A stretch of DNA of 64,000 nucleotides from a virus. Lineage: Duplodnaviria > Caudoviricetes. Position numbers and translations under genes: made by a program. Under the pieces are notes generated by a model. The model had not been told where the DNA came from. It ran no database searches and worked only from the letters and a program-made list of their open reading frames with translations. Shown here one piece after another: positions 1 to 64,000 of this stretch; within the stretch, counting starts at the first letter, position 1, and the number at the start of each line of letters is the position of its first letter. The DNA lies in the IMG/VR virus record IMGVR_UViG_3300037067_003400, positions 146,952 to 210,951 of that record; one strand, given 5' to 3'.

Positions 1-370
1 CTTTTATTCTTAGGGTTCCATCAGTTTGTATTTTTACTTCACCTTCTGGTGTAGATACTGGAGCTTCTAAGTTAAGTAAAGATGTTAAGGCTGTTTTAGT
101 TGTCCAATATTTGTTGATAACATTAGCCCCTACTGCTAGAGATGCTGTTACATCTGTTGGAGCTGTAGTTGCTGGTATCCCATCAATCTCATAAGTCTCT
201 GTTAGAACAAGTCCGATAGTTGACCCTGCTACAGGGTTAGGGTTAGTGTATGCTGCCTTTATAGTCCAGCCCCCAGATTCCCATGTCGCTGTCACTCCCT
301 GAGATAGAGAGGGGAGCACTGAGAGAACCAAGAGGGTTAGAGATAGTAAAACGTTCTTCAGATATTTCAT
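1..370 (-). CDS. Secreted protein with signal peptide (3' end runs off the window; not in ORF track)
   Basis: ATG at 370 preceded by AAAGGA. Translates MKYLKNVLLSLTLLVLSVLPSLSQGVTATWESGGWTIKAAYT... and stays open to base 1. Confidence 0.75.
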   Translation of the reverse strand, partial: MKYLKNVLLSLTLLVLSVLPSLSQGVTATWESGGWTIKAAYTNPNPVAGSTIGLVLTETYEIDGIPATTAPTDVTASLAVGANVINKYWTTKTALTSLLNLEAPVSTPEGEVKIQTDGTLRIK

Positions 371-671
371 TGTATATTCCTTTCACGTGTGTTATTATAT
401 TATGTGTTGTTGTTTCAGTGGTACTAACTACTATCTTTAGGACAGCTCCTGGTGGAAGAGGATCCATAGATACAAATTTTAGAGTCTGTATTGAAGTCTG
501 GGTGTTGTTAGATATCTCTATGTCACAAGGATATTGATACATCCAGACCTCATAGTGTGAGCCAGCTACTAAAGTTTCATTGTAAAGTTCAACACCTACA
601 TCAAAGTTCACTTCATAGCAAAGAGCTGGTATACTTAATATTAATAAAAGTATAGTTAGTAATATTTTTAT
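243..671 (-). CDS. Putative secreted hypothetical protein; probable ATA start at 671 (track start GTG 611)
   Basis: In-frame extension IKILLTILLLILSIPALC-YEVNFD is signal-peptide-like and follows AGGAGA. Upstream in-frame stop at 681-683. Confidence 0.6.
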   Translation of the reverse strand: MKILLTILLLILSIPALCYEVNFDVGVELYNETLVAGSHYEVWMYQYPCDIEISNNTQTSIQTLKFVSMDPLPPGAVLKIVVSTTETTTHNIITHVKGIYNEISEERFTISNPLGSLSAPLSISGSDSDMGIWGLDYKGSIH

Positions 672-680
672 TAGAGTCTC

Positions 681-758
681 CTAAATCCTTTTGATAAGAT
701 ATATAGCAAGTGCTACTCCTACAACTATTAGAACTACAGTAAGTACTGTTGTTAACAT
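681..758 (-). CDS. 25-aa single-pass membrane peptide
   Basis: MLTTVLTVVLIVVGVALAIYLIKRI, preceded by AAAGGAGA SD. Confidence 0.6.
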   Translation of the reverse strand: MLTTVLTVVLIVVGVALAIYLIKRI

Positions 759-789
759 GTTAATCTCCTTTCTAAATTTCTCCTCCCTA

Positions 790-933
790 TTATTTACTTT
801 TTCTAACTCTATTAGGTAGTTTTCTACCACGGCTTGCATCATCCCAGTGTTTTACTTGAGCTTTTCCTCCTAAAGCTTTAGTCCCAGAACGGCTATGTGC
901 CCATTTTCTCTGTTGGTTGCTGCGATAAGGCGT
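790..933 (-). CDS. 47-aa basic phage protein with apparent ACG start
   Basis: GAGGTG SD, 6-nt spacer, ACG, then PYRSNQQRKWAHSRSGTKALGGKAQVKHWDDASRGRKLPNRVRKSK. Resembles small phage MP(F/Y)KSxxQR proteins. Confidence 0.6.
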   Translation of the reverse strand, partial: TPYRSNQQRKWAHSRSGTKALGGKAQVKHWDDASRGRKLPNRVRKSK

Positions 934-951
934 TAGTATCACCTCACTTTA

Positions 952-1027
952 TGGTGGAAGTTAGCAGATTCGAACTGCTGACCTATTCCTTGCAAAAGAA
1001 TTGCTCTCCCAACTGAGCTAAACCCCC
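952..1027 (-). tRNA. tRNA-Ala(UGC)
   Basis: GGGGGTT acceptor, anticodon loop TT-TGC-AA, T loop TTCGAAT, ACCA end; G3-U70 identity pair. Confidence 0.95.
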
Positions 1028-1032
1028 ATACT

Positions 1033-1116
1033 TGGTAGGGATGATAGGACTTGAACCTACAAGCTAAAAGCGACACGTTCTAAGCGTGTTATGTCTGCCA
1101 GTTTCATCACATCCCT
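1033..1116 (-). tRNA. tRNA-Leu(UAG)
   Basis: AGGGATG/CATCCCT acceptor, loop CT-TAG-AA, long variable arm, ACCA end. Confidence 0.93.
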
Positions 1117-1117
1117 A

Positions 1118-1191
1118 TGGAGCCCCATCTAAGAATTGAACTCAGGTCCACGGTTTACAAAACCGTTGCTTTACCACTAAGCTAAAAGGGC
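1118..1191 (-). tRNA. tRNA-Thr(UGU)
   Basis: GCCCTTT/ATGGGGC acceptor (one U-U mismatch), loop TT-TGT-AA, TCCA end. Confidence 0.92.
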
Positions 1192-1545
1192 GTCTTGTTT
1201 CTTTATATATTTATTTAGTACTGATTCTATTTCTTTAGAAAAGGTATCGAAGGTAGCATCTACTATACCAGTGCCTTCACAATATATACAGGTAACTGAG
1301 TAATGTCCAGCATGGCATTCTCCATGCCGCCATTTACTTTCATTACACTCAGGACACTTAACCTTTAGAGCTGGCATAATAGGGTGATCCTCTTGGTTAT
1401 ACATACTTAGTAATTCTTTAATTTCTGTTTCTAAGCTTCTTCTTACTAATCCACCTTGACAAGCGTCACAAGTTCTTGTATAAGAACCAGCCTCAACTAC
1501 TCCTGATATAACACCTGTACCATTACATTTACTACATGTTCTCAT
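1177..1545 (-). CDS. Zinc-finger protein with DnaJ-like CxxCxGxG repeats
   Basis: CSKCNGTG, CDACQGG, CPECNE, CIYCEGTG. Likely ATG at 1545 after GGGGGA. Confidence 0.75.
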   Translation of the reverse strand: MRTCSKCNGTGVISGVVEAGSYTRTCDACQGGLVRRSLETEIKELLSMYNQEDHPIMPALKVKCPECNESKWRHGECHAGHYSVTCIYCEGTGIVDATFDTFSKEIESVLNKYIKKQDALLA

Positions 1546-1561
1546 ATTGTCCCCCACTATT

Positions 1562-1635
1562 TGGATTCAGGAGAAGGAGTCGAACCTTCATTAAGTGGTC
1601 CAAGGCCACTTGTCCTGCCATTAGACTATCCTGAA
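1562..1635 (-). tRNA. tRNA-Gln(UUG)
   Basis: TTCAGGA/TCCTGAA acceptor, loop CC-TTG-GA, T loop TTCGACT, TCCA end. Confidence 0.9.
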
Positions 1636-1953
1636 TTAATCTTTTAATTCACTTACGTCAAAGCATACCATGCCAAGAGTTTCGAAGACTATATCTAAAC
1701 TAACAGAGTACGCTGATGCACTTAAATATAATTTACGATCTTCTATTAAAGTATAGTGCCCATTGGTAACATCTATTGGTATATCTATTACTCTTTGTAT
1801 ACTTGTATAGAAGTCATCCTTTGCAGTAAACTTATCTAAAGTGTCAACTATATCTTTTACTAAAGGTCTTAATATTTTCTCGTCTACTTGTAAGGTTAAG
1901 TCACCCTCAATAATTTTCTGGTCTATTATTGGCATTTGGTTTGTAAATTTCAT
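1636..1953 (-). CDS. Hypothetical protein
   Basis: 105-aa ORF coupled to the upstream gene (TAATG overlap). Confidence 0.7.
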   Translation of the reverse strand: MKFTNQMPIIDQKIIEGDLTLQVDEKILRPLVKDIVDTLDKFTAKDDFYTSIQRVIDIPIDVTNGHYTLIEDRKLYLSASAYSVSLDIVFETLGMVCFDVSELKD

Positions 1954-2243
1954 TAGAACTTACCAGGTGCCCATTCTTCCCACTGTCCATCAGGAATCTT
2001 TAAGTTATGTCTTCTATATTTAAGGTATCTTACTGGTAATCCACAGAATGGACAGTATCTGGGCATTCTCCACTCGATTGGTGTGCTATAGTATTGTTGG
2101 TCTGCTCCAGTATCCTGCTCTACACATCCTACTATATATTGTCTACCTTCTGTTGGTGTGGGGTCTGCTATTTTCCAATCACAGAAAGCCTCTTCACACT
2201 TACAGGGTTCTTTTTTATTTAGTTTGTTTGATTTCTTTCCCAT
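1953..2243 (-). CDS. Hypothetical Cys-motif (possible zinc ribbon) protein
   Basis: CKC...C and YCPFCG motifs; GAGGA SD. Confidence 0.7.
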   Translation of the reverse strand: MGKKSNKLNKKEPCKCEEAFCDWKIADPTPTEGRQYIVGCVEQDTGADQQYYSTPIEWRMPRYCPFCGLPVRYLKYRRHNLKIPDGQWEEWAPGKF

Positions 2244-2253
2244 TTAGTCCTCA

Positions 2254-2514
2254 CTAATCTTTCTTAATAAAGTCTCGTATTCTAATCTCTTCTTCACTCC
2301 ACACAACACCAGTGCCATTACATGTTCTACAGGTTTCAGGTAACGTTGAGCCTGTGCTCCAGTTATTACTTCCTATAGTCCTGTAAAATCCATTTGGTAC
2401 TGATTGGTGCCCTTTACAAACTGGGCATGTGTGTGGTATCTTCACTTTATATCCTGCAGATTTATTACGTTGATTAAAGTTCTTAATCAAAAACTTATTC
2501 ATCTCCCAGTGCAA
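2254..2514 (-). CDS. DnaJ-type zinc-finger protein
   Basis: CPVCKG...CRTCNGTG; exact start uncertain. Confidence 0.7.
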   Translation of the reverse strand: MHWEMNKFLIKNFNQRNKSAGYKVKIPHTCPVCKGHQSVPNGFYRTIGSNNWSTGSTLPETCRTCNGTGVVWSEEEIRIRDFIKKD

Positions 2515-2758
2515 TATACTTTAAGAAAACTTCTTCTGACATTCTACCAAGACTATCTAATGCGTCCAGTACTTCATCATCTTCAATCCACTCTCGGATT
2601 ATATCTTTTACTATTGTTTCATTCTCAAGTTTGTATTGGTAAGCTTTTTCTACAGCAACAGCTGTATTATCCCCTGCATATAAGTTAATACCTCTTATCC
2701 CATCAGTTGCCCAAGTCTCAGTCCAATCATCGGATTCAAGTATGTATACTTTAGTCAT
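2495..2758 (-). CDS. Acidic hypothetical protein (start revised to MTKVYIL)
   Basis: GGAGGA SD before ATG 2758. The track start at 2842 is only 4 nt from the promoter -10 box. Confidence 0.7.
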   Translation of the reverse strand: MTKVYILESDDWTETWATDGIRGINLYAGDNTAVAVEKAYQYKLENETIVKDIIREWIEDDEVLDALDSLGRMSEEVFLKYIALGDE

Positions 2759-2776
2759 GATATCCTCCAGTTGTGT

Positions 2777-2840
2777 AGGACGCTGCCCCTGGTTGGGGAT
2801 TAGTGGTATAAGTGCAGGGGCAGATTTAATAATCGTCCTC
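2777..2840 (-). ncRNA. Candidate structured leader or small RNA
   Basis: AGGACG/CGTCCT and CTGCCCCTG/CAGGGGCAG stems enclosing a C-rich loop; begins just downstream of a promoter. Confidence 0.45.
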
Positions 2841-2846
2841 ATTTAT

Positions 2847-2874
2847 ATTATACCCACTAATTATAGTTTTAACC
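2847..2874 (-). promoter_or_regulatory. Putative promoter GGTTAA-N13-GGGTATAAT
   Basis: Same spacing as the copies at 9225, 45496 and 55699. Confidence 0.65.
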
Positions 2875-2877
2875 ACT

Positions 2878-3138
2878 TTATCTAACCATACGACTTAAAC
2901 AATCTAACTTGTTATTTATAGATTTTAAAGTAGCTATTACTTCAGTAAGTAGGGTTCCTATAGTATTTCCTTCTTCATCATAAGGAACATATTTTTTAAC
3001 TATAGCCTGTTCTTGTTGGTTATTTACTGGGACTAATCCTTTTCCTCCACAACTTTTACAGTCTGCTTGTTTGCCTTTACATTCTGGGCAGGACTTAAAA
3101 AGTTTACTATTTAGTAATCCATTATTTAGCATAGTCAT
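2878..3138 (-). CDS. Small zinc-finger protein
   Basis: CPECKGKQADCKSCGGKG. Confidence 0.7.
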   Translation of the reverse strand: MTMLNNGLLNSKLFKSCPECKGKQADCKSCGGKGLVPVNNQQEQAIVKKYVPYDEEGNTIGTLLTEVIATLKSINNKLDCLSRMVR

Positions 3139-4000
3139 CTTCCTCCACTAACGAGAGTAGGTAGTTAGTATATATTACTGAGTTGTAGTTCATTGCTATT
3201 TTTTTAAGTTGTTCTTTACTTATGTAACCAAGTTTGTATGCTACTTCACCTGGGCAGCAAACAGGTTGCCCCTGTCTATGTTCTATAGTATGTACGAACT
3301 GACTGGCTTCCAAAAGAGAATCAGGTGTACCTGTATCAAGCCAGGCGAATCCTCTTCCCAGAAATATTGTATTAAGCTTTTTATATTTTAAGTATAAGTT
3401 ATTAAGATCTGTTATCTCAAGTTCTTGTCTATCAGAATAAGCTAATGATTTCACTAACTCTACTACATCTGAATCATAATGATATAAACCAGTTACAGCC
3501 CAATCTGATTTGGGATGTGTAGGTTTTTCTTGTATCTCTATAACACGTCCATCTATGTCTAATGTAGCTACACCGTATTCACTTGGGTCACTAACTTTAT
3601 ATAGGAATATAGTAGCCCCAGGATTATTATTAGCTTCTTTTATTTTGTCTGAGATACCATCTCCATAAAATATATTGTCACCAAGTATAAGTGTGCATGG
3701 ATTGTTTCCTATAAAGTTTTTTCCTATTATAAAAGCTTCTGCTATACCTCGTGGGTGTTCTTGAATAGCATAAGTTAGTTTTATACCTAATGCTTCTCCA
3801 GATCCTAATAGCTCATTAAACTTAGGAAGGTCTTGTCGTGTAGATATGATAAGTATATCTCTTATTCCCCCAAGCATTAGTATACTTAGTGGGTAGTATA
3901 TCATTGGCTTATTATATACTGGTAATAACTGTTTGCTAACTACTTTAGTTAGTGGGTAGAGTCGTGTTCCTGAACCTCCTGCTAATATGATTCCTTTCAT
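3122..4000 (-). CDS. rmlA: Glucose-1-phosphate thymidylyltransferase
   Basis: MKGIILAGGSGTRLYPLT...SKQLLPVYNKPMIYYP, LILGDNIFYG, EKP, ELEITD, GRGFAWLDTGT. Confidence 0.97.
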   Translation of the reverse strand: MKGIILAGGSGTRLYPLTKVVSKQLLPVYNKPMIYYPLSILMLGGIRDILIISTRQDLPKFNELLGSGEALGIKLTYAIQEHPRGIAEAFIIGKNFIGNNPCTLILGDNIFYGDGISDKIKEANNNPGATIFLYKVSDPSEYGVATLDIDGRVIEIQEKPTHPKSDWAVTGLYHYDSDVVELVKSLAYSDRQELEITDLNNLYLKYKKLNTIFLGRGFAWLDTGTPDSLLEASQFVHTIEHRQGQPVCCPGEVAYKLGYISKEQLKKIAMNYNSVIYTNYLLSLVEEDDYAK

Positions 4001-4009
4001 GATATTCTC

Positions 4010-4123
4010 CTAAATTACATTAGTAGATTTCTTGGCAGCATCCTTTGCTTTTTTTGCAAGCTTACGTTCTTTAGGTGTTTTCTTTAAAGCTTTACTGTCT
4101 CGTTTAATTGATTTTTCAGCCAT
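4010..4123 (-). CDS. 37-aa Lys/Ala-rich basic peptide
   Basis: MAEKSIKRDSKALKKTPKERKLAKKAKDAAKKSTNVI; AGGAGGA SD. Confidence 0.7.
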   Translation of the reverse strand: MAEKSIKRDSKALKKTPKERKLAKKAKDAAKKSTNVI

Positions 4124-4132
4124 GTATTCCTC

Positions 4133-4303
4133 CTAAGTTTTTTCAGTAGATGCTAATGTTGGGTTTCCATATATATTTCGTTCTTGTACTTTAGTAAGTT
4201 CGCCATCTACGTAGTATTTAATCTCGTTACCTTCTATCATCTGTATTAGATGAACCCATTTACCATCTATAAAATGCCATGTGTTAAGTTTTTCTATTAA
4301 CAT
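4133..4303 (-). CDS. 56-aa protein with LamG/ConA-like strand motif
   Basis: MLIEKLNTWHFIDGKWVHLIQMIEGNEIKYYVDGELTK...; AGGAGGA SD. Confidence 0.65.
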   Translation of the reverse strand: MLIEKLNTWHFIDGKWVHLIQMIEGNEIKYYVDGELTKVQERNIYGNPTLASTEKT

Positions 4304-4320
4304 AATATCCTCCTAATTAT

Positions 4321-4460
4321 ACACTGGGATAGGGAGTAGTCGCTCTACTTCCACCCAGTGTGTGCCCACATAAGTGGGGTTTTCAGACTGTATACCCGAA
4401 GGTATACAACTGTAGCACAACGCTCACGTCATGCTGTGTCCAGTTACCGAAGCTTCTGGA
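4321..4460 (-). ncRNA. Unassigned structured RNA with five consecutive hairpins
   Basis: GC-rich intergenic block. Stems at 4439-4460, 4414-4435, 4389-4408, 4365-4378 and 4321-4361. Two C-UUCG-G tetraloops on the minus strand. Confidence 0.65.
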
Positions 4461-4464
4461 GGGA

Positions 4465-4755
4465 TCAATTGTGAAAGGCATCTAATAGTACTCGTTGTCC
4501 CTCTTTAGAACTGAGTAATTTATTTAGAAGTCTTTGCGCTTTACATAGTTTATCCATGTCTAATGTTTTACCATTAGTATCTTCTTCTATGCCTTTTGCT
4601 ATTAGAGCATTTAGTTTATCTTTGTTCTTTTCTATATCAGCGTAGAATTGTTCATCTGTGTATTCATCATCTACACCAATTTCTATAGCAGGTTCCCCAT
4701 CCATAGAAATGAATGCTCCATATTTGCGTCTAAATTGATCTTCTGTTACTAACAT
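4465..4755 (-). CDS. Hypothetical protein
   Basis: 96-aa ORF with AGGA SD. Confidence 0.7.
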   Translation of the reverse strand: MLVTEDQFRRKYGAFISMDGEPAIEIGVDDEYTDEQFYADIEKNKDKLNALIAKGIEEDTNGKTLDMDKLCKAQRLLNKLLSSKEGQRVLLDAFHN

Positions 4756-4770
4756 TTTTACAGTCCTATC

Positions 4771-7089
4771 CTAAAACAAGTAATTTAAATCAAGTCTCAT
4801 TATAGTATTACCCTCTTCTGGGTCTATGTTAAACCTATCTGTTATACTTTTCTTTGTGACGGAGAATTGAATAAAATAATCTTTACTTAATATATAGTCT
4901 ATATCTATGTTAAAGTTACTATCTACTACTGGGGAACTCTGCGTCCACATCTTATTAAGTCCATAGTATACTTTGTAGGTGGTCTTGCTATTTGTTACAC
5001 ATGTAACACCAGCTCCTATTGAGTACTTAGACTCATTACAAAGTTCATCATTACTAATATTATAGTCTGTATATATAGAAGTCTTAGGTGTTATGTTCTT
5101 AGAGAGTCTATAGGTGGTGCCACTTATTGGAAGCACTCGCCCCTTTTTATTTTCTTTCCCATCAAAGGAGTTTATTCCCAGAGTGGCTACACCTAAATTA
5201 ATGTTAGCATTAATAGAAGTCTTAGCTGCTGGGGTTCCTGTAGTATCTGTAAGATGTTGTATTAGATAGTCTAACTTTATAAACTTGTTCTCTTTAGAAT
5301 ACTTTAAGATTCTACTATTATAATATATTCCAGTCTTAGGGTCTAACTTCTCTGAGTTATCTAATGTAGCTGTGCCACCTAATGCTTTAGCTTGTAACTT
5401 TAGTGAGTTATTCACATCAGTCTCTACTGCGTTAGTTTCTTTAGTGTTTACTGAAGAGCCAATAGTTATATCTTTTAATCCTAAGAATTCTTTAGCTAAT
5501 AGTCCATTGAGATTAAAGATTCTACCTGCTTGTCTGACATCTCCCTTTAGTTTATTGTCTGTCAAAAATGTCATCTTTAGTTTATCAGATAAAGTATAGT
5601 CAAATCCAAATGCGTAGTTTCTTTCGAAGTATTCTTCAGATTTAGCAAGATTGTATATGTTTCCAGTCATAGAGAAGTTCTTATATAGTGGAGCATTTAT
5701 ATTAATAGCTTCACTGTTAATTTCTTTATCTTCTATTGTTGCTCTCTTTATATCTGATTTAATAGCTACCTTAGTTAGGTCTGACTCTACGTGAATACTT
5801 GAAACTTTGTTCTTATAAGGTAGACTATCTTTATCTTTTACATACTTAGTATCAAGTAGATAACTAACTGATAGAGCTTTCCCGAATGTATTAGAGAAGT
5901 TTATTGTATTGGTTAAATAACTTAGTAGATTTTCTAAGTTCTTGTTATTATTAAAGTCGTCTATGTTTATATTAAAGTTAGTAGTCTTAGATGTATACCC
6001 TATACTATATTTAGACTGACTCTTTTTATTAGTTAAACTCTGGGAAGCTATGTTATATGCATCGAAACTTAGATACTTATTAGCCTGTAGTTTATAGGTC
6101 AGCTCTTTAGTGGAGCCCCCCAGGGTAGTAGTATTATTAGAATCGAAAGCAAACTTTCCCTGTAATAAGTTAACCCACCCTCCCAAGTTTACTCTACTAA
6201 TTCCTTTGTCTGTTATCTTAAGAAACTTGCTTTCAGCTAATTCATCTGTGCCTTTAGCTGAGTAGTATACTCCAAACTTTTTAGTATCTACTGTTATACT
6301 TTTAGATTCTTTGTTTCCAGTATTAGTTTTATTTTGTGCACTTGCTATATTAATAGTTAAATCTTTGCTCTTTACTTTTAAATCTACATTCCTACTACTT
6401 AGAGATTCTCCTTTATCATCATTTGTTTTCTTGTTAGAGAATGTAAGTGTAGTCTCTTTACTTAATTTAGAAGTAAGGTTTAAATTCTTTTCAATTATAT
6501 TATCTTTATCAGTTTCTGTTTTAGTATAGCCCATATCTATATCTAATATGCCAAGTGTAGTAGATAAGTCTTGATGCAACTGTCTACTCTTACTACCAGA
6601 AGCAGCTGTTAGTATTGGTTTAAGGTATGTCTTTTTATCCTGGGATAATATTATCGAACTATCTTTTCTGGTATCAGTTTCAGTTAGAAACCCAGAGAAC
6701 TTTACTTTGTTACCAAAGCTATTTGTTATATTAAATGTTCCTTCTTCTAATGTAAGACCTACATTGTTTGTAGTGCTACCAAAAGAAAGAGCAAGTGGAT
6801 TTGTTTTAGTAGCTACCTTTTCTGTGTTACACGTGTATTCCACTCGTATACTATCAGAAGCTTTTACTTTTGTTAACACTATTATCATGCCTGTGTCATA
6901 GTTTATACTATATTCTATATCTCTTCGTAAGGTTTTAATTCCTACGCTGACGGAATCACTCCCAGATACTATACTTTTATTTAGTGAGTAGACGTTAGAA
7001 GGTGTAGCCTTTAATACTTCTATAGTCTGTTGACAGTGGACTATAGATGCAAAAGCTAATAGTAGTAAGATTGTTAATAACCATTTCAT
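4771..7089 (-). CDS. Predicted outer-membrane beta-barrel protein
   Basis: Signal peptide MKWLLTILLLLAFASIVHC; alternating hydrophobic beta-strand pattern; C-terminal RLDLNYLF resembles a BAM beta-signal; N-terminal GSDSVSV...RDIEYSINYDTG module. Confidence 0.7.
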   Translation of the reverse strand: MKWLLTILLLLAFASIVHCQQTIEVLKATPSNVYSLNKSIVSGSDSVSVGIKTLRRDIEYSINYDTGMIIVLTKVKASDSIRVEYTCNTEKVATKTNPLALSFGSTTNNVGLTLEEGTFNITNSFGNKVKFSGFLTETDTRKDSSIILSQDKKTYLKPILTAASGSKSRQLHQDLSTTLGILDIDMGYTKTETDKDNIIEKNLNLTSKLSKETTLTFSNKKTNDDKGESLSSRNVDLKVKSKDLTINIASAQNKTNTGNKESKSITVDTKKFGVYYSAKGTDELAESKFLKITDKGISRVNLGGWVNLLQGKFAFDSNNTTTLGGSTKELTYKLQANKYLSFDAYNIASQSLTNKKSQSKYSIGYTSKTTNFNINIDDFNNNKNLENLLSYLTNTINFSNTFGKALSVSYLLDTKYVKDKDSLPYKNKVSSIHVESDLTKVAIKSDIKRATIEDKEINSEAININAPLYKNFSMTGNIYNLAKSEEYFERNYAFGFDYTLSDKLKMTFLTDNKLKGDVRQAGRIFNLNGLLAKEFLGLKDITIGSSVNTKETNAVETDVNNSLKLQAKALGGTATLDNSEKLDPKTGIYYNSRILKYSKENKFIKLDYLIQHLTDTTGTPAAKTSINANINLGVATLGINSFDGKENKKGRVLPISGTTYRLSKNITPKTSIYTDYNISNDELCNESKYSIGAGVTCVTNSKTTYKVYYGLNKMWTQSSPVVDSNFNIDIDYILSKDYFIQFSVTKKSITDRFNIDPEEGNTIMRLDLNYLF

Positions 7090-7292
7090 CTTGATATTAC
7101 TTCTGTAAATCCACCCTCTCCATTTGGTACCATTTCTACTACCATCTCAGTAGGTTCTACTGGTTGTGGTAGTTCCTCTGGAGGTACTGGTATTTCTACA
7201 GTAACATATGTTCTGTTTTTTAATCCAGTTAATCCTGTAAATTCTTTTGTAGCGTTCATAGTGTATCTAAACAGCTCCTGCGTATTTTCCAC
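7086..7292 (-). CDS. Hypothetical protein
   Basis: 68-aa ORF overlapping both neighbours; fills the gap. Confidence 0.6.
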   Translation of the reverse strand: MENTQELFRYTMNATKEFTGLTGLKNRTYVTVEIPVPPEELPQPVEPTEMVVEMVPNGEGGFTEVISR

Positions 7293-8205
7293 TTTCCTGT
7301 GCTTCTAGCATTTCTTTTGCTAATGCTTTATCTTCTGGTGAGGCAGCATCCCATTGTTGGTGTAACCAGTATATTATTATATCCATAAGGTTTCTACCAT
7401 CTTCTAATATATATTCTATTTCTTTATAATCAATTAAACCTCTTTTGTTTAATTCTTTAAATAGGTTTAGCGTATTAAAACCTATATGAATACCTATATC
7501 TGGTGATTGATTATATTGTCTTTGCTTTACTAATACATTTTTTAGCAATGCACATCTATTGTTATGTAGTGCTTCTACTAATATAGCAGTATGTGACCAT
7601 CTACTATTGTGTTGACTATATTCTTTATAATCTACTGCTGAGAATAAAGATTTTTTTACTATACTTGTAGATATAAAACAGAAGTTATCATGTAGTCCTA
7701 CGTCTTTCATTATGTCTTTTGCACATTGATATTCTACAATATTACTATCTACATTTTTATAGTATCTACTATCATTTTTCATTTTTTGAAAATAGTTATT
7801 ACACAACTCTGTAGATAGATCTTTAGAGACTATACTTCTATTGGTAATAATATAGTCATATATAGGTAGGTTGTTAAATACTGTTTCTATAGCTTCTGGT
7901 AACATTATATCGTCATCAGAAAAAATCCATACGTATTCACCAGTAGCTGCATTTGTTGTTTCTATTACATTACGCTCTGGATCACTATAATCTCTTCTTA
8001 GTAAAGTTATTGGAACTCCACAATTGCTAAGAGTATTTACATAGTCTATATATTCTTGTGGGGTATCTGAGCCACCATCTTTTATAATAATATTAATGTC
8101 ACTTTTATGTGTACTTTGATTTATAGAAGTTAATATGCTTTCTATAGTCTGTGGTAAGAAAGCCATACGATTTCTTGACGGTATACATATACTTAAAGTT
8201 GGCAA
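7267..8205 (-). CDS. Glycosyltransferase family 2 (GT-A)
   Basis: LSICIPSRNR, IIIKDGGSD, ATGEYVWIFSDDD; TTG start after AAGGAGAGG. Confidence 0.9.
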   Translation of the reverse strand: MPTLSICIPSRNRMAFLPQTIESILTSINQSTHKSDINIIIKDGGSDTPQEYIDYVNTLSNCGVPITLLRRDYSDPERNVIETTNAATGEYVWIFSDDDIMLPEAIETVFNNLPIYDYIITNRSIVSKDLSTELCNNYFQKMKNDSRYYKNVDSNIVEYQCAKDIMKDVGLHDNFCFISTSIVKKSLFSAVDYKEYSQHNSRWSHTAILVEALHNNRCALLKNVLVKQRQYNQSPDIGIHIGFNTLNLFKELNKRGLIDYKEIEYILEDGRNLMDIIIYWLHQQWDAASPEDKALAKEMLEAQESGKYAGAV

Positions 8206-8217
8206 ATGTCCTCTCCT

Positions 8218-8349
8218 TTATTTAGATACAAGTACTACTATAGTTAAAGCTATTATAGCTAAAACAAATCCTATTTCTACTTCATACGTAATAAGATATG
8301 CTCCTACTCTACTGAATAAACTTTCTCTCTTCTGCATTCTTTTCTTCAT
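8218..8349 (-). CDS. 43-aa membrane peptide
   Basis: MKKRMQKRESLFSRVGAYLITYEVEIGFVLAIIALTIVVLVSK. Confidence 0.6.
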   Translation of the reverse strand: MKKRMQKRESLFSRVGAYLITYEVEIGFVLAIIALTIVVLVSK

Positions 8350-8362
8350 TGATTTACCCTTT

Positions 8363-9013
8363 TTAAATGTGGTCTGGGTGGAAAGACTCGTTTTCATCTA
8401 CAAATATAAGTTTTAGGTAACTCTTTCTTGTACCTAGTAGTACTCTTTGTATGGAACGTTTCACACTTTCTTGTTTTTGCCCTACTGCTATGTTATTTTC
8501 TAGCAAATACTTAGCAGCATCTGCCGTAGTTTCAAATGATATGTCTAATGTTGTACAACATATAGGTCTAGAAAAATCTCGTTCTATGCTTATATTATTT
8601 CCCCTTAGTATGTTTCTTATGGTATCTGTAGTACAGTTATAATGAGTAGCTGTATGTTTAACAGATTTTAGGTTAGTGTATGTCTGTATTACATCTTCAT
8701 CAGCATGTGCAAAGTATCTAGTACCATCACCACCTAATGTTAGATTATATCCATTTTTAAACGTAGCATATAATGATATATATTCTATTTCTTTTTCTTC
8801 AAGTATACCATTTTCGAATGTTCCTAAGAGCTCTACTGTAAAGTTGTCTGGTCCATATTTTTTAAATGCTTTATATAAGAGTCTATTATTATTTCTCTCT
8901 TTTTTACTATCATTTATATGTATAGCAAATCTTTTGGTTATGCTCATATAAGTTTTGCCTATATAGCTTTTACTATTAATTCTGTTAGTTATTTTATAAA
9001 TACTTCCAATCAT
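8363..9013 (-). mobile_element. Free-standing GIY-YIG homing endonuclease (Seg-like)
   Basis: GSIYKITNRINSKSYIGKT...R...H, EKE, NGYNLTLGGDG; C-terminal HTH/NUMOD-like DNA-binding region. Confidence 0.9.
8370..8390 (-). repeat. Duplicated tRNA 3' end (T-arm half, acceptor strand and CCA)
   Basis: CGAGTCTTTCCACCCAGACCA. The 13 bp at 8378-8390 are identical to tRNA-Pro 9050-9062. Confidence 0.8.
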
Positions 9014-9044
9014 ATGTGTCTCTTATAAGTTATGAATGATAGCG

Positions 9045-9118
9045 TCGGAGTGGAAAGACTCGAACTTTCAAAATTTCACGGTCCCAAGCCGTGTGCCTTA
9101 CCATTTGGCCACACCCCG
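9045..9118 (-). tRNA. tRNA-Pro(UGG), no encoded CCA
   Basis: CGGGGTG/CACTCCG acceptor, loop CT-TGG-GA, T loop TTCGAGT; followed by A-CGC rather than A-CCA. Confidence 0.92.
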
Positions 9119-9119
9119 A

Positions 9120-9193
9120 TGGAGCAGATTACCAGAATCAAACTGGTACTAAATGCTTGGAAGGCATTTGTGCTACCACTACACCAAATCTGC
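9120..9193 (-). tRNA. tRNA-Gly(UCC)
   Basis: GCAGATT/AATCTGC acceptor, loop CT-TCC-AA, TCCA end; atypical T loop TTTGATT. Confidence 0.9.
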
Positions 9194-9224
9194 ATTGATA
9201 GTAAAACCTTATACCCCTATATAT

Positions 9225-9252
9225 ATTATACCCGTTACATAGAAATTTAAAC
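9225..9252 (-). promoter_or_regulatory. Putative promoter GTTTAA-N13-GGGTATAAT upstream of the tRNA-Gly/Pro pair
   Basis: Conserved motif in an intergenic region just after a terminator. Confidence 0.7.
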
Positions 9253-9291
9253 AGTTTATATCTTATTGTACTATTTCTATTTATAAAACTT

Positions 9292-9322
9292 AAACAAAAT
9301 AAGGGGCAGATAGTCTGCCCCT
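9292..9322 (-). terminator. Rho-independent terminator ending the structural operon
   Basis: AGGGGCAGA-CTA-TCTGCCCCT followed by TATTTTGTTT. Confidence 0.75.
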
Positions 9323-9352
9323 GTTAGAGTTACTTGTGTTAATAGAAGTTAG

Positions 9353-9394
9353 TTAACCCCCACCTCCACCTTTCTTTCGTTTCTTGCAAGCCAT
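9353..9394 (-). CDS. 13-aa micropeptide MACKKRKKGGGGG
   Basis: Strong SD AAGGAGGTGA 4 nt before the ATG; last ORF before the terminator. Confidence 0.55.
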   Translation of the reverse strand: MACKKRKKGGGGG

Positions 9395-9406
9395 TAGGTC
9401 ACCTCC

Positions 9407-10513
9407 TTATACCCAGGTAGATTCAACTGCTGTAATTACTGGAGAAGCTCCAGCCATATTTTGTGTCAGGTTAAACTCTACCGTCTTGGTTGATATAGTA
9501 TTTGAGATATAGGCAAGTGTGGTTTCATCCTTTCCTCTAACTGTATACACTGGGCTACTGTACGTTGCGGCTCCTACGATAGGTGTGAAGTCCAATGTCA
9601 GTTTAGAGTTAGCCGCAAACTCAGTCATCTTTGCTTCTAATGCAATGAATCCCCAGTAGAGATTGCTTGCATCTGGAAGTTCTAAATGAATTAATATATC
9701 TGAAACTTTAGATGGTGGGAAGAATAGTCTACTATTTCCAAAAGCTAATACTTTATCTACACTATAGTTAGGTAGATAAGATAGATCGCAGGCTATCCAA
9801 CTTGAACCATAAGGTCTATAGTATACACCTTTTAGGTTTTGTGTAAGGGCTGGGTATGGGTGGATGGCTATTGTATTAACATAATCATTAGTGAATACTT
9901 CTACTGGTAACTGTACTTTAATCCATACATCTGTAACTTCAGAAGCTTTCTCTACCCAGGCAGTTTCATTCTTTATATCTAAAGCATATTTATAGTCTAC
10001 TGCTTTTGTATATTCATAATCTTGTGGGGGTGTTGAGCCAGCTGGTTTATAACAGTACCCTACACTTACAGACTCTGGTATCCATGCGTCTCCATTAGCA
10101 TCTTCTGTTATTAGTTTATTAGTCTCATTATTTATATGTAATGTAGCTTGTCCATAAGTAGTAGATATATCTGCTGCTGTACTGATACCATCTAATACTG
10201 CCGTTTGACATTCTAAAGAATACATTGAGACTATAGTAGCATTAGAAGATAATGCAAACGTAGTTAGTAGTGCACTTAGTTGACTTGACAAAGCTGATAC
10301 TTTAGATGATATAGCTGCTGCTTGCATAGTAAATACTTCAGTAGCTTTTGCTAATGTGTCTCCTATATCAGAAGCATAACTATATAAAGTAAGTATATCT
10401 GCTCTTAAGTTAGTGTTCATTATATTAAGTATGTCTGAATTAGATTGGCCACCATACTTTATAATTGGATTGCTTGGAGTCTCTAATATAGACTCTGTAG
10501 ATTTAATTGACAT
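9407..10513 (-). CDS. Putative virion structural (baseplate/tail-associated) protein
   Basis: Lies in the structural operon; shares N-terminal DxxxLY helix and C-terminal SPV motif with neighbours. Confidence 0.65.
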   Translation of the reverse strand: MSIKSTESILETPSNPIIKYGGQSNSDILNIMNTNLRADILTLYSYASDIGDTLAKATEVFTMQAAAISSKVSALSSQLSALLTTFALSSNATIVSMYSLECQTAVLDGISTAADISTTYGQATLHINNETNKLITEDANGDAWIPESVSVGYCYKPAGSTPPQDYEYTKAVDYKYALDIKNETAWVEKASEVTDVWIKVQLPVEVFTNDYVNTIAIHPYPALTQNLKGVYYRPYGSSWIACDLSYLPNYSVDKVLAFGNSRLFFPPSKVSDILIHLELPDASNLYWGFIALEAKMTEFAANSKLTLDFTPIVGAATYSSPVYTVRGKDETTLAYISNTISTKTVEFNLTQNMAGASPVITAVESTWV

Positions 10514-10748
10514 ACGTTTTTCTCCTAATGAATTCTGATATTACACGAGCCTTCTGTATTACTGGGGTATATGTAGAAGAGAATGCTGTGAAACAATCTG
10601 GGATATCTGTGTCGTAAGTAGTGTGGTGGGTATTCAATGTATTTTGTATAGTTCTTAGATCTGCTATACCCCCTCCTACTTGTGTTACCAATTTAACAGA
10701 CTCTCTTGGTCCTCTATATCTGAAGTTTATATCTGGTGTATGAATCAT
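10503..10748 (-). CDS. Small putative virion protein
   Basis: FRYRGPRES motif; operon context. Confidence 0.6.
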   Translation of the reverse strand: MIHTPDINFRYRGPRESVKLVTQVGGGIADLRTIQNTLNTHHTTYDTDIPDCFTAFSSTYTPVIQKARVISEFIRRKTYVN

Positions 10749-10757
10749 AATAACCCC

Positions 10758-12998
10758 TTAATTAATATGTAACTCGTAACCATGTAGCTTAGGTGTAGTT
10801 GTTACATCTGTATCTTTTGTGAAATCAAATCTTAGTCTAACTGTATCTATAACTGAACCTTCTATTGTGCTACACTGTAGATTTAATGCTGGTGCTACTG
10901 GGATATTTTGTGCGTCAAATGCTGAGGCAGCTACTCCTATAGTAGGATTGTAGTTAAATAATATAGAAGCTGTTGTAGCTGATGGTATTGTAGTTAGTGC
11001 CCAACAGGAGTTATTATTTACTGGAGTGATTTGTCGTAGTTCGAATTCAGAAACTTTCTTCTGGAATCCTAATGTAGCTTGTGCTCTATATATAGATGAG
11101 TCTAATGATATAGGGTTAAAGTTTGTATAGAACCCGATAGCACTTTTATATATACCTTCTTGAAGTCCTTGTGCATCTAAATCAGTATTGTTTGATAGGC
11201 CTGGATAGTATATATAAATTTGTAATTTGTTCCAGCCTTTTTCTAATTTGTAGTTAGCTCTATTAGATAGTACAGTGTCATCTGATATAGTAGTCTTAGC
11301 TGTTGCCATATACTTAGAAGACATTATATACTTATCATTTAGATATATACTAAATGGTGCTGCTACTTTACTACCTACTAAAGCTGGGCCAGATACTAAA
11401 GCTTTCTTTCTATAGTATACTTTTTCTTCTGGTGCATATACGTAGATAGTAAACCTGTAATTTCCTTTTTCGGCAAGAAGATCATTCCCAGAATAATCTA
11501 CAATTCCTATCTGTAAGAATTCTTTATCTCCTGTGGAGCCATCAGTATATTTAGCATCTTGCATACATAGCATGTTTCCACTTGATATTAATGTAGATGT
11601 ATTAGAGGCTACTAAATCTATATTCTTACTATACGCTGGTGTAAAGAATCCATTTACTATACCTACTCTGTTTTCGTAATCATCTGGTGTAGGTATATGG
11701 TCTGAGCCATCATGATAGCTCCAGTCATAATTAAAGTATTCTACATAGACTTGGTTACTACCTTTTACTATACTCTCTGAGCCATTAACTAATTGAGCTG
11801 GTACTCCATTGAACCGATAGAACTTAATAACAGCATCTTCTGCTGTATAGTCGTCAATAACTATGCTATTAGTATCTATAGGAATGTTAGAGATGTTAGT
11901 ATTATTAAGTATTAGGTCACTATTATTAATAGCTATCCAATTATTTTCTCCTGCCTTTTCAATAAAAGCTTTTATATTAGTTCCCTTAGGTGAGAACATT
12001 TCCATCTTTAGATTAGCAGTTATTATATTGGCTTTCACTAATGGGTTTATAGATGATACTTGTAATGGTAATGTGTATAAGCTTCCATAGTTATTGAAGC
12101 CTAAGCGTAGTAGTTGTAGTTTCTTTATACCAACATCCCCTCCGCTTACTGTTAACTTTATGTAAGAAGCTTGTATTTGTTCGAAGGAATATGTTTTATT
12201 TGTTTTAATATTTTCTGATATAAGTGGGTAGTAGTTAAGGCTATCATTAGACCATTCTATTTTTAATGATAAAGGTGTGGCTATTTCAATATAGATACCA
12301 TCTATTGTGTGCATGTCTATATTTGGAGTGTTAGTATTTATATTATTAAGATGTATTATTGCTTCATATGAGTTAGTACCAAGTGATGCTACCCATACAT
12401 TGTTTGTATTGTCATTAAAGATATTAGCTATTGGAGAGAATACTTTACCATTAGCAGATTCTTTTATTACCTCTGCATTTTGCATAGCATAGGCATATGT
12501 GTTATTCTTTGATTTAGCTAATGTAACGACGCCTTCATCTACATCTATATCTACTGTAGAAGATATCAAATCTATATTATCTACATTATTAAAAGTATCG
12601 AATAAAGAATATGTATAGTTATTTGTTACACCTGTAATAAGTCTATCTACTTCTTGCTCTAACTTTAGTGCTTTCTTTTTGACATAAGTTGATTGGGAGT
12701 CAAACATTTGATATGTTGTTAACATATTATCTGAAACATATACTAAAGAGTTATATAAGAATGTAAGGTCTTCCTTTATATCTTCGAAAGTTCTTTGAAT
12801 ATCCTTACCATCTTTTCCTCCTATAGTGTCATTGTATATAGCAGGTCTTAATTTAGTTAAAGGTTTTCCCCAAGACTTACCAGCCATCTTAGTAGATATG
12901 TTATTGAGAAGCACACCTATAGATGGAAAGATTCCTTTTTGTAGTAGGGTCTTTACCGTGTTATTAATTACTATTGTCTTTTGTCTAATTGATATCAT
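10758..12998 (-). CDS. Putative virion structural protein
   Basis: 746 aa; N-terminal helical region, beta-rich body, C-terminal TPKLHGY. Confidence 0.65.
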   Translation of the reverse strand: MISIRQKTIVINNTVKTLLQKGIFPSIGVLLNNISTKMAGKSWGKPLTKLRPAIYNDTIGGKDGKDIQRTFEDIKEDLTFLYNSLVYVSDNMLTTYQMFDSQSTYVKKKALKLEQEVDRLITGVTNNYTYSLFDTFNNVDNIDLISSTVDIDVDEGVVTLAKSKNNTYAYAMQNAEVIKESANGKVFSPIANIFNDNTNNVWVASLGTNSYEAIIHLNNINTNTPNIDMHTIDGIYIEIATPLSLKIEWSNDSLNYYPLISENIKTNKTYSFEQIQASYIKLTVSGGDVGIKKLQLLRLGFNNYGSLYTLPLQVSSINPLVKANIITANLKMEMFSPKGTNIKAFIEKAGENNWIAINNSDLILNNTNISNIPIDTNSIVIDDYTAEDAVIKFYRFNGVPAQLVNGSESIVKGSNQVYVEYFNYDWSYHDGSDHIPTPDDYENRVGIVNGFFTPAYSKNIDLVASNTSTLISSGNMLCMQDAKYTDGSTGDKEFLQIGIVDYSGNDLLAEKGNYRFTIYVYAPEEKVYYRKKALVSGPALVGSKVAAPFSIYLNDKYIMSSKYMATAKTTISDDTVLSNRANYKLEKGWNKLQIYIYYPGLSNNTDLDAQGLQEGIYKSAIGFYTNFNPISLDSSIYRAQATLGFQKKVSEFELRQITPVNNNSCWALTTIPSATTASILFNYNPTIGVAASAFDAQNIPVAPALNLQCSTIEGSVIDTVRLRFDFTKDTDVTTTPKLHGYELHIN

Positions 12999-15015
12999 CT
13001 GCTGGTAATCCTTTTATTGCGTAATAACTTAACACAGGAGATTCTGTTGGTTTATCTACTGGACGAGAAAGTATAGCCCTAAAGTAAATTATATTAGTGT
13101 TAGGTATTGCTATTACTGATTTTTCTATATCATTTTTCTGGGGTATTATTTCTGTCCAGTTAGTTCCATCTGGACTTACTTCATAACGGATCCACTTCTT
13201 AGAAGTATCCCAAGTTTCTGGTATAAACTCTCCTACTATAAGCGATACTGCTTTTACATCTTTACCAAAGTACATTGGTTTAGAGGTGAACACTGAAGTA
13301 TTTGCATAAAGTCTTTTGTATATTCCTAAGTCTCGTATACCAATAGAATATCTGTATGCATTAAATATGTCATAGTATTCATCAATACCTACAACACTTC
13401 TTCTTACACCAGTACCTCCTAAAAATGAAGCTGCTATTCCAGCCCACATACCTATTCCAGGTATCATTGATGCCACACCTAACACTGTTTTTAAAGCACC
13501 AGTCCCACCAGTTGTACTTTCATAGGTATCTATCTCATCATCTGAAACTCTTGCATACTCTGTCCAATCATGCCTATGCCCCCACATACTGGTTTCTGTA
13601 GCTGCTGTTTTCTTTCTATAGAACTTATGAGCTATCTTTGTTTTGTATGCCTCTGCTTGAGTTAGTGTAAATCTTATATACTTAACTTTCTTTTTATTAC
13701 AAGGAACTATTGCTAAGCCATTAGAACTCTTAACAGGTATACCTGTTTCATTTCCAATAGGTGAGTTAAGATTCTTATTTAGTATAATAGGTTTTGTTAA
13801 TACGTTAGTCCAAACAGTACTATCCTCACCTCTTACTTCTACTGTATCTAATGAGTATGGTAAGCCACTGTCTAAGAATGGATTTAACTCTATCCATGTA
13901 ATTTCTCTTTCCATATCAAATTCTATAGTAAACATTAGTGTAAGAGAATTTTTAGGTGTACCCATACAAGTATGAACTGTTTTATATGGGCCTTCTGGTG
14001 CTGCTGCTCCTGGGAATGCTATTTGTGCTTTCCATCCATAGTCTTTAGTTAGTGTATTCTTTCCATTATCTCTAAAGTTGGATTGCTCTCCAGCATATGC
14101 ATACCACTTATCAGCAACGTAAGCTTCTGTGCTTTTAGAAATGTCCCCAGGATTTATTGATAAGATAGCTTGTTCTTTTCCACTATCTGAAGCTACATAA
14201 CCACTTCGAGCTACTACCTTCTGAACCACAGGCACTACATATTTTTCCCACTCAAACCATGTAGATGTGTCGGAATCAAACATCCCAGTTATATTAGATG
14301 AGTCTTTCTGTGAAGCGTTTCTTAATACAGGTGTGATAGGTGTATTAAATTCTTCGTCTGAAGCTTTATACTCATTAGCATTTTCAAAGTCTTTATTCAA
14401 AACTTCTAAATTATTTCCAGGCATTCCTTCAGGTACTTTATCTTTTGATAATGGATGTTCTACTGAAACACTTTTTATCTTTGATATTAATTCTTCTTCA
14501 CCATCTAACTTAAGTTGTACTATTCCTTTTGATGCTTCTACTGTTACTGTAGAATTAGTTAAGTCTATAGAATCTGTAGTAGTAAAGGAGTCTCCTACCC
14601 ATTGGTAGGTTGGGTCTGAATCTGATATCCAGAGCTGTAGTTTATCTACTTTAGAATTTAATCCAGCTAATAGTTTTCTTAATCCTACTCTCTCTATACC
14701 ACAAAGATTAACAACAGCTTTAGCAGCAAGTCTTAATCTATCTATCTGCTGGTAACCTATTGATAAGTCTGTGTCAATTTGTCCTAAAGGTAACTGTATG
14801 ATATCAGTTTTTAGAAACTCTCCTTTAGTTGTTTCTATTGGTGATATACTTGGTTTGCCAATGTTATCGTAGAAGTTAGCATACTCATTAGTTACAAAAG
14901 CCAGTAATCTATTTTCTATAGAAAGTTGTCCTGTGTTAAAAGTATCTGCTATATTACTTAGAGCTACCTTAGCACGTTCTTTATTCATTGTTAGTGTATG
15001 TTCGTGAATTGACAT
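12985..15015 (-). CDS. Putative virion structural protein
   Basis: 676 aa; paralogous termini, YEVSPDGTNW motif, internal Gly-rich hydrophobic segment. Confidence 0.65.
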   Translation of the reverse strand: MSIHEHTLTMNKERAKVALSNIADTFNTGQLSIENRLLAFVTNEYANFYDNIGKPSISPIETTKGEFLKTDIIQLPLGQIDTDLSIGYQQIDRLRLAAKAVVNLCGIERVGLRKLLAGLNSKVDKLQLWISDSDPTYQWVGDSFTTTDSIDLTNSTVTVEASKGIVQLKLDGEEELISKIKSVSVEHPLSKDKVPEGMPGNNLEVLNKDFENANEYKASDEEFNTPITPVLRNASQKDSSNITGMFDSDTSTWFEWEKYVVPVVQKVVARSGYVASDSGKEQAILSINPGDISKSTEAYVADKWYAYAGEQSNFRDNGKNTLTKDYGWKAQIAFPGAAAPEGPYKTVHTCMGTPKNSLTLMFTIEFDMEREITWIELNPFLDSGLPYSLDTVEVRGEDSTVWTNVLTKPIILNKNLNSPIGNETGIPVKSSNGLAIVPCNKKKVKYIRFTLTQAEAYKTKIAHKFYRKKTAATETSMWGHRHDWTEYARVSDDEIDTYESTTGGTGALKTVLGVASMIPGIGMWAGIAASFLGGTGVRRSVVGIDEYYDIFNAYRYSIGIRDLGIYKRLYANTSVFTSKPMYFGKDVKAVSLIVGEFIPETWDTSKKWIRYEVSPDGTNWTEIIPQKNDIEKSVIAIPNTNIIYFRAILSRPVDKPTESPVLSYYAIKGLPADDIN

Positions 15016-15018
15016 TTG

Positions 15019-18000
15019 TTACTTCCTAATGTTTAGTAAGACTGTGTAGTCGTAGATTACAGGTGATCCTGTTATAACCTGATCTCTTAAGTTGGAATCC
15101 ATTTCAATTACTATACGAGGATTCACTCCCAGAGTTTGATAGTCTACAGTTATTTCGGCAGGAGTATCTCCTAAATAGAATAAGTCATTTGCAAAGACTA
15201 TCTCTCCAAATTCATTTATGTAGTACTCATAGACAGGATAGTATTTTTCTGGGTTACTCTTATCGTCATTGAATAGTTTTAGTGTTGGAGTAGTACCATT
15301 TACATAGTCTGTCATATTTCTTGTTACTGGGTATGATTGTGATAGTAGAGGAGAGAGCCCCTCTACTTGTGTAGTATCTAATACAAACTCTTCACCAGCT
15401 AAATACCCAGCTGCTGAGACTCTGGTTCTATAGTATGCAATCACTATATAAGTATCTTCTATATCTGTGTCTGTGATTCCAGCAGGTATCTGACTAAATC
15501 CAGCTGACTTCATTATGATTCTTGTTTTATTATAGTAAGAAGCTGTTGAGTCGCTCTTTGTAGAAGCTACCCCTACTACATCATAGTTAGATGGCTTAAT
15601 AAGTATATCATTAGTATGGTCCATTGCTGTTCCAACAATGTCTCCTACTTTATGCCAGTATAAAGCAACTCTATTACCACGCTTACTTACGTCATCCCAC
15701 TCTATAGGATACTTAGTAATGTATGTAGTAGATGAAAGTTTATGCTCTTCTATTATTTTTCTGGATATAGTATTGTCTCTTGTAGCAACAGTCTTATCAG
15801 TAGTACTCGTATCTGTAATAACAGAGCCATCAGTTTCTATATCTAATACTTCTCTGCTTACTAACTTAGATAATTGGTTCTCTGCTCTACCTAATATATC
15901 TGGGAAGATAAGTTTATTATTTATTTTTAGTTTTACTTCTATTGGTTTATATCCTGGGATTGTTTTTATTATCGTCTCGCACAGTTGCCAGTAGTCACTA
16001 TTTGCCGCTGACGGAACATATGTAGAAGCTGGTGTAGAAGCAGAATTATGCCCACGGATACACGTGTAATACGTGCCATCAGTAGGGTATGCTACTCTAT
16101 TTCCAAAGACATACGTAGATGCATTATTCCAGACTCCAGAGTTAGAGGAACTGTTAACTGTATATAATACATTTGTAGTATTAGGATCATAAGTAAATAG
16201 TTTTAATGAGTCGTAGCTATCTAATGTATTTTTTATAGTAGCTATCTTTTCTCTACTTATGTATGGGAATAAAGATAGCTTTGCTTTATGGTATCTGTCA
16301 GTTCCATTAATAATATCTTTTGTTTGCTTTGGAGCAATTGATATATAACTGTCGGGTCCTGGTTCTCCTACTGCTTTGAGCTTAAGATTATAGTTTGGAG
16401 CTTCAAGTTTTTTTAGATTATTAAGAGCTATTGATTCATCTTCTGATAGAGATACATAAAATCTAATATCAGTTTCATTACTATCTCCAGTATTCATAGT
16501 AGGTAGTAATGTTAACTCTCTAATCTCTCCTGGTAAATTAAAAGATTGTGATACCCAGTAGCCAGACTTAATAAATTCTCTGTAACGTAAATCTAATTCC
16601 CAGCCCCCAAGTATGTATTCATATTTAGTTAGATTAACAAGTTCCTCTGTTGGGTTAGCTATATGATATAGCTTAACTATTAAATCTTTTATCTTTCCAC
16701 CAAGTCTATTAACTATTATATTTAAGTCATTATCTTCTGGTAGGTTGTAACGCAAATCAGATTGTATAGTAGTTCCACTTGCTGATGAATCTGTTAACAC
16801 ATTATCTTCTGATACTAATACCATATTCCATAAGTCTTGTTCAGCAAGATATGATCTTGGAATATTGTATTGCTTTAGTGTATAGTGTGGCTGTGCTAAT
16901 GTTAACCACAATGTTTTACAAGCAATATTCTTACCACGTGACTGAGATAGATTAACTATTTTGTCACCTGATATTTCTGTGTCTAAAAGAAGTTGTTCTG
17001 AGTAATCTGTTGACAATTGTATGTTATCTATATAAGTTGTAGTAGTATCTCCAAAGACTTGGAACTCTAACATTAGTTTTTTGTAGGTTATATTATCTAC
17101 TATATTAATAAACTTATTTACTTGTGCCCACTCTTTATTATATTTATATGGTTGAGATATAATCTGGGAAAATAAAGTGAGTACTCCAGAAGTAGCTGTC
17201 TCTCCTTTTAGTAATACTTTTACTGTAGTCTCTGGGGTTGTTTGTTTTAACAATAAACTTAAAGAAAGTAATCGTGGCATATCAGTTGTGTAGTCTGTTT
17301 GTATACCACCACTTAAAAAGATTATGTCTCGTGTAAATGTACAATTAGCAGTATCGCTTCCTGTTATAACTTCTAAGCATTGGCTTCCATCCATACCAGA
17401 GCCTGTTGCTACTTGAGCTGTAGCTGTAGTAGTTGTTATAGTCCACCCTGTAGTATCGTCTTTGAAGTTTCCATTTATTGGGATCATGCCTCCACTTGTT
17501 TTGTCGGTAACAAGATTCCCAGTCCAGTCTATAGCAAGTAACTTCATTGGGTATGGTGATAATGGTTTAAAACTTAATTCATTTATTGGTGTAAGATAAT
17601 CAAAGTCTACTCTTAACCTAACAACAGCCCCGCCTTTATAGTTAGCTGGTAACCAGTTTATATTTTCTATGTTTGCTGCTATTGGGGCATCTGCTAATAT
17701 AACCTCTCTCCAAAAGGAGTTATAGTTTCCATCTACTAATTCAGTTATACTATGTCGTGTTTCTGTGGATATACCAAGCATATTCTCTATTGATATCTTA
17801 CACATTTTTCTATCTGCAACTGATATTGTTCTTGATATGTCACCTATTAGTTGTCTACGTAGTGACATAGATACTGGGTCTACCCATAATTTATTTTTAT
17901 CAGTTGGAATCTTAGTGTTATCACAAGTATCAGTAGAGAAGGTTTCTGTTAATATATTTGTGTAATTTAATGCGCTTCTATTTACAAGAACTTTATTTCT

Positions 18001-18339
18001 AATAGTTCTTTCTACAGTATCTAAGTCTTTAGTTAGTTTAGCAATCTCTGCATTGTTAAGTGAGTTGGTAGCTTCTACAGCCGTAGATATATTATCAAGT
18101 TCTGCATATAAAGAAGTCAGATCAGTTATAATAGCCATTATAGTTTTGTTATATTCATTTGGATCAGTTACATTTGTTGGAATCTTAAATAACTTTTCTC
18201 CAACCTTCTTTAATAAATCCATTGGGTCTTGTGCGTTTATATTCAATCCACTATTATTAGCTTGTGTTATAAAGCTATTAAGTGTATCTCTTTGTGTAGT
18301 AGATATAACTGATTTATAAATGTCAACAAATTCTTGCAT
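15019..18339 (-). CDS. Virion structural protein with carbohydrate-binding-like modules
   Basis: INGNFKDDTTGW...DGSQCL (CBM4/9-like) and WNNASTYVFGNRV...YYTCIRGH...YWQ (CBM5/12-like). Confidence 0.7.
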   Translation of the reverse strand: MQEFVDIYKSVISTTQRDTLNSFITQANNSGLNINAQDPMDLLKKVGEKLFKIPTNVTDPNEYNKTIMAIITDLTSLYAELDNISTAVEATNSLNNAEIAKLTKDLDTVERTIRNKVLVNRSALNYTNILTETFSTDTCDNTKIPTDKNKLWVDPVSMSLRRQLIGDISRTISVADRKMCKISIENMLGISTETRHSITELVDGNYNSFWREVILADAPIAANIENINWLPANYKGGAVVRLRVDFDYLTPINELSFKPLSPYPMKLLAIDWTGNLVTDKTSGGMIPINGNFKDDTTGWTITTTTATAQVATGSGMDGSQCLEVITGSDTANCTFTRDIIFLSGGIQTDYTTDMPRLLSLSLLLKQTTPETTVKVLLKGETATSGVLTLFSQIISQPYKYNKEWAQVNKFINIVDNITYKKLMLEFQVFGDTTTTYIDNIQLSTDYSEQLLLDTEISGDKIVNLSQSRGKNIACKTLWLTLAQPHYTLKQYNIPRSYLAEQDLWNMVLVSEDNVLTDSSASGTTIQSDLRYNLPEDNDLNIIVNRLGGKIKDLIVKLYHIANPTEELVNLTKYEYILGGWELDLRYREFIKSGYWVSQSFNLPGEIRELTLLPTMNTGDSNETDIRFYVSLSEDESIALNNLKKLEAPNYNLKLKAVGEPGPDSYISIAPKQTKDIINGTDRYHKAKLSLFPYISREKIATIKNTLDSYDSLKLFTYDPNTTNVLYTVNSSSNSGVWNNASTYVFGNRVAYPTDGTYYTCIRGHNSASTPASTYVPSAANSDYWQLCETIIKTIPGYKPIEVKLKINNKLIFPDILGRAENQLSKLVSREVLDIETDGSVITDTSTTDKTVATRDNTISRKIIEEHKLSSTTYITKYPIEWDDVSKRGNRVALYWHKVGDIVGTAMDHTNDILIKPSNYDVVGVASTKSDSTASYYNKTRIIMKSAGFSQIPAGITDTDIEDTYIVIAYYRTRVSAAGYLAGEEFVLDTTQVEGLSPLLSQSYPVTRNMTDYVNGTTPTLKLFNDDKSNPEKYYPVYEYYINEFGEIVFANDLFYLGDTPAEITVDYQTLGVNPRIVIEMDSNLRDQVITGSPVIYDYTVLLNIRK

Positions 18340-18340
18340 A

Positions 18341-19677
18341 TTATTGTCCTATAGCTAATATGGAAACTACAAAGTCTCCCATATTTAATAGCCCATCATC
18401 ATTCATTTTTTTCTTTACGTTCTTACCTGGTATAATTCTTAGTGACATACTCGAAGATGTAGCCCACCACCATTTAGTAGTGTAAAGAGGCTGTGGTCTA
18501 TCTGGTATTATAACACTGGCATCATCTATACTATTAAACTCTATAGACTCGAATCCTATACTATAAATTGCTGGCGATATACTTGAATCATTTATGCATA
18601 TATATTTAACGCTATCTGTAGTAGATGCTATTGGGAATGTTACATCTATTGTTTTATCAGAGTCTACTCCAGTAATAAATGGAATATATTGTATTGCATT
18701 TCCTATGTAATGCCCATTACCCGAGTTGTCTCCAGGTGTATACTCATTGAATAAGAATAGTTCTAAGTATTGTAGGTTTCTTGCATAGTATACTTTTAGC
18801 TTCATTGTTATTGCACGAATACCTGTTAAATCTATAGCTGAAGGAAACTCTATATAGTATGGGTAGGATGTGTATATTCCTTTGTCTTTAAGACATGCTA
18901 TACTTTGTATTGGCTTGTCTACTGTTTTTGTAAACTTAACGCAACCAGTAGAACTTCGTGCTATTATATCATAGTAACCATAGAAGCCAACAGTAAGTTT
19001 AGAGTTTCCAGTATATGCAAAGTTAGAAGAAACGTAACCATCGTCAGCTTTGGTATATGGTATTTCTAATAGTTCTAATGCAGCTGTTACATCTGGTCTG
19101 TATGTAGCAAACTGTGGCCCATATGTTGGGCGTAATCCATCTGTTTGCCCTACTGTAAATTCTGTGTCTAAATATGTTTTTAGTGTGAACCCATCTGAAG
19201 ACTTATACACAGTTCTACCATCTGAAGTTCGTTCATTATTAGATATGTTTCTTAATGTGTCGTTTACTATACTTACTCTTCCAGTGTAGGTTTCAGCTAA
19301 TACATCCTTTGCCATTACAGGTCTTGCATCTATTAAGAATCTTGTGCTTCCACTTACTCCTTTTGAATTTGCATCAATAAACTCATTCATGCTACAGGTT
19401 TCTGCTGTAGAGGCATTTATACTGATAGTATATGTAGTACTTGGAACAACACTTGTTAATAAAACTGTTGCAGTAGATAGTTTACTTATTCCAGATAGTG
19501 CTACTGGTGCATCTATTAGTTGTGTTTCTAACATAAATACATCATCTATCATTTTATTAGTCCATGTAGATGGTATCTTGTCAGTTCATTTACAAAAGTT
19601 GGATAGGAACTCACAGCATATGGGAAAGATGAGCGTGTTCCCGAAGATAGTTTCGGGAAGTTAGTGTTATCTGCCAT
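18341..19677 (-). CDS. Tail fibre/accessory structural protein, apparently split by a 1-nt frameshift near 19587
   Basis: ATG 19677 reads MADNTNFP...SSFPYAVSSYPTFVN. A second frame continues TDKIPSTWTNKMIDDVFMLE into track ORF 18341..19552. Confidence 0.6.
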
Positions 19678-20303
19678 TAGTAATTCCTACCTTTTAATAA
19701 GCTTGCTGTAACTGATACTTTGTAGGTTCCAGTTAGTAACACAGTTTTTACTCCAAGGACTCCTACTATATCATGTATCATAGCTGTTATATCCATATAG
19801 ATTCCAGTGTATGTTCTATCATTCCAGGTTATGCCAAAAAACTGTGGATGTAAAGTAACGTTTTCATTATATGCTGTTGGTCCTGTGTTACCCCCATCAT
19901 AAGTAAAGGGTATATTAGTTTCCACATTTAGAATCATATTATTAAGGTCTACACAGTAACCTTCTCCATGATAAATATTAACATAAGTTGTAATACTATC
20001 TGCTGTAGAAGCTTGAGTTATTATTTTGTAATTAGAGGATAAATGTTTCCATGTATCTGGGTTTATTTGATTCTGTCCTCTAAGTGAATCTACTAAACAA
20101 GATCCTCCGGTATGCACCCCAGAACTACTTAGATAGGTTTGTGTATTTTGTATAACTGTAGTTATATCATTCCATATAGTAGCATCTACTGGGTTAGAGT
20201 TCTGTGAGTTTGGGTCACTACCATAGTAGTTCACAAATGGATGCGTCTTTACCCCATATACATTATTTCTAAGATCAGATATTGAACCTGTTAATACACT
20301 CAT
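19677..20303 (-). CDS. Putative structural protein
   Basis: 208-aa ORF, translationally coupled to its neighbours. Confidence 0.6.
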   Translation of the reverse strand: MSVLTGSISDLRNNVYGVKTHPFVNYYGSDPNSQNSNPVDATIWNDITTVIQNTQTYLSSSGVHTGGSCLVDSLRGQNQINPDTWKHLSSNYKIITQASTADSITTYVNIYHGEGYCVDLNNMILNVETNIPFTYDGGNTGPTAYNENVTLHPQFFGITWNDRTYTGIYMDITAMIHDIVGVLGVKTVLLTGTYKVSVTASLLKGRNY

Positions 20304-21013
20304 GTTGCTTTCCTAACTAATATAACATCATCTATATAAAGTAGTGTTGCTTCTCGTGCTGATTCTGTAATTTCTCCATAGGTTGGTTTTACTACTAACT
20401 GCATGGTTAATCTCATTGTAGCAATAGAACTCGGTACAGCTGTAACAGTTTTAGTTACATATGTCCAGTTTGTATTACTATTGTATGGTTGTTCTGGAAG
20501 GTCTATATACCCAGAAGAAACATCACTCCATACCCAAGCTGGTATAATAGAATCTATAGAACTCAGTGATGCTGTGATAGCTGTTGTTGTATAACCATGT
20601 AGGTATAGTCTAATGTTAGCTGGTTTATTATAATCATAAATATTTTTGGGGTATTGTATCCTATAGTAAAAACTAAGGTCAAAGTTTTTAACCCCTGAGG
20701 TTTCTGCCGATAATGAAACTACTTGCGTTAAAGCTACTGGCTGAGTTAATGTAACCATCCAGAAATCTAAAGCTGTAGGTAATACTGAAACTGCAGAAAC
20801 TGATGTAGCTTTCATTACTGCACAGTAGTCTCCTCTATAAGGATGTTCTGTTGTTATAGTAGCTTGTTTAAAAGGCATAGCTACTAAACCAGATGGGTTA
20901 TCTGGAACCACCCCACTTGCAGTATAAGACAATGGTATGAAAGGCCTTGTTGTTAACCAACTTCCTGATGTTTCAAAAGAAAAATTGTTTACTAAGTTAT
21001 CTAAATATGACAT
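20300..21013 (-). CDS. Putative structural protein, CBM/galactose-binding-like beta-sandwich
   Basis: NLVNNFSFE...W start and LYIDDV end motifs. Confidence 0.6.
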   Translation of the reverse strand: MSYLDNLVNNFSFETSGSWLTTRPFIPLSYTASGVVPDNPSGLVAMPFKQATITTEHPYRGDYCAVMKATSVSAVSVLPTALDFWMVTLTQPVALTQVVSLSAETSGVKNFDLSFYYRIQYPKNIYDYNKPANIRLYLHGYTTTAITASLSSIDSIIPAWVWSDVSSGYIDLPEQPYNSNTNWTYVTKTVTAVPSSIATMRLTMQLVVKPTYGEITESAREATLLYIDDVILVRKAT

Positions 21014-21015
21014 AG

Positions 21016-21696
21016 TTACAATGTTACCTGTTCCTTTGAATTAGTTACTATTAAAACCTTAGCATGCAATCTGGTAGTTATATCTGGAACTACAAATCTT
21101 AGTCTTACTGAAGCTAATAGTTTACCACTTCCTGGGTCTGGATGGTATACCATTTCAAGAGGTGTTCCTTGTACTGTGCGCTTTGTGCTAAATGGATCTT
21201 GTAAGTAGTCTGTTAGTTCTGCTATACCCATTACAAATATTGCTGTGTTATTATCATCAAAGAATGTTTCTAATGTAGTAGTTAGCCCAGCTGCTGTTGG
21301 TGTGTATTTAAACTTTACTTGTAAAGGAAAGTCTACATCTACTATACTATGATAATACTTAGGCCCCGTTAGTCCAGATGTATTAGCATTACTAAGTAGA
21401 AGAGCTGACATTGGGTTATTAGTTACTGGAAATCCTGCTGTTACAAACCCTTCACTACGATGTAGTGCAAAGTCTCGTGAGTCTGGTATGTTTAAGTTAG
21501 TATAAGTTCTATGGTGATAGTCAGTTTTAACAGAAGCTAATGTTCTTCTTTGTACTTCGTATAATGCTTCCATTATAATATTAATACTATTAGCATCTAC
21601 TATTGTATTACCGTAGACACTTCCAACTAATTCTAAGGTATCTATTTGTTGTGGGAAACTTGTTTTTCCTGATTGTATATTAGACATATCTAACAA
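21016..21696 (-). CDS. Putative tail fibre-associated protein
   Basis: N-terminal TSFPxxxD...VDAxxxN attachment-type motif. Confidence 0.55.
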   Translation of the reverse strand: MLDMSNIQSGKTSFPQQIDTLELVGSVYGNTIVDANSINIIMEALYEVQRRTLASVKTDYHHRTYTNLNIPDSRDFALHRSEGFVTAGFPVTNNPMSALLLSNANTSGLTGPKYYHSIVDVDFPLQVKFKYTPTAAGLTTTLETFFDDNNTAIFVMGIAELTDYLQDPFSTKRTVQGTPLEMVYHPDPGSGKLLASVRLRFVVPDITTRLHAKVLIVTNSKEQVTL

Positions 21697-23263
21697 TACC
21701 TTTCACTCCAGCTGCTACGTGACTATCTACAATTGCTTGAACCTCAGCTTCTGTGAACTTCTTTAAGCCTGCTGTTCCAGTTAGTATTTCCTTTGGAACT
21801 TCTACTACTATAACTCCATTGAGCATAGCAGGTTCTCCATCCCAGGTAGATATATCAAAGTAAGAGGAAAGTTCTTGTAGTTGTGTTCCAGAAAGTTTTA
21901 GTCTTCTAATTTCAGCATCTTCTGGGACTCCTCCGCCCCGAGTTCTGGTATCTACTACTCTTACTGTTTCTATGGTTCCATTTGGACTTACATACAATTT
22001 AGCTAATACTATTGCAAATGGATATCTTGTTAAAGAACCAACTCCTCCAGCTTGTAGGTTTTCTCCTACACTACCATCTTCATTAAATATCATAGAGCTA
22101 TCTGTTGGGAAGGTACTTACAAATTTGTTCTTATCATAAATAGCTTTTCCAAATACAGAGAATGGTAAGTCTTCTTCTCCTGTTGTATTGTCAGTTACAC
22201 CAGAAGCTCTTATAGCATCTAATGTAATTGCTGGTCCTGATTCCCAACGCACAAATTGATTAGTATATCTAAGTCCTGTTTTTAGTTTTAGATTACCACT
22301 TGCTACTGGTGAATAAGCATATGCTGCTGAAGGTAATAAAAAGATATAAACTACAGAAGCTAATAGGTTTCTACTTTCTTTTCCATTATCATAAGTATGC
22401 CCATAGCTTGGGTTTAAATCTAAGTCACAATATTTTTGTAGGACATCATCATAGTATCCTCTAAAGATATAACTATCTTGAGTATACTTATAAGATACTT
22501 CTACTGTATCTTGTATGTCTATACTGGTTTTAAGTTTTATTATACCATTAGCCCAATCTATATTTTGTATAGTTTCTGGGAGAACTTGCGTCAAGTATGT
22601 TACAGGTGTAACTAATAATTCTTGTGTATTAACTTTGATACTACTTACTTCATAAAGCTTTCCATTATTAGTAGCTATGTTAAAGTCATCTACAAATGCA
22701 GCTACTTCATCTACTATAGGCAATCCTTTCAGTCCGTAGTCTGTTAGAGTCCCATAATCCGTAAATACATTTCCTATTGTATCAGAGAGATAAGGTTGTG
22801 CTGTTATTTCTGGGATAGTATATATTAAAACTATATCCTGTCCTACTACCCATCCCTCTTCAGTTGCTGCTTTGTCTAACCAACACTGAGAGGAAGCTGT
22901 TGTAGTATGTATAGATGTAGTATACTTTGTTTTTATTCTAAAGAGGCCGTCTGTAATTCTTACATGCCAAGCGTCGGTTTCATCAGCTACTGGTTCTACT
23001 ATATTCATCTTAGAAGATATAAATGTAAACTCTTTTAAGTTAGCATCTATTCCTATAATAGTTTCATCTTCGTAGCGTGCGGACAATGCCCCAGTGTATA
23101 GTACAATATCTTTTACAGTTCCTGGAACATTAGCTGGTAGTATAGTAACTGCATTAGTTATAAGACAGTTCTCATTTGGTGTTAGAGGAGGTGGTGCTAT
23201 CCAGGCTAAGTTTATCCCTGAGGAGTTAACAGTTTTGCCATATTGTAGATTAAAAGTTGACAT
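21680..23263 (-). CDS. Putative baseplate structural protein
   Basis: 527 aa; IDWANGII, DLNP and DTRTRGGG motifs; operon context. Confidence 0.6.
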   Translation of the reverse strand: MSTFNLQYGKTVNSSGINLAWIAPPPLTPNENCLITNAVTILPANVPGTVKDIVLYTGALSARYEDETIIGIDANLKEFTFISSKMNIVEPVADETDAWHVRITDGLFRIKTKYTTSIHTTTASSQCWLDKAATEEGWVVGQDIVLIYTIPEITAQPYLSDTIGNVFTDYGTLTDYGLKGLPIVDEVAAFVDDFNIATNNGKLYEVSSIKVNTQELLVTPVTYLTQVLPETIQNIDWANGIIKLKTSIDIQDTVEVSYKYTQDSYIFRGYYDDVLQKYCDLDLNPSYGHTYDNGKESRNLLASVVYIFLLPSAAYAYSPVASGNLKLKTGLRYTNQFVRWESGPAITLDAIRASGVTDNTTGEEDLPFSVFGKAIYDKNKFVSTFPTDSSMIFNEDGSVGENLQAGGVGSLTRYPFAIVLAKLYVSPNGTIETVRVVDTRTRGGGVPEDAEIRRLKLSGTQLQELSSYFDISTWDGEPAMLNGVIVVEVPKEILTGTAGLKKFTEAEVQAIVDSHVAAGVKGIVRYV

Positions 23264-24930
23264 TATATTCCTATTGAAACCTCATTTGAGAATATTACTG
23301 AGCCAGCCCAGTTATCATATATACTTGCTCTTATAGTATCTTGACCAGTTGCGTTACACGTTAGTGAAGCTATACCATTTCTATCTGTTCTTGCTTCTAA
23401 TTCTTGTAGTGAATTGTTTCTGGAAATAAATCTTATACGTATACCCGGGTTTGTAGCTATAACTCCATCAGCTCTTGTAATACAAGCTTTTAGTTTTATT
23501 CTCTCTGTGGAACCTTCTATACTTTCAGCCATTAGTAATACCTTTGGGGTAAAGCTTGCTGAGGTATACATTATATCTTTTACACTAACACCTAAAGCTG
23601 TTGCTGTTTTGGTTAATGCTGGTAATGTGCTTGCTGTTATAGTAGCAGCTATTGCTCCAGCTCCAGACGGTCTCCATGAGAATGTTACTTCTCCGAGATA
23701 GTTTGTAATAAATGGATCTGGGAATGAATGGGTAATTTCTCCTGCTCCAGTAATAGAAGCTATTAGCTGAACACCAGCTACTGGGTTGTTGTCCTTATCT
23801 GTTATAGTAGCTTTAATTCTTACTGGGCAAGCATCCCCACTTATAATTGTTACACGTGTAGGAGATATAGCTAAATATAAATTTGCTGCTTCATTGTATG
23901 GTGAAATAGTTGGTGCTAAATATAAGAAACCATTTTCTATTCCAGAGTACATTGGATTCAATTGTATATATGATAAATCTGAAGTGAGTACTTCTGATAA
24001 ATCTTGGTAGTTATCCATACTGTCTTCGAAAGATAGTGTGTAAGATGTAGCAGAATCTGTATAAGTATGAACATCTCGTGTTGTTATACCAAAAGAATTC
24101 TTAACTACATACCCTACGCCCACTATATCTCTTGGTGCAAAGTTGCTATTTAATAGAATTACATTTCCACTTACAGCTCCTGAAGTAACTTCTACTCTGT
24201 ATAATCCCGATGTTGTCATCTTACTAACAGCGGGGAGTCTTAATGGGTCTCTATTTTCTATATCTTGATATCGTAGTCTTATTTTATTATTACGATCTAC
24301 TACTACCATCTCTTGTTGGTTTAGTATTTCGCTTCCTGTAGGTGTTCTTGTATATGTAAACACAATAGCAGTAGTTGGATCTGTGTATGCAGCAATGTAA
24401 AGAGTTAATGTAGCTGAGTCAAAATAAAAGTTCCTATCTGTTGTTACTAAAGCAGCATCAGGAACTTCATATAAACTATCGTATTTTGTGCTTATTACTT
24501 GTTCTATATTTCCAGGAACTACAGTTGACCATAGACTTCCACTTCCAGATGTCCAGGTTCCAGAAGCCAATATAGTCATTGACCCACAAACCCTGGTAAG
24601 GTTTTCTCCGGCAGGCCCAGTACAAAAGATAGGGCCGTAGTGTGTGATGGCCGATGTATCTATAGTTTCACCAATTATATAACTTGTAGTGTACTCATAT
24701 GGATTTGAAGTAGTTACTGTATGCGTTTGCTTCTTAGCAAATAAGTAGCGTTCTTCAGCTCCATAGTAATACCATCCCTTGTGTATCATAGGATACCATT
24801 TACCATCTGCTGTTTTCTTAATCTTAACAGCAAGATCATCCCCAGAACCTATACCTGGTTTTAGTATAGCTGATAGTGGATTGTTTGCTAAAGTTATTCC
24901 TGCACTGCCTGATTCGAATATTGTAGCCAT
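23263..24930 (-). CDS. Structural protein with C-terminal invasin/Big_1 Ig-like domains
   Basis: IKATITDKDNNPVAGV...TNYLGEV and ARTDRNGIASL. Confidence 0.7.
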   Translation of the reverse strand: MATIFESGSAGITLANNPLSAILKPGIGSGDDLAVKIKKTADGKWYPMIHKGWYYYGAEERYLFAKKQTHTVTTSNPYEYTTSYIIGETIDTSAITHYGPIFCTGPAGENLTRVCGSMTILASGTWTSGSGSLWSTVVPGNIEQVISTKYDSLYEVPDAALVTTDRNFYFDSATLTLYIAAYTDPTTAIVFTYTRTPTGSEILNQQEMVVVDRNNKIRLRYQDIENRDPLRLPAVSKMTTSGLYRVEVTSGAVSGNVILLNSNFAPRDIVGVGYVVKNSFGITTRDVHTYTDSATSYTLSFEDSMDNYQDLSEVLTSDLSYIQLNPMYSGIENGFLYLAPTISPYNEAANLYLAISPTRVTIISGDACPVRIKATITDKDNNPVAGVQLIASITGAGEITHSFPDPFITNYLGEVTFSWRPSGAGAIAATITASTLPALTKTATALGVSVKDIMYTSASFTPKVLLMAESIEGSTERIKLKACITRADGVIATNPGIRIRFISRNNSLQELEARTDRNGIASLTCNATGQDTIRASIYDNWAGSVIFSNEVSIGI

Positions 24931-24938
24931 GAAAGATC

Positions 24939-27662
24939 CTATGAAAAAGTTATTGGTATATTAGATAGATTAGGTAGGACTTCTAATTCTGAAAACCATT
25001 TTGAGTTTTCATTCCAAGAAGCTACTCCTAAAAGCATTGGTAAAGAAGAAGAAATAAATTCTCTTATATCTTGTAACACATCATCTGGGATGTATACGTT
25101 ATCAATTAAGTTATCTGTGTTTAGTGGTTTCCAAGTTGTAATATTTTTTAGTAAAGTTATATAGTATGTTCCTGGTGTAACATTATAAGTATCTGGTATA
25201 ATAGATGATACATAGTCTCCAGTAGTTGATAGAGTATAGTTATTATAAGAATAGTTAGCTGTTACTTTTCCTGATGGGCTTGTATCGTTAAGTGTTAGTG
25301 TCCCATTGTTAAAACTAATATTTGGGAAGGACTTTGAACCTATCTGTTTTCCATCTAAGAATATTACGTAGTCATTATTCCAGTTCTTCTTCTGGGAATA
25401 GTATATTCCTCCACTACCAGAAAAGGTTAGAAGTTCCGATGTAACATACTGAGTATCTGGAAGGTCTTTTATATATACATCAACAACATTAGTATAGCCT
25501 GAAGTTATTAAATCTACAACACTTGTCCCAGCCCATGTTAATACACTTATTAGTCCAAGGTCTATACCAATCATAAAAGGTATACTTCCAAGGTTGGTTC
25601 CATTTGGTGACTGTGAGAAAGCTTGTATACGTTCTGCTAAGTCTTTATTACTTTCATATTCTATACGTTCTATTCCAAAAGGAGAAGCTATATCATCTAA
25701 TGCATTTGGAAGTTTTCTACATAATAGATCTTTAGTGTTTAGTTTGTAAGTTACTTTACTTGATAATGCTGTTGAGGTTAGGCTATTAAGTAATACTTGA
25801 CTTTTATATATAGCACTGGTAGGAGTAGCTTTAGAAACTGTGAATATAGCAGAGCTCCCTAATGATATTATAGAGGTAGGTCTTACTTTTGTCCACTTTA
25901 GAACATCAGGAGTATCCCAAGAAGCTAAGGTATCTTCCCATAAGTATATAGGAGAATCTTCTGTGATAGCTGTTGTGTTTACATTTATGACACCATATGC
26001 TCCAGAAGTAGAAGTTAGTACTTTTACATTCTCTAAGTTTCTAAGGTATATATGTCTCGGAGGAGTTATAGAACTTTCTGAATCCCATCGGTCTAAGAAC
26101 ATCCCAGGATACCATACAGGTTCTACACTATCAAAGAAGTCTTTCTCAGTTAGTGCTCTTGTAGCTATTATACTATATGGTCCTGAAGATACAGATACAG
26201 TTCCTACACTATCATATGTAGTATCTATATTAGCAAACCATAGATATGAGTCTGTTGATATATCAAATGTTCTGGGAGATTTATTCCGAGCGGTTTGACT
26301 TACAATGTTTTCTATTTCTTTATATGGATATGAGGTACTTCTAATCCACCTACGAATAAGTGGCTCAATTAAAGTAGTTGCTTTGCTTCCTTTGAATCCT
26401 GCGATACCATCAAAGATTATAATATCATCATTAGTCATTATATATCCAGAGGTCTCTGCCATTCCAGTAGAGCCTGGTGTATATGTTGGAATTATGTTTA
26501 TATAATTATAATGTGTATGGCTTCCTTCAGTACTTCCACTACTTCCACTTGTAGCTCCAGTTGTATATCCTGTAGTTAGTTTATTAACTAAGTCCATAGC
26601 AGAAGAAGAACTTGTGAATGAGTATGCTTTCCAATGGCCATGTCGATATGGGTAATCTGTGTAAGCTGTTCCTGTATATGCTGTATCAAAGTTGTGATAG
26701 TATACAACTCGGCATCCATGAGATGGTGATAGGTAATGTGAACCACCAGACATATATAGTCCAGTTGTAAAGGTAGAACTTACAAGTTCATTATAAAATG
26801 CAGATGCTCCATCTGCACTATTACTAAAAATAGATAATGCATATTGTGTTCCACGAGCTATGGTTGTTGTATATACATGATAGCAATGGGCTGAATCAAA
26901 GTAACCACTAACTGTTGCAGTGTTTGCGCTATTGGTAGCTGTTTTAAGTACCTGGGTTTCTGAGCTGGAACCTGCTGTTTTAGAATAGTTTATTCCTGTA
27001 TTTGCACTTACTAATCCATCCCAAGTTGCAAAGGATATTGGGTTACCTGGAGCCATTTGGTCTACTGTTACAGCCGAATAGCCCCACAGTGGGCCCTCTT
27101 CAAAAGCTGATGGGTCTAAATTAGCAAATGGGTCTCCTGGACTTCCTGGGTCTCCACTACTTGAAGGTGTTGGTGTTATAATAGTCCAAGCATCTCCAGG
27201 GGTAGGTATCCATATAAGGTCTCCATCTACTGGAAAAACTGTCGTTTCATCTATGTTTCCAGAGATAGGTGTGCCTGTTAGCCACGGTGTTGGTAAAACA
27301 AATACAGTTCCATCTTCTGCCCATAATACAGTAGAAGTAGATGAGGTTGTTATTCCAGAAACTGTTACTGTGTAGTATGTAGTAAATCCAAGTAGTGAAG
27401 TGTTACCATCTCCTACTGGTTTATATTCTAATCCTCTATATGAACTACTTCCTACCCAGTCTAATACTTTTCCACTATGTGGATTTCCTGGGGTAGTTAG
27501 TCCATAGATTCCTGGTAGGTTAATGTTATTATAATCACTTAATACATAGCTTTCTAAAGTTCCGCTTGGAATCCAGGTATATGTACTTGGAGCTGAGGTT
27601 AGTCTATACCAGTTTTCTGAATAGCCTGGTGAAAGGAGTTCATAGAAATTCTCGTAAGCCAT
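24939..27662 (-). CDS. Baseplate wedge-like protein with Ser/Thr/Gly-rich N-terminal extension
   Basis: LDDIASPFGIERIEYESNKDLAERI motif; C-terminal half paralogous to 28099..29493. Confidence 0.65.
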   Translation of the reverse strand: MAYENFYELLSPGYSENWYRLTSAPSTYTWIPSGTLESYVLSDYNNINLPGIYGLTTPGNPHSGKVLDWVGSSSYRGLEYKPVGDGNTSLLGFTTYYTVTVSGITTSSTSTVLWAEDGTVFVLPTPWLTGTPISGNIDETTVFPVDGDLIWIPTPGDAWTIITPTPSSSGDPGSPGDPFANLDPSAFEEGPLWGYSAVTVDQMAPGNPISFATWDGLVSANTGINYSKTAGSSSETQVLKTATNSANTATVSGYFDSAHCYHVYTTTIARGTQYALSIFSNSADGASAFYNELVSSTFTTGLYMSGGSHYLSPSHGCRVVYYHNFDTAYTGTAYTDYPYRHGHWKAYSFTSSSSAMDLVNKLTTGYTTGATSGSSGSTEGSHTHYNYINIIPTYTPGSTGMAETSGYIMTNDDIIIFDGIAGFKGSKATTLIEPLIRRWIRSTSYPYKEIENIVSQTARNKSPRTFDISTDSYLWFANIDTTYDSVGTVSVSSGPYSIIATRALTEKDFFDSVEPVWYPGMFLDRWDSESSITPPRHIYLRNLENVKVLTSTSGAYGVINVNTTAITEDSPIYLWEDTLASWDTPDVLKWTKVRPTSIISLGSSAIFTVSKATPTSAIYKSQVLLNSLTSTALSSKVTYKLNTKDLLCRKLPNALDDIASPFGIERIEYESNKDLAERIQAFSQSPNGTNLGSIPFMIGIDLGLISVLTWAGTSVVDLITSGYTNVVDVYIKDLPDTQYVTSELLTFSGSGGIYYSQKKNWNNDYVIFLDGKQIGSKSFPNISFNNGTLTLNDTSPSGKVTANYSYNNYTLSTTGDYVSSIIPDTYNVTPGTYYITLLKNITTWKPLNTDNLIDNVYIPDDVLQDIREFISSSLPMLLGVASWNENSKWFSELEVLPNLSNIPITFS

Positions 27663-28096
27663 TACTTAAACAACCTTTCAGTAGCAGTTAGTCTAACTGG
27701 AGCCAATGTCCATATAGGATACATGCTGGCATAGCGTTCAATAAATGGGGAGATAGGTAAGTTATATTCTTTAATAACTCCACTTGGATTTACATATCCA
27801 TCAATGCTATCATAACTTCCCACTGTAATAATTCCTCTTATATTATAATAGCAATCATAATCTGTTGGTGCAGTTCTATCTACGTAGCTCGTTGTCTTAC
27901 TTCCTAACGTTTCTATTGTTACATATGTATCAGTAGATAATCTTTTCCTTTGAATCTCTATCCCAGTAAAAGTATTTACTTGTGCATAAAGCCAGTCAGT
28001 CCAATCTATTAGTATTCTACCTTTTTCCATTAGGGTAAATACTAAGACTAAGTCTCTATCTGGGTTGTTTAATAAGTATTCTTCGTATGTAGTCAT
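27662..28096 (-). CDS. FN3-like domain protein
   Basis: W...IEIQR...YVTIETL...TTSYVD...YYNIRG. Confidence 0.55.
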   Translation of the reverse strand: MTTYEEYLLNNPDRDLVLVFTLMEKGRILIDWTDWLYAQVNTFTGIEIQRKRLSTDTYVTIETLGSKTTSYVDRTAPTDYDCYYNIRGIITVGSYDSIDGYVNPSGVIKEYNLPISPFIERYASMYPIWTLAPVRLTATERLFK

Positions 28097-28098
28097 AG

Positions 28099-29493
28099 TT
28101 AAGAGAAAGCAATAGGTATAGTGGTTAGTCGTGGTGTTGTTTCATCATTCTTAAACCAGTAAGTTATACTGCTCCAGCTTGCCTCCCCTATTAGTATTGG
28201 TAGTGTATCTTTCAAGTTTCTTATTATCTCTTTGTATTCTGGTAATCTATATGTATCAACTATATCAACATCATTTAGTCCTACTTCTTCTGGGTCTAAG
28301 TGTGACAAAGATACGTCTTTTATGTAAAGTATTCTATATTCTCCAGAAGCTAAATTAGATGTTGGAGCTAATATAGTGCTTGTTCCAGTTGTTGTTATAG
28401 TATAATTTGTATAAGAGTAATCTGCTACTACTCTTCTAAAGTTGGACGTATCTGTTCCAGATGGAAACACTATTCTATTAGTTATAATAGAGGGGTATAT
28501 GTCTTCTTCTGGATCTATTAGTAGAGAGTTTACGTATATGTTCCAGCTTGGCTCCCAGTCATGTGTTTTAGAATGCCAGGCTGTATTATTTATATTAGGT
28601 GTTAGTTGCTCATTAGATATATAAACTACTTCTGGAACTTCTGGGATAAATATTTCCGTTATACCTGAGGAACTTAAGTTTATTGTATCTACTCCATTCC
28701 AGTAGAAGCTACCCATTAGTCCAAGGTCTCTTGCTATAGATACTAATAAACCATCCTTTATAGTGGATGGTGGTTTTATATAAACTGTTTTTATTCTATC
28801 TAACAGTTCTGAATTAGTTTCATCTGTTAGCCTTGATATATCTACTTCTAAAGCTCTCTCATCTATTAAGTTCCACAAGTTATATCTTACTGGTGTATGT
28901 ATATTATTTTTATTTTGATATATACAAGGTTCTTCTAATTCAAATATTCTTGTAATAGAGGGATAGTAAAGTAATGTGGAGCCTGTAGTTTCTGTAGATG
29001 TAATAGTTCCAGCTATTGTATCTATGAACTCACTGCCTCCAGGTATCTTTTCCCATTTATTAGTTTCGTATTGAACCCAGATAGGTTCGTCTGGTTGAAT
29101 ATCATTTGCAGTAACTGAATAAGTATATGTAGAAGATGAAGCAGATATAGTTATGTGTGCTATGTTTCTTAAGTATGTCTCAATGCCATTAGTTATATAG
29201 ACTGGGTCTCTCGTATAGAAAAAATCGAATAAGCTTTTTGCATTTCTAATATAAGTATAATCAGTATCGGAACTTGTTTTTATTTCTAATAGTAAGTCTT
29301 CACCAGAGGGATCTAACTCAGGAAGAGTCCATAGTAATCTTGGGTCTCCCTTTGATAGATTAGCCAGAGCCACGGAATCACCAACACGATCTACTATTTC
29401 TAATATGTAATCATGTGTTGGTATAGATTGTATTGCCCACTTATAAAGTAAGGAGCTGGTTTGTATGGTACTGGTGTAATGTATATCTTGCAT
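28099..29493 (-). CDS. Baseplate wedge-like protein
   Basis: IDERALEVDISRLTDETNSELLDRI; immediately downstream of baseplate J. Confidence 0.65.
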   Translation of the reverse strand: MQDIHYTSTIQTSSLLYKWAIQSIPTHDYILEIVDRVGDSVALANLSKGDPRLLWTLPELDPSGEDLLLEIKTSSDTDYTYIRNAKSLFDFFYTRDPVYITNGIETYLRNIAHITISASSSTYTYSVTANDIQPDEPIWVQYETNKWEKIPGGSEFIDTIAGTITSTETTGSTLLYYPSITRIFELEEPCIYQNKNNIHTPVRYNLWNLIDERALEVDISRLTDETNSELLDRIKTVYIKPPSTIKDGLLVSIARDLGLMGSFYWNGVDTINLSSSGITEIFIPEVPEVVYISNEQLTPNINNTAWHSKTHDWEPSWNIYVNSLLIDPEEDIYPSIITNRIVFPSGTDTSNFRRVVADYSYTNYTITTTGTSTILAPTSNLASGEYRILYIKDVSLSHLDPEEVGLNDVDIVDTYRLPEYKEIIRNLKDTLPILIGEASWSSITYWFKNDETTPRLTTIPIAFS

Positions 29494-29496
29494 TGA

Positions 29497-30603
29497 TTAG
29501 ATTATGGAGATTGGTTTACGGAGAAAGAACTTATCACCTTTGTTAGCATACTGGTCAACGTTAAGAGCGGCTTGGCCATTTACTTTTATTACTACACTTA
29601 CATTCCTTATATCTGAGTGAGCATCCATTAATCTCGAAACTAATTCGTAGAATATGAAGCTTCCAATTCCTATTCCATCACCTACTGGTAGGTTATCTAT
29701 ATAGGCAGCAGCAGCTGCAGCTACTAAAGATCCTGCTGTAGCTGAGTCTAAGGTATCTTTGAGACTTAATTTAATAGTTAGGTCAATAGGTATTTCTTTA
29801 GGGGATTTTGCTATTGCTGATATTCCAAAAGCTACTGTATTATCTAAAACTGATTGAGCTTGATCTAATAGTGCCTGGCTTACTCTTGTATCTACTGAAG
29901 TTATAATAACGTCTATAGTTCCAGTGCCTCTTGCTAAAGGTAAAGGGAACACATCTTTTACCCCAGGAATTTCCATTAGCTTCATTCTAATAGATTCTTC
30001 TGTTGCTCCTTGTATTATACTAAAGGCTTTTGATATTCTATATCTATAGTTATCATCAGATTCTACAGCTGTTCCATTTACTACTGGAAGAATATTAGTA
30101 ACTGTAACTAAAGCATTACCTAAGTCGTGTTTACTAATAGCCCCTATACCTACGTTGTAGCCAGAGCCGTCACCTAAAGCAGTTATATCAATATAACCAT
30201 CAGCTCCTGATGCTAATGTTAAAGCATCATTAGTTGAGAATGCTACTCTGGGATCTGCCTCCGACCATATTCTTGTAAGGGCTGGGATTGTTACAGATGT
30301 ATCACTATTGTTTCTAAATTGAACCGCCGCTCCCATCCCAGCAGTAGTAGCTGCTTTAGCTGGTAATCTTTTTATACCAAAGAGTTCACCTATGTTATCT
30401 AAGTTAGTTCCAGTAGCTGTTGATAGGTTTCCCTGATTGTATATATCTAAAAGTTGATGGTATAAATCAATTACTCTGGCAGAAGCTATTTTAATTAGTG
30501 AGCCAGCAACGCTTGACTCACTAAAGTTTGTTATGCCTGTTTCATTTTTTACTATAGTTTGTGCTTCTTCTACTAATTCTTCATAGCTTGGAATGGCAAT
30601 CAT
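29497..30603 (-). CDS. Baseplate J-like protein
   Basis: TATGTNLDNIG...R, GTAVESDDNYRYRI, IPGVKDV, RGTGTIDV. Confidence 0.9.
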   Translation of the reverse strand: MIAIPSYEELVEEAQTIVKNETGITNFSESSVAGSLIKIASARVIDLYHQLLDIYNQGNLSTATGTNLDNIGELFGIKRLPAKAATTAGMGAAVQFRNNSDTSVTIPALTRIWSEADPRVAFSTNDALTLASGADGYIDITALGDGSGYNVGIGAISKHDLGNALVTVTNILPVVNGTAVESDDNYRYRISKAFSIIQGATEESIRMKLMEIPGVKDVFPLPLARGTGTIDVIITSVDTRVSQALLDQAQSVLDNTVAFGISAIAKSPKEIPIDLTIKLSLKDTLDSATAGSLVAAAAAAYIDNLPVGDGIGIGSFIFYELVSRLMDAHSDIRNVSVVIKVNGQAALNVDQYANKGDKFFLRKPISII

Positions 30604-30621
30604 ACTAATTCCTCATTTCAG

Positions 30622-31791
30622 TTACTGCCCATAGGCTGGGTAGCAACACTTCTTATATTTCTTGTTTGATCCACATGGGCAAGGGTCATTACGCTTAACG
30701 TTTAAGTCAAGTTCTGGCCCTGGTCCAAGGTCTCCCATTGATCCTTTAAATCTAATATCCTCCCAAGCTCTTACCCATTTATCTACTGACGTTTTATAGT
30801 CGTAGTTTGTTCTTACGTATTCTTGTCCTGCTTGCCCTTGTTCTTTTCTGTAGGTTTCATCTTCTATTAGGCGGGACAATTGTTGTTCCCATTCATAAGT
30901 ATTAGTAGCTACATAAGCTCCAGCTGGGCACTCTCTTGCAAAGCGAGCATAAGGAGCAACCTTACTACCTACTATAGGAATGCCATGAGCTAAATGCTCT
31001 AAGTACTTTAGGGAACTCTTAGCCATATTAAATGCTGTACAAGCTATTGGTGCTAATCCTATATCAAAATGTGTTAGCATCTTAGGATAGTTGTCTAACC
31101 CAACAGCTGGAAGTATAATTATTCTATCTTTAAATTTTTCTATCTCTGGATTTAAGCAGAACCGTTGTACCATCTCTGGTGAAGATTGTATGGCAAACTT
31201 AATATGATCATACTTTCGTAATATATTTAACACAATTGGCCATAGTAGGTTTATATCTTTTTGGTGAGTATTACCACCACTCCACCCAACTGTTAAACTC
31301 TTGTCTCTATTCTCTACTTTAGTTTCCCAGTCTCTTATATCAAAGTCTACACAGTTTGATATTACATATGTATTCTTATTAAGAGCTAAATAGAAAGCTG
31401 CAAGTTCATGCGTAGTTACTGTGATACCATGACAAGAAGATAGCCCACGTTCTGCATTAGCAAGTTCCTTAGTTCCCTTTTTATATACAGGGAATGCAGG
31501 AGAGTCTGCGTGTACACCATGCAGGTAGTCATCAACTTCATAGATAACTGTCTTACCTTTTTCTCTTAAGGCATCCATCATATCAAGAACTTCTGGTCTG
31601 TATTGTCTTTGAGCTAATACATAATCATAGGGTTCTATTTCTGCCATGCTAACTTCATTAATTATTTTAGTCATAGCTCCGTGTCTTTGTGCGTATTCTA
31701 AAGGATACTGTATTCTTAAGTAGCCACAAGCACTTTCGTCAGCACGGAATCCAATGATCTTTAGACCATTGAATTTGTTAGAGTATTGCAT
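30622..31791 (-). CDS. GT-B (GT4-like) glycosyltransferase with C-terminal SEC-C motif
   Basis: YEVDD, VGWSGG..H, FDIGLAP...FNMAKSSLKYLE...GIPIVGS; tail VKRNDPCPCGSNKKYKKCC. Confidence 0.88.
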   Translation of the reverse strand: MQYSNKFNGLKIIGFRADESACGYLRIQYPLEYAQRHGAMTKIINEVSMAEIEPYDYVLAQRQYRPEVLDMMDALREKGKTVIYEVDDYLHGVHADSPAFPVYKKGTKELANAERGLSSCHGITVTTHELAAFYLALNKNTYVISNCVDFDIRDWETKVENRDKSLTVGWSGGNTHQKDINLLWPIVLNILRKYDHIKFAIQSSPEMVQRFCLNPEIEKFKDRIIILPAVGLDNYPKMLTHFDIGLAPIACTAFNMAKSSLKYLEHLAHGIPIVGSKVAPYARFARECPAGAYVATNTYEWEQQLSRLIEDETYRKEQGQAGQEYVRTNYDYKTSVDKWVRAWEDIRFKGSMGDLGPGPELDLNVKRNDPCPCGSNKKYKKCCYPAYGQ

Positions 31792-31816
31792 ATTGTCCTC
31801 CGTCGTTATACTTTAG

Positions 31817-32212
31817 TTATTGTACTTCTAATATTCCTGTTGTTATATCTAACGATGCTGTTATAGCATAGTCATGTTCTGTAGAGTGATATGTTACCAT
31901 TACTAATAGCTTTGTTGCAGATAGAGGAGATACTCTTACGTTGATTTCATTTATAGATAAGAAGCCATCATGTGTTAGCGCATTAGTTACCATATCTTCT
32001 ACTACGGCTCCTGTGTCTGGTATGTTAGGATAACCAATGACATCTTCTAATGGAGTTCCACATTCTGGTTCTAATTCAAAGTCTCCCTTGTAGGTCTTTA
32101 GTCTAAAGAGTATATTATCTACTATGACATCATCTCCTGTAGAGAGTGCCAAGTCCCCATCATACCCTATCTCTATATCTCCATCTGTATTTAGATGTAC
32201 ATCTTTTAACAT
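31817..32212 (-). CDS. gp25/GPW-like baseplate wedge initiator
   Basis: DGDLAL...NILFRLKTYKGD...PECG motif; position upstream of baseplate J. Confidence 0.8.
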   Translation of the reverse strand: MLKDVHLNTDGDIEIGYDGDLALSTGDDVIVDNILFRLKTYKGDFELEPECGTPLEDVIGYPNIPDTGAVVEDMVTNALTHDGFLSINEINVRVSPLSATKLLVMVTYHSTEHDYAITASLDITTGILEVQ

Positions 32213-32215
32213 ATC

Positions 32216-32719
32216 TTATACGTCTCCAATAAGGTCTTTTAGTTTTTGTAATGCATCCACTTGTACTGGAGGCTTTGGTATGAATAATGGTGTTGTTCCA
32301 AAGTTTACTGCTAAAGTCATTAGTAGGTTCTGTAAGTCTGAAGCCATAATAGTGTAGTCTTTATCTGGTTCTATTGGAACCTTTCCAAGACTCTCAGCGG
32401 CCTCCTTGAGGAATCTTGATAGTGGAGCTACAAGCTTTGTCCATTCTGGATTAAGTTTACCCTCATTGAACTCTAAGCCTGTTGGAGTTGTGTACGTAGC
32501 ATTTCTCCCAGAGTTTGTTACCATGGTAGGAGAGTCTACTGTTATCTGTCCAGTGGCACCATCTATTATAATACAAGCATTCCCTGCTTTCATTACAATA
32601 ACATTATCATCTGTTACATCTACTCTTGCTCCAGATATTTTATTTACTAAACCTACTGAGGTTTTAGATGGGTATTGTTTTTCTGTTACTATCTGCTCTA
32701 CTTTATCCATTAAAGCCAC
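32216..32719 (-). CDS. Putative spike C-terminal (beta-helix-like) protein
   Basis: SGARVDVTDDNVIVMKAG...IIIDG..GQITV repeats; context. Confidence 0.55.
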   Translation of the reverse strand: MALMDKVEQIVTEKQYPSKTSVGLVNKISGARVDVTDDNVIVMKAGNACIIIDGATGQITVDSPTMVTNSGRNATYTTPTGLEFNEGKLNPEWTKLVAPLSRFLKEAAESLGKVPIEPDKDYTIMASDLQNLLMTLAVNFGTTPLFIPKPPVQVDALQKLKDLIGDV

Positions 32720-33066
32720 CTTGTAGGAGCTATAGGTTTTCTACCTTCATCTCTATAACTTTCTTTTAATGCTATACTATCACTTATAAAAACCCCAGAG
32801 ATGATTGGTTTTGTAGGATCTCCATCACAAAAAGAAATAGAAACTAAAGTTCCTACTTCTGGGGCAGCAGTTTTTATTCCGTTAGTTTGTACAGGCCATG
32901 GTAATATAGTAGATTTAACTATCCTGCTATCTGTATTGTTTCTAATTGATACTCTTACCATATTAGCATCATTAAGAACTTCTGTTATAATGCCTTGGGT
33001 ATTTATTGCAACAGAGCCTATGTTTTTTTGTATGTGGTTTTCTACTGCTTCACGAAATTTATTCAT
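32710..33066 (-). CDS. Baseplate spike gpV/gp5 OB-fold protein
   Basis: APEVGTLVSISFCDGDPTKPIISGVF. Confidence 0.75.
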   Translation of the reverse strand: MNKFREAVENHIQKNIGSVAINTQGIITEVLNDANMVRVSIRNNTDSRIVKSTILPWPVQTNGIKTAAPEVGTLVSISFCDGDPTKPIISGVFISDSIALKESYRDEGRKPIAPTRWL

Positions 33067-33117
33067 AATTTAAATCTTTCTATATTAATTATACATCGTT
33101 AATGCTAATTTGACTAC

Positions 33118-34620
33118 CTATTTTGAGGAGTATTTTGGCATTGCTGCCCATTCTATTATAGCACCATGCTTATCAAGGTCAGCTTGAATAGATCTATTAG
33201 CTGTACCTATTCCTCCAGTAAGACTTTCATTATAAACATAAGTCTCTGGTTTACCATCTATTCCACCAACTACTGCAAAGTGCCCACTCTTATATGCTGG
33301 TGTTCCTATTCTAATATGTACTACCATTCCAGGATGCAGTTGATTTATAGTAGTTGGTCCTATATTACGAACTACATTACCTGTTCTCAAGCTTGCATTC
33401 TGCTCTACTGCTGATGGGTGAGCATCATTACTTTTACCCATACTACAAGGTTTATCATATCCAGCAGCTCCCATCATATATAGTAAATCATGTGTATATC
33501 TTCCACACTGTCCAGCTGCGTATTGTCTTCCAAGGTTAGAAGTAGTTGTGAAATTTCCACCTACATTACTAACAAATCTTGAACGTGTTTGCAATAGTTC
33601 TCCACCCCTTCTTGTATCTATTGGTGAGTAATCTAATTTACCTTGAGCTTTAAATAACCCATTCTCACTATCTTCTGTATCTTCAGTTGAGTACTCCGGT
33701 GCTTCTATTCCCAGACCAAAGATAGCTCCAGCTACTACAGCTTGTAAAGCTTCTACACTAAACCAATGCCCCATAGCTCCACGTGTAACTCCAGCTGTAG
33801 CCCACTTATCAAATGCTGAGTTAACACCAAAGGAACTAATGACATTATCCCAGAACCCCTGTGGATCTCCTATTACACATCCCATATGCCCGTTAATTCC
33901 AGCAACATAGTTTCTTTTATTAACTGTTAATGGCATCATGATAAGGCATTGTCTGGATATAAGGTATCTATTAATCCAGTCTACTATAGAAGAAGCAAGT
34001 ATATACCAAATACTCATCCTTGTTATATTTTTTATAGTGTTAGATTTTGCTATAGTTTTATTGAATACATCTTCTATACTTGTAACGCCTGTTTGCTTTG
34101 CTATTCTTTTTCCTACAAGATCTAATTCACTTTGTACTTGTTCTAATTTTTGTGCTACTCCAGGCTGTCCAAATTCTCCATAGGTAGCACCTAAATCTTT
34201 TCCTGCTATTTGTTCTGCTTTAACTTGTATTTTAAGAGATTCAGCTGTAGCTCGTAGCTTAACCCATTTAGCTACATTAGCCCCTACAGTATCTCCACTC
34301 ATACCAGCTTTCTTTAGCATATTAGTTAGTTTATTAGCTTCAATGAACTCTGATATCTTGGCTTTCAAATCTTTTATATTCTTTACTATAGCTCCTACAT
34401 GTTCATTCTCCTCTAAAGCGTCTATTAACTTAGTACCTGCACTTGTTTTTTCGAGGATGCTTTCAATTATTTTAGTAGACTTCCCAGACTCAATTAAACT
34501 TGTAAACCAATCTTTGGCTCCAGCTGCTCTTGCTTTTCCACCCTCAATAAGTCCTAATACTTTTTCATTCTTTATTTTACCTGTAGCATTATCTATTATA
34601 TCTCTGCTAGTAGCGTTCAT
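33118..34620 (-). CDS. C-terminal part of the hub/tail lysin with CHAP-like domain (probably continuous with 34607..40438)
   Basis: GQCGRY...GHFAVV...VYNES (Cys-His-Glu). The frame stays open upstream to the A7 run. Confidence 0.7.
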   Translation of the reverse strand: MNATSRDIIDNATGKIKNEKVLGLIEGGKARAAGAKDWFTSLIESGKSTKIIESILEKTSAGTKLIDALEENEHVGAIVKNIKDLKAKISEFIEANKLTNMLKKAGMSGDTVGANVAKWVKLRATAESLKIQVKAEQIAGKDLGATYGEFGQPGVAQKLEQVQSELDLVGKRIAKQTGVTSIEDVFNKTIAKSNTIKNITRMSIWYILASSIVDWINRYLISRQCLIMMPLTVNKRNYVAGINGHMGCVIGDPQGFWDNVISSFGVNSAFDKWATAGVTRGAMGHWFSVEALQAVVAGAIFGLGIEAPEYSTEDTEDSENGLFKAQGKLDYSPIDTRRGGELLQTRSRFVSNVGGNFTTTSNLGRQYAAGQCGRYTHDLLYMMGAAGYDKPCSMGKSNDAHPSAVEQNASLRTGNVVRNIGPTTINQLHPGMVVHIRIGTPAYKSGHFAVVGGIDGKPETYVYNESLTGGIGTANRSIQADLDKHGAIIEWAAMPKYSSK

Positions 34621-37600
34621 TAGAATGTTTTTTTAGTCGTATAGACGTACCAGCAGCTACTCCAGTTCCCCACTTATCTAATTTTAATATGAGGCTAAGT
34701 ATATATTTAGCACACATTTCAGGGGTTAGAACTTGTGATAGTTTAGATGCAGTTTGTTGAAGTAGTAATGCTGCTACTGCTTTTTGTCCAGCCCTAACTC
34801 CCCAAGCCCATGTTATCTGGTCTCCTGAGTCTACTGCTGATACCATAAGGTCTGGAGAGATAGTAGTTATCAATCCATTCTCAGCTGATATATGTTGGGT
34901 AACTTCTTTTACTTCTATAAGTCCTGCCATCTCTGCATCAGTATCTGCTATGTAGCATCTATCATAAGGTTTAATAGATGGGTCGCCAGCTACTATAATG
35001 CTACCTTGGTACATATCTTTTACTACTTCTTTTAAGGAACTAATAGCATAGTTGTTATCTGGTGTTCTTGATAGGTTACCTAAGACTTTACCCATTCCAC
35101 CTATAATCCAGTTGGTTATAATATCACCAGCATCCATAGCCCCAGTAGAATACAAGCCGCTATTAACAGTTAATAGCTTCTGATACTCTGGTAATATATC
35201 AGTGTCTAAGTATGCCTTCATTGTATAGTGTTCGTGGTTATCTCTTGTAGCCCAGCTATTACTGGTTCCCTTAGCCTGGCATATAGTATAGATATCTTCT
35301 GAGCTTGCTATTATTTTATTGGCTATAAGGTTTATACTTGAAGCTACTATATGATATTGTTGGAAAGGCTTCCTTAAGAATACAGTTTCTGGCGCTTCTA
35401 TTATACTCTTTACAAAGTCATCTGGTTTTGCTTCTACTCCACTGGTTCCAGCATTCATAGCTATAGCTTGCTTTAGCATAAACTCTGTTGTGTATTCATA
35501 GTTTAATGGCCAGTATGGTTTACCATAGAACAGTGTGCTTTGTAAATCAAATGGATATACGGCATGAATATAATCTGGAGCTACTTTGGTACAGGTATCT
35601 ATTACCTTCCAAGCTGTAGCTTCATCCATGTTTAATCCAATCAGGGATTCTCCACCTTTGAATCCACGAGACAACCCAAAGATATCATATGTATCCCAGA
35701 GAGAAGTATTAGCTATAGACTGGTCTAACTTGAAGGCATCTTCATCAGCCCTATAAATATTAATACCTATCTCCCCTACATCCTTAGTTGCTCCATATGT
35801 AGGTCTTCCAAAGTGCTCTATACCATATGGATTGTTAGCATTATACCCGCCCTCTGTCATCCACTCTATTACATTAGTAGGAGACATAACAGTTAATATA
35901 GCTTCTCTTGGTTCTATACCTGCACCTAACCATGTATAAGATCTGTATGGTGCTCCTGATTGCTCTAACTGATTAAGTAGTTCTATTCCATCTCCTAATG
36001 CTACTACTGTTAGATTCTCTTCTGGTGCTGGGACTTCTGTTATAGTCCCGTTGAAAACTATAGGCAAGTTATTAGGGTTAGAGCCGAAGCCCATTCTTAC
36101 ATGCACTCTTGCTCCAGGCTTTAATAATAAACTGTTAGCATGCAGGTTCCACTTATCAAGTATGTTGGATATATTCGGGAAGAGTGTACTCTTTATTCCT
36201 CCAAACATATACTCTATTCCCCATTTATAGTTTATACCTTCTAACAATGGATTCTCTGCTGGCATTTTAGTAAGGTAACCAAACTGATTTGAGAATGTAA
36301 TAATAGCTGTATCTACTGGAGACTTTCTTGTCTTATGAACATCTATACTTTGCACTGCTGTCATACCATACCAGTGATCATACATTCTCCAGAAGCGTAG
36401 CCATCTTCCACCGTCTACTAATAGTAGACAGTAAGTAGGAAATGCCCTTAGTAGTCTTCCATAGTTAGAATAGTTTCTCATATCAAAGAACATATCTTTT
36501 CCATCTTCTCTATAGAAGGCTTCTGATACAGGTGTAAAGTCTGAACCTTGCCCACTGTTTAAGTCATTTAATCTATCTGCTTCTTCCTTCTTATCAATGT
36601 TAGAGTTTGCAGTCATATCTACTGACCAGGAATTAATACCAGCAGCCGCTGGAATAGATGGTTCTGGATTTATAGCAGCAGGTTCTTTAGCTTTGTTCTT
36701 ATCACCTAACCATGCTAATACTTTTGTTAAGTTGGTTCCTGCTTTAGTATTTAGTGTATCTGTTATCTGGGAAAATAATCCCGTCCCCTCTTTGTTAGAA
36801 GCATATGCACTCTTACAAACTTTTAAAACATAACCTGGACTATTATACGCAGCAATACAAAGTATCCATACTTCACTGGAGGATAACTTACCCCCAGCTG
36901 CTGCAGCTATAGAAGAATAGTGAGACTGTAGATACCCTAAAGAAACATCTATTATAAACTCTGGGAATCTTCTGGGATCGTTTTTGTCTACTTCATCATT
37001 AGAAGCATAGTTTGTTTTTACCGTGAAGTCTAACCAGTCATTACCATTTCTCCAGGAGTATACACCCCCACCTTTGTCTTTAAACTTATTAGAAGACATT
37101 CTACGTAGTTGCCCAAGTAGAGTAGCCGTAGTCATTTGTCCTAAGCCATAGGAAAGTCCTTTATCATAAAGAGAGATACTTGCTGCTCCACCTTCTTTTG
37201 CAAGTAGGGCTGCAGCTATTCCATATGGTACAGCTGTCGGTTGTTTCTTCCTAACGTTTTCTATTATCTGTGAATACTGTGAGATTCCTTTTTGTGATAG
37301 GTTAGCCTGTAATGATTCTGTAGTAACCATACCATAGCCAGATCCAGAGGTACTATTTATTAGAGATATTGCTCTGTTGTATTGAGCTTCTGCTGCTTGT
37401 GTTTGGGCTACTAAATCTTTAGTAGATTTTATCCCACCCATATAAGGTATGGTAGTTTTAATACCTTCCCTATCCATTATCTCCGTGTTGTCTTCACCAT
37501 TACTTCTTACAACACTTTCTATTAACTCTTTACCATATTGACTAAAAGGTACACAGTAGAAGTCTGGGTCTGCGTAAGCATTAGTATTTAAGTCTTTTAT

Positions 37601-40438
37601 TATTTCATAGTTTTCTCTTAGTACAGGGTCAAAGTAAACTCGTAGCTCTTCAGCATCCCATTGTCTATAACCTTCTGCTGACATTTGTACCATCCAGTTT
37701 CTTAGTTCTGGATAGGTAGGAAGCTTCATATCTGGGTAAAGTTCTAACCCACGAATCTTAGTGTGGAAGTATTCTGAACGTAGAATATTTTTCCCAGTAG
37801 CATCTGATGTTCTTTGTAAACCTTCAAAGGTGTTACCATACCATTCTGGGTCGTCTAAAGCTTTTAAGTTTTCTCTGTTTCTAATAAGAGGATCAAAAGC
37901 TACAAAGTTAATTTCGAATTTATGTATCCCAGGAAATCCAGGGTCAGTAGATATGTTACAGTTTAATGGTAATACAGTTGTAACACCAAGAAGCTGAAAG
38001 ACTTCATTAGTTATATACATATAACCAGCAAAACCTTTATTACTATCTATACCTACTCCTCTATAAGTTCTTGTAAGATAATCTAATTGTTCAAATAGTT
38101 CTCTAAGTAACTTAACATCAACTTCATCATTAATGGTTCCATTAATAGTTATAATAGTATCTCCGCTACCAGTAAACTGGTGAGAGGATTCTTCTCTACC
38201 TTTTATAACTTGCTTAACTACATTACATGTCATCCCAGCAGTTATCTGCTCTATGTTCATTGTAGGTATTTCTAATGTTTGCCATTGAGTAGTTGCGCTC
38301 TTAGTTAGTTTCTTTTCTAACTTTGCTAATGTGGCTCCTATATTTGATGATGATTGTTTTACACTACTAATTGATTTCTGCCATACACTATCTTTTAGTA
38401 TCTCTGTTGGGAATGCTACGTAGTAGTTCCCATAGTTACGTTGAGCATCAATAGCTTTATCTACAAGTTCTTTATTTGTTTCTACGCCTCTTTTAGTTCC
38501 AGTCTCTGTAGCAAGTATAGCTCCATAGTCTTGAACCATTTTATCTAACTCCGCTTTACTTAAAGGAGTAGATGTTATCTGTATATTATTTCCAGTTCTT
38601 GTTAGCTGTACACCTTTACTTGCTACTTGTACATTAGCTGCTTCTCGTTGTTCCGGTCTAATAGAAGTATCATATATTTTGATGTTGCTATCAGTAGATG
38701 CTAACTCTGCATATCTTAATAAGAATCTTGAGCTTTCTACTTTCATTAAAGCATAAGACTTATTATATATCTGTGGTCTTGATTGTAAATGTTCTCCTAC
38801 GTAAGAATCCACATACTTTGTTTCTTGTGCAGTATAGTTTATTAACTTACCAGTAAAACCATTAGCACCTTCGCTTAATGTGATAGTTGTGTTCTTATCA
38901 TAGTAAGCTTTAGGCTCTATGTTAGATACCCCAGATGATGCAATAGCTAATAGGTCTGCATCTTCCATCTCTCTTTTTAATATAGCTTTTGGATCAAATA
39001 GAGTTCCATAATCATATAGAGTTTTTAAGTATCCTTCTGTTGGTATAGCAAATTGGAAGTAACCATTCATCTTAGGTGAGTTGGTTATTGTATCTATTAG
39101 TAGGGGCTTGGTATCTGTATGATCATTACACCATTTTATGAATAGAGGATAGCAAAAAGTAGAATCAAAGTTTGGAGCTAATCCCATATAAGCTCTCCAG
39201 TCAAACTTGGAAGCTTGTATAATTACATCTAAACTATTAGGATATCCTGGGGTAGTAGCAATTTGGAATGCTTCTACTGCTATTGCGTCTGTATCATAAA
39301 GGTCATTTAGTTCTGCATTTTCTATTGGTAGAAATGGTGTATGTTCTATCTGTCTTATCAAAGGTAATACTACATTGTTAATAGCATCACCATTGGCAGC
39401 GGTTAGCTTTATCTGAAAGCTACTTTCTACATTTCCAAAACCTTTAGCTAAACTACCATGTGCTCTTAGTAACGGGCTTAACTCTACCTGATTAACTCTT
39501 GTCATTGCTATACTTTCAGGTGGAATCATAAATGGAACCGAGCCGATACGCATGTAACCAGGATCTATCTTAGCTTCCCATTCTGAAGTAAGTTCTTTAT
39601 ATGGTATAGGTAAAGGAAACCAGTGTGGCTCTTCTTGGAATAGTTCTGAGTCATATGTTATGGGAGTCTCTTTTTCGACAGCCTTGTAATTTCTAACAGT
39701 TTTTTCTTTGGAAGGTTTCTTAGCTACAGAGGGAATTTTAAATACTCCACCAGTCCCAGGATCGTAGTAGTCAATCATATTTTTATCAGAGGTTCCTGGT
39801 AAGTGAATGTCTGGGTATATCCAAGCTTTAGCTTCTTCTGCTTTTGTTATAGTTACTTTTGCTTTAGTATCTACTATAGGAGTTTGAAGAGTAGCTCCAG
39901 TTGCTGGGTCTATATATTCAAGTTGTCTTGATGCTAATGCTTTAGATGGTTTTACATCTGGGTATATCCAAGCTCTTGGTTTTTCTTCTTTTAAAGTTAA
40001 CCCAAGTTTTGATATGCCTAAAGAAGCTAAGTATATTGTTGCTTCTTCAGCAAGTATCTCTAACTTTTCTATGTTTGGTAGTGACTTAGGTATTTCTATT
40101 TTACTTTCTTTTGATTTATATGTTACTGTCTTGAAAGTATTAGTTAATAGTTTAGCTTTAGTTTCAATAGGCACTTCCGAAAGATTGTAAAGTTTAATCC
40201 CATTAGTTATATTCTTATTTAGCTCAGCATTGTAATCATTACCATCAAGTTTAGCAGGGTCACTACCATAGATACTAAGCATAACCCAATCTCCAGTAAC
40301 TCTAAATCTTTCTGGTTTAGGTATGTTAATAGTTGTCTGTGTTTTACCTTCTGGGTATGAATAGTGAACAACTTTGGTTGGTTTTCCATTTTTAGTTTCT
40401 GCTACATGAGCTAAGACAGTTTTCTTTGGTTGTGCCAT
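34607..40438 (-). CDS. Giant baseplate hub-type protein with lytic transglycosylase (SLT) domain
   Basis: AALLAKEGG...YGLGQM...GYL...IAAYN at about 36830-37270; hub-like LKPGARVHVRMGFG...VFNGTITE and GSIIVAGDPSIKPYD. Confidence 0.75.
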   Translation of the reverse strand: MAQPKKTVLAHVAETKNGKPTKVVHYSYPEGKTQTTINIPKPERFRVTGDWVMLSIYGSDPAKLDGNDYNAELNKNITNGIKLYNLSEVPIETKAKLLTNTFKTVTYKSKESKIEIPKSLPNIEKLEILAEEATIYLASLGISKLGLTLKEEKPRAWIYPDVKPSKALASRQLEYIDPATGATLQTPIVDTKAKVTITKAEEAKAWIYPDIHLPGTSDKNMIDYYDPGTGGVFKIPSVAKKPSKEKTVRNYKAVEKETPITYDSELFQEEPHWFPLPIPYKELTSEWEAKIDPGYMRIGSVPFMIPPESIAMTRVNQVELSPLLRAHGSLAKGFGNVESSFQIKLTAANGDAINNVVLPLIRQIEHTPFLPIENAELNDLYDTDAIAVEAFQIATTPGYPNSLDVIIQASKFDWRAYMGLAPNFDSTFCYPLFIKWCNDHTDTKPLLIDTITNSPKMNGYFQFAIPTEGYLKTLYDYGTLFDPKAILKREMEDADLLAIASSGVSNIEPKAYYDKNTTITLSEGANGFTGKLINYTAQETKYVDSYVGEHLQSRPQIYNKSYALMKVESSRFLLRYAELASTDSNIKIYDTSIRPEQREAANVQVASKGVQLTRTGNNIQITSTPLSKAELDKMVQDYGAILATETGTKRGVETNKELVDKAIDAQRNYGNYYVAFPTEILKDSVWQKSISSVKQSSSNIGATLAKLEKKLTKSATTQWQTLEIPTMNIEQITAGMTCNVVKQVIKGREESSHQFTGSGDTIITINGTINDEVDVKLLRELFEQLDYLTRTYRGVGIDSNKGFAGYMYITNEVFQLLGVTTVLPLNCNISTDPGFPGIHKFEINFVAFDPLIRNRENLKALDDPEWYGNTFEGLQRTSDATGKNILRSEYFHTKIRGLELYPDMKLPTYPELRNWMVQMSAEGYRQWDAEELRVYFDPVLRENYEIIKDLNTNAYADPDFYCVPFSQYGKELIESVVRSNGEDNTEIMDREGIKTTIPYMGGIKSTKDLVAQTQAAEAQYNRAISLINSTSGSGYGMVTTESLQANLSQKGISQYSQIIENVRKKQPTAVPYGIAAALLAKEGGAASISLYDKGLSYGLGQMTTATLLGQLRRMSSNKFKDKGGGVYSWRNGNDWLDFTVKTNYASNDEVDKNDPRRFPEFIIDVSLGYLQSHYSSIAAAAGGKLSSSEVWILCIAAYNSPGYVLKVCKSAYASNKEGTGLFSQITDTLNTKAGTNLTKVLAWLGDKNKAKEPAAINPEPSIPAAAGINSWSVDMTANSNIDKKEEADRLNDLNSGQGSDFTPVSEAFYREDGKDMFFDMRNYSNYGRLLRAFPTYCLLLVDGGRWLRFWRMYDHWYGMTAVQSIDVHKTRKSPVDTAIITFSNQFGYLTKMPAENPLLEGINYKWGIEYMFGGIKSTLFPNISNILDKWNLHANSLLLKPGARVHVRMGFGSNPNNLPIVFNGTITEVPAPEENLTVVALGDGIELLNQLEQSGAPYRSYTWLGAGIEPREAILTVMSPTNVIEWMTEGGYNANNPYGIEHFGRPTYGATKDVGEIGINIYRADEDAFKLDQSIANTSLWDTYDIFGLSRGFKGGESLIGLNMDEATAWKVIDTCTKVAPDYIHAVYPFDLQSTLFYGKPYWPLNYEYTTEFMLKQAIAMNAGTSGVEAKPDDFVKSIIEAPETVFLRKPFQQYHIVASSINLIANKIIASSEDIYTICQAKGTSNSWATRDNHEHYTMKAYLDTDILPEYQKLLTVNSGLYSTGAMDAGDIITNWIIGGMGKVLGNLSRTPDNNYAISSLKEVVKDMYQGSIIVAGDPSIKPYDRCYIADTDAEMAGLIEVKEVTQHISAENGLITTISPDLMVSAVDSGDQITWAWGVRAGQKAVAALLLQQTASKLSQVLTPEMCAKYILSLILKLDKWGTGVAAGTSIRLKKHSNERY

Positions 40439-43345
40439 TTAATAAGCCACGCCTCTCTTGTATGTGTTACTGTATATTTCATCTTTTCTACTTCTTGAAA
40501 TATCTATGTCATTAAAGTTAACATTCATGTTTAAATTCATAGTGTTTGGATTTGCTGGTTCTGAAACTTCTGATACATGTGTAGTAGCTTCAGGTTTTGC
40601 CTGATGCTTTACCCCATGATGTATATGATCTACTGCTCTACCTATTGCTTTGAGCCCTGCGCCTAAGGCAAAGTACACTGGAATAGATAGTAAAGGAGTC
40701 AGCCCCAGTTTACCAGTCTGCTTTAAACTTGTTATGATTTCCTGGTCTACTGTTTCTTCTAATAAACCCTCTGCTACTCTGTGCCAATCTTGTGCTAAGT
40801 TTGCTATAGCTGGTTTACTCATTAGTGTAGGTTTAGAATCTACCATTCTATATAAAGAATTTAATACCTTTGCGGCTCCAGCTCTAATAGGCTGCGACTG
40901 CATAGCTCTTCCTACTCCAGCACTTACTAATCTATCAGTAAGTGGGTCTGTAATAGCATAAGCCATACCCCCTAATTTTTGTTCCCAACTACGACCGGTG
41001 GCCAAGGATACTACCCCAGAGCCCAGTGCAGCAAAGTATCTTGCTCCTATAGTAGTACTAACTGCTCCTGAGTATGCAGCTGCTAATTTATTAGTTAAGT
41101 CTCCAGTAGCTGCTTTGTATGCAGTGTATCCACTATAGCCCTGCATTCCAGCCATGATAGCTATTGCAGTAAATGGTACTATGTTCTGTACTGGGTGTTT
41201 TATTGCCTCTATACCTGTCTGGTATTTCTCAGTAGCTGCTGCTATTACGTCTGTAGTAGAGTGTGGCTTGAATGGCATATGAAATAAGTTTTTGAAAAAG
41301 CTACCAGCAGCAGATTCCAGTACTTGGTCTATTTTATTTTCTCCCTCTCTCTTTATTACAGACTCTGCTACTTCAGTAGCTGAACGTTTCATATTTCCTG
41401 CTGCATTTTGTAGAGTGGGTTTGCCTATCTCTGCTAACACAGCTCTTCTAAAATTCTTGTTGCCATGTATAGCATGTAGCTCTCTTGCTTTATCTGGGTT
41501 TCTATTAGTCCATTGTATAATTTTGCTTAGTGGTCCACTACCAGCTGTGTATCTCATTTGTCTGAGGAGTCCACCCTCTGCTTTTGATACACCTTCTTCA
41601 AGTAGGTAGTTTTGTGCCTCTTCTCCTTTTAGGTTTTTAAATAGTTTTAGTTGAGTCTTTATATCTTCTAACATCGAGCTATAGTAGTCATTTGCCCCTT
41701 CAAGTCTACCTATTTTTTCTGGGCTATCTTTTGCTTTACGTATTAAGGCTTTGTTTTCCTTTATTATATTTCGTATACCTTTTACAGATTTTTGTAAAGT
41801 TGCCCCATGTGCTCCTGTAGTCATGTCTAAGTAAAACTTTCGTATGTCAGTTGATACTCCAGCTTCTATTTCGATACCTAATAAATGTGGTACTCTTGAG
41901 TTAAATCGTTTACTAAATCCAAAAGGCTTCATGCCCATCATAGCATTAGCATCTATGAATGCATACATTTGGTCTCTTTTGTTTGGTATTCTTGAAAGTA
42001 TTTTTCTCCAACCAACAGCTTCTCCTACTTCATGCCCAACCAAAGCTTCTATATGTTCTGGATATTTTTTTGCAAATGAGCGTTCTATTAGAATAGCATT
42101 ACTATTAGTTGATACTTCTGGGAAAGACAATGCTGGATTAGACTTGTCATCAAATAAGAAGTAGTCTATATTACCTATACCTTTTATATTAATAGAACTT
42201 TTCTCTAATTGTGTAAGGTCTTCTACTCCAAATAGTGTCTTTAGTGTAGCTGCGTCTGGCATAGGTTGACCATCAGCCATTAAAGCTCTACGTATTATCT
42301 CTGGGTCGGTCTGTATGTTATTTATAGTATCTATAGCACCTTCACCAAAGAGAGCTGCTGCTAATGGGTCTGCTGTAGATTTGAAATGGTAAGGCATCTG
42401 GAACAATTTTTTAAAGTACTGCCCTAAACCAGATTCTAAGTTCCTATGTAGAACTATATTAGGAAGTCTTGAGGCTACTTTCCTTGCCAGTTCCCTATCT
42501 GATATATTAGTTCTACCTATTGTAGACATTAGTTCTTTAAGTATATCAGGTTGACTTCTAAATTCGTGTTTAACTAAGTCAAGGGTTTCTCTATATTGTG
42601 ATGGTCTTCCTCTTGAAAGCATCCTATTAATACTTACTTTAGCCTCTGGGTTTCTTCCCCCTAGTGTTTCTGAAAGTAAGTCTGGTTTTAGAAATCTTCT
42701 TCCTGCTGTTTGCCGAATTACCTTTTCTTCATTTCTACGAATAGCTTTGGCTGTTGCTTTTAAATATCTATTATTGGGCATAGACAACGTAGCAACAGGA
42801 ATCTCCATAGATGGTAGACCAAATCCAGCCATCTGAAGTGGGAGTGGGGTATTAAAAGTTCTTGGTAGCCTGGCTGTAAGGTATCTTTTAGTTAGTGCTG
42901 GGTCTGTATTTTTAAGAGCAAACTCTGGGAATGTTCCCCCAAAACAAGAGTTAAGATAGGCTGCCTCTTTTTTGTTTACAAGTTCCTCTCCTACTAATAC
43001 ACCTGGATGTTGGAATAGTGCCCTCGTTCTTGAAGTCTCATTTGATAATGGTTGCAGTCCTGCAGGACTACCATGTATAGTCAGAACCTGTTGGTTCTGT
43101 GGTGTGCGTAATCCTACATGTGTTTTTTCCCCACCAACAAATTCACTAAAGGCATCCATTTCAGCAGTTGGTTGGTCATCTATAAATGGTAAATGTAGCC
43201 CAGCTATTTTTGTCATTTCTCTATCTGGGTCTAACGTGCCTATTCTTCCAAGCATGCTGTTCCTAGACCTCGCAGTTCCTTTTAGGAACTCTGAGGCAGC
43301 ATACCATTCATTGTTTGAGGCATTAACTCTAGTGGGCCTAGCCAT
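40439..43345 (-). CDS. Large putative virion protein with clan CD (caspase/CHAT-like) protease motif
   Basis: VLTIHG...AYLNSC motif; HEVGE motif; C-terminal hydrophobic Gly/Ala helices. Confidence 0.55.
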   Translation of the reverse strand: MARPTRVNASNNEWYAASEFLKGTARSRNSMLGRIGTLDPDREMTKIAGLHLPFIDDQPTAEMDAFSEFVGGEKTHVGLRTPQNQQVLTIHGSPAGLQPLSNETSRTRALFQHPGVLVGEELVNKKEAAYLNSCFGGTFPEFALKNTDPALTKRYLTARLPRTFNTPLPLQMAGFGLPSMEIPVATLSMPNNRYLKATAKAIRRNEEKVIRQTAGRRFLKPDLLSETLGGRNPEAKVSINRMLSRGRPSQYRETLDLVKHEFRSQPDILKELMSTIGRTNISDRELARKVASRLPNIVLHRNLESGLGQYFKKLFQMPYHFKSTADPLAAALFGEGAIDTINNIQTDPEIIRRALMADGQPMPDAATLKTLFGVEDLTQLEKSSINIKGIGNIDYFLFDDKSNPALSFPEVSTNSNAILIERSFAKKYPEHIEALVGHEVGEAVGWRKILSRIPNKRDQMYAFIDANAMMGMKPFGFSKRFNSRVPHLLGIEIEAGVSTDIRKFYLDMTTGAHGATLQKSVKGIRNIIKENKALIRKAKDSPEKIGRLEGANDYYSSMLEDIKTQLKLFKNLKGEEAQNYLLEEGVSKAEGGLLRQMRYTAGSGPLSKIIQWTNRNPDKARELHAIHGNKNFRRAVLAEIGKPTLQNAAGNMKRSATEVAESVIKREGENKIDQVLESAAGSFFKNLFHMPFKPHSTTDVIAAATEKYQTGIEAIKHPVQNIVPFTAIAIMAGMQGYSGYTAYKAATGDLTNKLAAAYSGAVSTTIGARYFAALGSGVVSLATGRSWEQKLGGMAYAITDPLTDRLVSAGVGRAMQSQPIRAGAAKVLNSLYRMVDSKPTLMSKPAIANLAQDWHRVAEGLLEETVDQEIITSLKQTGKLGLTPLLSIPVYFALGAGLKAIGRAVDHIHHGVKHQAKPEATTHVSEVSEPANPNTMNLNMNVNFNDIDISRSRKDEIYSNTYKRGVAY

Positions 43346-43378
43346 TTATATCTCCGATATAAGGGGTAACTTAGTGGA

Positions 43379-45463
43379 TTATTTCTTCCAGGTATCTGCT
43401 ATTTCTATACCTATTTCAATAGGTACATCTGGGAGCCAGGTCTTGGCAGCCTGAATCATCTTAGTTTCAGTTATTGTGGCTACTTGTTTTATCTTTTCTT
43501 CTGGAGCTATTACTACTATTTCATCATGCACCCACATTATAATTCTACATTCACCTTCATAGGAGCTTAGCTTTTCTAATTCAGGTGTAACTAATATAGT
43601 AGCAAGTTTAATAGCATCTCCATTAGTAGCTTGGATAGGCATATTAGTAGCTGCACGTTCTATCATCCCCATTATTTTTTTATATCTATCTGGGTCTGTG
43701 TTTGCATCTGCAGCTAAAGGAACAGTGTAGTATCTTTTTCTTCCAGCAAGGCTGGTTGTATAGCCTTCTTTAACAGCTTGCTCTTTTAAGTTGTTTAAGT
43801 ATTTTTCAACTCTTCTATACATTGCATAGTAAGCATTGATAATCTTTTTAGCATCATCTTCTGGTATACCAGCTGACTGTGCTACTGTATAATAACTTGC
43901 TCCATAAGGTAAAGCAAAGGATATAGACTTAGCTACTGTTCTTTGCTCTTTAGTTACCTGTCCTGGTGGAACATTATATATAGCTGAGGCTGTCATTCTA
44001 TGGAAGTCAGTCTCATAAACATCTTGCAGGTATGCAGCAATCTTAGGATACTTAGCTAATAGTTTATTGTAAGCTTCAGGTTCTTTATCTTTATCTGGGA
44101 TTGAACCTATCTCCATTTCTTCGAGATATAGTTTTAGTTTAGTGTTAGCCTGAAAACCTTTTATGAAAGCATCTATTAGCTTTTGTTCACCAGAAGCTTG
44201 TGCAAGTATTCTAACTTCAAACTGTGATACATCTAAGATACCTACTTTGAATCCTGATTTTAAAGGTCGTATCATTTGTCTAAACTTATTATCTCGAGGA
44301 ATGTTCTGGGCATTTGGATCCCTTGAATTCATTCTTCCAGTGTCTGTAAAGGTTTGCCCATAAGAGGCATGGACGCAATTAGTTTTCTTATTTAGAAAAT
44401 CTGTGCCCCATTGCTTAGCATAGTCTCTCTCTTTAATGACTCCCCTGAAGTCCAGTATCTTATTTATTAATACAGCTGCTTCAGATTCTTTATTTGTAAG
44501 CTCACTAATATATCTGGAAAGAGTATTTTCGTTAGTATCTTCTACATTGATACCACGTTCTGATAATATTTCCTTAAGCTGGTCTGGTGATTGTATATTA
44601 ATTTGATGTGACTTATAGCCTAAGAAGTCAAGAAGTTCTTTTTCTTTAGTAGCTATTACACTATTTATTTCTTTCTCAAGGTTCTTAGCATATGCTACAT
44701 CTACTGGTATACCAAAATGTTTATGTTCTCCAAGTATAGGAATCATTGGGCGTTCTAACGTTTCCCATATATGGTATAGTTTTTCTTTCTTTAACTTTTC
44801 TTCATAGATATCTGCTAATGTTATTAACCAGCAAACGTCTCCTGCACAGTAAGCTATCTGGGTATTAGTAAGTGGGCTTTCTTCGTCTAAGTCTTGGAAG
44901 CTTTTCTGTAGAGTCTTGTCTACTACTATACCTAAGTCTTCTTCCATACAATCATCTAAGCCAGCTCTTTTATTTAACTTACCAGCATTAAGCATCTGCC
45001 TACCCATCATAGTATCGAAGTAGAAGTTAGTCTTAACATTATAGTGCTGTCTAAACCATGCATATTCAAAGTTAGCATTGTGTGCTATGCATCTTAAGTT
45101 TGGAAGTAGCTTCGCAAATTCAGTAGCATCTACTTTTCTTGGATCGAATACGAAAGATTCCCCAGGAGTTATAGAAAATGCTATTAAAAAGATACAGCCA
45201 CTGTAAGCATCAAGTCCTTTAGTTTCAATATCTACTGCCATTATGTAATCTTTTTTTGACAAATATGTGACAGCTGCGTCTAACTTTTCTTGAGTAGCTA
45301 TGTAGGTATACTTACCAGGCTTATCTGTATAAGAACTACACGAACCTACTAAGGAAATAGGTTCCTCTAATTGCATTATGTTCTTGAGAATAGTTTTTGG
45401 AACTGTAGTTTCTTGCCCAAAGTCTAATATATTATAAGATATATTCTTTTTATTCTTACGCAT
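43379..45463 (-). CDS. polA: DNA polymerase family A with 3'-5' exonuclease
   Basis: Exo DIET, HNANFE, YCAGD; TGRMNSRDPNAQNIP; motif A DVSQFEVR, motif B RTVAKSISFALPYG, motif C VHDE. Confidence 0.95.
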   Translation of the reverse strand: MRKNKKNISYNILDFGQETTVPKTILKNIMQLEEPISLVGSCSSYTDKPGKYTYIATQEKLDAAVTYLSKKDYIMAVDIETKGLDAYSGCIFLIAFSITPGESFVFDPRKVDATEFAKLLPNLRCIAHNANFEYAWFRQHYNVKTNFYFDTMMGRQMLNAGKLNKRAGLDDCMEEDLGIVVDKTLQKSFQDLDEESPLTNTQIAYCAGDVCWLITLADIYEEKLKKEKLYHIWETLERPMIPILGEHKHFGIPVDVAYAKNLEKEINSVIATKEKELLDFLGYKSHQINIQSPDQLKEILSERGINVEDTNENTLSRYISELTNKESEAAVLINKILDFRGVIKERDYAKQWGTDFLNKKTNCVHASYGQTFTDTGRMNSRDPNAQNIPRDNKFRQMIRPLKSGFKVGILDVSQFEVRILAQASGEQKLIDAFIKGFQANTKLKLYLEEMEIGSIPDKDKEPEAYNKLLAKYPKIAAYLQDVYETDFHRMTASAIYNVPPGQVTKEQRTVAKSISFALPYGASYYTVAQSAGIPEDDAKKIINAYYAMYRRVEKYLNNLKEQAVKEGYTTSLAGRKRYYTVPLAADANTDPDRYKKIMGMIERAATNMPIQATNGDAIKLATILVTPELEKLSSYEGECRIIMWVHDEIVVIAPEEKIKQVATITETKMIQAAKTWLPDVPIEIGIEIADTWKK

Positions 45464-45495
45464 CTAAGCCTCCCCCAATTAATACCACTACTATT

Positions 45496-45523
45496 ATTAT
45501 ACCACAATAGCGGAAAGTTAAAC
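45496..45523 (-). promoter_or_regulatory. Putative promoter GTTTAA-N13-TGGTATAAT upstream of the DNA polymerase
   Basis: Conserved motif and spacing. Confidence 0.7.
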
Positions 45524-45528
45524 AACAT

Positions 45529-48500
45529 TTACTTAAGGAGTTTTCCTGCTTCTTCATCTAAGTGCTGTTTATCAAACTTCTTTCTATTATCTTGCATTTG
45601 TATATTTGGGTTAGCTGGCATTGGGGATGCTACATTAGCATGTAAAGCTCGTTGTATAGATTCTACTATTGATTGCTGTGTTATGTCTTCGTGTGCTTCA
45701 CCTTCTACTTTAATGGAGATGGAATTATAAAGGGAAGTTTGTTTAGATACTATATCTCTATTGGTTGTAGAAAGTGGCATATCTTTTTCTTCTACTTGAT
45801 TAAGATTAGGTTTTCGTAATGCAAAGAAAGCTGCTCCAGCTGCTACTACTGCTAAAGGTATTGCATGTCTTGATAATGTTTCTCCTGCCTGGGAGAATAT
45901 TTGTTCCGCCCCGTCTACTATAGAAGCTCCTATAGAAAACTTAGAAGCAAATGGTCTTGTTATTCTTGGAAGCGCAACGTTTAATCCTTCTTGTTCTGTT
46001 CCACCTAATACTCTTAAAGCTAATCTCTTTAGTTTTTCTGGAGCTGTGTCACTATGTATAATACTTGAAAGTTCTGTTTCTGATAGTTCTCCTAAAGTCT
46101 TTTGTGATCGTGCTAATACTCTTGCATTCTTTGGGTCGGCATCTTCCCATCCCAGATGTTGATGAATATTAGAAACTAATTCAGGTGAGAACTCATCAGT
46201 ATTACCTAATATATATTTTAGTAATCCGAGTCCTTTGGTTAAACCTTTCTTTTCTCCTAACTCAGCTTGGTATCCTGGAATAATATCTGCTACTGTTTTA
46301 CCTTTTAGAAAGTCAGGAATAGATTTATTATACACGGGTAACAAACCATAGTTGTAGCCTCTTGCTTCTCCTATAGCTGCTATTTGGGTTTCAGCATTTA
46401 TGTATTTAGATTGTATAGGTTCTAATAAACTTTGTGCTTGAGCATTCATTCTTTCAGAACGGTCTACCATGTAGTTATTAAATTCACCATAAGTAAACAT
46501 AGCATGCTCTTCTGCATTAACTGTGTCTCTTGCAGACTTACCCATTTGAATGGCACGTGAGCGTATCTCATCAGCACTCATGTTAGCATACTGATCTCCA
46601 GCTATTGGATCTATCTTCTTAGCATACTCTGTTCTACTTGTTCTCCATGAAGTAGATAGCTCATTCTGCCACATCTCTTCTGATAATGAAGTTAAGTCTT
46701 CATCTGATATTCCAGCTATGCTTTTCTGCTGTAATAGTCTTTCTATGTTCTCTTCTGCTATACCTGCAGCTCGTGCTCTTGTAGCTAACTTATCTGCTTC
46801 CATAGTTGGTATCATTCTTTCAGTTATGTTTTCTAAATCAGACTGAAACCTACTTGCAGATGAAATGTTAATACTTGCGGGATTGTTACCAAGAGCTGGT
46901 ATGTTTATAGCTATTCTATTATTATAGTTTCCTCTTATATCTGCATTACGTTCCCAAGGAAATACTTGTTCTACTTCTTCCCAGTATTTTCTTAGTAAGG
47001 TATTCTTTTCCTCTGTTGTTAACTGTTGGCTTTTAGCTAAAGCTTCATAGACTGGTTTATGTACGTTCTCTATTTCAGAAAGTGTAGTAGCTCCGACTCT
47101 AAATACCTGTTCTTGAAGTCTTGGGTCTGTAACTAACTGGCCATATCTTTTTATTTCTTGCTGTGTAAGTTCTCCTGCCTGTGCTGCATCTATAAATGAC
47201 TGCATACCTGTATCAACTAAAGCTGCTCGAGCTTTCTCTGATTCTAATAGGGTAACGTCAGACATTAACCTTCTACTTCTACGCATAGCTAAATCAGTTA
47301 TAGTAGCATCGTAAGTTTTATCAAGAGCACCCTTATCAGTAAAGACTTCGAACTGAGTTTCTAATCTGTTCATTATATTATAAGCTGTGTCAGTTACTTG
47401 AACAGTTTTACCAGTTGCTATAGATTCCCCATAGTGAACTCCTTGACGTGTAGCTCTTACACCAGAGTCATCTAATCTTTCAAAACCTGTTACTTGCCAA
47501 GCTCTTCCTCTGGTTTCTCTACCAGTTACACCAAAGTAGTATTGCCCTGTAGTATTAAACTCTGATTGAGATAACTCTCCAATAGTATTATTTCCTATTA
47601 TTCCTTTTAACTTATTGAATACGGCAGTAGTTGTCTCTACATCTTTTAATCCAATATGTTCTTCTATCCAGTCTTTTCCTCTAACATCAAGAGCCTTTGC
47701 TAAAGTTTGTAGACTTAACCCACCACTAATTTGCTCATCCATGAATTGTTGAGCAATCTTAGCTATGAACATAGTATCTACTTGTTTATTAAGTTTTGAT
47801 TTTAAAGCTTCTATAACTTCTGGAGGTAAGTCTAATTCTGTTGCTCTCTGTATAATATATGGTAAGTCGAATCCCATATTATGTACTGCTATTGGTCCAG
47901 GTGTGTTTCTAAACATATGAGCTAAAGCAGTTATTCTTGTTTTCTCTGATGTAAGAGCTTCCCCAAAGTCTTTAGTATACCCGCCAGTATGTTCTAATAA
48001 GTTAGATGGAGTATACTCTTCTGGTCCATGCTGTATAGATCTTTCTGATGCTCTTAGAACTTTACCTACATCAAGAGTTTTAGTTACACTACCATCTTCT
48101 ATGGTTTGAGCAGCTATATTAATAATACTATCAGCATCAGTTTCTATATCTAAGAATGTTACTGCTCCACCAGTTAGAGCTTTCTTTATGTTGCTTAAAT
48201 GAGTCTTAGCATCTACTGCTCCAGTAGGATGCATAAACTTTAAGCCACCAGGTAGTTCATATATAGTAGCTCTATCTAATGCTGTTATATTAGGAAGATT
48301 TTCTATTACTTCTTCTGGGAGTTCTTTTAAGTTCCGAACAGCATACTTAGAAAGTTCTCTCTCTTCAGCATCTAATGCATAATACTTTCCACCAGCATCT
48401 ACTAACCTACCTTCTCGAGTTAGTAAATACTTTTTAGTAGTTCCTATCTGTTCTTGTTCTAATCGTTGTAGTTGTTTCTTAGAAGCATTAGTTATTTGAG

Positions 48501-51378
48501 TTCTATTTCTAAATATTTTTATCTTTAGGTTTGTTCTTCTTGTAACAAGATTCATAAACTCTCGTTTATATTTCTTTATTTCTCTTGTTGTTAATGAACT
48601 TCTACCAGAAAGAATTTCTCTATTTAAGAATCCTCTTACTCGTTCTACTTCTTCTTCTAATTCTCGTAGTTCTGCAAGGTCACTATCTAAAGATTTATAT
48701 AGAGTTTGTAGGCTTCTGTCAGAATTAAAAGTCTTAGCAGTCGATAGATCCCCCATGACTACTTCTATCCCAGATTCTCCTGTTTGCCAGTTAACAGTTC
48801 CTGGAATAAGTTCTTGAACAAATGGGCTTAAGTTACCTTCTTGAACTGCAGCTTGTAGATCATTCATATCTACTATAGCATAGGTAGCATTATCTATTGT
48901 TCTTATCTTACCTATTGCTTGTAGTCTTTCAGTTAAATCTACTTCTTCTGGAAGTATAGACTGTGCTGCTTGCTCGAAAGTATTATTCTCTGCTGGGATA
49001 ATATCTTCGATTCCAAAGAAGGAGTCAAGTTCTTCTTCTCCTTGGAGCTCTCCAATCTTACTGGCTTCTCCACCTTGTGATATAACTTTTCCATAGCCAT
49101 AGTCTATGTTATTTTGTATATCTAAGTTTTCAGTTGCAACGGAGAATGGGTCTTCTCCTCTTTGATATCTCTCAAAGGCATCCTGCACAGCACCTTTTAC
49201 TAAGTCTTCTGGGGTATCTATGCCCACAAGTTTTGTAGGATCAGTTAGTGCTTGATCAGCTAATGCATATATAGTAGCAAGTTGGTCTTCAGTAGCTGTT
49301 GTTTCGTGTGCAAGTCCAAGTAGTTCTGATATCTTAGAGTAACCATATGCTTCAAACTGAGCTTCTGACTTTGGATCGTTTAGATTAAAACCTAAACCAG
49401 TTTTAAAGATATCTCGTATGCTTAAGTTTCCAAGATTTTTAATACGTCTACTTGTTAGAGTTACAGCTTCTGCTTGTGGCAGGGCTGTTCTTCCCAGAGC
49501 ATTCTCAGATATAGTTTCATTAGCAAGAAGAGCTAAAGGCTCTAACTCACCTTTCATTACTATCTTAGCAAGGTCTAAGAGTTCTTCTGGTTTAAGGTCT
49601 CCTCTTATTCTAACTGCTACCTGATTTTCTCTGTGAGCTAAGTTACCTATTACATCTATAGGTGTACCCATAGCAATGTCATCATCTAATCCAGGAAGTA
49701 TACCAGTTAGTTTATATCTAACTCTATCTATAGTTGTATAATAGGTCTTATCTTCTTCAAGTGCACGAACAGCTTGCCTTGTGCTGAATGTTTCTCTATT
49801 CGTAGATAACTTTGATAATGTTTTTGAAGCAGTACGTCTCTTTAGGTCATAGATAATGTCATCCATGCTTTGGTTGAAGCGTGAGCCCATCGCATTAACA
49901 ACATCTTGATCTGCTATATCATAGACTCCAGAGAATACTTTCTTCTCTACCCTATTTACTGTAGGATATCTACCAGATATAGCTTCTAATCTTTTGGTTC
50001 TTGTCTCTAAAAAGTTTAATCTTTTTTGTGCTGCAGCACTATTACCATATTTAGTTTTCTCAAATAAATCTTTTGTGTTTCCTACAAGAGTTTCTGATCT
50101 CATCTCTGCGAATATAGATTGTATTCTTAAATACTCTGCTGTTTCTCTTTGATATTGTGCAGATCTTCTTACAAAGATATCTGCTTCTCTTGAACGTGGA
50201 GCTAACCCTGTACCATAGTTACCAATCTCATTACTTGTGAATGGGCTGTTAATACTTTCTAAATCAGGATATGCATTGTTAGCATCTTGTAATTCAAAGG
50301 AACCGAGGTTTTCATTTATTATTTTATCTTTTAAATCTGTTAGTCTATTTAGTTCTTCGAATTCTTTGTTTACTGCAGACTGACCTTGTCTCCATGCTCC
50401 ACCAGTTCTTGAAACTTTCTTTGCTACTCGAGCAGTAACTTTTAATATTTCTTCTTTGTTGCCTGTTCTTGCTACTCGTAATATAGCTTCAGCATCGTCT
50501 CCTATTATTCCTCGGAGTTGTTTTAGTAGATAGGTATACTCTCCAGAGCCAGTGCCTTCATATCCTTTAGATACGTTGATGAGCATATCCATAGCTTCAT
50601 CGGTTAGTCTACCTTTGAATGCTGCATCTGGATTAAAGGTTTCTCTAAATTGTGACATTATTGCGTCAGTATGTATAGCTTGTGACACAAATTCATGCTG
50701 AATCTTAATTCTTTTATCTAAATAGTAGATCTGCCTGTATACATCATCTGCTGTTTTTGTTGGATTAAGCACACCGCTATCTGTAGCAGCAAGATCCATT
50801 ATGATTCTAACAAGCTCTCTCTTGTTAGATGTTTTAATATACCTACATTCTTGTAGATCTGCCACCATCTTTGCTATCTGTATTTCACTTCCGCTATTCA
50901 TAGCAAAGGTACTTAACTTAATATCTTTTTCTTTTTCTAAGAATTCAATGGCTGCTAATACATCATCTCTATCTAATGTACCAATGTTGTTAGAAGTGAA
51001 GAGAGTGTTAACTCTTCTTCTAATACGATCCCATTGACTTTTGCCAAATACTGGGGCAGTTTGCCGACTGGTTTGCTTAGTAGCTGCAGCAGCTATAGAA
51101 GGGCCAGTAGAGATAGTTTCTCCTGCTGTTTTAATTTGACCTGCTACTACCTCACCTATTCTAATAGATATATTATCTAGTATAGGTTTGACTGCATTAC
51201 GAGCTATCTCATAATTTTTTATTATGCCATCTCTTGCAAAGAAAACAGTTATGACAATGCCCCACTCTAAAAGTGGCGTAACATCTCTTACCACACCTTC
51301 TTTTAAAGTTTGGTTATCTCTTACTCTATCTCCGATAGCATATTTAGTTCTGTCGTAGGAATATGTTGGTTCTGCCAT
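45529..51378 (-). CDS. Giant protein with internal DEDDh (DnaQ-like) exonuclease domain and C-terminal hydrophobic helix
   Basis: FLDIET...HNMGFD...VDTM...SLQTLA...HIGLKDV at about 47600-48165; PLAVVAAGAAFFAL near the C-terminus. Confidence 0.75.
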   Translation of the reverse strand: MAEPTYSYDRTKYAIGDRVRDNQTLKEGVVRDVTPLLEWGIVITVFFARDGIIKNYEIARNAVKPILDNISIRIGEVVAGQIKTAGETISTGPSIAAAATKQTSRQTAPVFGKSQWDRIRRRVNTLFTSNNIGTLDRDDVLAAIEFLEKEKDIKLSTFAMNSGSEIQIAKMVADLQECRYIKTSNKRELVRIIMDLAATDSGVLNPTKTADDVYRQIYYLDKRIKIQHEFVSQAIHTDAIMSQFRETFNPDAAFKGRLTDEAMDMLINVSKGYEGTGSGEYTYLLKQLRGIIGDDAEAILRVARTGNKEEILKVTARVAKKVSRTGGAWRQGQSAVNKEFEELNRLTDLKDKIINENLGSFELQDANNAYPDLESINSPFTSNEIGNYGTGLAPRSREADIFVRRSAQYQRETAEYLRIQSIFAEMRSETLVGNTKDLFEKTKYGNSAAAQKRLNFLETRTKRLEAISGRYPTVNRVEKKVFSGVYDIADQDVVNAMGSRFNQSMDDIIYDLKRRTASKTLSKLSTNRETFSTRQAVRALEEDKTYYTTIDRVRYKLTGILPGLDDDIAMGTPIDVIGNLAHRENQVAVRIRGDLKPEELLDLAKIVMKGELEPLALLANETISENALGRTALPQAEAVTLTSRRIKNLGNLSIRDIFKTGLGFNLNDPKSEAQFEAYGYSKISELLGLAHETTATEDQLATIYALADQALTDPTKLVGIDTPEDLVKGAVQDAFERYQRGEDPFSVATENLDIQNNIDYGYGKVISQGGEASKIGELQGEEELDSFFGIEDIIPAENNTFEQAAQSILPEEVDLTERLQAIGKIRTIDNATYAIVDMNDLQAAVQEGNLSPFVQELIPGTVNWQTGESGIEVVMGDLSTAKTFNSDRSLQTLYKSLDSDLAELRELEEEVERVRGFLNREILSGRSSLTTREIKKYKREFMNLVTRRTNLKIKIFRNRTQITNASKKQLQRLEQEQIGTTKKYLLTREGRLVDAGGKYYALDAEERELSKYAVRNLKELPEEVIENLPNITALDRATIYELPGGLKFMHPTGAVDAKTHLSNIKKALTGGAVTFLDIETDADSIINIAAQTIEDGSVTKTLDVGKVLRASERSIQHGPEEYTPSNLLEHTGGYTKDFGEALTSEKTRITALAHMFRNTPGPIAVHNMGFDLPYIIQRATELDLPPEVIEALKSKLNKQVDTMFIAKIAQQFMDEQISGGLSLQTLAKALDVRGKDWIEEHIGLKDVETTTAVFNKLKGIIGNNTIGELSQSEFNTTGQYYFGVTGRETRGRAWQVTGFERLDDSGVRATRQGVHYGESIATGKTVQVTDTAYNIMNRLETQFEVFTDKGALDKTYDATITDLAMRRSRRLMSDVTLLESEKARAALVDTGMQSFIDAAQAGELTQQEIKRYGQLVTDPRLQEQVFRVGATTLSEIENVHKPVYEALAKSQQLTTEEKNTLLRKYWEEVEQVFPWERNADIRGNYNNRIAINIPALGNNPASINISSASRFQSDLENITERMIPTMEADKLATRARAAGIAEENIERLLQQKSIAGISDEDLTSLSEEMWQNELSTSWRTSRTEYAKKIDPIAGDQYANMSADEIRSRAIQMGKSARDTVNAEEHAMFTYGEFNNYMVDRSERMNAQAQSLLEPIQSKYINAETQIAAIGEARGYNYGLLPVYNKSIPDFLKGKTVADIIPGYQAELGEKKGLTKGLGLLKYILGNTDEFSPELVSNIHQHLGWEDADPKNARVLARSQKTLGELSETELSSIIHSDTAPEKLKRLALRVLGGTEQEGLNVALPRITRPFASKFSIGASIVDGAEQIFSQAGETLSRHAIPLAVVAAGAAFFALRKPNLNQVEEKDMPLSTTNRDIVSKQTSLYNSISIKVEGEAHEDITQQSIVESIQRALHANVASPMPANPNIQMQDNRKKFDKQHLDEEAGKLLK

Positions 51379-51401
51379 GGGTTCCTATTAGTGGGGTTAT
51401 T

Positions 51402-51421
51402 GGGGGATATTACTATCCCCC
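51402..51421. other. Intergenic GC-rich hairpin
   Basis: GGGGGATA-TTAC-TATCCCCC; no U-tract on the minus strand. Confidence 0.5.
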
Positions 51422-51437
51422 TTGTGGTACATGTGTA

Positions 51438-52028
51438 TTACTCTACAGAAGTTTTATCTTGTATATACTGTTGTAAGTATTCCATTGGGTGAAGTTTAGC
51501 AAGTGGTATACATTTTGCTGGGTACTTCAGTGTTTTATTTATATTAAATTGTTCTATTTCTTCAGCTGTTATCCAGCCTATAGCATATCCTTCTCTAATA
51601 TCTGGATTGTAACCACAGCATATATATAAGTCTTTGTGTACTTCTAACTCTGGTAATGATATCATCATTGAGAAACCAGATATGCTTAGTGTCCTGTCAT
51701 ATTGTTTTTGTTGGTTTATGAATGGTTCTAATATTCTTGTCTTTACACCTATAGATATTTTATTAAGTGTAAACTCTGGATGGTTCTGTTCTAATAGTTC
51801 TCGTATGTATTGTTTTGGAAAGTAATACTCTAAGAATCTATCCAGTATAATTAGTCCTGCTAAACCAACAGCTCCAGTTTTTATATCTCTATGTTTAGAT
51901 AGTCTATTAGAATCTGACTTACAGCGTTTCCATAACTTCTTAGAAAGAAGTGTATAGTAGCATGCCTCTAAAGGATCTATCTTACTTTTAGAATAAACTT
52001 CGTTATACGTCGGAATCTTGTTTTCCAT
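51438..52028 (-). CDS. Hypothetical protein, possibly a degenerate PD-(D/E)xK fold
   Basis: GLAGL...IGVKT...DLYICC...AIGWI pattern; start revised to MENKIP after GAGGAG. Confidence 0.5.
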   Translation of the reverse strand: MENKIPTYNEVYSKSKIDPLEACYYTLLSKKLWKRCKSDSNRLSKHRDIKTGAVGLAGLIILDRFLEYYFPKQYIRELLEQNHPEFTLNKISIGVKTRILEPFINQQKQYDRTLSISGFSMMISLPELEVHKDLYICCGYNPDIREGYAIGWITAEEIEQFNINKTLKYPAKCIPLAKLHPMEYLQQYIQDKTSVE

Positions 52029-52341
52029 TGTCAGTCTCCTCGGGTACAGCATTAGTTGCTGCTTCTTTATTAAGATCTGCAGCATGTCTACTTAGATATT
52101 CTTTAAACCATTTATCACGGCGTATATACTTTAACTCTGCTATACGGTCAAAGTTTTCTTTTTTAAAGATATCTGTTAGCTGTAAGTTATTAGTAATAGC
52201 TTCCAACTTCTGTAACTTACGAGCATCATAAGTCTCAGAACGTAGCTTCATTTTTTCTTCTTTACTCTTAGATCTTTTAGTCTTTCTTATCTTACCACCT
52301 GGGTTATGAACTTGTGTTTTCAATTGGAATCTCCTGAACAT
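52003..52341 (-). CDS. Basic hypothetical protein
   Basis: ORF track; start could be TTG 52323 after AGGAGA. Confidence 0.6.
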   Translation of the reverse strand: MFRRFQLKTQVHNPGGKIRKTKRSKSKEEKMKLRSETYDARKLQKLEAITNNLQLTDIFKKENFDRIAELKYIRRDKWFKEYLSRHAADLNKEAATNAVPEETDNGKQDSDV

Positions 52342-52672
52342 CTGTTATTAACTCATCCTCAAAGATATGTCCATCTACTGTTGGATAGAGTCCTAATCCT
52401 TTTAAATCAATTTCTTCTTTAAGAAATTCTGAGTAACCCCTAATATGTAGTTTACCTTCCCACGTGGGAGGGTCTATTTTAATTATAATATCCTCGTCTC
52501 CTAACAAAGCAATAAGTGCTTCGTTAGCATCTTCTACTTTTAGCATGTCATTAGTATTCTCTGCTAAGTCTTTTCCAGTAATTCTTATTTCACTTACTTC
52601 TCTTACTGGTTCGAAAGTAACATAGAAGGTTGAGCCAAAGCTTGTTTCTACTAATAAGTATTTAGTCTCCAC
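52304..52672 (-). CDS. Acidic hypothetical protein
   Basis: ORF track; overlaps both neighbours. Confidence 0.65.
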   Translation of the reverse strand: METKYLLVETSFGSTFYVTFEPVREVSEIRITGKDLAENTNDMLKVEDANEALIALLGDEDIIIKIDPPTWEGKLHIRGYSEFLKEEIDLKGLGLYPTVDGHIFEDELITDVQEIPIENTSS

Positions 52673-53225
52673 TTAGATAACTATGCACTCCATCTGCTAC
52701 TGCTTTTGCTAATAGGTTTCGTGTTCTATCCTTTAGCATAATAGATAAGTCGTGTGGATTGGATATAAAGCCAATCTCAACTAAGATACAAGATTTGCAC
52801 TTTAGTTTCTGTGGGTACCTTAACATATAGAATCCAGTTTTATATCTACTGGTGTCGGCAATTATCCCAGTGCTATATCTCTTTAGTAAAGCTGTTTCAT
52901 TAATAGTATCTTCTACTATCCAAGCAAGTTTCTTTGACTCTGGGAAATTTCCCCGATACCAAACAGAAGCTCCCTGTGGTACTTTAGAGGCAACACTATT
53001 TAGATGGCAGGAGATTAGTATGTCTCCTTCTCTTGCTAATGTGCGTCTAAACTTAGGTTCTAAAGTTTCATCTGTGTCTCTGGTAAACTTAGTCTTATAT
53101 CCATATTTTCTTAGGAAGTGCCCCAGCATTAAAGCAAACTCCAATGCCAGGTTCTTCTCTTGATAGACTCCATTTACTGCACCTGGGTCTGAGCCTCCAT
53201 GTCCAGGATCTATTACTATATTCAT
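52662..53225 (-). CDS. N-acetylmuramoyl-L-alanine amidase (Amidase_3), probable endolysin
   Basis: IVIDPGHGGSDPGA, EK, SCHLN, LVEIGFISN. Confidence 0.93.
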   Translation of the reverse strand: MNIVIDPGHGGSDPGAVNGVYQEKNLALEFALMLGHFLRKYGYKTKFTRDTDETLEPKFRRTLAREGDILISCHLNSVASKVPQGASVWYRGNFPESKKLAWIVEDTINETALLKRYSTGIIADTSRYKTGFYMLRYPQKLKCKSCILVEIGFISNPHDLSIMLKDRTRNLLAKAVADGVHSYLSGD

Positions 53226-53229
53226 ATTG

Positions 53230-54165
53230 TTACCACTGTATTCCAAAGTCTTTATATATTCTATAACGAATATGAGTTTCTAATGCTTTGTCAAAGTTAT
53301 CTTGCGTAGTAGATACCACAGATACTTTAACTCCTCTTGAGCTTTTCCAGTAGCCTTCTTCTACAGGCTCATCTATAACTTCTACTATAGACTTTCCACT
53401 ATTGAAGGCAGCATATGTAGCTGGTCCAGCATGTCCTATTACTAAATCACAGTTTGGATGCGTAGCCAATACAACCCTGTCAGCTATCTTCATATCTGGT
53501 AGAACGTATACCGGGTTGAAGTCTAATCCACAAGTATTAAATAAGTTTGATATATCATCTGACTCTGGCATTATATCCACTAAGGCAAATGCTCCACTTA
53601 TTTTCTTCCTAAGTTCTTTAGAGCTCATTAGTATCTTCTTAATTTCTTCTAAAGATTTTTTAGATGGTACTACTGGAATTAAACTTCCTGGGTCTACGTC
53701 GTAGTTTACTCCCATATCAGAGCATATAGATACGTAATACCCCATGGCTTGATGCCATTGTGGTGGGTAGTCTGCATCGAATGTAGCATACTCTTCTGGA
53801 AAAGAAACAGAAGATGTAGGAACGTTAGCTTCTTTAGCTCTTGCTTTTACTAACATATCTATTTCTTTTTTTAGAATTCTTCTACGCTTAAGCTCTTTAG
53901 CTTTAGTAGTTACTATAGTAGTTGTTAGTTTGCATACGTGATCAAAGTTATCAAGTAACTCTTGTTTTGTAGCAACTTTTGATAAGACATTGTTATATAC
54001 TTTATCAATCATCCAGAACTTGTATGCATAGTTTGTTTTATCTACATCATCTATTACAAGTTGAATTTTATATTCTGGAAAGTTGTATTTAAATTTATCT
54101 AATGCTGTAAGAGCATTAATATAATCTGTATCATTTCCTTTAAATTCAAAAAGTATCGGTTTCAT
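53230..54165 (-). CDS. Divergent GT9 (heptosyltransferase-fold)-like protein
   Basis: N-terminal ILF...D...ALDKFKYNFPEYKIQLV and C-terminal CDLVIGHAGPATYAAFNSGKSIV resemble the GT9 motifs. Confidence 0.5.
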   Translation of the reverse strand: MKPILFEFKGNDTDYINALTALDKFKYNFPEYKIQLVIDDVDKTNYAYKFWMIDKVYNNVLSKVATKQELLDNFDHVCKLTTTIVTTKAKELKRRRILKKEIDMLVKARAKEANVPTSSVSFPEEYATFDADYPPQWHQAMGYYVSICSDMGVNYDVDPGSLIPVVPSKKSLEEIKKILMSSKELRKKISGAFALVDIMPESDDISNLFNTCGLDFNPVYVLPDMKIADRVVLATHPNCDLVIGHAGPATYAAFNSGKSIVEVIDEPVEEGYWKSSRGVKVSVVSTTQDNFDKALETHIRYRIYKDFGIQW

Positions 54166-54167
54166 AG

Positions 54168-54413
54168 TTACCTCTTCTTCTTAGTTAATGGTGTGTAATG
54201 TATTTTAACTGTATTAACTCCACCATCTAAATGTTGTCTTGTAGCTACTTCATTAACAGTTATAGTAGCTGATGAGTCTGAGAGTTCTATACTATATAGG
54301 TCATCTATTAATGTTATACCATTAGATACTACAACTAATATAGTATCCAGGTCAACATCTTTAGTATCAAACTCGTAACGTTGTCTCATAACTCTTTTGG
54401 CTGGCTTAAACAT
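54168..54413 (-). CDS. Hypothetical protein
   Basis: 81 aa; AAGGGGAA SD. Confidence 0.65.
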   Translation of the reverse strand: MFKPAKRVMRQRYEFDTKDVDLDTILVVVSNGITLIDDLYSIELSDSSATITVNEVATRQHLDGGVNTVKIHYTPLTKKKR

Positions 54414-54425
54414 TGTTCCCCCTTT

Positions 54426-55664
54426 CTATCCTTTATCCTTGAAGCTGGCATCATAGTTGCCATCAGCATAAAGTTTGATTAGGATTCCACCGTTGCTTGG
54501 AGGTGGCATCTCTGCTTTGTAGGCATAGGTTTCTTCCCATCTTAAAAAGGATGGGCATACTATGCTCCATTGGGTCTTGTATTCTAAACAGCATTCTATA
54601 GGATTCTCCACTATACAGGCTTGAGTATTACAACTACTATTGTGTGAGTGTCCTTGTACGATAAAATTCATAAAGTCTGTAAATCCACTTACTTTGTTCA
54701 AACTTGACATCATACCGGCTTTACTTGTTCCAGCACCAGTACCATGTCTTGCATATAGTTTCCATTTGTTTCCACAGCCTAAGATAGAGCAGTAGACAGG
54801 TCCACTAAAGTAAGGGATGTTAAGGTATTTAGCAATTACCTCTGATGGGTCTATACCAGCTTTAGTCATGGTTCTTTTCTCATGATTACCTGGTAACATA
54901 AATAATACTTTGTGAGCGATAGGAGCAAGTAACTTGCATAACTCATCTATCTGAGAAGTCGGTGGTATATCCTGGTCGTAGGTCATACCTCGTCCATCGT
55001 CTAATGCATTCTCCTCAAGGTCTCCCCCAAAGAATGTAAGTAGGTTAGGTGTTTCCTCTATCCACTTTAGATACTTGGAAAACTTTTCATGCTTATGCCC
55101 ACAGTGTCCAAAGTGTACGTCGTAAAGAGGAGTTATATAAACACACTCTTCTGTGTTATCAAACATATCATCAGGTAGCTGTACTAACTGATAAGGTTGA
55201 AAGAAATCTCCATATCTGGAAGGAGAGTTATAGAAAGACCAGTTTCTTTCTGCGAGTTTAAGTTCTTCTGTTTTAACTTCTGGGAGAAGTATGTACCGTT
55301 CACGTCCCCACCCATCTACTTGTTCAAACAGATTATAACTTGGATACTCTTCATCAAGTAAAGCTTCACTCTTGTTACCAAACTTAGCACTGATCTCATT
55401 AGTTAAGCGTGCTTTCTTTAGAAACAATATAAAGTTTGTTTTATCTTTAGCAGTTAGTTCTGGTGTGTCATCTGTTACACATGTAACAGGGTTTGCTTGT
55501 TTAGATCTTGGTCGTGGAGTAATCATCTCATCGTTCTGTCTTAGAAATCGTATGAAGTGATCTACTCTTCCCATAGTAGTGTCAAATCTATCAGCTAATT
55601 CTAAATTGCTTAGTCCTTCAGAGATAGCTAATAGAAACTCGGACTTACTTTCAGGCATCCACAT
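54426..55664 (-). CDS. Calcineurin-like metallophosphoesterase with N-terminal HTH
   Basis: DVHFG, GGD, PGNHE, RHG, GHSH; GLSNLELADRF HTH; start revised to ATG 55664 after GGAGGA. Confidence 0.85.
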   Translation of the reverse strand: MWMPESKSEFLLAISEGLSNLELADRFDTTMGRVDHFIRFLRQNDEMITPRPRSKQANPVTCVTDDTPELTAKDKTNFILFLKKARLTNEISAKFGNKSEALLDEEYPSYNLFEQVDGWGRERYILLPEVKTEELKLAERNWSFYNSPSRYGDFFQPYQLVQLPDDMFDNTEECVYITPLYDVHFGHCGHKHEKFSKYLKWIEETPNLLTFFGGDLEENALDDGRGMTYDQDIPPTSQIDELCKLLAPIAHKVLFMLPGNHEKRTMTKAGIDPSEVIAKYLNIPYFSGPVYCSILGCGNKWKLYARHGTGAGTSKAGMMSSLNKVSGFTDFMNFIVQGHSHNSSCNTQACIVENPIECCLEYKTQWSIVCPSFLRWEETYAYKAEMPPPSNGGILIKLYADGNYDASFKDKG

Positions 55665-55698
55665 TAAATATTGTCCTCCAATATATTCATCTACTATA

Positions 55699-55726
55699 AT
55701 TATACCCACTTTTGCAAATATTATGC
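55699..55726 (-). promoter_or_regulatory. Putative promoter GCATAA-N13-GGGTATAAT
   Basis: Conserved motif and spacing. Confidence 0.6.
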
Positions 55727-55732
55727 AATAAG

Positions 55733-58700
55733 TTAGTAACTATTTAACGCATTTATCAAATCTTGCTCCCTGTGATGTTTGATATCTACTTGAACATTCA
55801 CATCATCAGATTGTAAGTTTCTATCTTCTTTGGTAGATACTATAATCTTTAGATTCGATAATCCTTTCCCAGATAGGATTTGATTAAGGTGATCTTGTAT
55901 ACTTGCACTATTACCATGGACTGTAGGAAGCTCTATATTCTTGGTATGAACTTCAGACTCTTCTACGTTAGTTGGGTATAGTCCAAAGTCCATAGGATCC
56001 ATACCTTCTGCAACTACTGTTCTTGTTTTAAGTTCTTCTAAATTAACTTCAGGCCTGAATCCTGCCCAGTCTTTTCCTGGTAAAGTATGTGTCTTAAAGT
56101 ACTCTTGTAGTAAAGGTCTATCTGGTATTCTACCTGCATCTATACCCATCTGCAATCCTAATAACCTTTTCTGGTAATTAGGAAGCAACTTAAATATCTT
56201 TTCTCTTTCTCCTGGAGTGCTCTGCGTAAGGAATCCTTGTATTAGTTCTCTTTCGTATTTAGGGAATGCTTTAATTGTATTGAGTAGCGGCCCCCCAGCT
56301 TCTTGCCCATACATAGTTGATCTATACTTATCTCTATAGAGTAAAGCTTGAGTGGCAACTGGACCTAAAGCAAATTGTTCTTTTCTTCCTTGCAAATCTT
56401 GTATTTGTTTTCGTAAAGCAAGTTCTTCTTTAGAACCTTTCTTATTAGCTCTTAATAATCTTAATCGTTGCTCTGTTAGGAGTTTAATCTGGTTCTTTCT
56501 CCAGGCACCTATTGCTTCATATCTATTAGATAAAGCTTCTACATCTACTCCTTCTTTTTCTTTAGCAATCTGAGCTGTCTTATCATAGAGTCCTCTGTAC
56601 TTCATATATTCTAAGATATCGTAGTACTCTTCTATGTCTCTACGCTTTTGCGTTCTACCTGGCACCCATGCTTCATCAGAACGTGCATCATGAACCTGTC
56701 TTGCTAAAGATAATATACCACCAACAGCTGCCCCTACTCCTGCAGCTTTCCAACGTAAGGCTCTGCTCTTGAAGAAGAATGAAGTAAAGACTCCAGCTCC
56801 TACAGAAGCTCCTAATAATCCTCTTGACATAAATGAAGTGTAACTTGGTTTTATAAAACTACCTATTGGATCTTCCCACTTAGCAGAACGTGATCCATAA
56901 GTATCTCTTGCATAAAGTTCATAAGGTGAATTAACATCCATAAACTTTGTATTATGCACGATAGCATTTATTGTAGCAAAGTTATCATCATCTTCTATTT
57001 CTATATCAACTGTACTATCTTGATACGTAGACTCTTTTATTTCTTGTATACCATATAGGATATAGTCTTGTAAATATACTCTATGATAGAATCTTTGTGG
57101 GTTTGGTTTTACTTCATTGATATATGTACAAGTTGAATCAATAAAAGTTGATAATGCATCTTGTTTTCCTATACAAACACGATATAATGGTACTTCCCTT
57201 TGTATTCCCAATGTTAATATTGCTGGTATATTCCATAATTCTATTAGTGCATCTCTAAGCCACACTAATAAATCAAGAGCATTCATACCAATTGTATCAT
57301 ATCTACTATAACCTTTTTTTGTACCATCTCCTCGTAGTAATCCTTTTATAAACTCTGCTCGTAATTCATTAGAAGTAAGTAGAGTTTCTGGTGCGTGTTT
57401 TTTATCTTTAGCTCCTACAAATGTATCTACTATTTCTGCTAAATAACAATTACCTACTCTTACTGAAGTTACGTTTCCATTGTACTGTATACTAGGAAGC
57501 CCAAATCCACATTTTTCTACTAAAGTAGCTACATCGTCTATATAATCTATCTCGTTTGAAGAGAATGTAAATATTGTATAAGATAGTTTATCATTACTTT
57601 TTGAAGTACATCCTTCTGCTGCATAGTATCCTAGTAATCGTGCTAGATCTTTTGTTACTTGTAAACTTTTGTTTCTATAGCATTTTTTTGCACCATTATT
57701 AGATGGTACCCACACGCTTGAATCATTACATTTAAATCTTTGTGTATTTAAACTATATAGGTCTATATAAGTATCTTCTACATTATTCTCAAATTTTCTA
57801 GGTGTGTATACTACAAAGTCATGTTCTTTTATGTCTCCTGCTAAAACAAACTCTGGTATAGGGTTGTTTCCATATGGTAATTGTTCTACCCATACTCCTT
57901 TTTGTTTTTTTCGTGTTGGAAGTCCACCACGTACTATTAGGATTGGGTGATCATCTGTTACTGTTATTGGTATATTGCTACTAAATAATTTAATTTCTAA
58001 TATTGTTTTACCTTTACTTTGTGGTTGTGCTGTTACAACTGATTTAAATTTACCACTAGAAGTTAGCAATTTATCACCATGTTTTATATCTTTTGCATGC
58101 TTTACTCCAGAGTTAGTAATTATTTGGGTGTAAGGAGCTACACAATGAATAGGTGTTCGTGAATGTGCTAACCTTTCCCATCGTTTACCTGCTGCTATCT
58201 CATGATTAGAGAATCTTGCCCATACTCCAGTAGCTGACCAGTCACCTTCTTTTTCTGTACCTATCCCATTACGTAGTAAGTCTCTGTTTACATTTCTACC
58301 ATTAGTCAGTATAACTGCATGCTGTGTATTTAATACATCATCAGCAAATCTATTTAATGGATCAGCATTTACTAATGCTCTTATCTTAGAGCCTTTACGT
58401 ATATTGAATTGTGAGAATAAGAACTCTGCTGGTGACATACCTTCTGGAGGTGTACCATATTCTTCTAATATTCTTTCCTGGGAATTTCTTATTCCTGCAA
58501 GTCTTAGAGGGTGTTCGTCTTCATTTACTGAAATAGTATTAGCATCTATTATTTCTTTTACTGTATAATTTTCTGTGTCTACTTTTGCTGATAAGAAATG
58601 ATATGGATAGATGTTTAGTTTTCTCTTTTGTAATGTGGCTCTATGCTTAGCTGCTTGTATTCTATCATTTTCAGCTGGAGTTATTTGTGTATCACCAACT

Positions 58701-61700
58701 AAGCTACCTTTTAAAGCGTTGTATTCTTCTGACCAAGGTGAATTGTGAGTTGCATAGCCTAGCACACAGAAGGAGTTATCTTCTTCTATAGTCCAGTTAT
58801 ATACTAAACCTTCGTACGCTACTTCTTCTATTTTTGTAACTTGGCATACTAAGTAGTCTTCATCTATCCAAGCGTTTCTTGCTGACACTACTGGATATTC
58901 TATATTTGGTTTGGTGCCTGTAACCCAGACTATGAAATCATATGCTACACTACCCGACATTCTTAATCTATAGCTTGGTTGGTTACTATCTCCTATACCA
59001 TCAGTCCTTGTACTTTCTCCTATAGAAGCTACAAAACCATTCTGTAATAGCATATCTCTTATTCTTAGTGCCAACTCTAAGCTTATAGTTGTAGCTTCTA
59101 CTTGTAACTGTTTTCCATATTTTGTAGAATCTTGTGGGGTGATAATAGAGTAGCACCCATCTCCAGCGAAATATCTTTTTAGGAGACTTTTTTGTATCTC
59201 TGGACTTAAATCTAACGACCAATTAGGGAGTCTTTTCGTGGAAGAATTATTACCAAACAATTCTGTAAATACATTACCTATTAATTGATTTCCTATTGCT
59301 ATATATCTACTATTATTTTCTTCTTTAGTATAATGTTGTATATTATTATCACATATATTTTTAAAGTATTTTTCTAAATATTGTGCTTCTTCTATTTCTT
59401 TTATATGAAGACTAAATACTATACCTTTATTGTCTCCATTAGAGGAGCCTTCTGCTAAGTATAATCCTATTACTTCTCCTAAGTCTTCATTAATAGGTAT
59501 TTTACTAAGACAGAATTTATTACATCCTTGTTTTGTTTTATGTATCCACCCATCATCTAGTCGGTATGTATAAGGAAAAGGTATTAGTTTTTCTATGTCA
59601 ATATTATTAGGTGAGGTAGACCTTTGTGGTATTGGATATAAAACAACATCTTCTACTTCTAAATCTCCTAAAGGTACCCATGTTCTATTATTTATTGGAT
59701 ACACATACTTTCTAAAATCTTCTCCATAAGTAGCACACCCCTCACGTTTAGCTCTCCATTTCATAGTAGAAAGACATCTTTTTGGTCCTTTTATAGCATA
59801 GATTGGGTGCTCTAATGTGGCTTCTAATTGGTCAAAGTTAAATGTACCTATATATAACTTTCTAAGTTTAGGTCCATAGGGTCTTGTAGCGCATCGTAGT
59901 ACTTTTCTTGTAGTACCAGTATGGGAAATAACAAGATCGTCTATCTGTACTTCTGTGGCTAATTTAATAGAACCATCGCTCATTCTAATTTTAGTATCTG
60001 GTTTTACGCATGTATCAGCAAGTATCTCAAGTCTGGTAACTTTGTCATAGAGGGCAGCACGAGAAATCTCTCCCTGATCTACCATACTATCTACTCTATT
60101 TCTTGCCTCAGTTACTCTGCCTATTGTTTTGTCAAATCTTCTTCTATTAAATGTGACATTAGTAAGTCTAACTTGTGAAGGATCATCTCTATTTACATAG
60201 GCAAGCATACCTTTATTAATATTAGTTTCATGTAGATAGAAGTTTAGCTGATCTAAATGTGAATCAAATACTTGTCCAGAAGCAAAACGTTTTCCTGATA
60301 AGGACTTTATTTCTCCTACTACATTCTCACCATTTATATCTAAGATAGCATCTATATGTCCAGAGATTCCAAGTTTCTCATCAAAGATTTCTGTTTCTTT
60401 TGATTTTAGAATACCCATCCTATTCCAGGTATTCTGGATAGCTTTATGGATTTGAGTACCTTCTTCCATAACACGTTCGTTATAGAAGTTAGTAGGTTCC
60501 CTTTCCATCATCATTTCATAAACTAAATCATCAACAGGCTTTCCTAAAGAAGAGGCTCTTGTCTGCATAATCCTATTACGATGTACTCGTTCATATGCAT
60601 CTCCAGGTAGTCTTACTTCACCTGTTTTTATTCTTGTGTTATGCGTTGCTATACCAGCCACACAAAAAGAATTATCTACACCTACTTCAAAACCATATAC
60701 TATATTTACGCTATCTATTTCATTAATACTACAAACTCTTAGAAATACATAATCATCGGTTATATATGACCATGCACAACTAGCTATTTTGTAATCTGTT
60801 TTTATTTCATACCCAACTAAATTAGCAAAGTTTTGTGCGCTATGTCCACGTATAACAAGATGCCACGAGGTTTCTGTATTTATATCTTTTCCATTTAGTT
60901 TTGGTTTTTTGGATGGAGCTGGATTAGAAATTAAATTACTAACAATTCCAAAAGATAGAAGTATTTTACGTATTTGTAATAAAAGTATTTCATTTGCTAA
61001 ACATAGGCTGGCTTTTAATTTTCCTGTCTTATCTAAGAAAATACAGCCATCACCATCCCATAACCCCTTTATAAGACTTATCAAACAATCATCTGGTAGT
61101 GACCAAATAAGTTCTGGTAGGGTTTTATCTTTAGCCCCTTTATTAAATAATGTGTATAGTACTTCTGAAACTATATTACTAAATATCCAAGCAGAAGCCC
61201 CATTTGTATTATCAATATCTTTCCAGCTACTTGTAGCATATGTGCTTATCTGCATGCTACCAGTAAAAGCTTTATTAAACATACCTTTTTCTGTATTATG
61301 CAAAGAAAATTCTGTATAACTTTTTCCAATAGAACCTTCTGATAGATATAAACCAAATAAATATGCTACTTCTGGTGTAATTTTTATAAATCTACTTACT
61401 CTATGTAACCCGCCCTTTTTCTTAGCCTTTTGTGCAGACTCCATCTCTCTTGGTGTAGCACTTATACTTGAGCAAATGTCCTTTCTATCCTTTCCAACGT
61501 ATATTATATCTTCTTGTTCTAAATAGTTATAACACCTAATTACACCATCCCTTATATTACTTTGGGTATATACAAAATTAGTATCGTACTTGCTATTTGT
61601 TAATTGTGCTAAATCTAAAGTTGTTTCTTTTAATACTGGTTTTTTAGGAATTGGATAACCTACATACTCTCCTATATTTACATCCTTTATTTTTTTCCAA

Positions 61701-64000
61701 ACAGTTTCATTAGAGTTTCTCATATTATTAGTGCTAACTAATACTGGATGATTTTCTGACATTTGTATAGTAGTTCCATGTAATGAGGCTACTTTTATTT
61801 CAAAAACTTTTTCATTCTGATCTATTGATCTGACAGCTATTTTTTTTATGGGTTTTTTATTTCCAAGGTGAGTAGTTATTACATCATCACATCTAATATT
61901 TATAGCCTTTGTAAATTGAAGATAGTTAACCTCTATTAGTGTATTTTCTGAAACGCAGTATGGGTCTCCTGTTTGGAAGTCGAGGAAATAATTATTCCCA
62001 GGAAGCCAAGAGTTAGCCATTGAGTTAGGTACTGGGTTGTATTCCTCAACATTTCTAAAGCGATGCGGCATGAAACGTCTACCAATTTCACTCCACATTC
62101 CACCAATACCACCAAGGTTTGCTTCCCAGAATCTACGTTCCCAGCTGTATCCTCTACTGGCTTCAGCTATTACTGTTCCCTGTCTTGTTCCAAATGGCAT
62201 TCCAGCCATCCATCCATAGAGACCTGCGTATTCTCTGGATAGGTAGCCACCCATTTCCATATTAGATATTGTTTCTAAGTTTTCAAAGTCTTCTTGTGAT
62301 GTTACATTAGTTTTATCGTAAAGGTCTAATAGTCTTGATTTAGTATAGTCTGCTCCTTGAGCTTTAAGAGTTCTATTTATTCTTTCAATATCTCTCTTAG
62401 CAATTCCTTTTATACCATTGCCTTTATCTTTAGTTCCAAGTCTCGAGGTATCAGTAGGAGCACCACCTGGAAGTTGCTCTATCATAAACTGCCCAGCTGG
62501 AGATACTGTTACTATGGAGCCAGCTGGAGCTATTCCAACATCTTCTGCTCCTCCACCAGTACCACCACCTAATCCAAGTTCTGTAGCAAGTCCAGTTTCA
62601 TCTGCAGGTAATCCTCGTCCACCAGCTTTTATATTACGGTTCATTCGTTCCATATCTCTTTTAGATATAGAGCCACCTTTATTTTCTGGTAAATACTCTG
62701 GATGTAATACTCTTTGAGGTTTTATTACTCTGCCTATAGTTGCATTAACTAATGGCCCCCATAGAGCTTCTTTAGTTGCTAATGGTCCTGAAACTACATA
62801 GGGTCTATCTGGATTATCTCCTACGCTATGCTTGTTTTCCCACCAGTATGGGTCTAACATTCTTCGTAGTGGAGCTAATGGATGTCTTACATTAGGAAGT
62901 AAGGTATGTGCATAATAAGAATTACTATTTAGGTCTGCATTCTCTGCGCCCTGCCAATGTGAGTAAGCTAATTGGTATGGGTCAGGTAAGAAGTATTCTG
63001 GATTTTCTCCATACCAAGGAGTACGTGTGCCAAAGCTCCAGAAGCGACCTCTTCTAACTGGAACGTACCCACTCTCCAGTTGTTGTTTGGTTTCTTCTGG
63101 TGTATTACCTGATAAGTAGTTGTCCATTCCAGGATGAGTTTTATTAAACCTATCCCAGTTATGTACTTTTGAGAAGGCTAACTTTGCATTAGCTCTTACA
63201 TTAGCTTTCCATTCATCTGGTGAAGTTCCTGTGAGGTTCTCAGATTCCCAGTTAAAGTATTTCCAGGCTTCTATTCCAGCTACTATTGGGAGTACTCTCT
63301 TGAATATTAAGCCTTTCATTATGTCTTTACCAGAACCTAATGACTCTGCTCCGAGTCCTAATCCAGTTTCTGCTAAAGGCTCATTAAGTCTTGAACTTAG
63401 GAAGTACCAGAACATAGAAGATCTGGTCATTGAGTCTGGTTTCTTTATGCCAGACCACCAGGCTGTAGTATATTGTTGAATTGCGTCTGATGTAGCAAAC
63501 CTTCTTATCTTATCAAAGAAGGATGTACCTGACTTCATGGATTCATTTAAGGCTTGTAGTATAGGAGCGTGTTCTTTTATTATTAATCTCTGTGGAACAT
63601 TTTGCTCTACAGTATCTGTAAAGGTATCGAATATACTTAGATGTTTACCCACCATGTTCTGGGAAATTTCTCGTAAGCTATCGGAGTGAAGCGGATCCGA
63701 TACCATATAGTTATAAGCTTGTGTAGAACCATGAACTTTATTTTCTAATAAATCTTGGATTCTAACTCCATGATATTTAGCAGCTGCCTCATCAAGAGTT
63801 TCTTGTTCTACTCCTTGAACCCTTGCAAGTCTTTCTAAGAAAGGCATTGTCTTTGCAGGGTCTCCAGTTTTTTGTATAAACTCTTCCTGTAAAGCATTCC
63901 TCATCATATCAAGCCCTGTTATTGGGTCTCTGGTTCCTAAGACAGCATCTTCAAATGGTCCAACACCTTTAGCTGCTCTTACTTGACTTAGTACACTTTC
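55733..64000 (-). CDS. Giant multidomain protein (5' end beyond window) with three inteins, a Cas4-like nuclease and an SNase-like domain
   Basis: Frame open to 64000. GTQIH...E...ISGHIDAI...EIKS...QLNFY (PD-(D/E)xK). VKEIIDANTI...LRLAGI...NVNRDLLRNG (thermonuclease-like). Confidence 0.85.
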   Translation of the reverse strand, partial: ESVLSQVRAAKGVGPFEDAVLGTRDPITGLDMMRNALQEEFIQKTGDPAKTMPFLERLARVQGVEQETLDEAAAKYHGVRIQDLLENKVHGSTQAYNYMVSDPLHSDSLREISQNMVGKHLSIFDTFTDTVEQNVPQRLIIKEHAPILQALNESMKSGTSFFDKIRRFATSDAIQQYTTAWWSGIKKPDSMTRSSMFWYFLSSRLNEPLAETGLGLGAESLGSGKDIMKGLIFKRVLPIVAGIEAWKYFNWESENLTGTSPDEWKANVRANAKLAFSKVHNWDRFNKTHPGMDNYLSGNTPEETKQQLESGYVPVRRGRFWSFGTRTPWYGENPEYFLPDPYQLAYSHWQGAENADLNSNSYYAHTLLPNVRHPLAPLRRMLDPYWWENKHSVGDNPDRPYVVSGPLATKEALWGPLVNATIGRVIKPQRVLHPEYLPENKGGSISKRDMERMNRNIKAGGRGLPADETGLATELGLGGGTGGGAEDVGIAPAGSIVTVSPAGQFMIEQLPGGAPTDTSRLGTKDKGNGIKGIAKRDIERINRTLKAQGADYTKSRLLDLYDKTNVTSQEDFENLETISNMEMGGYLSREYAGLYGWMAGMPFGTRQGTVIAEASRGYSWERRFWEANLGGIGGMWSEIGRRFMPHRFRNVEEYNPVPNSMANSWLPGNNYFLDFQTGDPYCVSENTLIEVNYLQFTKAINIRCDDVITTHLGNKKPIKKIAVRSIDQNEKVFEIKVASLHGTTIQMSENHPVLVSTNNMRNSNETVWKKIKDVNIGEYVGYPIPKKPVLKETTLDLAQLTNSKYDTNFVYTQSNIRDGVIRCYNYLEQEDIIYVGKDRKDICSSISATPREMESAQKAKKKGGLHRVSRFIKITPEVAYLFGLYLSEGSIGKSYTEFSLHNTEKGMFNKAFTGSMQISTYATSSWKDIDNTNGASAWIFSNIVSEVLYTLFNKGAKDKTLPELIWSLPDDCLISLIKGLWDGDGCIFLDKTGKLKASLCLANEILLLQIRKILLSFGIVSNLISNPAPSKKPKLNGKDINTETSWHLVIRGHSAQNFANLVGYEIKTDYKIASCAWSYITDDYVFLRVCSINEIDSVNIVYGFEVGVDNSFCVAGIATHNTRIKTGEVRLPGDAYERVHRNRIMQTRASSLGKPVDDLVYEMMMEREPTNFYNERVMEEGTQIHKAIQNTWNRMGILKSKETEIFDEKLGISGHIDAILDINGENVVGEIKSLSGKRFASGQVFDSHLDQLNFYLHETNINKGMLAYVNRDDPSQVRLTNVTFNRRRFDKTIGRVTEARNRVDSMVDQGEISRAALYDKVTRLEILADTCVKPDTKIRMSDGSIKLATEVQIDDLVISHTGTTRKVLRCATRPYGPKLRKLYIGTFNFDQLEATLEHPIYAIKGPKRCLSTMKWRAKREGCATYGEDFRKYVYPINNRTWVPLGDLEVEDVVLYPIPQRSTSPNNIDIEKLIPFPYTYRLDDGWIHKTKQGCNKFCLSKIPINEDLGEVIGLYLAEGSSNGDNKGIVFSLHIKEIEEAQYLEKYFKNICDNNIQHYTKEENNSRYIAIGNQLIGNVFTELFGNNSSTKRLPNWSLDLSPEIQKSLLKRYFAGDGCYSIITPQDSTKYGKQLQVEATTISLELALRIRDMLLQNGFVASIGESTRTDGIGDSNQPSYRLRMSGSVAYDFIVWVTGTKPNIEYPVVSARNAWIDEDYLVCQVTKIEEVAYEGLVYNWTIEEDNSFCVLGYATHNSPWSEEYNALKGSLVGDTQITPAENDRIQAAKHRATLQKRKLNIYPYHFLSAKVDTENYTVKEIIDANTISVNEDEHPLRLAGIRNSQERILEEYGTPPEGMSPAEFLFSQFNIRKGSKIRALVNADPLNRFADDVLNTQHAVILTNGRNVNRDLLRNGIGTEKEGDWSATGVWARFSNHEIAAGKRWERLAHSRTPIHCVAPYTQIITNSGVKHAKDIKHGDKLLTSSGKFKSVVTAQPQSKGKTILEIKLFSSNIPITVTDDHPILIVRGGLPTRKKQKGVWVEQLPYGNNPIPEFVLAGDIKEHDFVVYTPRKFENNVEDTYIDLYSLNTQRFKCNDSSVWVPSNNGAKKCYRNKSLQVTKDLARLLGYYAAEGCTSKSNDKLSYTIFTFSSNEIDYIDDVATLVEKCGFGLPSIQYNGNVTSVRVGNCYLAEIVDTFVGAKDKKHAPETLLTSNELRAEFIKGLLRGDGTKKGYSRYDTIGMNALDLLVWLRDALIELWNIPAILTLGIQREVPLYRVCIGKQDALSTFIDSTCTYINEVKPNPQRFYHRVYLQDYILYGIQEIKESTYQDSTVDIEIEDDDNFATINAIVHNTKFMDVNSPYELYARDTYGSRSAKWEDPIGSFIKPSYTSFMSRGLLGASVGAGVFTSFFFKSRALRWKAAGVGAAVGGILSLARQVHDARSDEAWVPGRTQKRRDIEEYYDILEYMKYRGLYDKTAQIAKEKEGVDVEALSNRYEAIGAWRKNQIKLLTEQRLRLLRANKKGSKEELALRKQIQDLQGRKEQFALGPVATQALLYRDKYRSTMYGQEAGGPLLNTIKAFPKYERELIQGFLTQSTPGEREKIFKLLPNYQKRLLGLQMGIDAGRIPDRPLLQEYFKTHTLPGKDWAGFRPEVNLEELKTRTVVAEGMDPMDFGLYPTNVEESEVHTKNIELPTVHGNSASIQDHLNQILSGKGLSNLKIIVSTKEDRNLQSDDVNVQVDIKHHREQDLINALNSY
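56951..58144 (-). mobile_element. Intein 3 (398 aa) with LAGLIDADG endonuclease
   Basis: TPIH|CVAPYT...TDDHPI...LGYYAAEG...FIKGLLRGDG...AIVHN|T. Confidence 0.93.
58742..60010 (-). mobile_element. Intein 2 (423 aa) with LAGLIDADG endonuclease
   Basis: LADT|CVKPDT...TLEHPI...IGLYLAEG...RYFAGDG...GYATHN|S. Confidence 0.93.
60638..61957 (-). mobile_element. Intein 1 (440 aa) with LAGLIDADG endonuclease
   Basis: GDPY|CVSENT...SENHPV...LFGLYLSEG...LIKGLWDGDG...VAGIATHN|T. Confidence 0.93.

Follow-up and report, generated by a model that had tools for sequence, protein, structure and literature searches.

The gene of a giant phage protein carries three inteins around two nuclease-like domains, and we consider it most probable (approximately 0.8) that three site-specific LAGLIDADG inteins colonised this gene independently as ordinary selfish elements, each in a highly conserved motif. 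The reading frame has the order extein, intein 1, Cas4-like PD-(D/E)xK domain, intein 2, staphylococcal nuclease (SNase)-like domain, intein 3 and extein.

The precursor gene and its three inteins

We analyzed a window of 64,000 nucleotides, that is, the whole stretch of DNA under study. Its source is an uncultured 211-kb phage, and the window protein is referred to as P0001. The precursor ORF of this giant protein of the 0305phi8-36 gp145 family lies on the minus strand at 55733..64000 (2755 aa in the window, stop included). The frame ends with a stop at 55733-55735 and is open from 64000, giving 8,268 nt without a stop. The ORF is open at its 5' end, as window position 64000 is where the contig stops. 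Residue 3 of the window protein aligns with residue 561 of P0002, a homologue that has no inteins, and approximately 560 N-terminal amino acids are therefore missing from the ORF. We rejected a circular continuation of the ORF, since the contig starts with a different minus-strand gene and has no terminal repeat.

Sequence similarity identifies the host protein as homologous to a virion protein, gp145 of Bacillus thuringiensis phage 0305phi8-36 (ORF145, ABS83703.1, 'virion structural protein'). The four extein regions all match gp145 in BLASTP searches (E 5e-61, 1e-45, 4e-28 and 5e-18), with 32-42% identity per extein segment and conserved motif order, and the window protein is also homologous to CDS0026 of a Moorella phage. 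The gp145 family counted 318 representatives at E<=1e-30, and 167 members were fetched. No relatives with extein identity above 62% were found in the homologue search, and a megablast search of the phage collection with the complete region returned no match. Presence in the virion is documented for gp145 itself only, through a GenBank note on mass spectrometry of particles. In 0305phi8-36, the gp145 gene is flanked on one side by those of the tail chaperones gp143/gp144 and on the other by that of gp146, to which the tape-measure role was assigned (PMC2147016). The gene directly follows the tail chaperones in relatives; in the window, the contig breaks off before the upstream genes. An identity as tape measure is improbable: tape measures are extended, mostly helical proteins whose length sets that of the tail, and for the homologue without inteins the prediction gives a compact, globular assembly of the central 980 residues (pTM 0.83). 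A 1949-aa ORF lying downstream has no similarity to gp146 of 0305phi8-36, no PDB sequence match and no DxDxD motif. The literature that we searched (gp145, 0305phi8-36-like phages and structural-protein intein hot spots) assigns no function to gp145 and gives no description of inteins in its family.

All three inserts are full-length class-1 LAGLIDADG inteins. Intein 1 (60638..61957, minus strand; aa 682-1121, 440 aa) has the borders GDPY/CVSEN...ATHN/TRIK, intein 2 (58742..60010, minus strand; aa 1331-1753, 423 aa) the borders LADT/CVKPD...ATHN/SPWS, and intein 3 (56951..58144, minus strand; aa 1953-2350, 398 aa) the borders TPIH/CVAPY...IVHN/TKFM. The corresponding insertion points GDPY/T, ILADT/SP and TPIH/TKF are the family sites s9, s10 and s11, respectively. 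The inteins start with Cys1 at aa 682, 1331 and 1953, have a block B (T/S)xxH motif (SENH, TLEH and TDDH, as read from the translation) and, with the next residue, end in THN/T, THN/S and VHN/T. An earlier, sequence-only reading of this DNA had described the same order of exteins, inteins and domains, as well as the Cys1, block B His, His-Asn and +1 Thr/Ser/Thr of the three inteins, and we confirm all of these features. Each intein also bears two LAGLIDADG motifs with acidic residues (GLYLSEGS/GLWDGDG, GLYLAEGS/RYFAGDG and GYYAAEGC/GLLRGDG). In Pfam searches, LAGLIDADG_3 scored 93.1 bits in three stretches and Intein_splicing 65.8 bits (cut-off 35.8), while an intein HMM built from the family matched each of the three from end to end (E 1e-129 to 1e-149).

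The alignment of intein-free homologues around GDPY/TRIK, LADT/SPWS and TPIH/TKF, which the sequence-only reading had proposed, runs straight through all three junctions, and gp145, Moorella CDS0026 and P0002 align gap-free over each of them. The spliced junctions restore the family-consensus motifs, with all splicing residues intact. At the empty sites of P0002 the +1 Thr, Ser and Thr are kept, and 23-28 out of 42 nt are identical to the spliced junctions. The inteins have a lower GC content than the exteins (0.30-0.33 and 0.35-0.40, respectively). There are no cysteines in the exteins, and each intein brings in 8-10. Across the family, 40 out of 40 complete inteins start with Cys and all inteins use Ser or Thr, never Cys, at +1. 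From the sequence we infer that the three inteins splice and that their endonucleases are active.

The ORF is incomplete and touches the contig end, as might be the case for an artefact, either a chimeric frame or free-standing homing-endonuclease genes read through by mistake. This is almost certainly not the explanation, as the frame is uninterrupted over its whole length, the insert borders are exact to the residue when compared with three intein-free homologues, and homologous inteins occupy these sites in metagenomes of independent origin.

Extein domains and the conserved core

Extein 1 (61958..64000, minus strand; aa 1-681) is devoid of cysteine and contains the conserved core motifs (GRxW..G.TP, PL.P, DPYxxE.KH, DRPY, GG.GG..SEIxRRF, NP..N.M..WLPG and GDPY). 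The equivalent region of P0002 folds confidently and matched no solved structure. Pfam returned no family for the core in the intein-free P0002, P0009, P0013 and gp145, and the sole PHROGs match in P0002 was to the Cas4-like domain, with none in gp145, P0013 or P0019. A BFVD match to a 'Large polyvalent protein associated domain-containing protein' had a TMq of 0.49 and 17% identity; the paper on polyvalent proteins mentions neither inteins, SNase nor this phage (PMC5512222). The AlphaFold2 model of residues 720-1700 of the intein-free P0002 reached a mean pLDDT of 85.3 and a pTM of 0.83, and predicts that this homologue folds as a single compact multidomain body.

Extein 2 (60011..60637, minus strand; aa 1122-1330) contains an RLPGxxYE motif, followed by a Cas4/lambda-exonuclease-like domain (core at approximately nt 60083-60577). 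This domain has the PD-(D/E)xK fold with the D, ExK and QxxxY motifs; it keeps its catalytic residues and would be an active nuclease. Since the exteins have no cysteine at all, and hence no Fe-S cluster, we consider it Cas4/lambda-exonuclease-like rather than a Cas4. It differs from the Cas4, lambda exonuclease and MGME1 nucleases (PDB 4ic1, 3slp and 5zyu) not only in the missing Fe-S cysteine cluster but also in being embedded as an optional insertion in a virion protein of approximately 2,000 aa. The domain is absent from 19 of the 86 members that could be scored by motif spacing, as well as from the Moorella phage protein. In gp145, which has no inteins, this region carries a large extra insertion.

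Extein 3 (58145..58741, minus strand; aa 1754-1952) has a core at approximately nt 58280-58591 with the OB fold of SNase (PF00565) and sequence homology to it, and its catalytic residues are replaced. The equivalents of SNase D21, D40, E43 and R87 in the profile alignment are n, k/v, k and t/i, and the region of P0001 reads IDANT and RLAGIRNSQ. Compared to staphylococcal nuclease and the SN domains of Tudor-SN (PDB 1sta and 3bdl), calcium ligands and catalytic residues are therefore not conserved at the equivalent positions, and this is probably not a second nuclease. In this it resembles those SN domains of Tudor-SN that are non-catalytic, and a role as binding module is probable. The earlier description of two nuclease domains bracketed by inteins thus holds for the Cas4-like domain, and has to be revised for the SNase-like one.

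Extein 4 (55736..56950, minus strand; aa 2351-2755) is composed of two Gly/Ala-rich hydrophobic segments that resemble glycine zippers, a charged segment that on visual inspection resembles a coiled coil, and a C-terminal domain that is conserved. Over approximately 415-450 aligned aa, the extein shares 32-35% identity with both gp145 and the Moorella protein, and 24 homologues with this region were found.

Distribution and relationships of the inteins

Inteins are absent from 138 of the 167 fetched family members (83%), which encode the same domains contiguously. The remaining 29 carry one (21 members), two (5), three (2) or four inteins (1). Overall, there are at least 12 insertion sites in the family, nine of them in the conserved core. 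The three sites of P0001 are occupied independently of one another in other members, and the s9 intein is present even in P0155 and P0161, neither of which has the Cas4-like domain. When local conservation was ranked over 116 aligned homologues, s9 fell in the 97th, s10 in the 100th and s11 in the 93rd percentile; judged from this alignment, P0001 has its inteins in the best-conserved motifs that the family possesses. The sequence-only reading had considered three inteins in one non-replicative protein unusual. This is true with respect to the general literature, but within the gp145 family inteins are commonplace.

The same reading had suggested that splicing or cleavage could control folding or release the nucleases, and had stated beforehand that a patchy distribution would speak for ordinary selfish inteins instead. 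In such a regulatory or polyprotein arrangement, conditional splicing or cleavage, dependent on redox state, time or assembly, would hold the nuclease inactive or set the domains free. The inteins delimit the two nuclease-like domains precisely, which fits this scenario, and splicing could in principle be redox-sensitive given the cysteine-rich inteins and cysteine-free exteins. However, the homologues are mostly intein-free or patchily occupied over the at least 12 sites, s9 is filled also where there is no nuclease to control, and the residues for full splicing, including the +1 nucleophiles, are all kept at junctions that restore the consensus. Moreover, the predicted structure of the intein-free form is a single compact body (pTM 0.83), and the loss of catalytic residues from the SNase-like domain leaves no second nuclease to release. 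We therefore consider regulation by the inteins, or release from a polyprotein, very improbable. The arrangement around the nuclease-like domains is instead likely to be coincidental, because 3 of the at least 12 target sites happen to flank the optional nuclease insertion and the OB fold.

At s11, the inteins of different hosts share 46-49% identity although the exteins share only 28-31%, which points to transfer, whereas at s9 and s10 the identity between inteins is approximately that between exteins. The s9 and s10 inteins are thus about as diverged as their hosts, and long vertical co-descent, which would be compatible with some domesticated role, may have occurred at these two sites.

The three inteins of P0001 share only 20-24% pairwise identity, compared to 37-50% with alleles at the same sites in other phages (for example, 37% for s9 in P0007 and 49.5% for s10 in P0003). 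In a tree of the family inteins, the 13 site labels require 16 changes, while shuffled labels require 27.9 on average and none of 200 shuffles was as low. The P0001 inteins fall in three different site-specific clades, with support of 100 for s10, 99 for s11 and 99-100 for the s9 subclade; the tree comes from a quick maximum-likelihood search and places short mini-inteins poorly. A single ancestral intein that spread to the other two sites by intragenic transposition would account for the shared class-1 and LAGLIDADG_3 architecture and for the end-to-end match of one family HMM to all three. This origin is very improbable, as each intein is closer to its same-site alleles than to the other two and belongs to a separate, well-supported clade. 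These data, together with the 93rd-100th percentile conservation of the sites, support three independent invasions of conserved motifs, which the sequence-only reading had regarded as the simpler possibility.

Splicing, comparison with other inteins and possible roles

In the reading that we favor, independent colonisation by selfish inteins, each intein would excise through an N-S acyl shift at Cys1, transesterification to the +1 Thr or Ser, and Asn cyclisation. Joining of the four exteins would give a mature protein of approximately 2,050 residues, 1,494 of which are in the window, with the same order as in intein-free relatives: core, Cas4-like nuclease, SNase-like OB fold, hydrophobic segments and C-terminal domain. 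This protein would presumably be packaged and then ejected into the host together with the DNA. We propose that homing maintains the inteins, with their endonucleases copying them into empty alleles when phages co-infect a cell.

Known phage class-1 LAGLIDADG inteins, such as that of MarsHill GyrA (bioRxiv 10.1101/2020.12.14.422802) and those of an actinobacteriophage survey (bioRxiv 10.1101/2025.01.02.630785), share with the present ones Cys1, the block B His, the terminal His-Asn and the +1 Ser/Thr. They likewise have a nested endonuclease, insertion in conserved motifs, a patchy distribution and site-specific alleles. Unlike in those cases, the interrupted protein is a giant virion component and not a terminase or an enzyme of replication or nucleotide metabolism, three inteins lie in one polypeptide, and the family has no +1 Cys. 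A structural host nevertheless has precedent, since the actinophage survey lists inteins in tape measure, portal and minor capsid proteins (bioRxiv 10.1101/2025.01.02.630785). Many independent sites clustered in the most conserved motifs are also found in ribonucleotide reductase, DnaB and DNA polymerases (Novikova et al. 2016, PMC4760082). Those hosts are replisome or nucleotide-metabolism enzymes whose active sites are known, whereas the most invaded region of the gp145 family is a core with no solved-fold match.

With at least 12 sites and chains that carry as many as four inteins, the gp145 family matches ribonucleotide reductase or DnaB in the extent of invasion, and has no known role in replication. 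This weakens the view that ties inteins to replisome proteins and supports a simpler rule, by which inteins establish themselves in any motif whose conservation makes it a safe target for homing among co-infecting phages. That only inteins with Ser or Thr at +1 occur in this cysteine-free host clearly illustrates how a host limits the inteins able to settle in it. As far as the bracketing of the nuclease-like domains is concerned, the result is mainly a clarification, namely that it reflects coincidence and not regulatory design. The positions of the inteins also point to functionally critical motifs of a widespread giant virion protein.

Directly downstream in the window, a gene on the minus strand (54426..55709, 427 aa) encodes a calcineurin-type phosphoesterase, an Mre11/SbcD-like 'DNA repair exonuclease' (phrog_7339, E 1.6e-25; Pfam Metallophos). 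A phosphoesterase that is 35% identical to it also follows P0002 in the related contig. As a rather unlikely extension, the inteins may mark a catalytic or DNA-binding centre; core, Cas4-like nuclease and Mre11-like neighbour could then form a new injected machine for the processing of DNA ends, with the cysteine-rich inteins acting as a maturation checkpoint that holds it inactive in the producing cell. LAGLIDADG inserts are also found elsewhere in the same genome, in the large subunit of ribonucleotide reductase, in an SDR dehydratase-like gene and in a 798-aa ORF.

Anatomy of the inteins and of their host frame

P0001, the giant virion-protein precursor, is read as a single unbroken minus-strand frame of 2755 residues, from 64000 to a stop codon at 55733-55735. 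Three inteins interrupt it, all on the minus strand: intein 1 (aa 682-1121, nt 60638-61957; GDPY/CVSEN...ATHN/TRIK), intein 2 (aa 1331-1753, nt 58742-60010; LADT/CVKPD...ATHN/SPWS) and intein 3 (aa 1953-2350, nt 56951-58144; TPIH/CVAPY...IVHN/TKFM). Against Pfam, P0001 matches LAGLIDADG_3 in three stretches (93.1 bits) and Intein_splicing at 65.8 bits (cut-off 35.8), and a profile that we derived from 11 gp145-family inteins covers all three inserts end to end (E 1e-129 to 1e-149). The translation provides the block B motifs SENH, TLEH and TDDH, as well as paired LAGLIDADG motifs, including the acidic residues, in each intein. Boundaries, Pfam, family profile and motifs thus agree, and the inteins described in the sequence-only reading are right in every detail. 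Their GC content (0.30-0.33) is lower than that of the exteins (0.35-0.40).

Since the 210,951 bp contig stops at the window end, the P0001 frame is open at its 5' side. Residue 3 aligns to residue 561 of the homologue P0002, and therefore about 560 N-terminal residues are missing. They do not simply wrap around to the contig start, where a different gene lies and the contig end is not repeated; lacking a terminal repeat, the contig cuts genes at both ends. At its start, a minus-strand ORF runs off the contig (G000:C1:1-1200); it has a high content of Thr, Gly, Ser and Val, and by eye it resembles a beta-helix or tail-fibre protein.

As homologues of the exteins we identified gp145 of Bacillus thuringiensis phage 0305phi8-36 (E down to 5e-61) and CDS0026 of Moorella phage MTATph1. 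The annotation of gp145 describes a virion protein detected by mass spectrometry; on one side its gene has the tail chaperones gp143/gp144, and on the other gp146, the assigned tape measure. At E<=1e-30 the family comprises 318 representatives of 50%-identity clusters. Across their 1,494 residues the P0001 exteins are devoid of cysteine, where the long ORFs of the genome would lead one to expect about 19. Similarly, 155 of 167 family members have none outside inteins, and the remainder have one. Our literature search found no papers on inteins or a nuclease in this family. The main interest is at the family level, where a virion protein that lacks cysteine is a hot spot for inteins and has a core with no solved-fold match.

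Domains between the inteins

Extein 2 resembles phage Cas4-type exonuclease families (phrog_1706, E 7e-22) and aligns to Sulfolobus Cas4 (PDB 4ic1) across the D...ExK and QxxxY motifs. Judging from these alignments, it retains the full catalytic motif set. Unlike Cas4 proper, which has an Fe-S cluster, this domain has zero cysteines and hence no cluster; it is Cas4/lambda-exonuclease-like and not a true Cas4. The domain is an optional insertion, absent from the Moorella protein and many other members, and a motif-spacing test found a short spacer in its place in 19 of 86 scorable members.

In extein 3, the SNase-like region, taken as a profile of 105 family members, matches thermonuclease (E 4e-8). 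In this alignment D21, D40, E43 and R87 have no conserved equivalents, only that of R35 is retained, and the corresponding positions of P0001 carry IDANT and RLAGIRNSQ. In all likelihood this domain is an OB-fold module that binds rather than catalyses. Of the two nuclease domains initially proposed, the Cas4-like one therefore stands as a candidate, with complete catalytic motifs, and the SNase-like one probably does not, its catalytic residues being replaced.

The placement of inteins around both domains had raised the idea that conditional splicing controls folding, or that intein cleavage releases each nuclease from a polyprotein. With the SNase-like domain degenerate, there are no two nucleases to release. 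We also modelled residues 720-1700 of P0002 with 74 relatives; P0002 is the closest intein-free homologue (about 62% identical in the exteins) and stands in for spliced P0001. The confident model (mean pLDDT 85.3, pTM 0.83), in which two domains match known folds, predicts one compact assembly and not a string of separable products, which argues against a polyprotein. The conserved core (P0002:838-1245) is confident in its conserved parts (mean pLDDT 78.7); neither Foldseek nor VIA-align matched it to the PDB, which is not proof of a new fold.

Intein sites and relationships across the family

By scanning the 167 fetched members with the intein profile, we found no intein in 138 of them. Among the other 29, 21 carry one intein, five carry two, two carry three (P0001 and the fragment P0026) and one, P0144, carries four (144-246 aa); three of these are endonuclease-less minis, and two lie just 5 residues apart. 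Such absent or patchy occupancy is the outcome that the sequence-only reading named as speaking for ordinary selfish inteins and against regulation. With the compact model and the degenerate SNase-like domain, it makes conditional splicing or polyprotein release very improbable.

Junction motifs define at least 12 insertion sites, nine in the conserved core and three being those of P0001 (s9, s10 and s11, for inteins 1, 2 and 3). The latter lie at the 97th, 100th and 93rd percentiles of local conservation (116 aligned homologues), and all three are conserved extein motifs: the spliced junctions restore the family consensus GDPYxK..GExRLPG, ILAD(V/T)(A/S)PYS and DTPxxTKFL. All 40 complete family inteins start with Cys, and at +1 the tabulated junctions all have Ser or Thr and none has Cys, as would suit a host whose mature chain is kept free of cysteine. 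The s9 intein is also present in P0155 and P0161, both without the Cas4-like domain, and so has no functional tie to it. In P0101, a TSLDRFKILA motif directly follows the s9 intein; elsewhere this protein has a normal 191-aa spacer in the motif-spacing test.

The three P0001 inteins share 20-24% identity with each other and 37%, 50% and 49% with same-site inteins of other phages. In a quick-search tree of 40 inteins, site labels are strongly clustered (16 changes, against a mean of 27.9 in 200 shuffles, none of which came as low), and the P0001 inteins separate by site into three clades (support 99-100). At s11, inteins are 46-49% identical between hosts and exteins 28-31%; this excess points to horizontal transfer. 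At s9 and s10, the inteins have diverged about as much as the exteins.

Many separately used sites and three clades favor the simpler proposal of independent invasions of conserved motifs. On the evidence as a whole, we consider the P0001 inteins to be canonical selfish inteins, with a probability of about 0.8. The bracket pattern then arises by coincidence, three of the many homing sites in independent use being conserved motifs that flank the optional nuclease insertion and the OB fold. Inteins in phage structural proteins have precedents in an actinobacteriophage survey, with tape measure, portal and minor capsid hosts (bioRxiv 10.1101/2025.01.02.630785), and replication enzymes include known multi-site hosts (PMC4760082).

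Three extra LAGLIDADG-bearing inserts (loci L005, L006 and L007) lie outside the window: in an RNR large subunit (G000:C1:87612-91130, plus strand), in an unusual intein host, an SDR GDP-mannose-dehydratase/epimerase-like gene whose insert spans about 350 aa (92685-94811, plus), and in a 798-aa ORF matching Intein_splicing and LAGLIDADG_3 (142880-145273, minus). The genome thus holds at least six such elements.

Gene neighborhood

Directly 3' of P0001 lies a calcineurin-type, Mre11/SbcD-like phosphoesterase (54426-55709, minus; phrog_7339). This adjacency is kept in the P0002 contig (35% identity), so that in both genomes a nuclease adjoins the nuclease-bearing virion protein. In the P0002 contig, the gene for P0002 comes after the sheath gene and several small genes. 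Both contigs share the downstream order of Metallophos nuclease, 305/311-aa gene, 180/215-aa gene and giant ORF.

The giant ORF of the window (45529-51378, minus; 1949 aa, one cysteine) is homologous to its counterpart in the P0002 contig (24-30% identity, two segments). It has no PHROG family, PDB sequence match or DxDxD motif, and its sole Pfam signal is weak (DNA_pol_B_exo1, E 0.0076, aa 1073-1184). It is dissimilar to gp146 of 0305phi8-36 and may be another ejected virion protein. An amidase_3 endolysin is found at 52662-53246. Two giant ORFs within this virion-gene region flank a family-A DNA polymerase of 694 aa (43379-45463, minus; PF00476, E 6e-77) that includes a 3'-5' exonuclease domain (PF01612, E 3e-18). 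A 1943-aa ORF (34607-40438, minus) weakly resembles the N-terminal part of the 0305phi8-36 baseplate hub gp147 (25% over 161 aa, E 8e-11).
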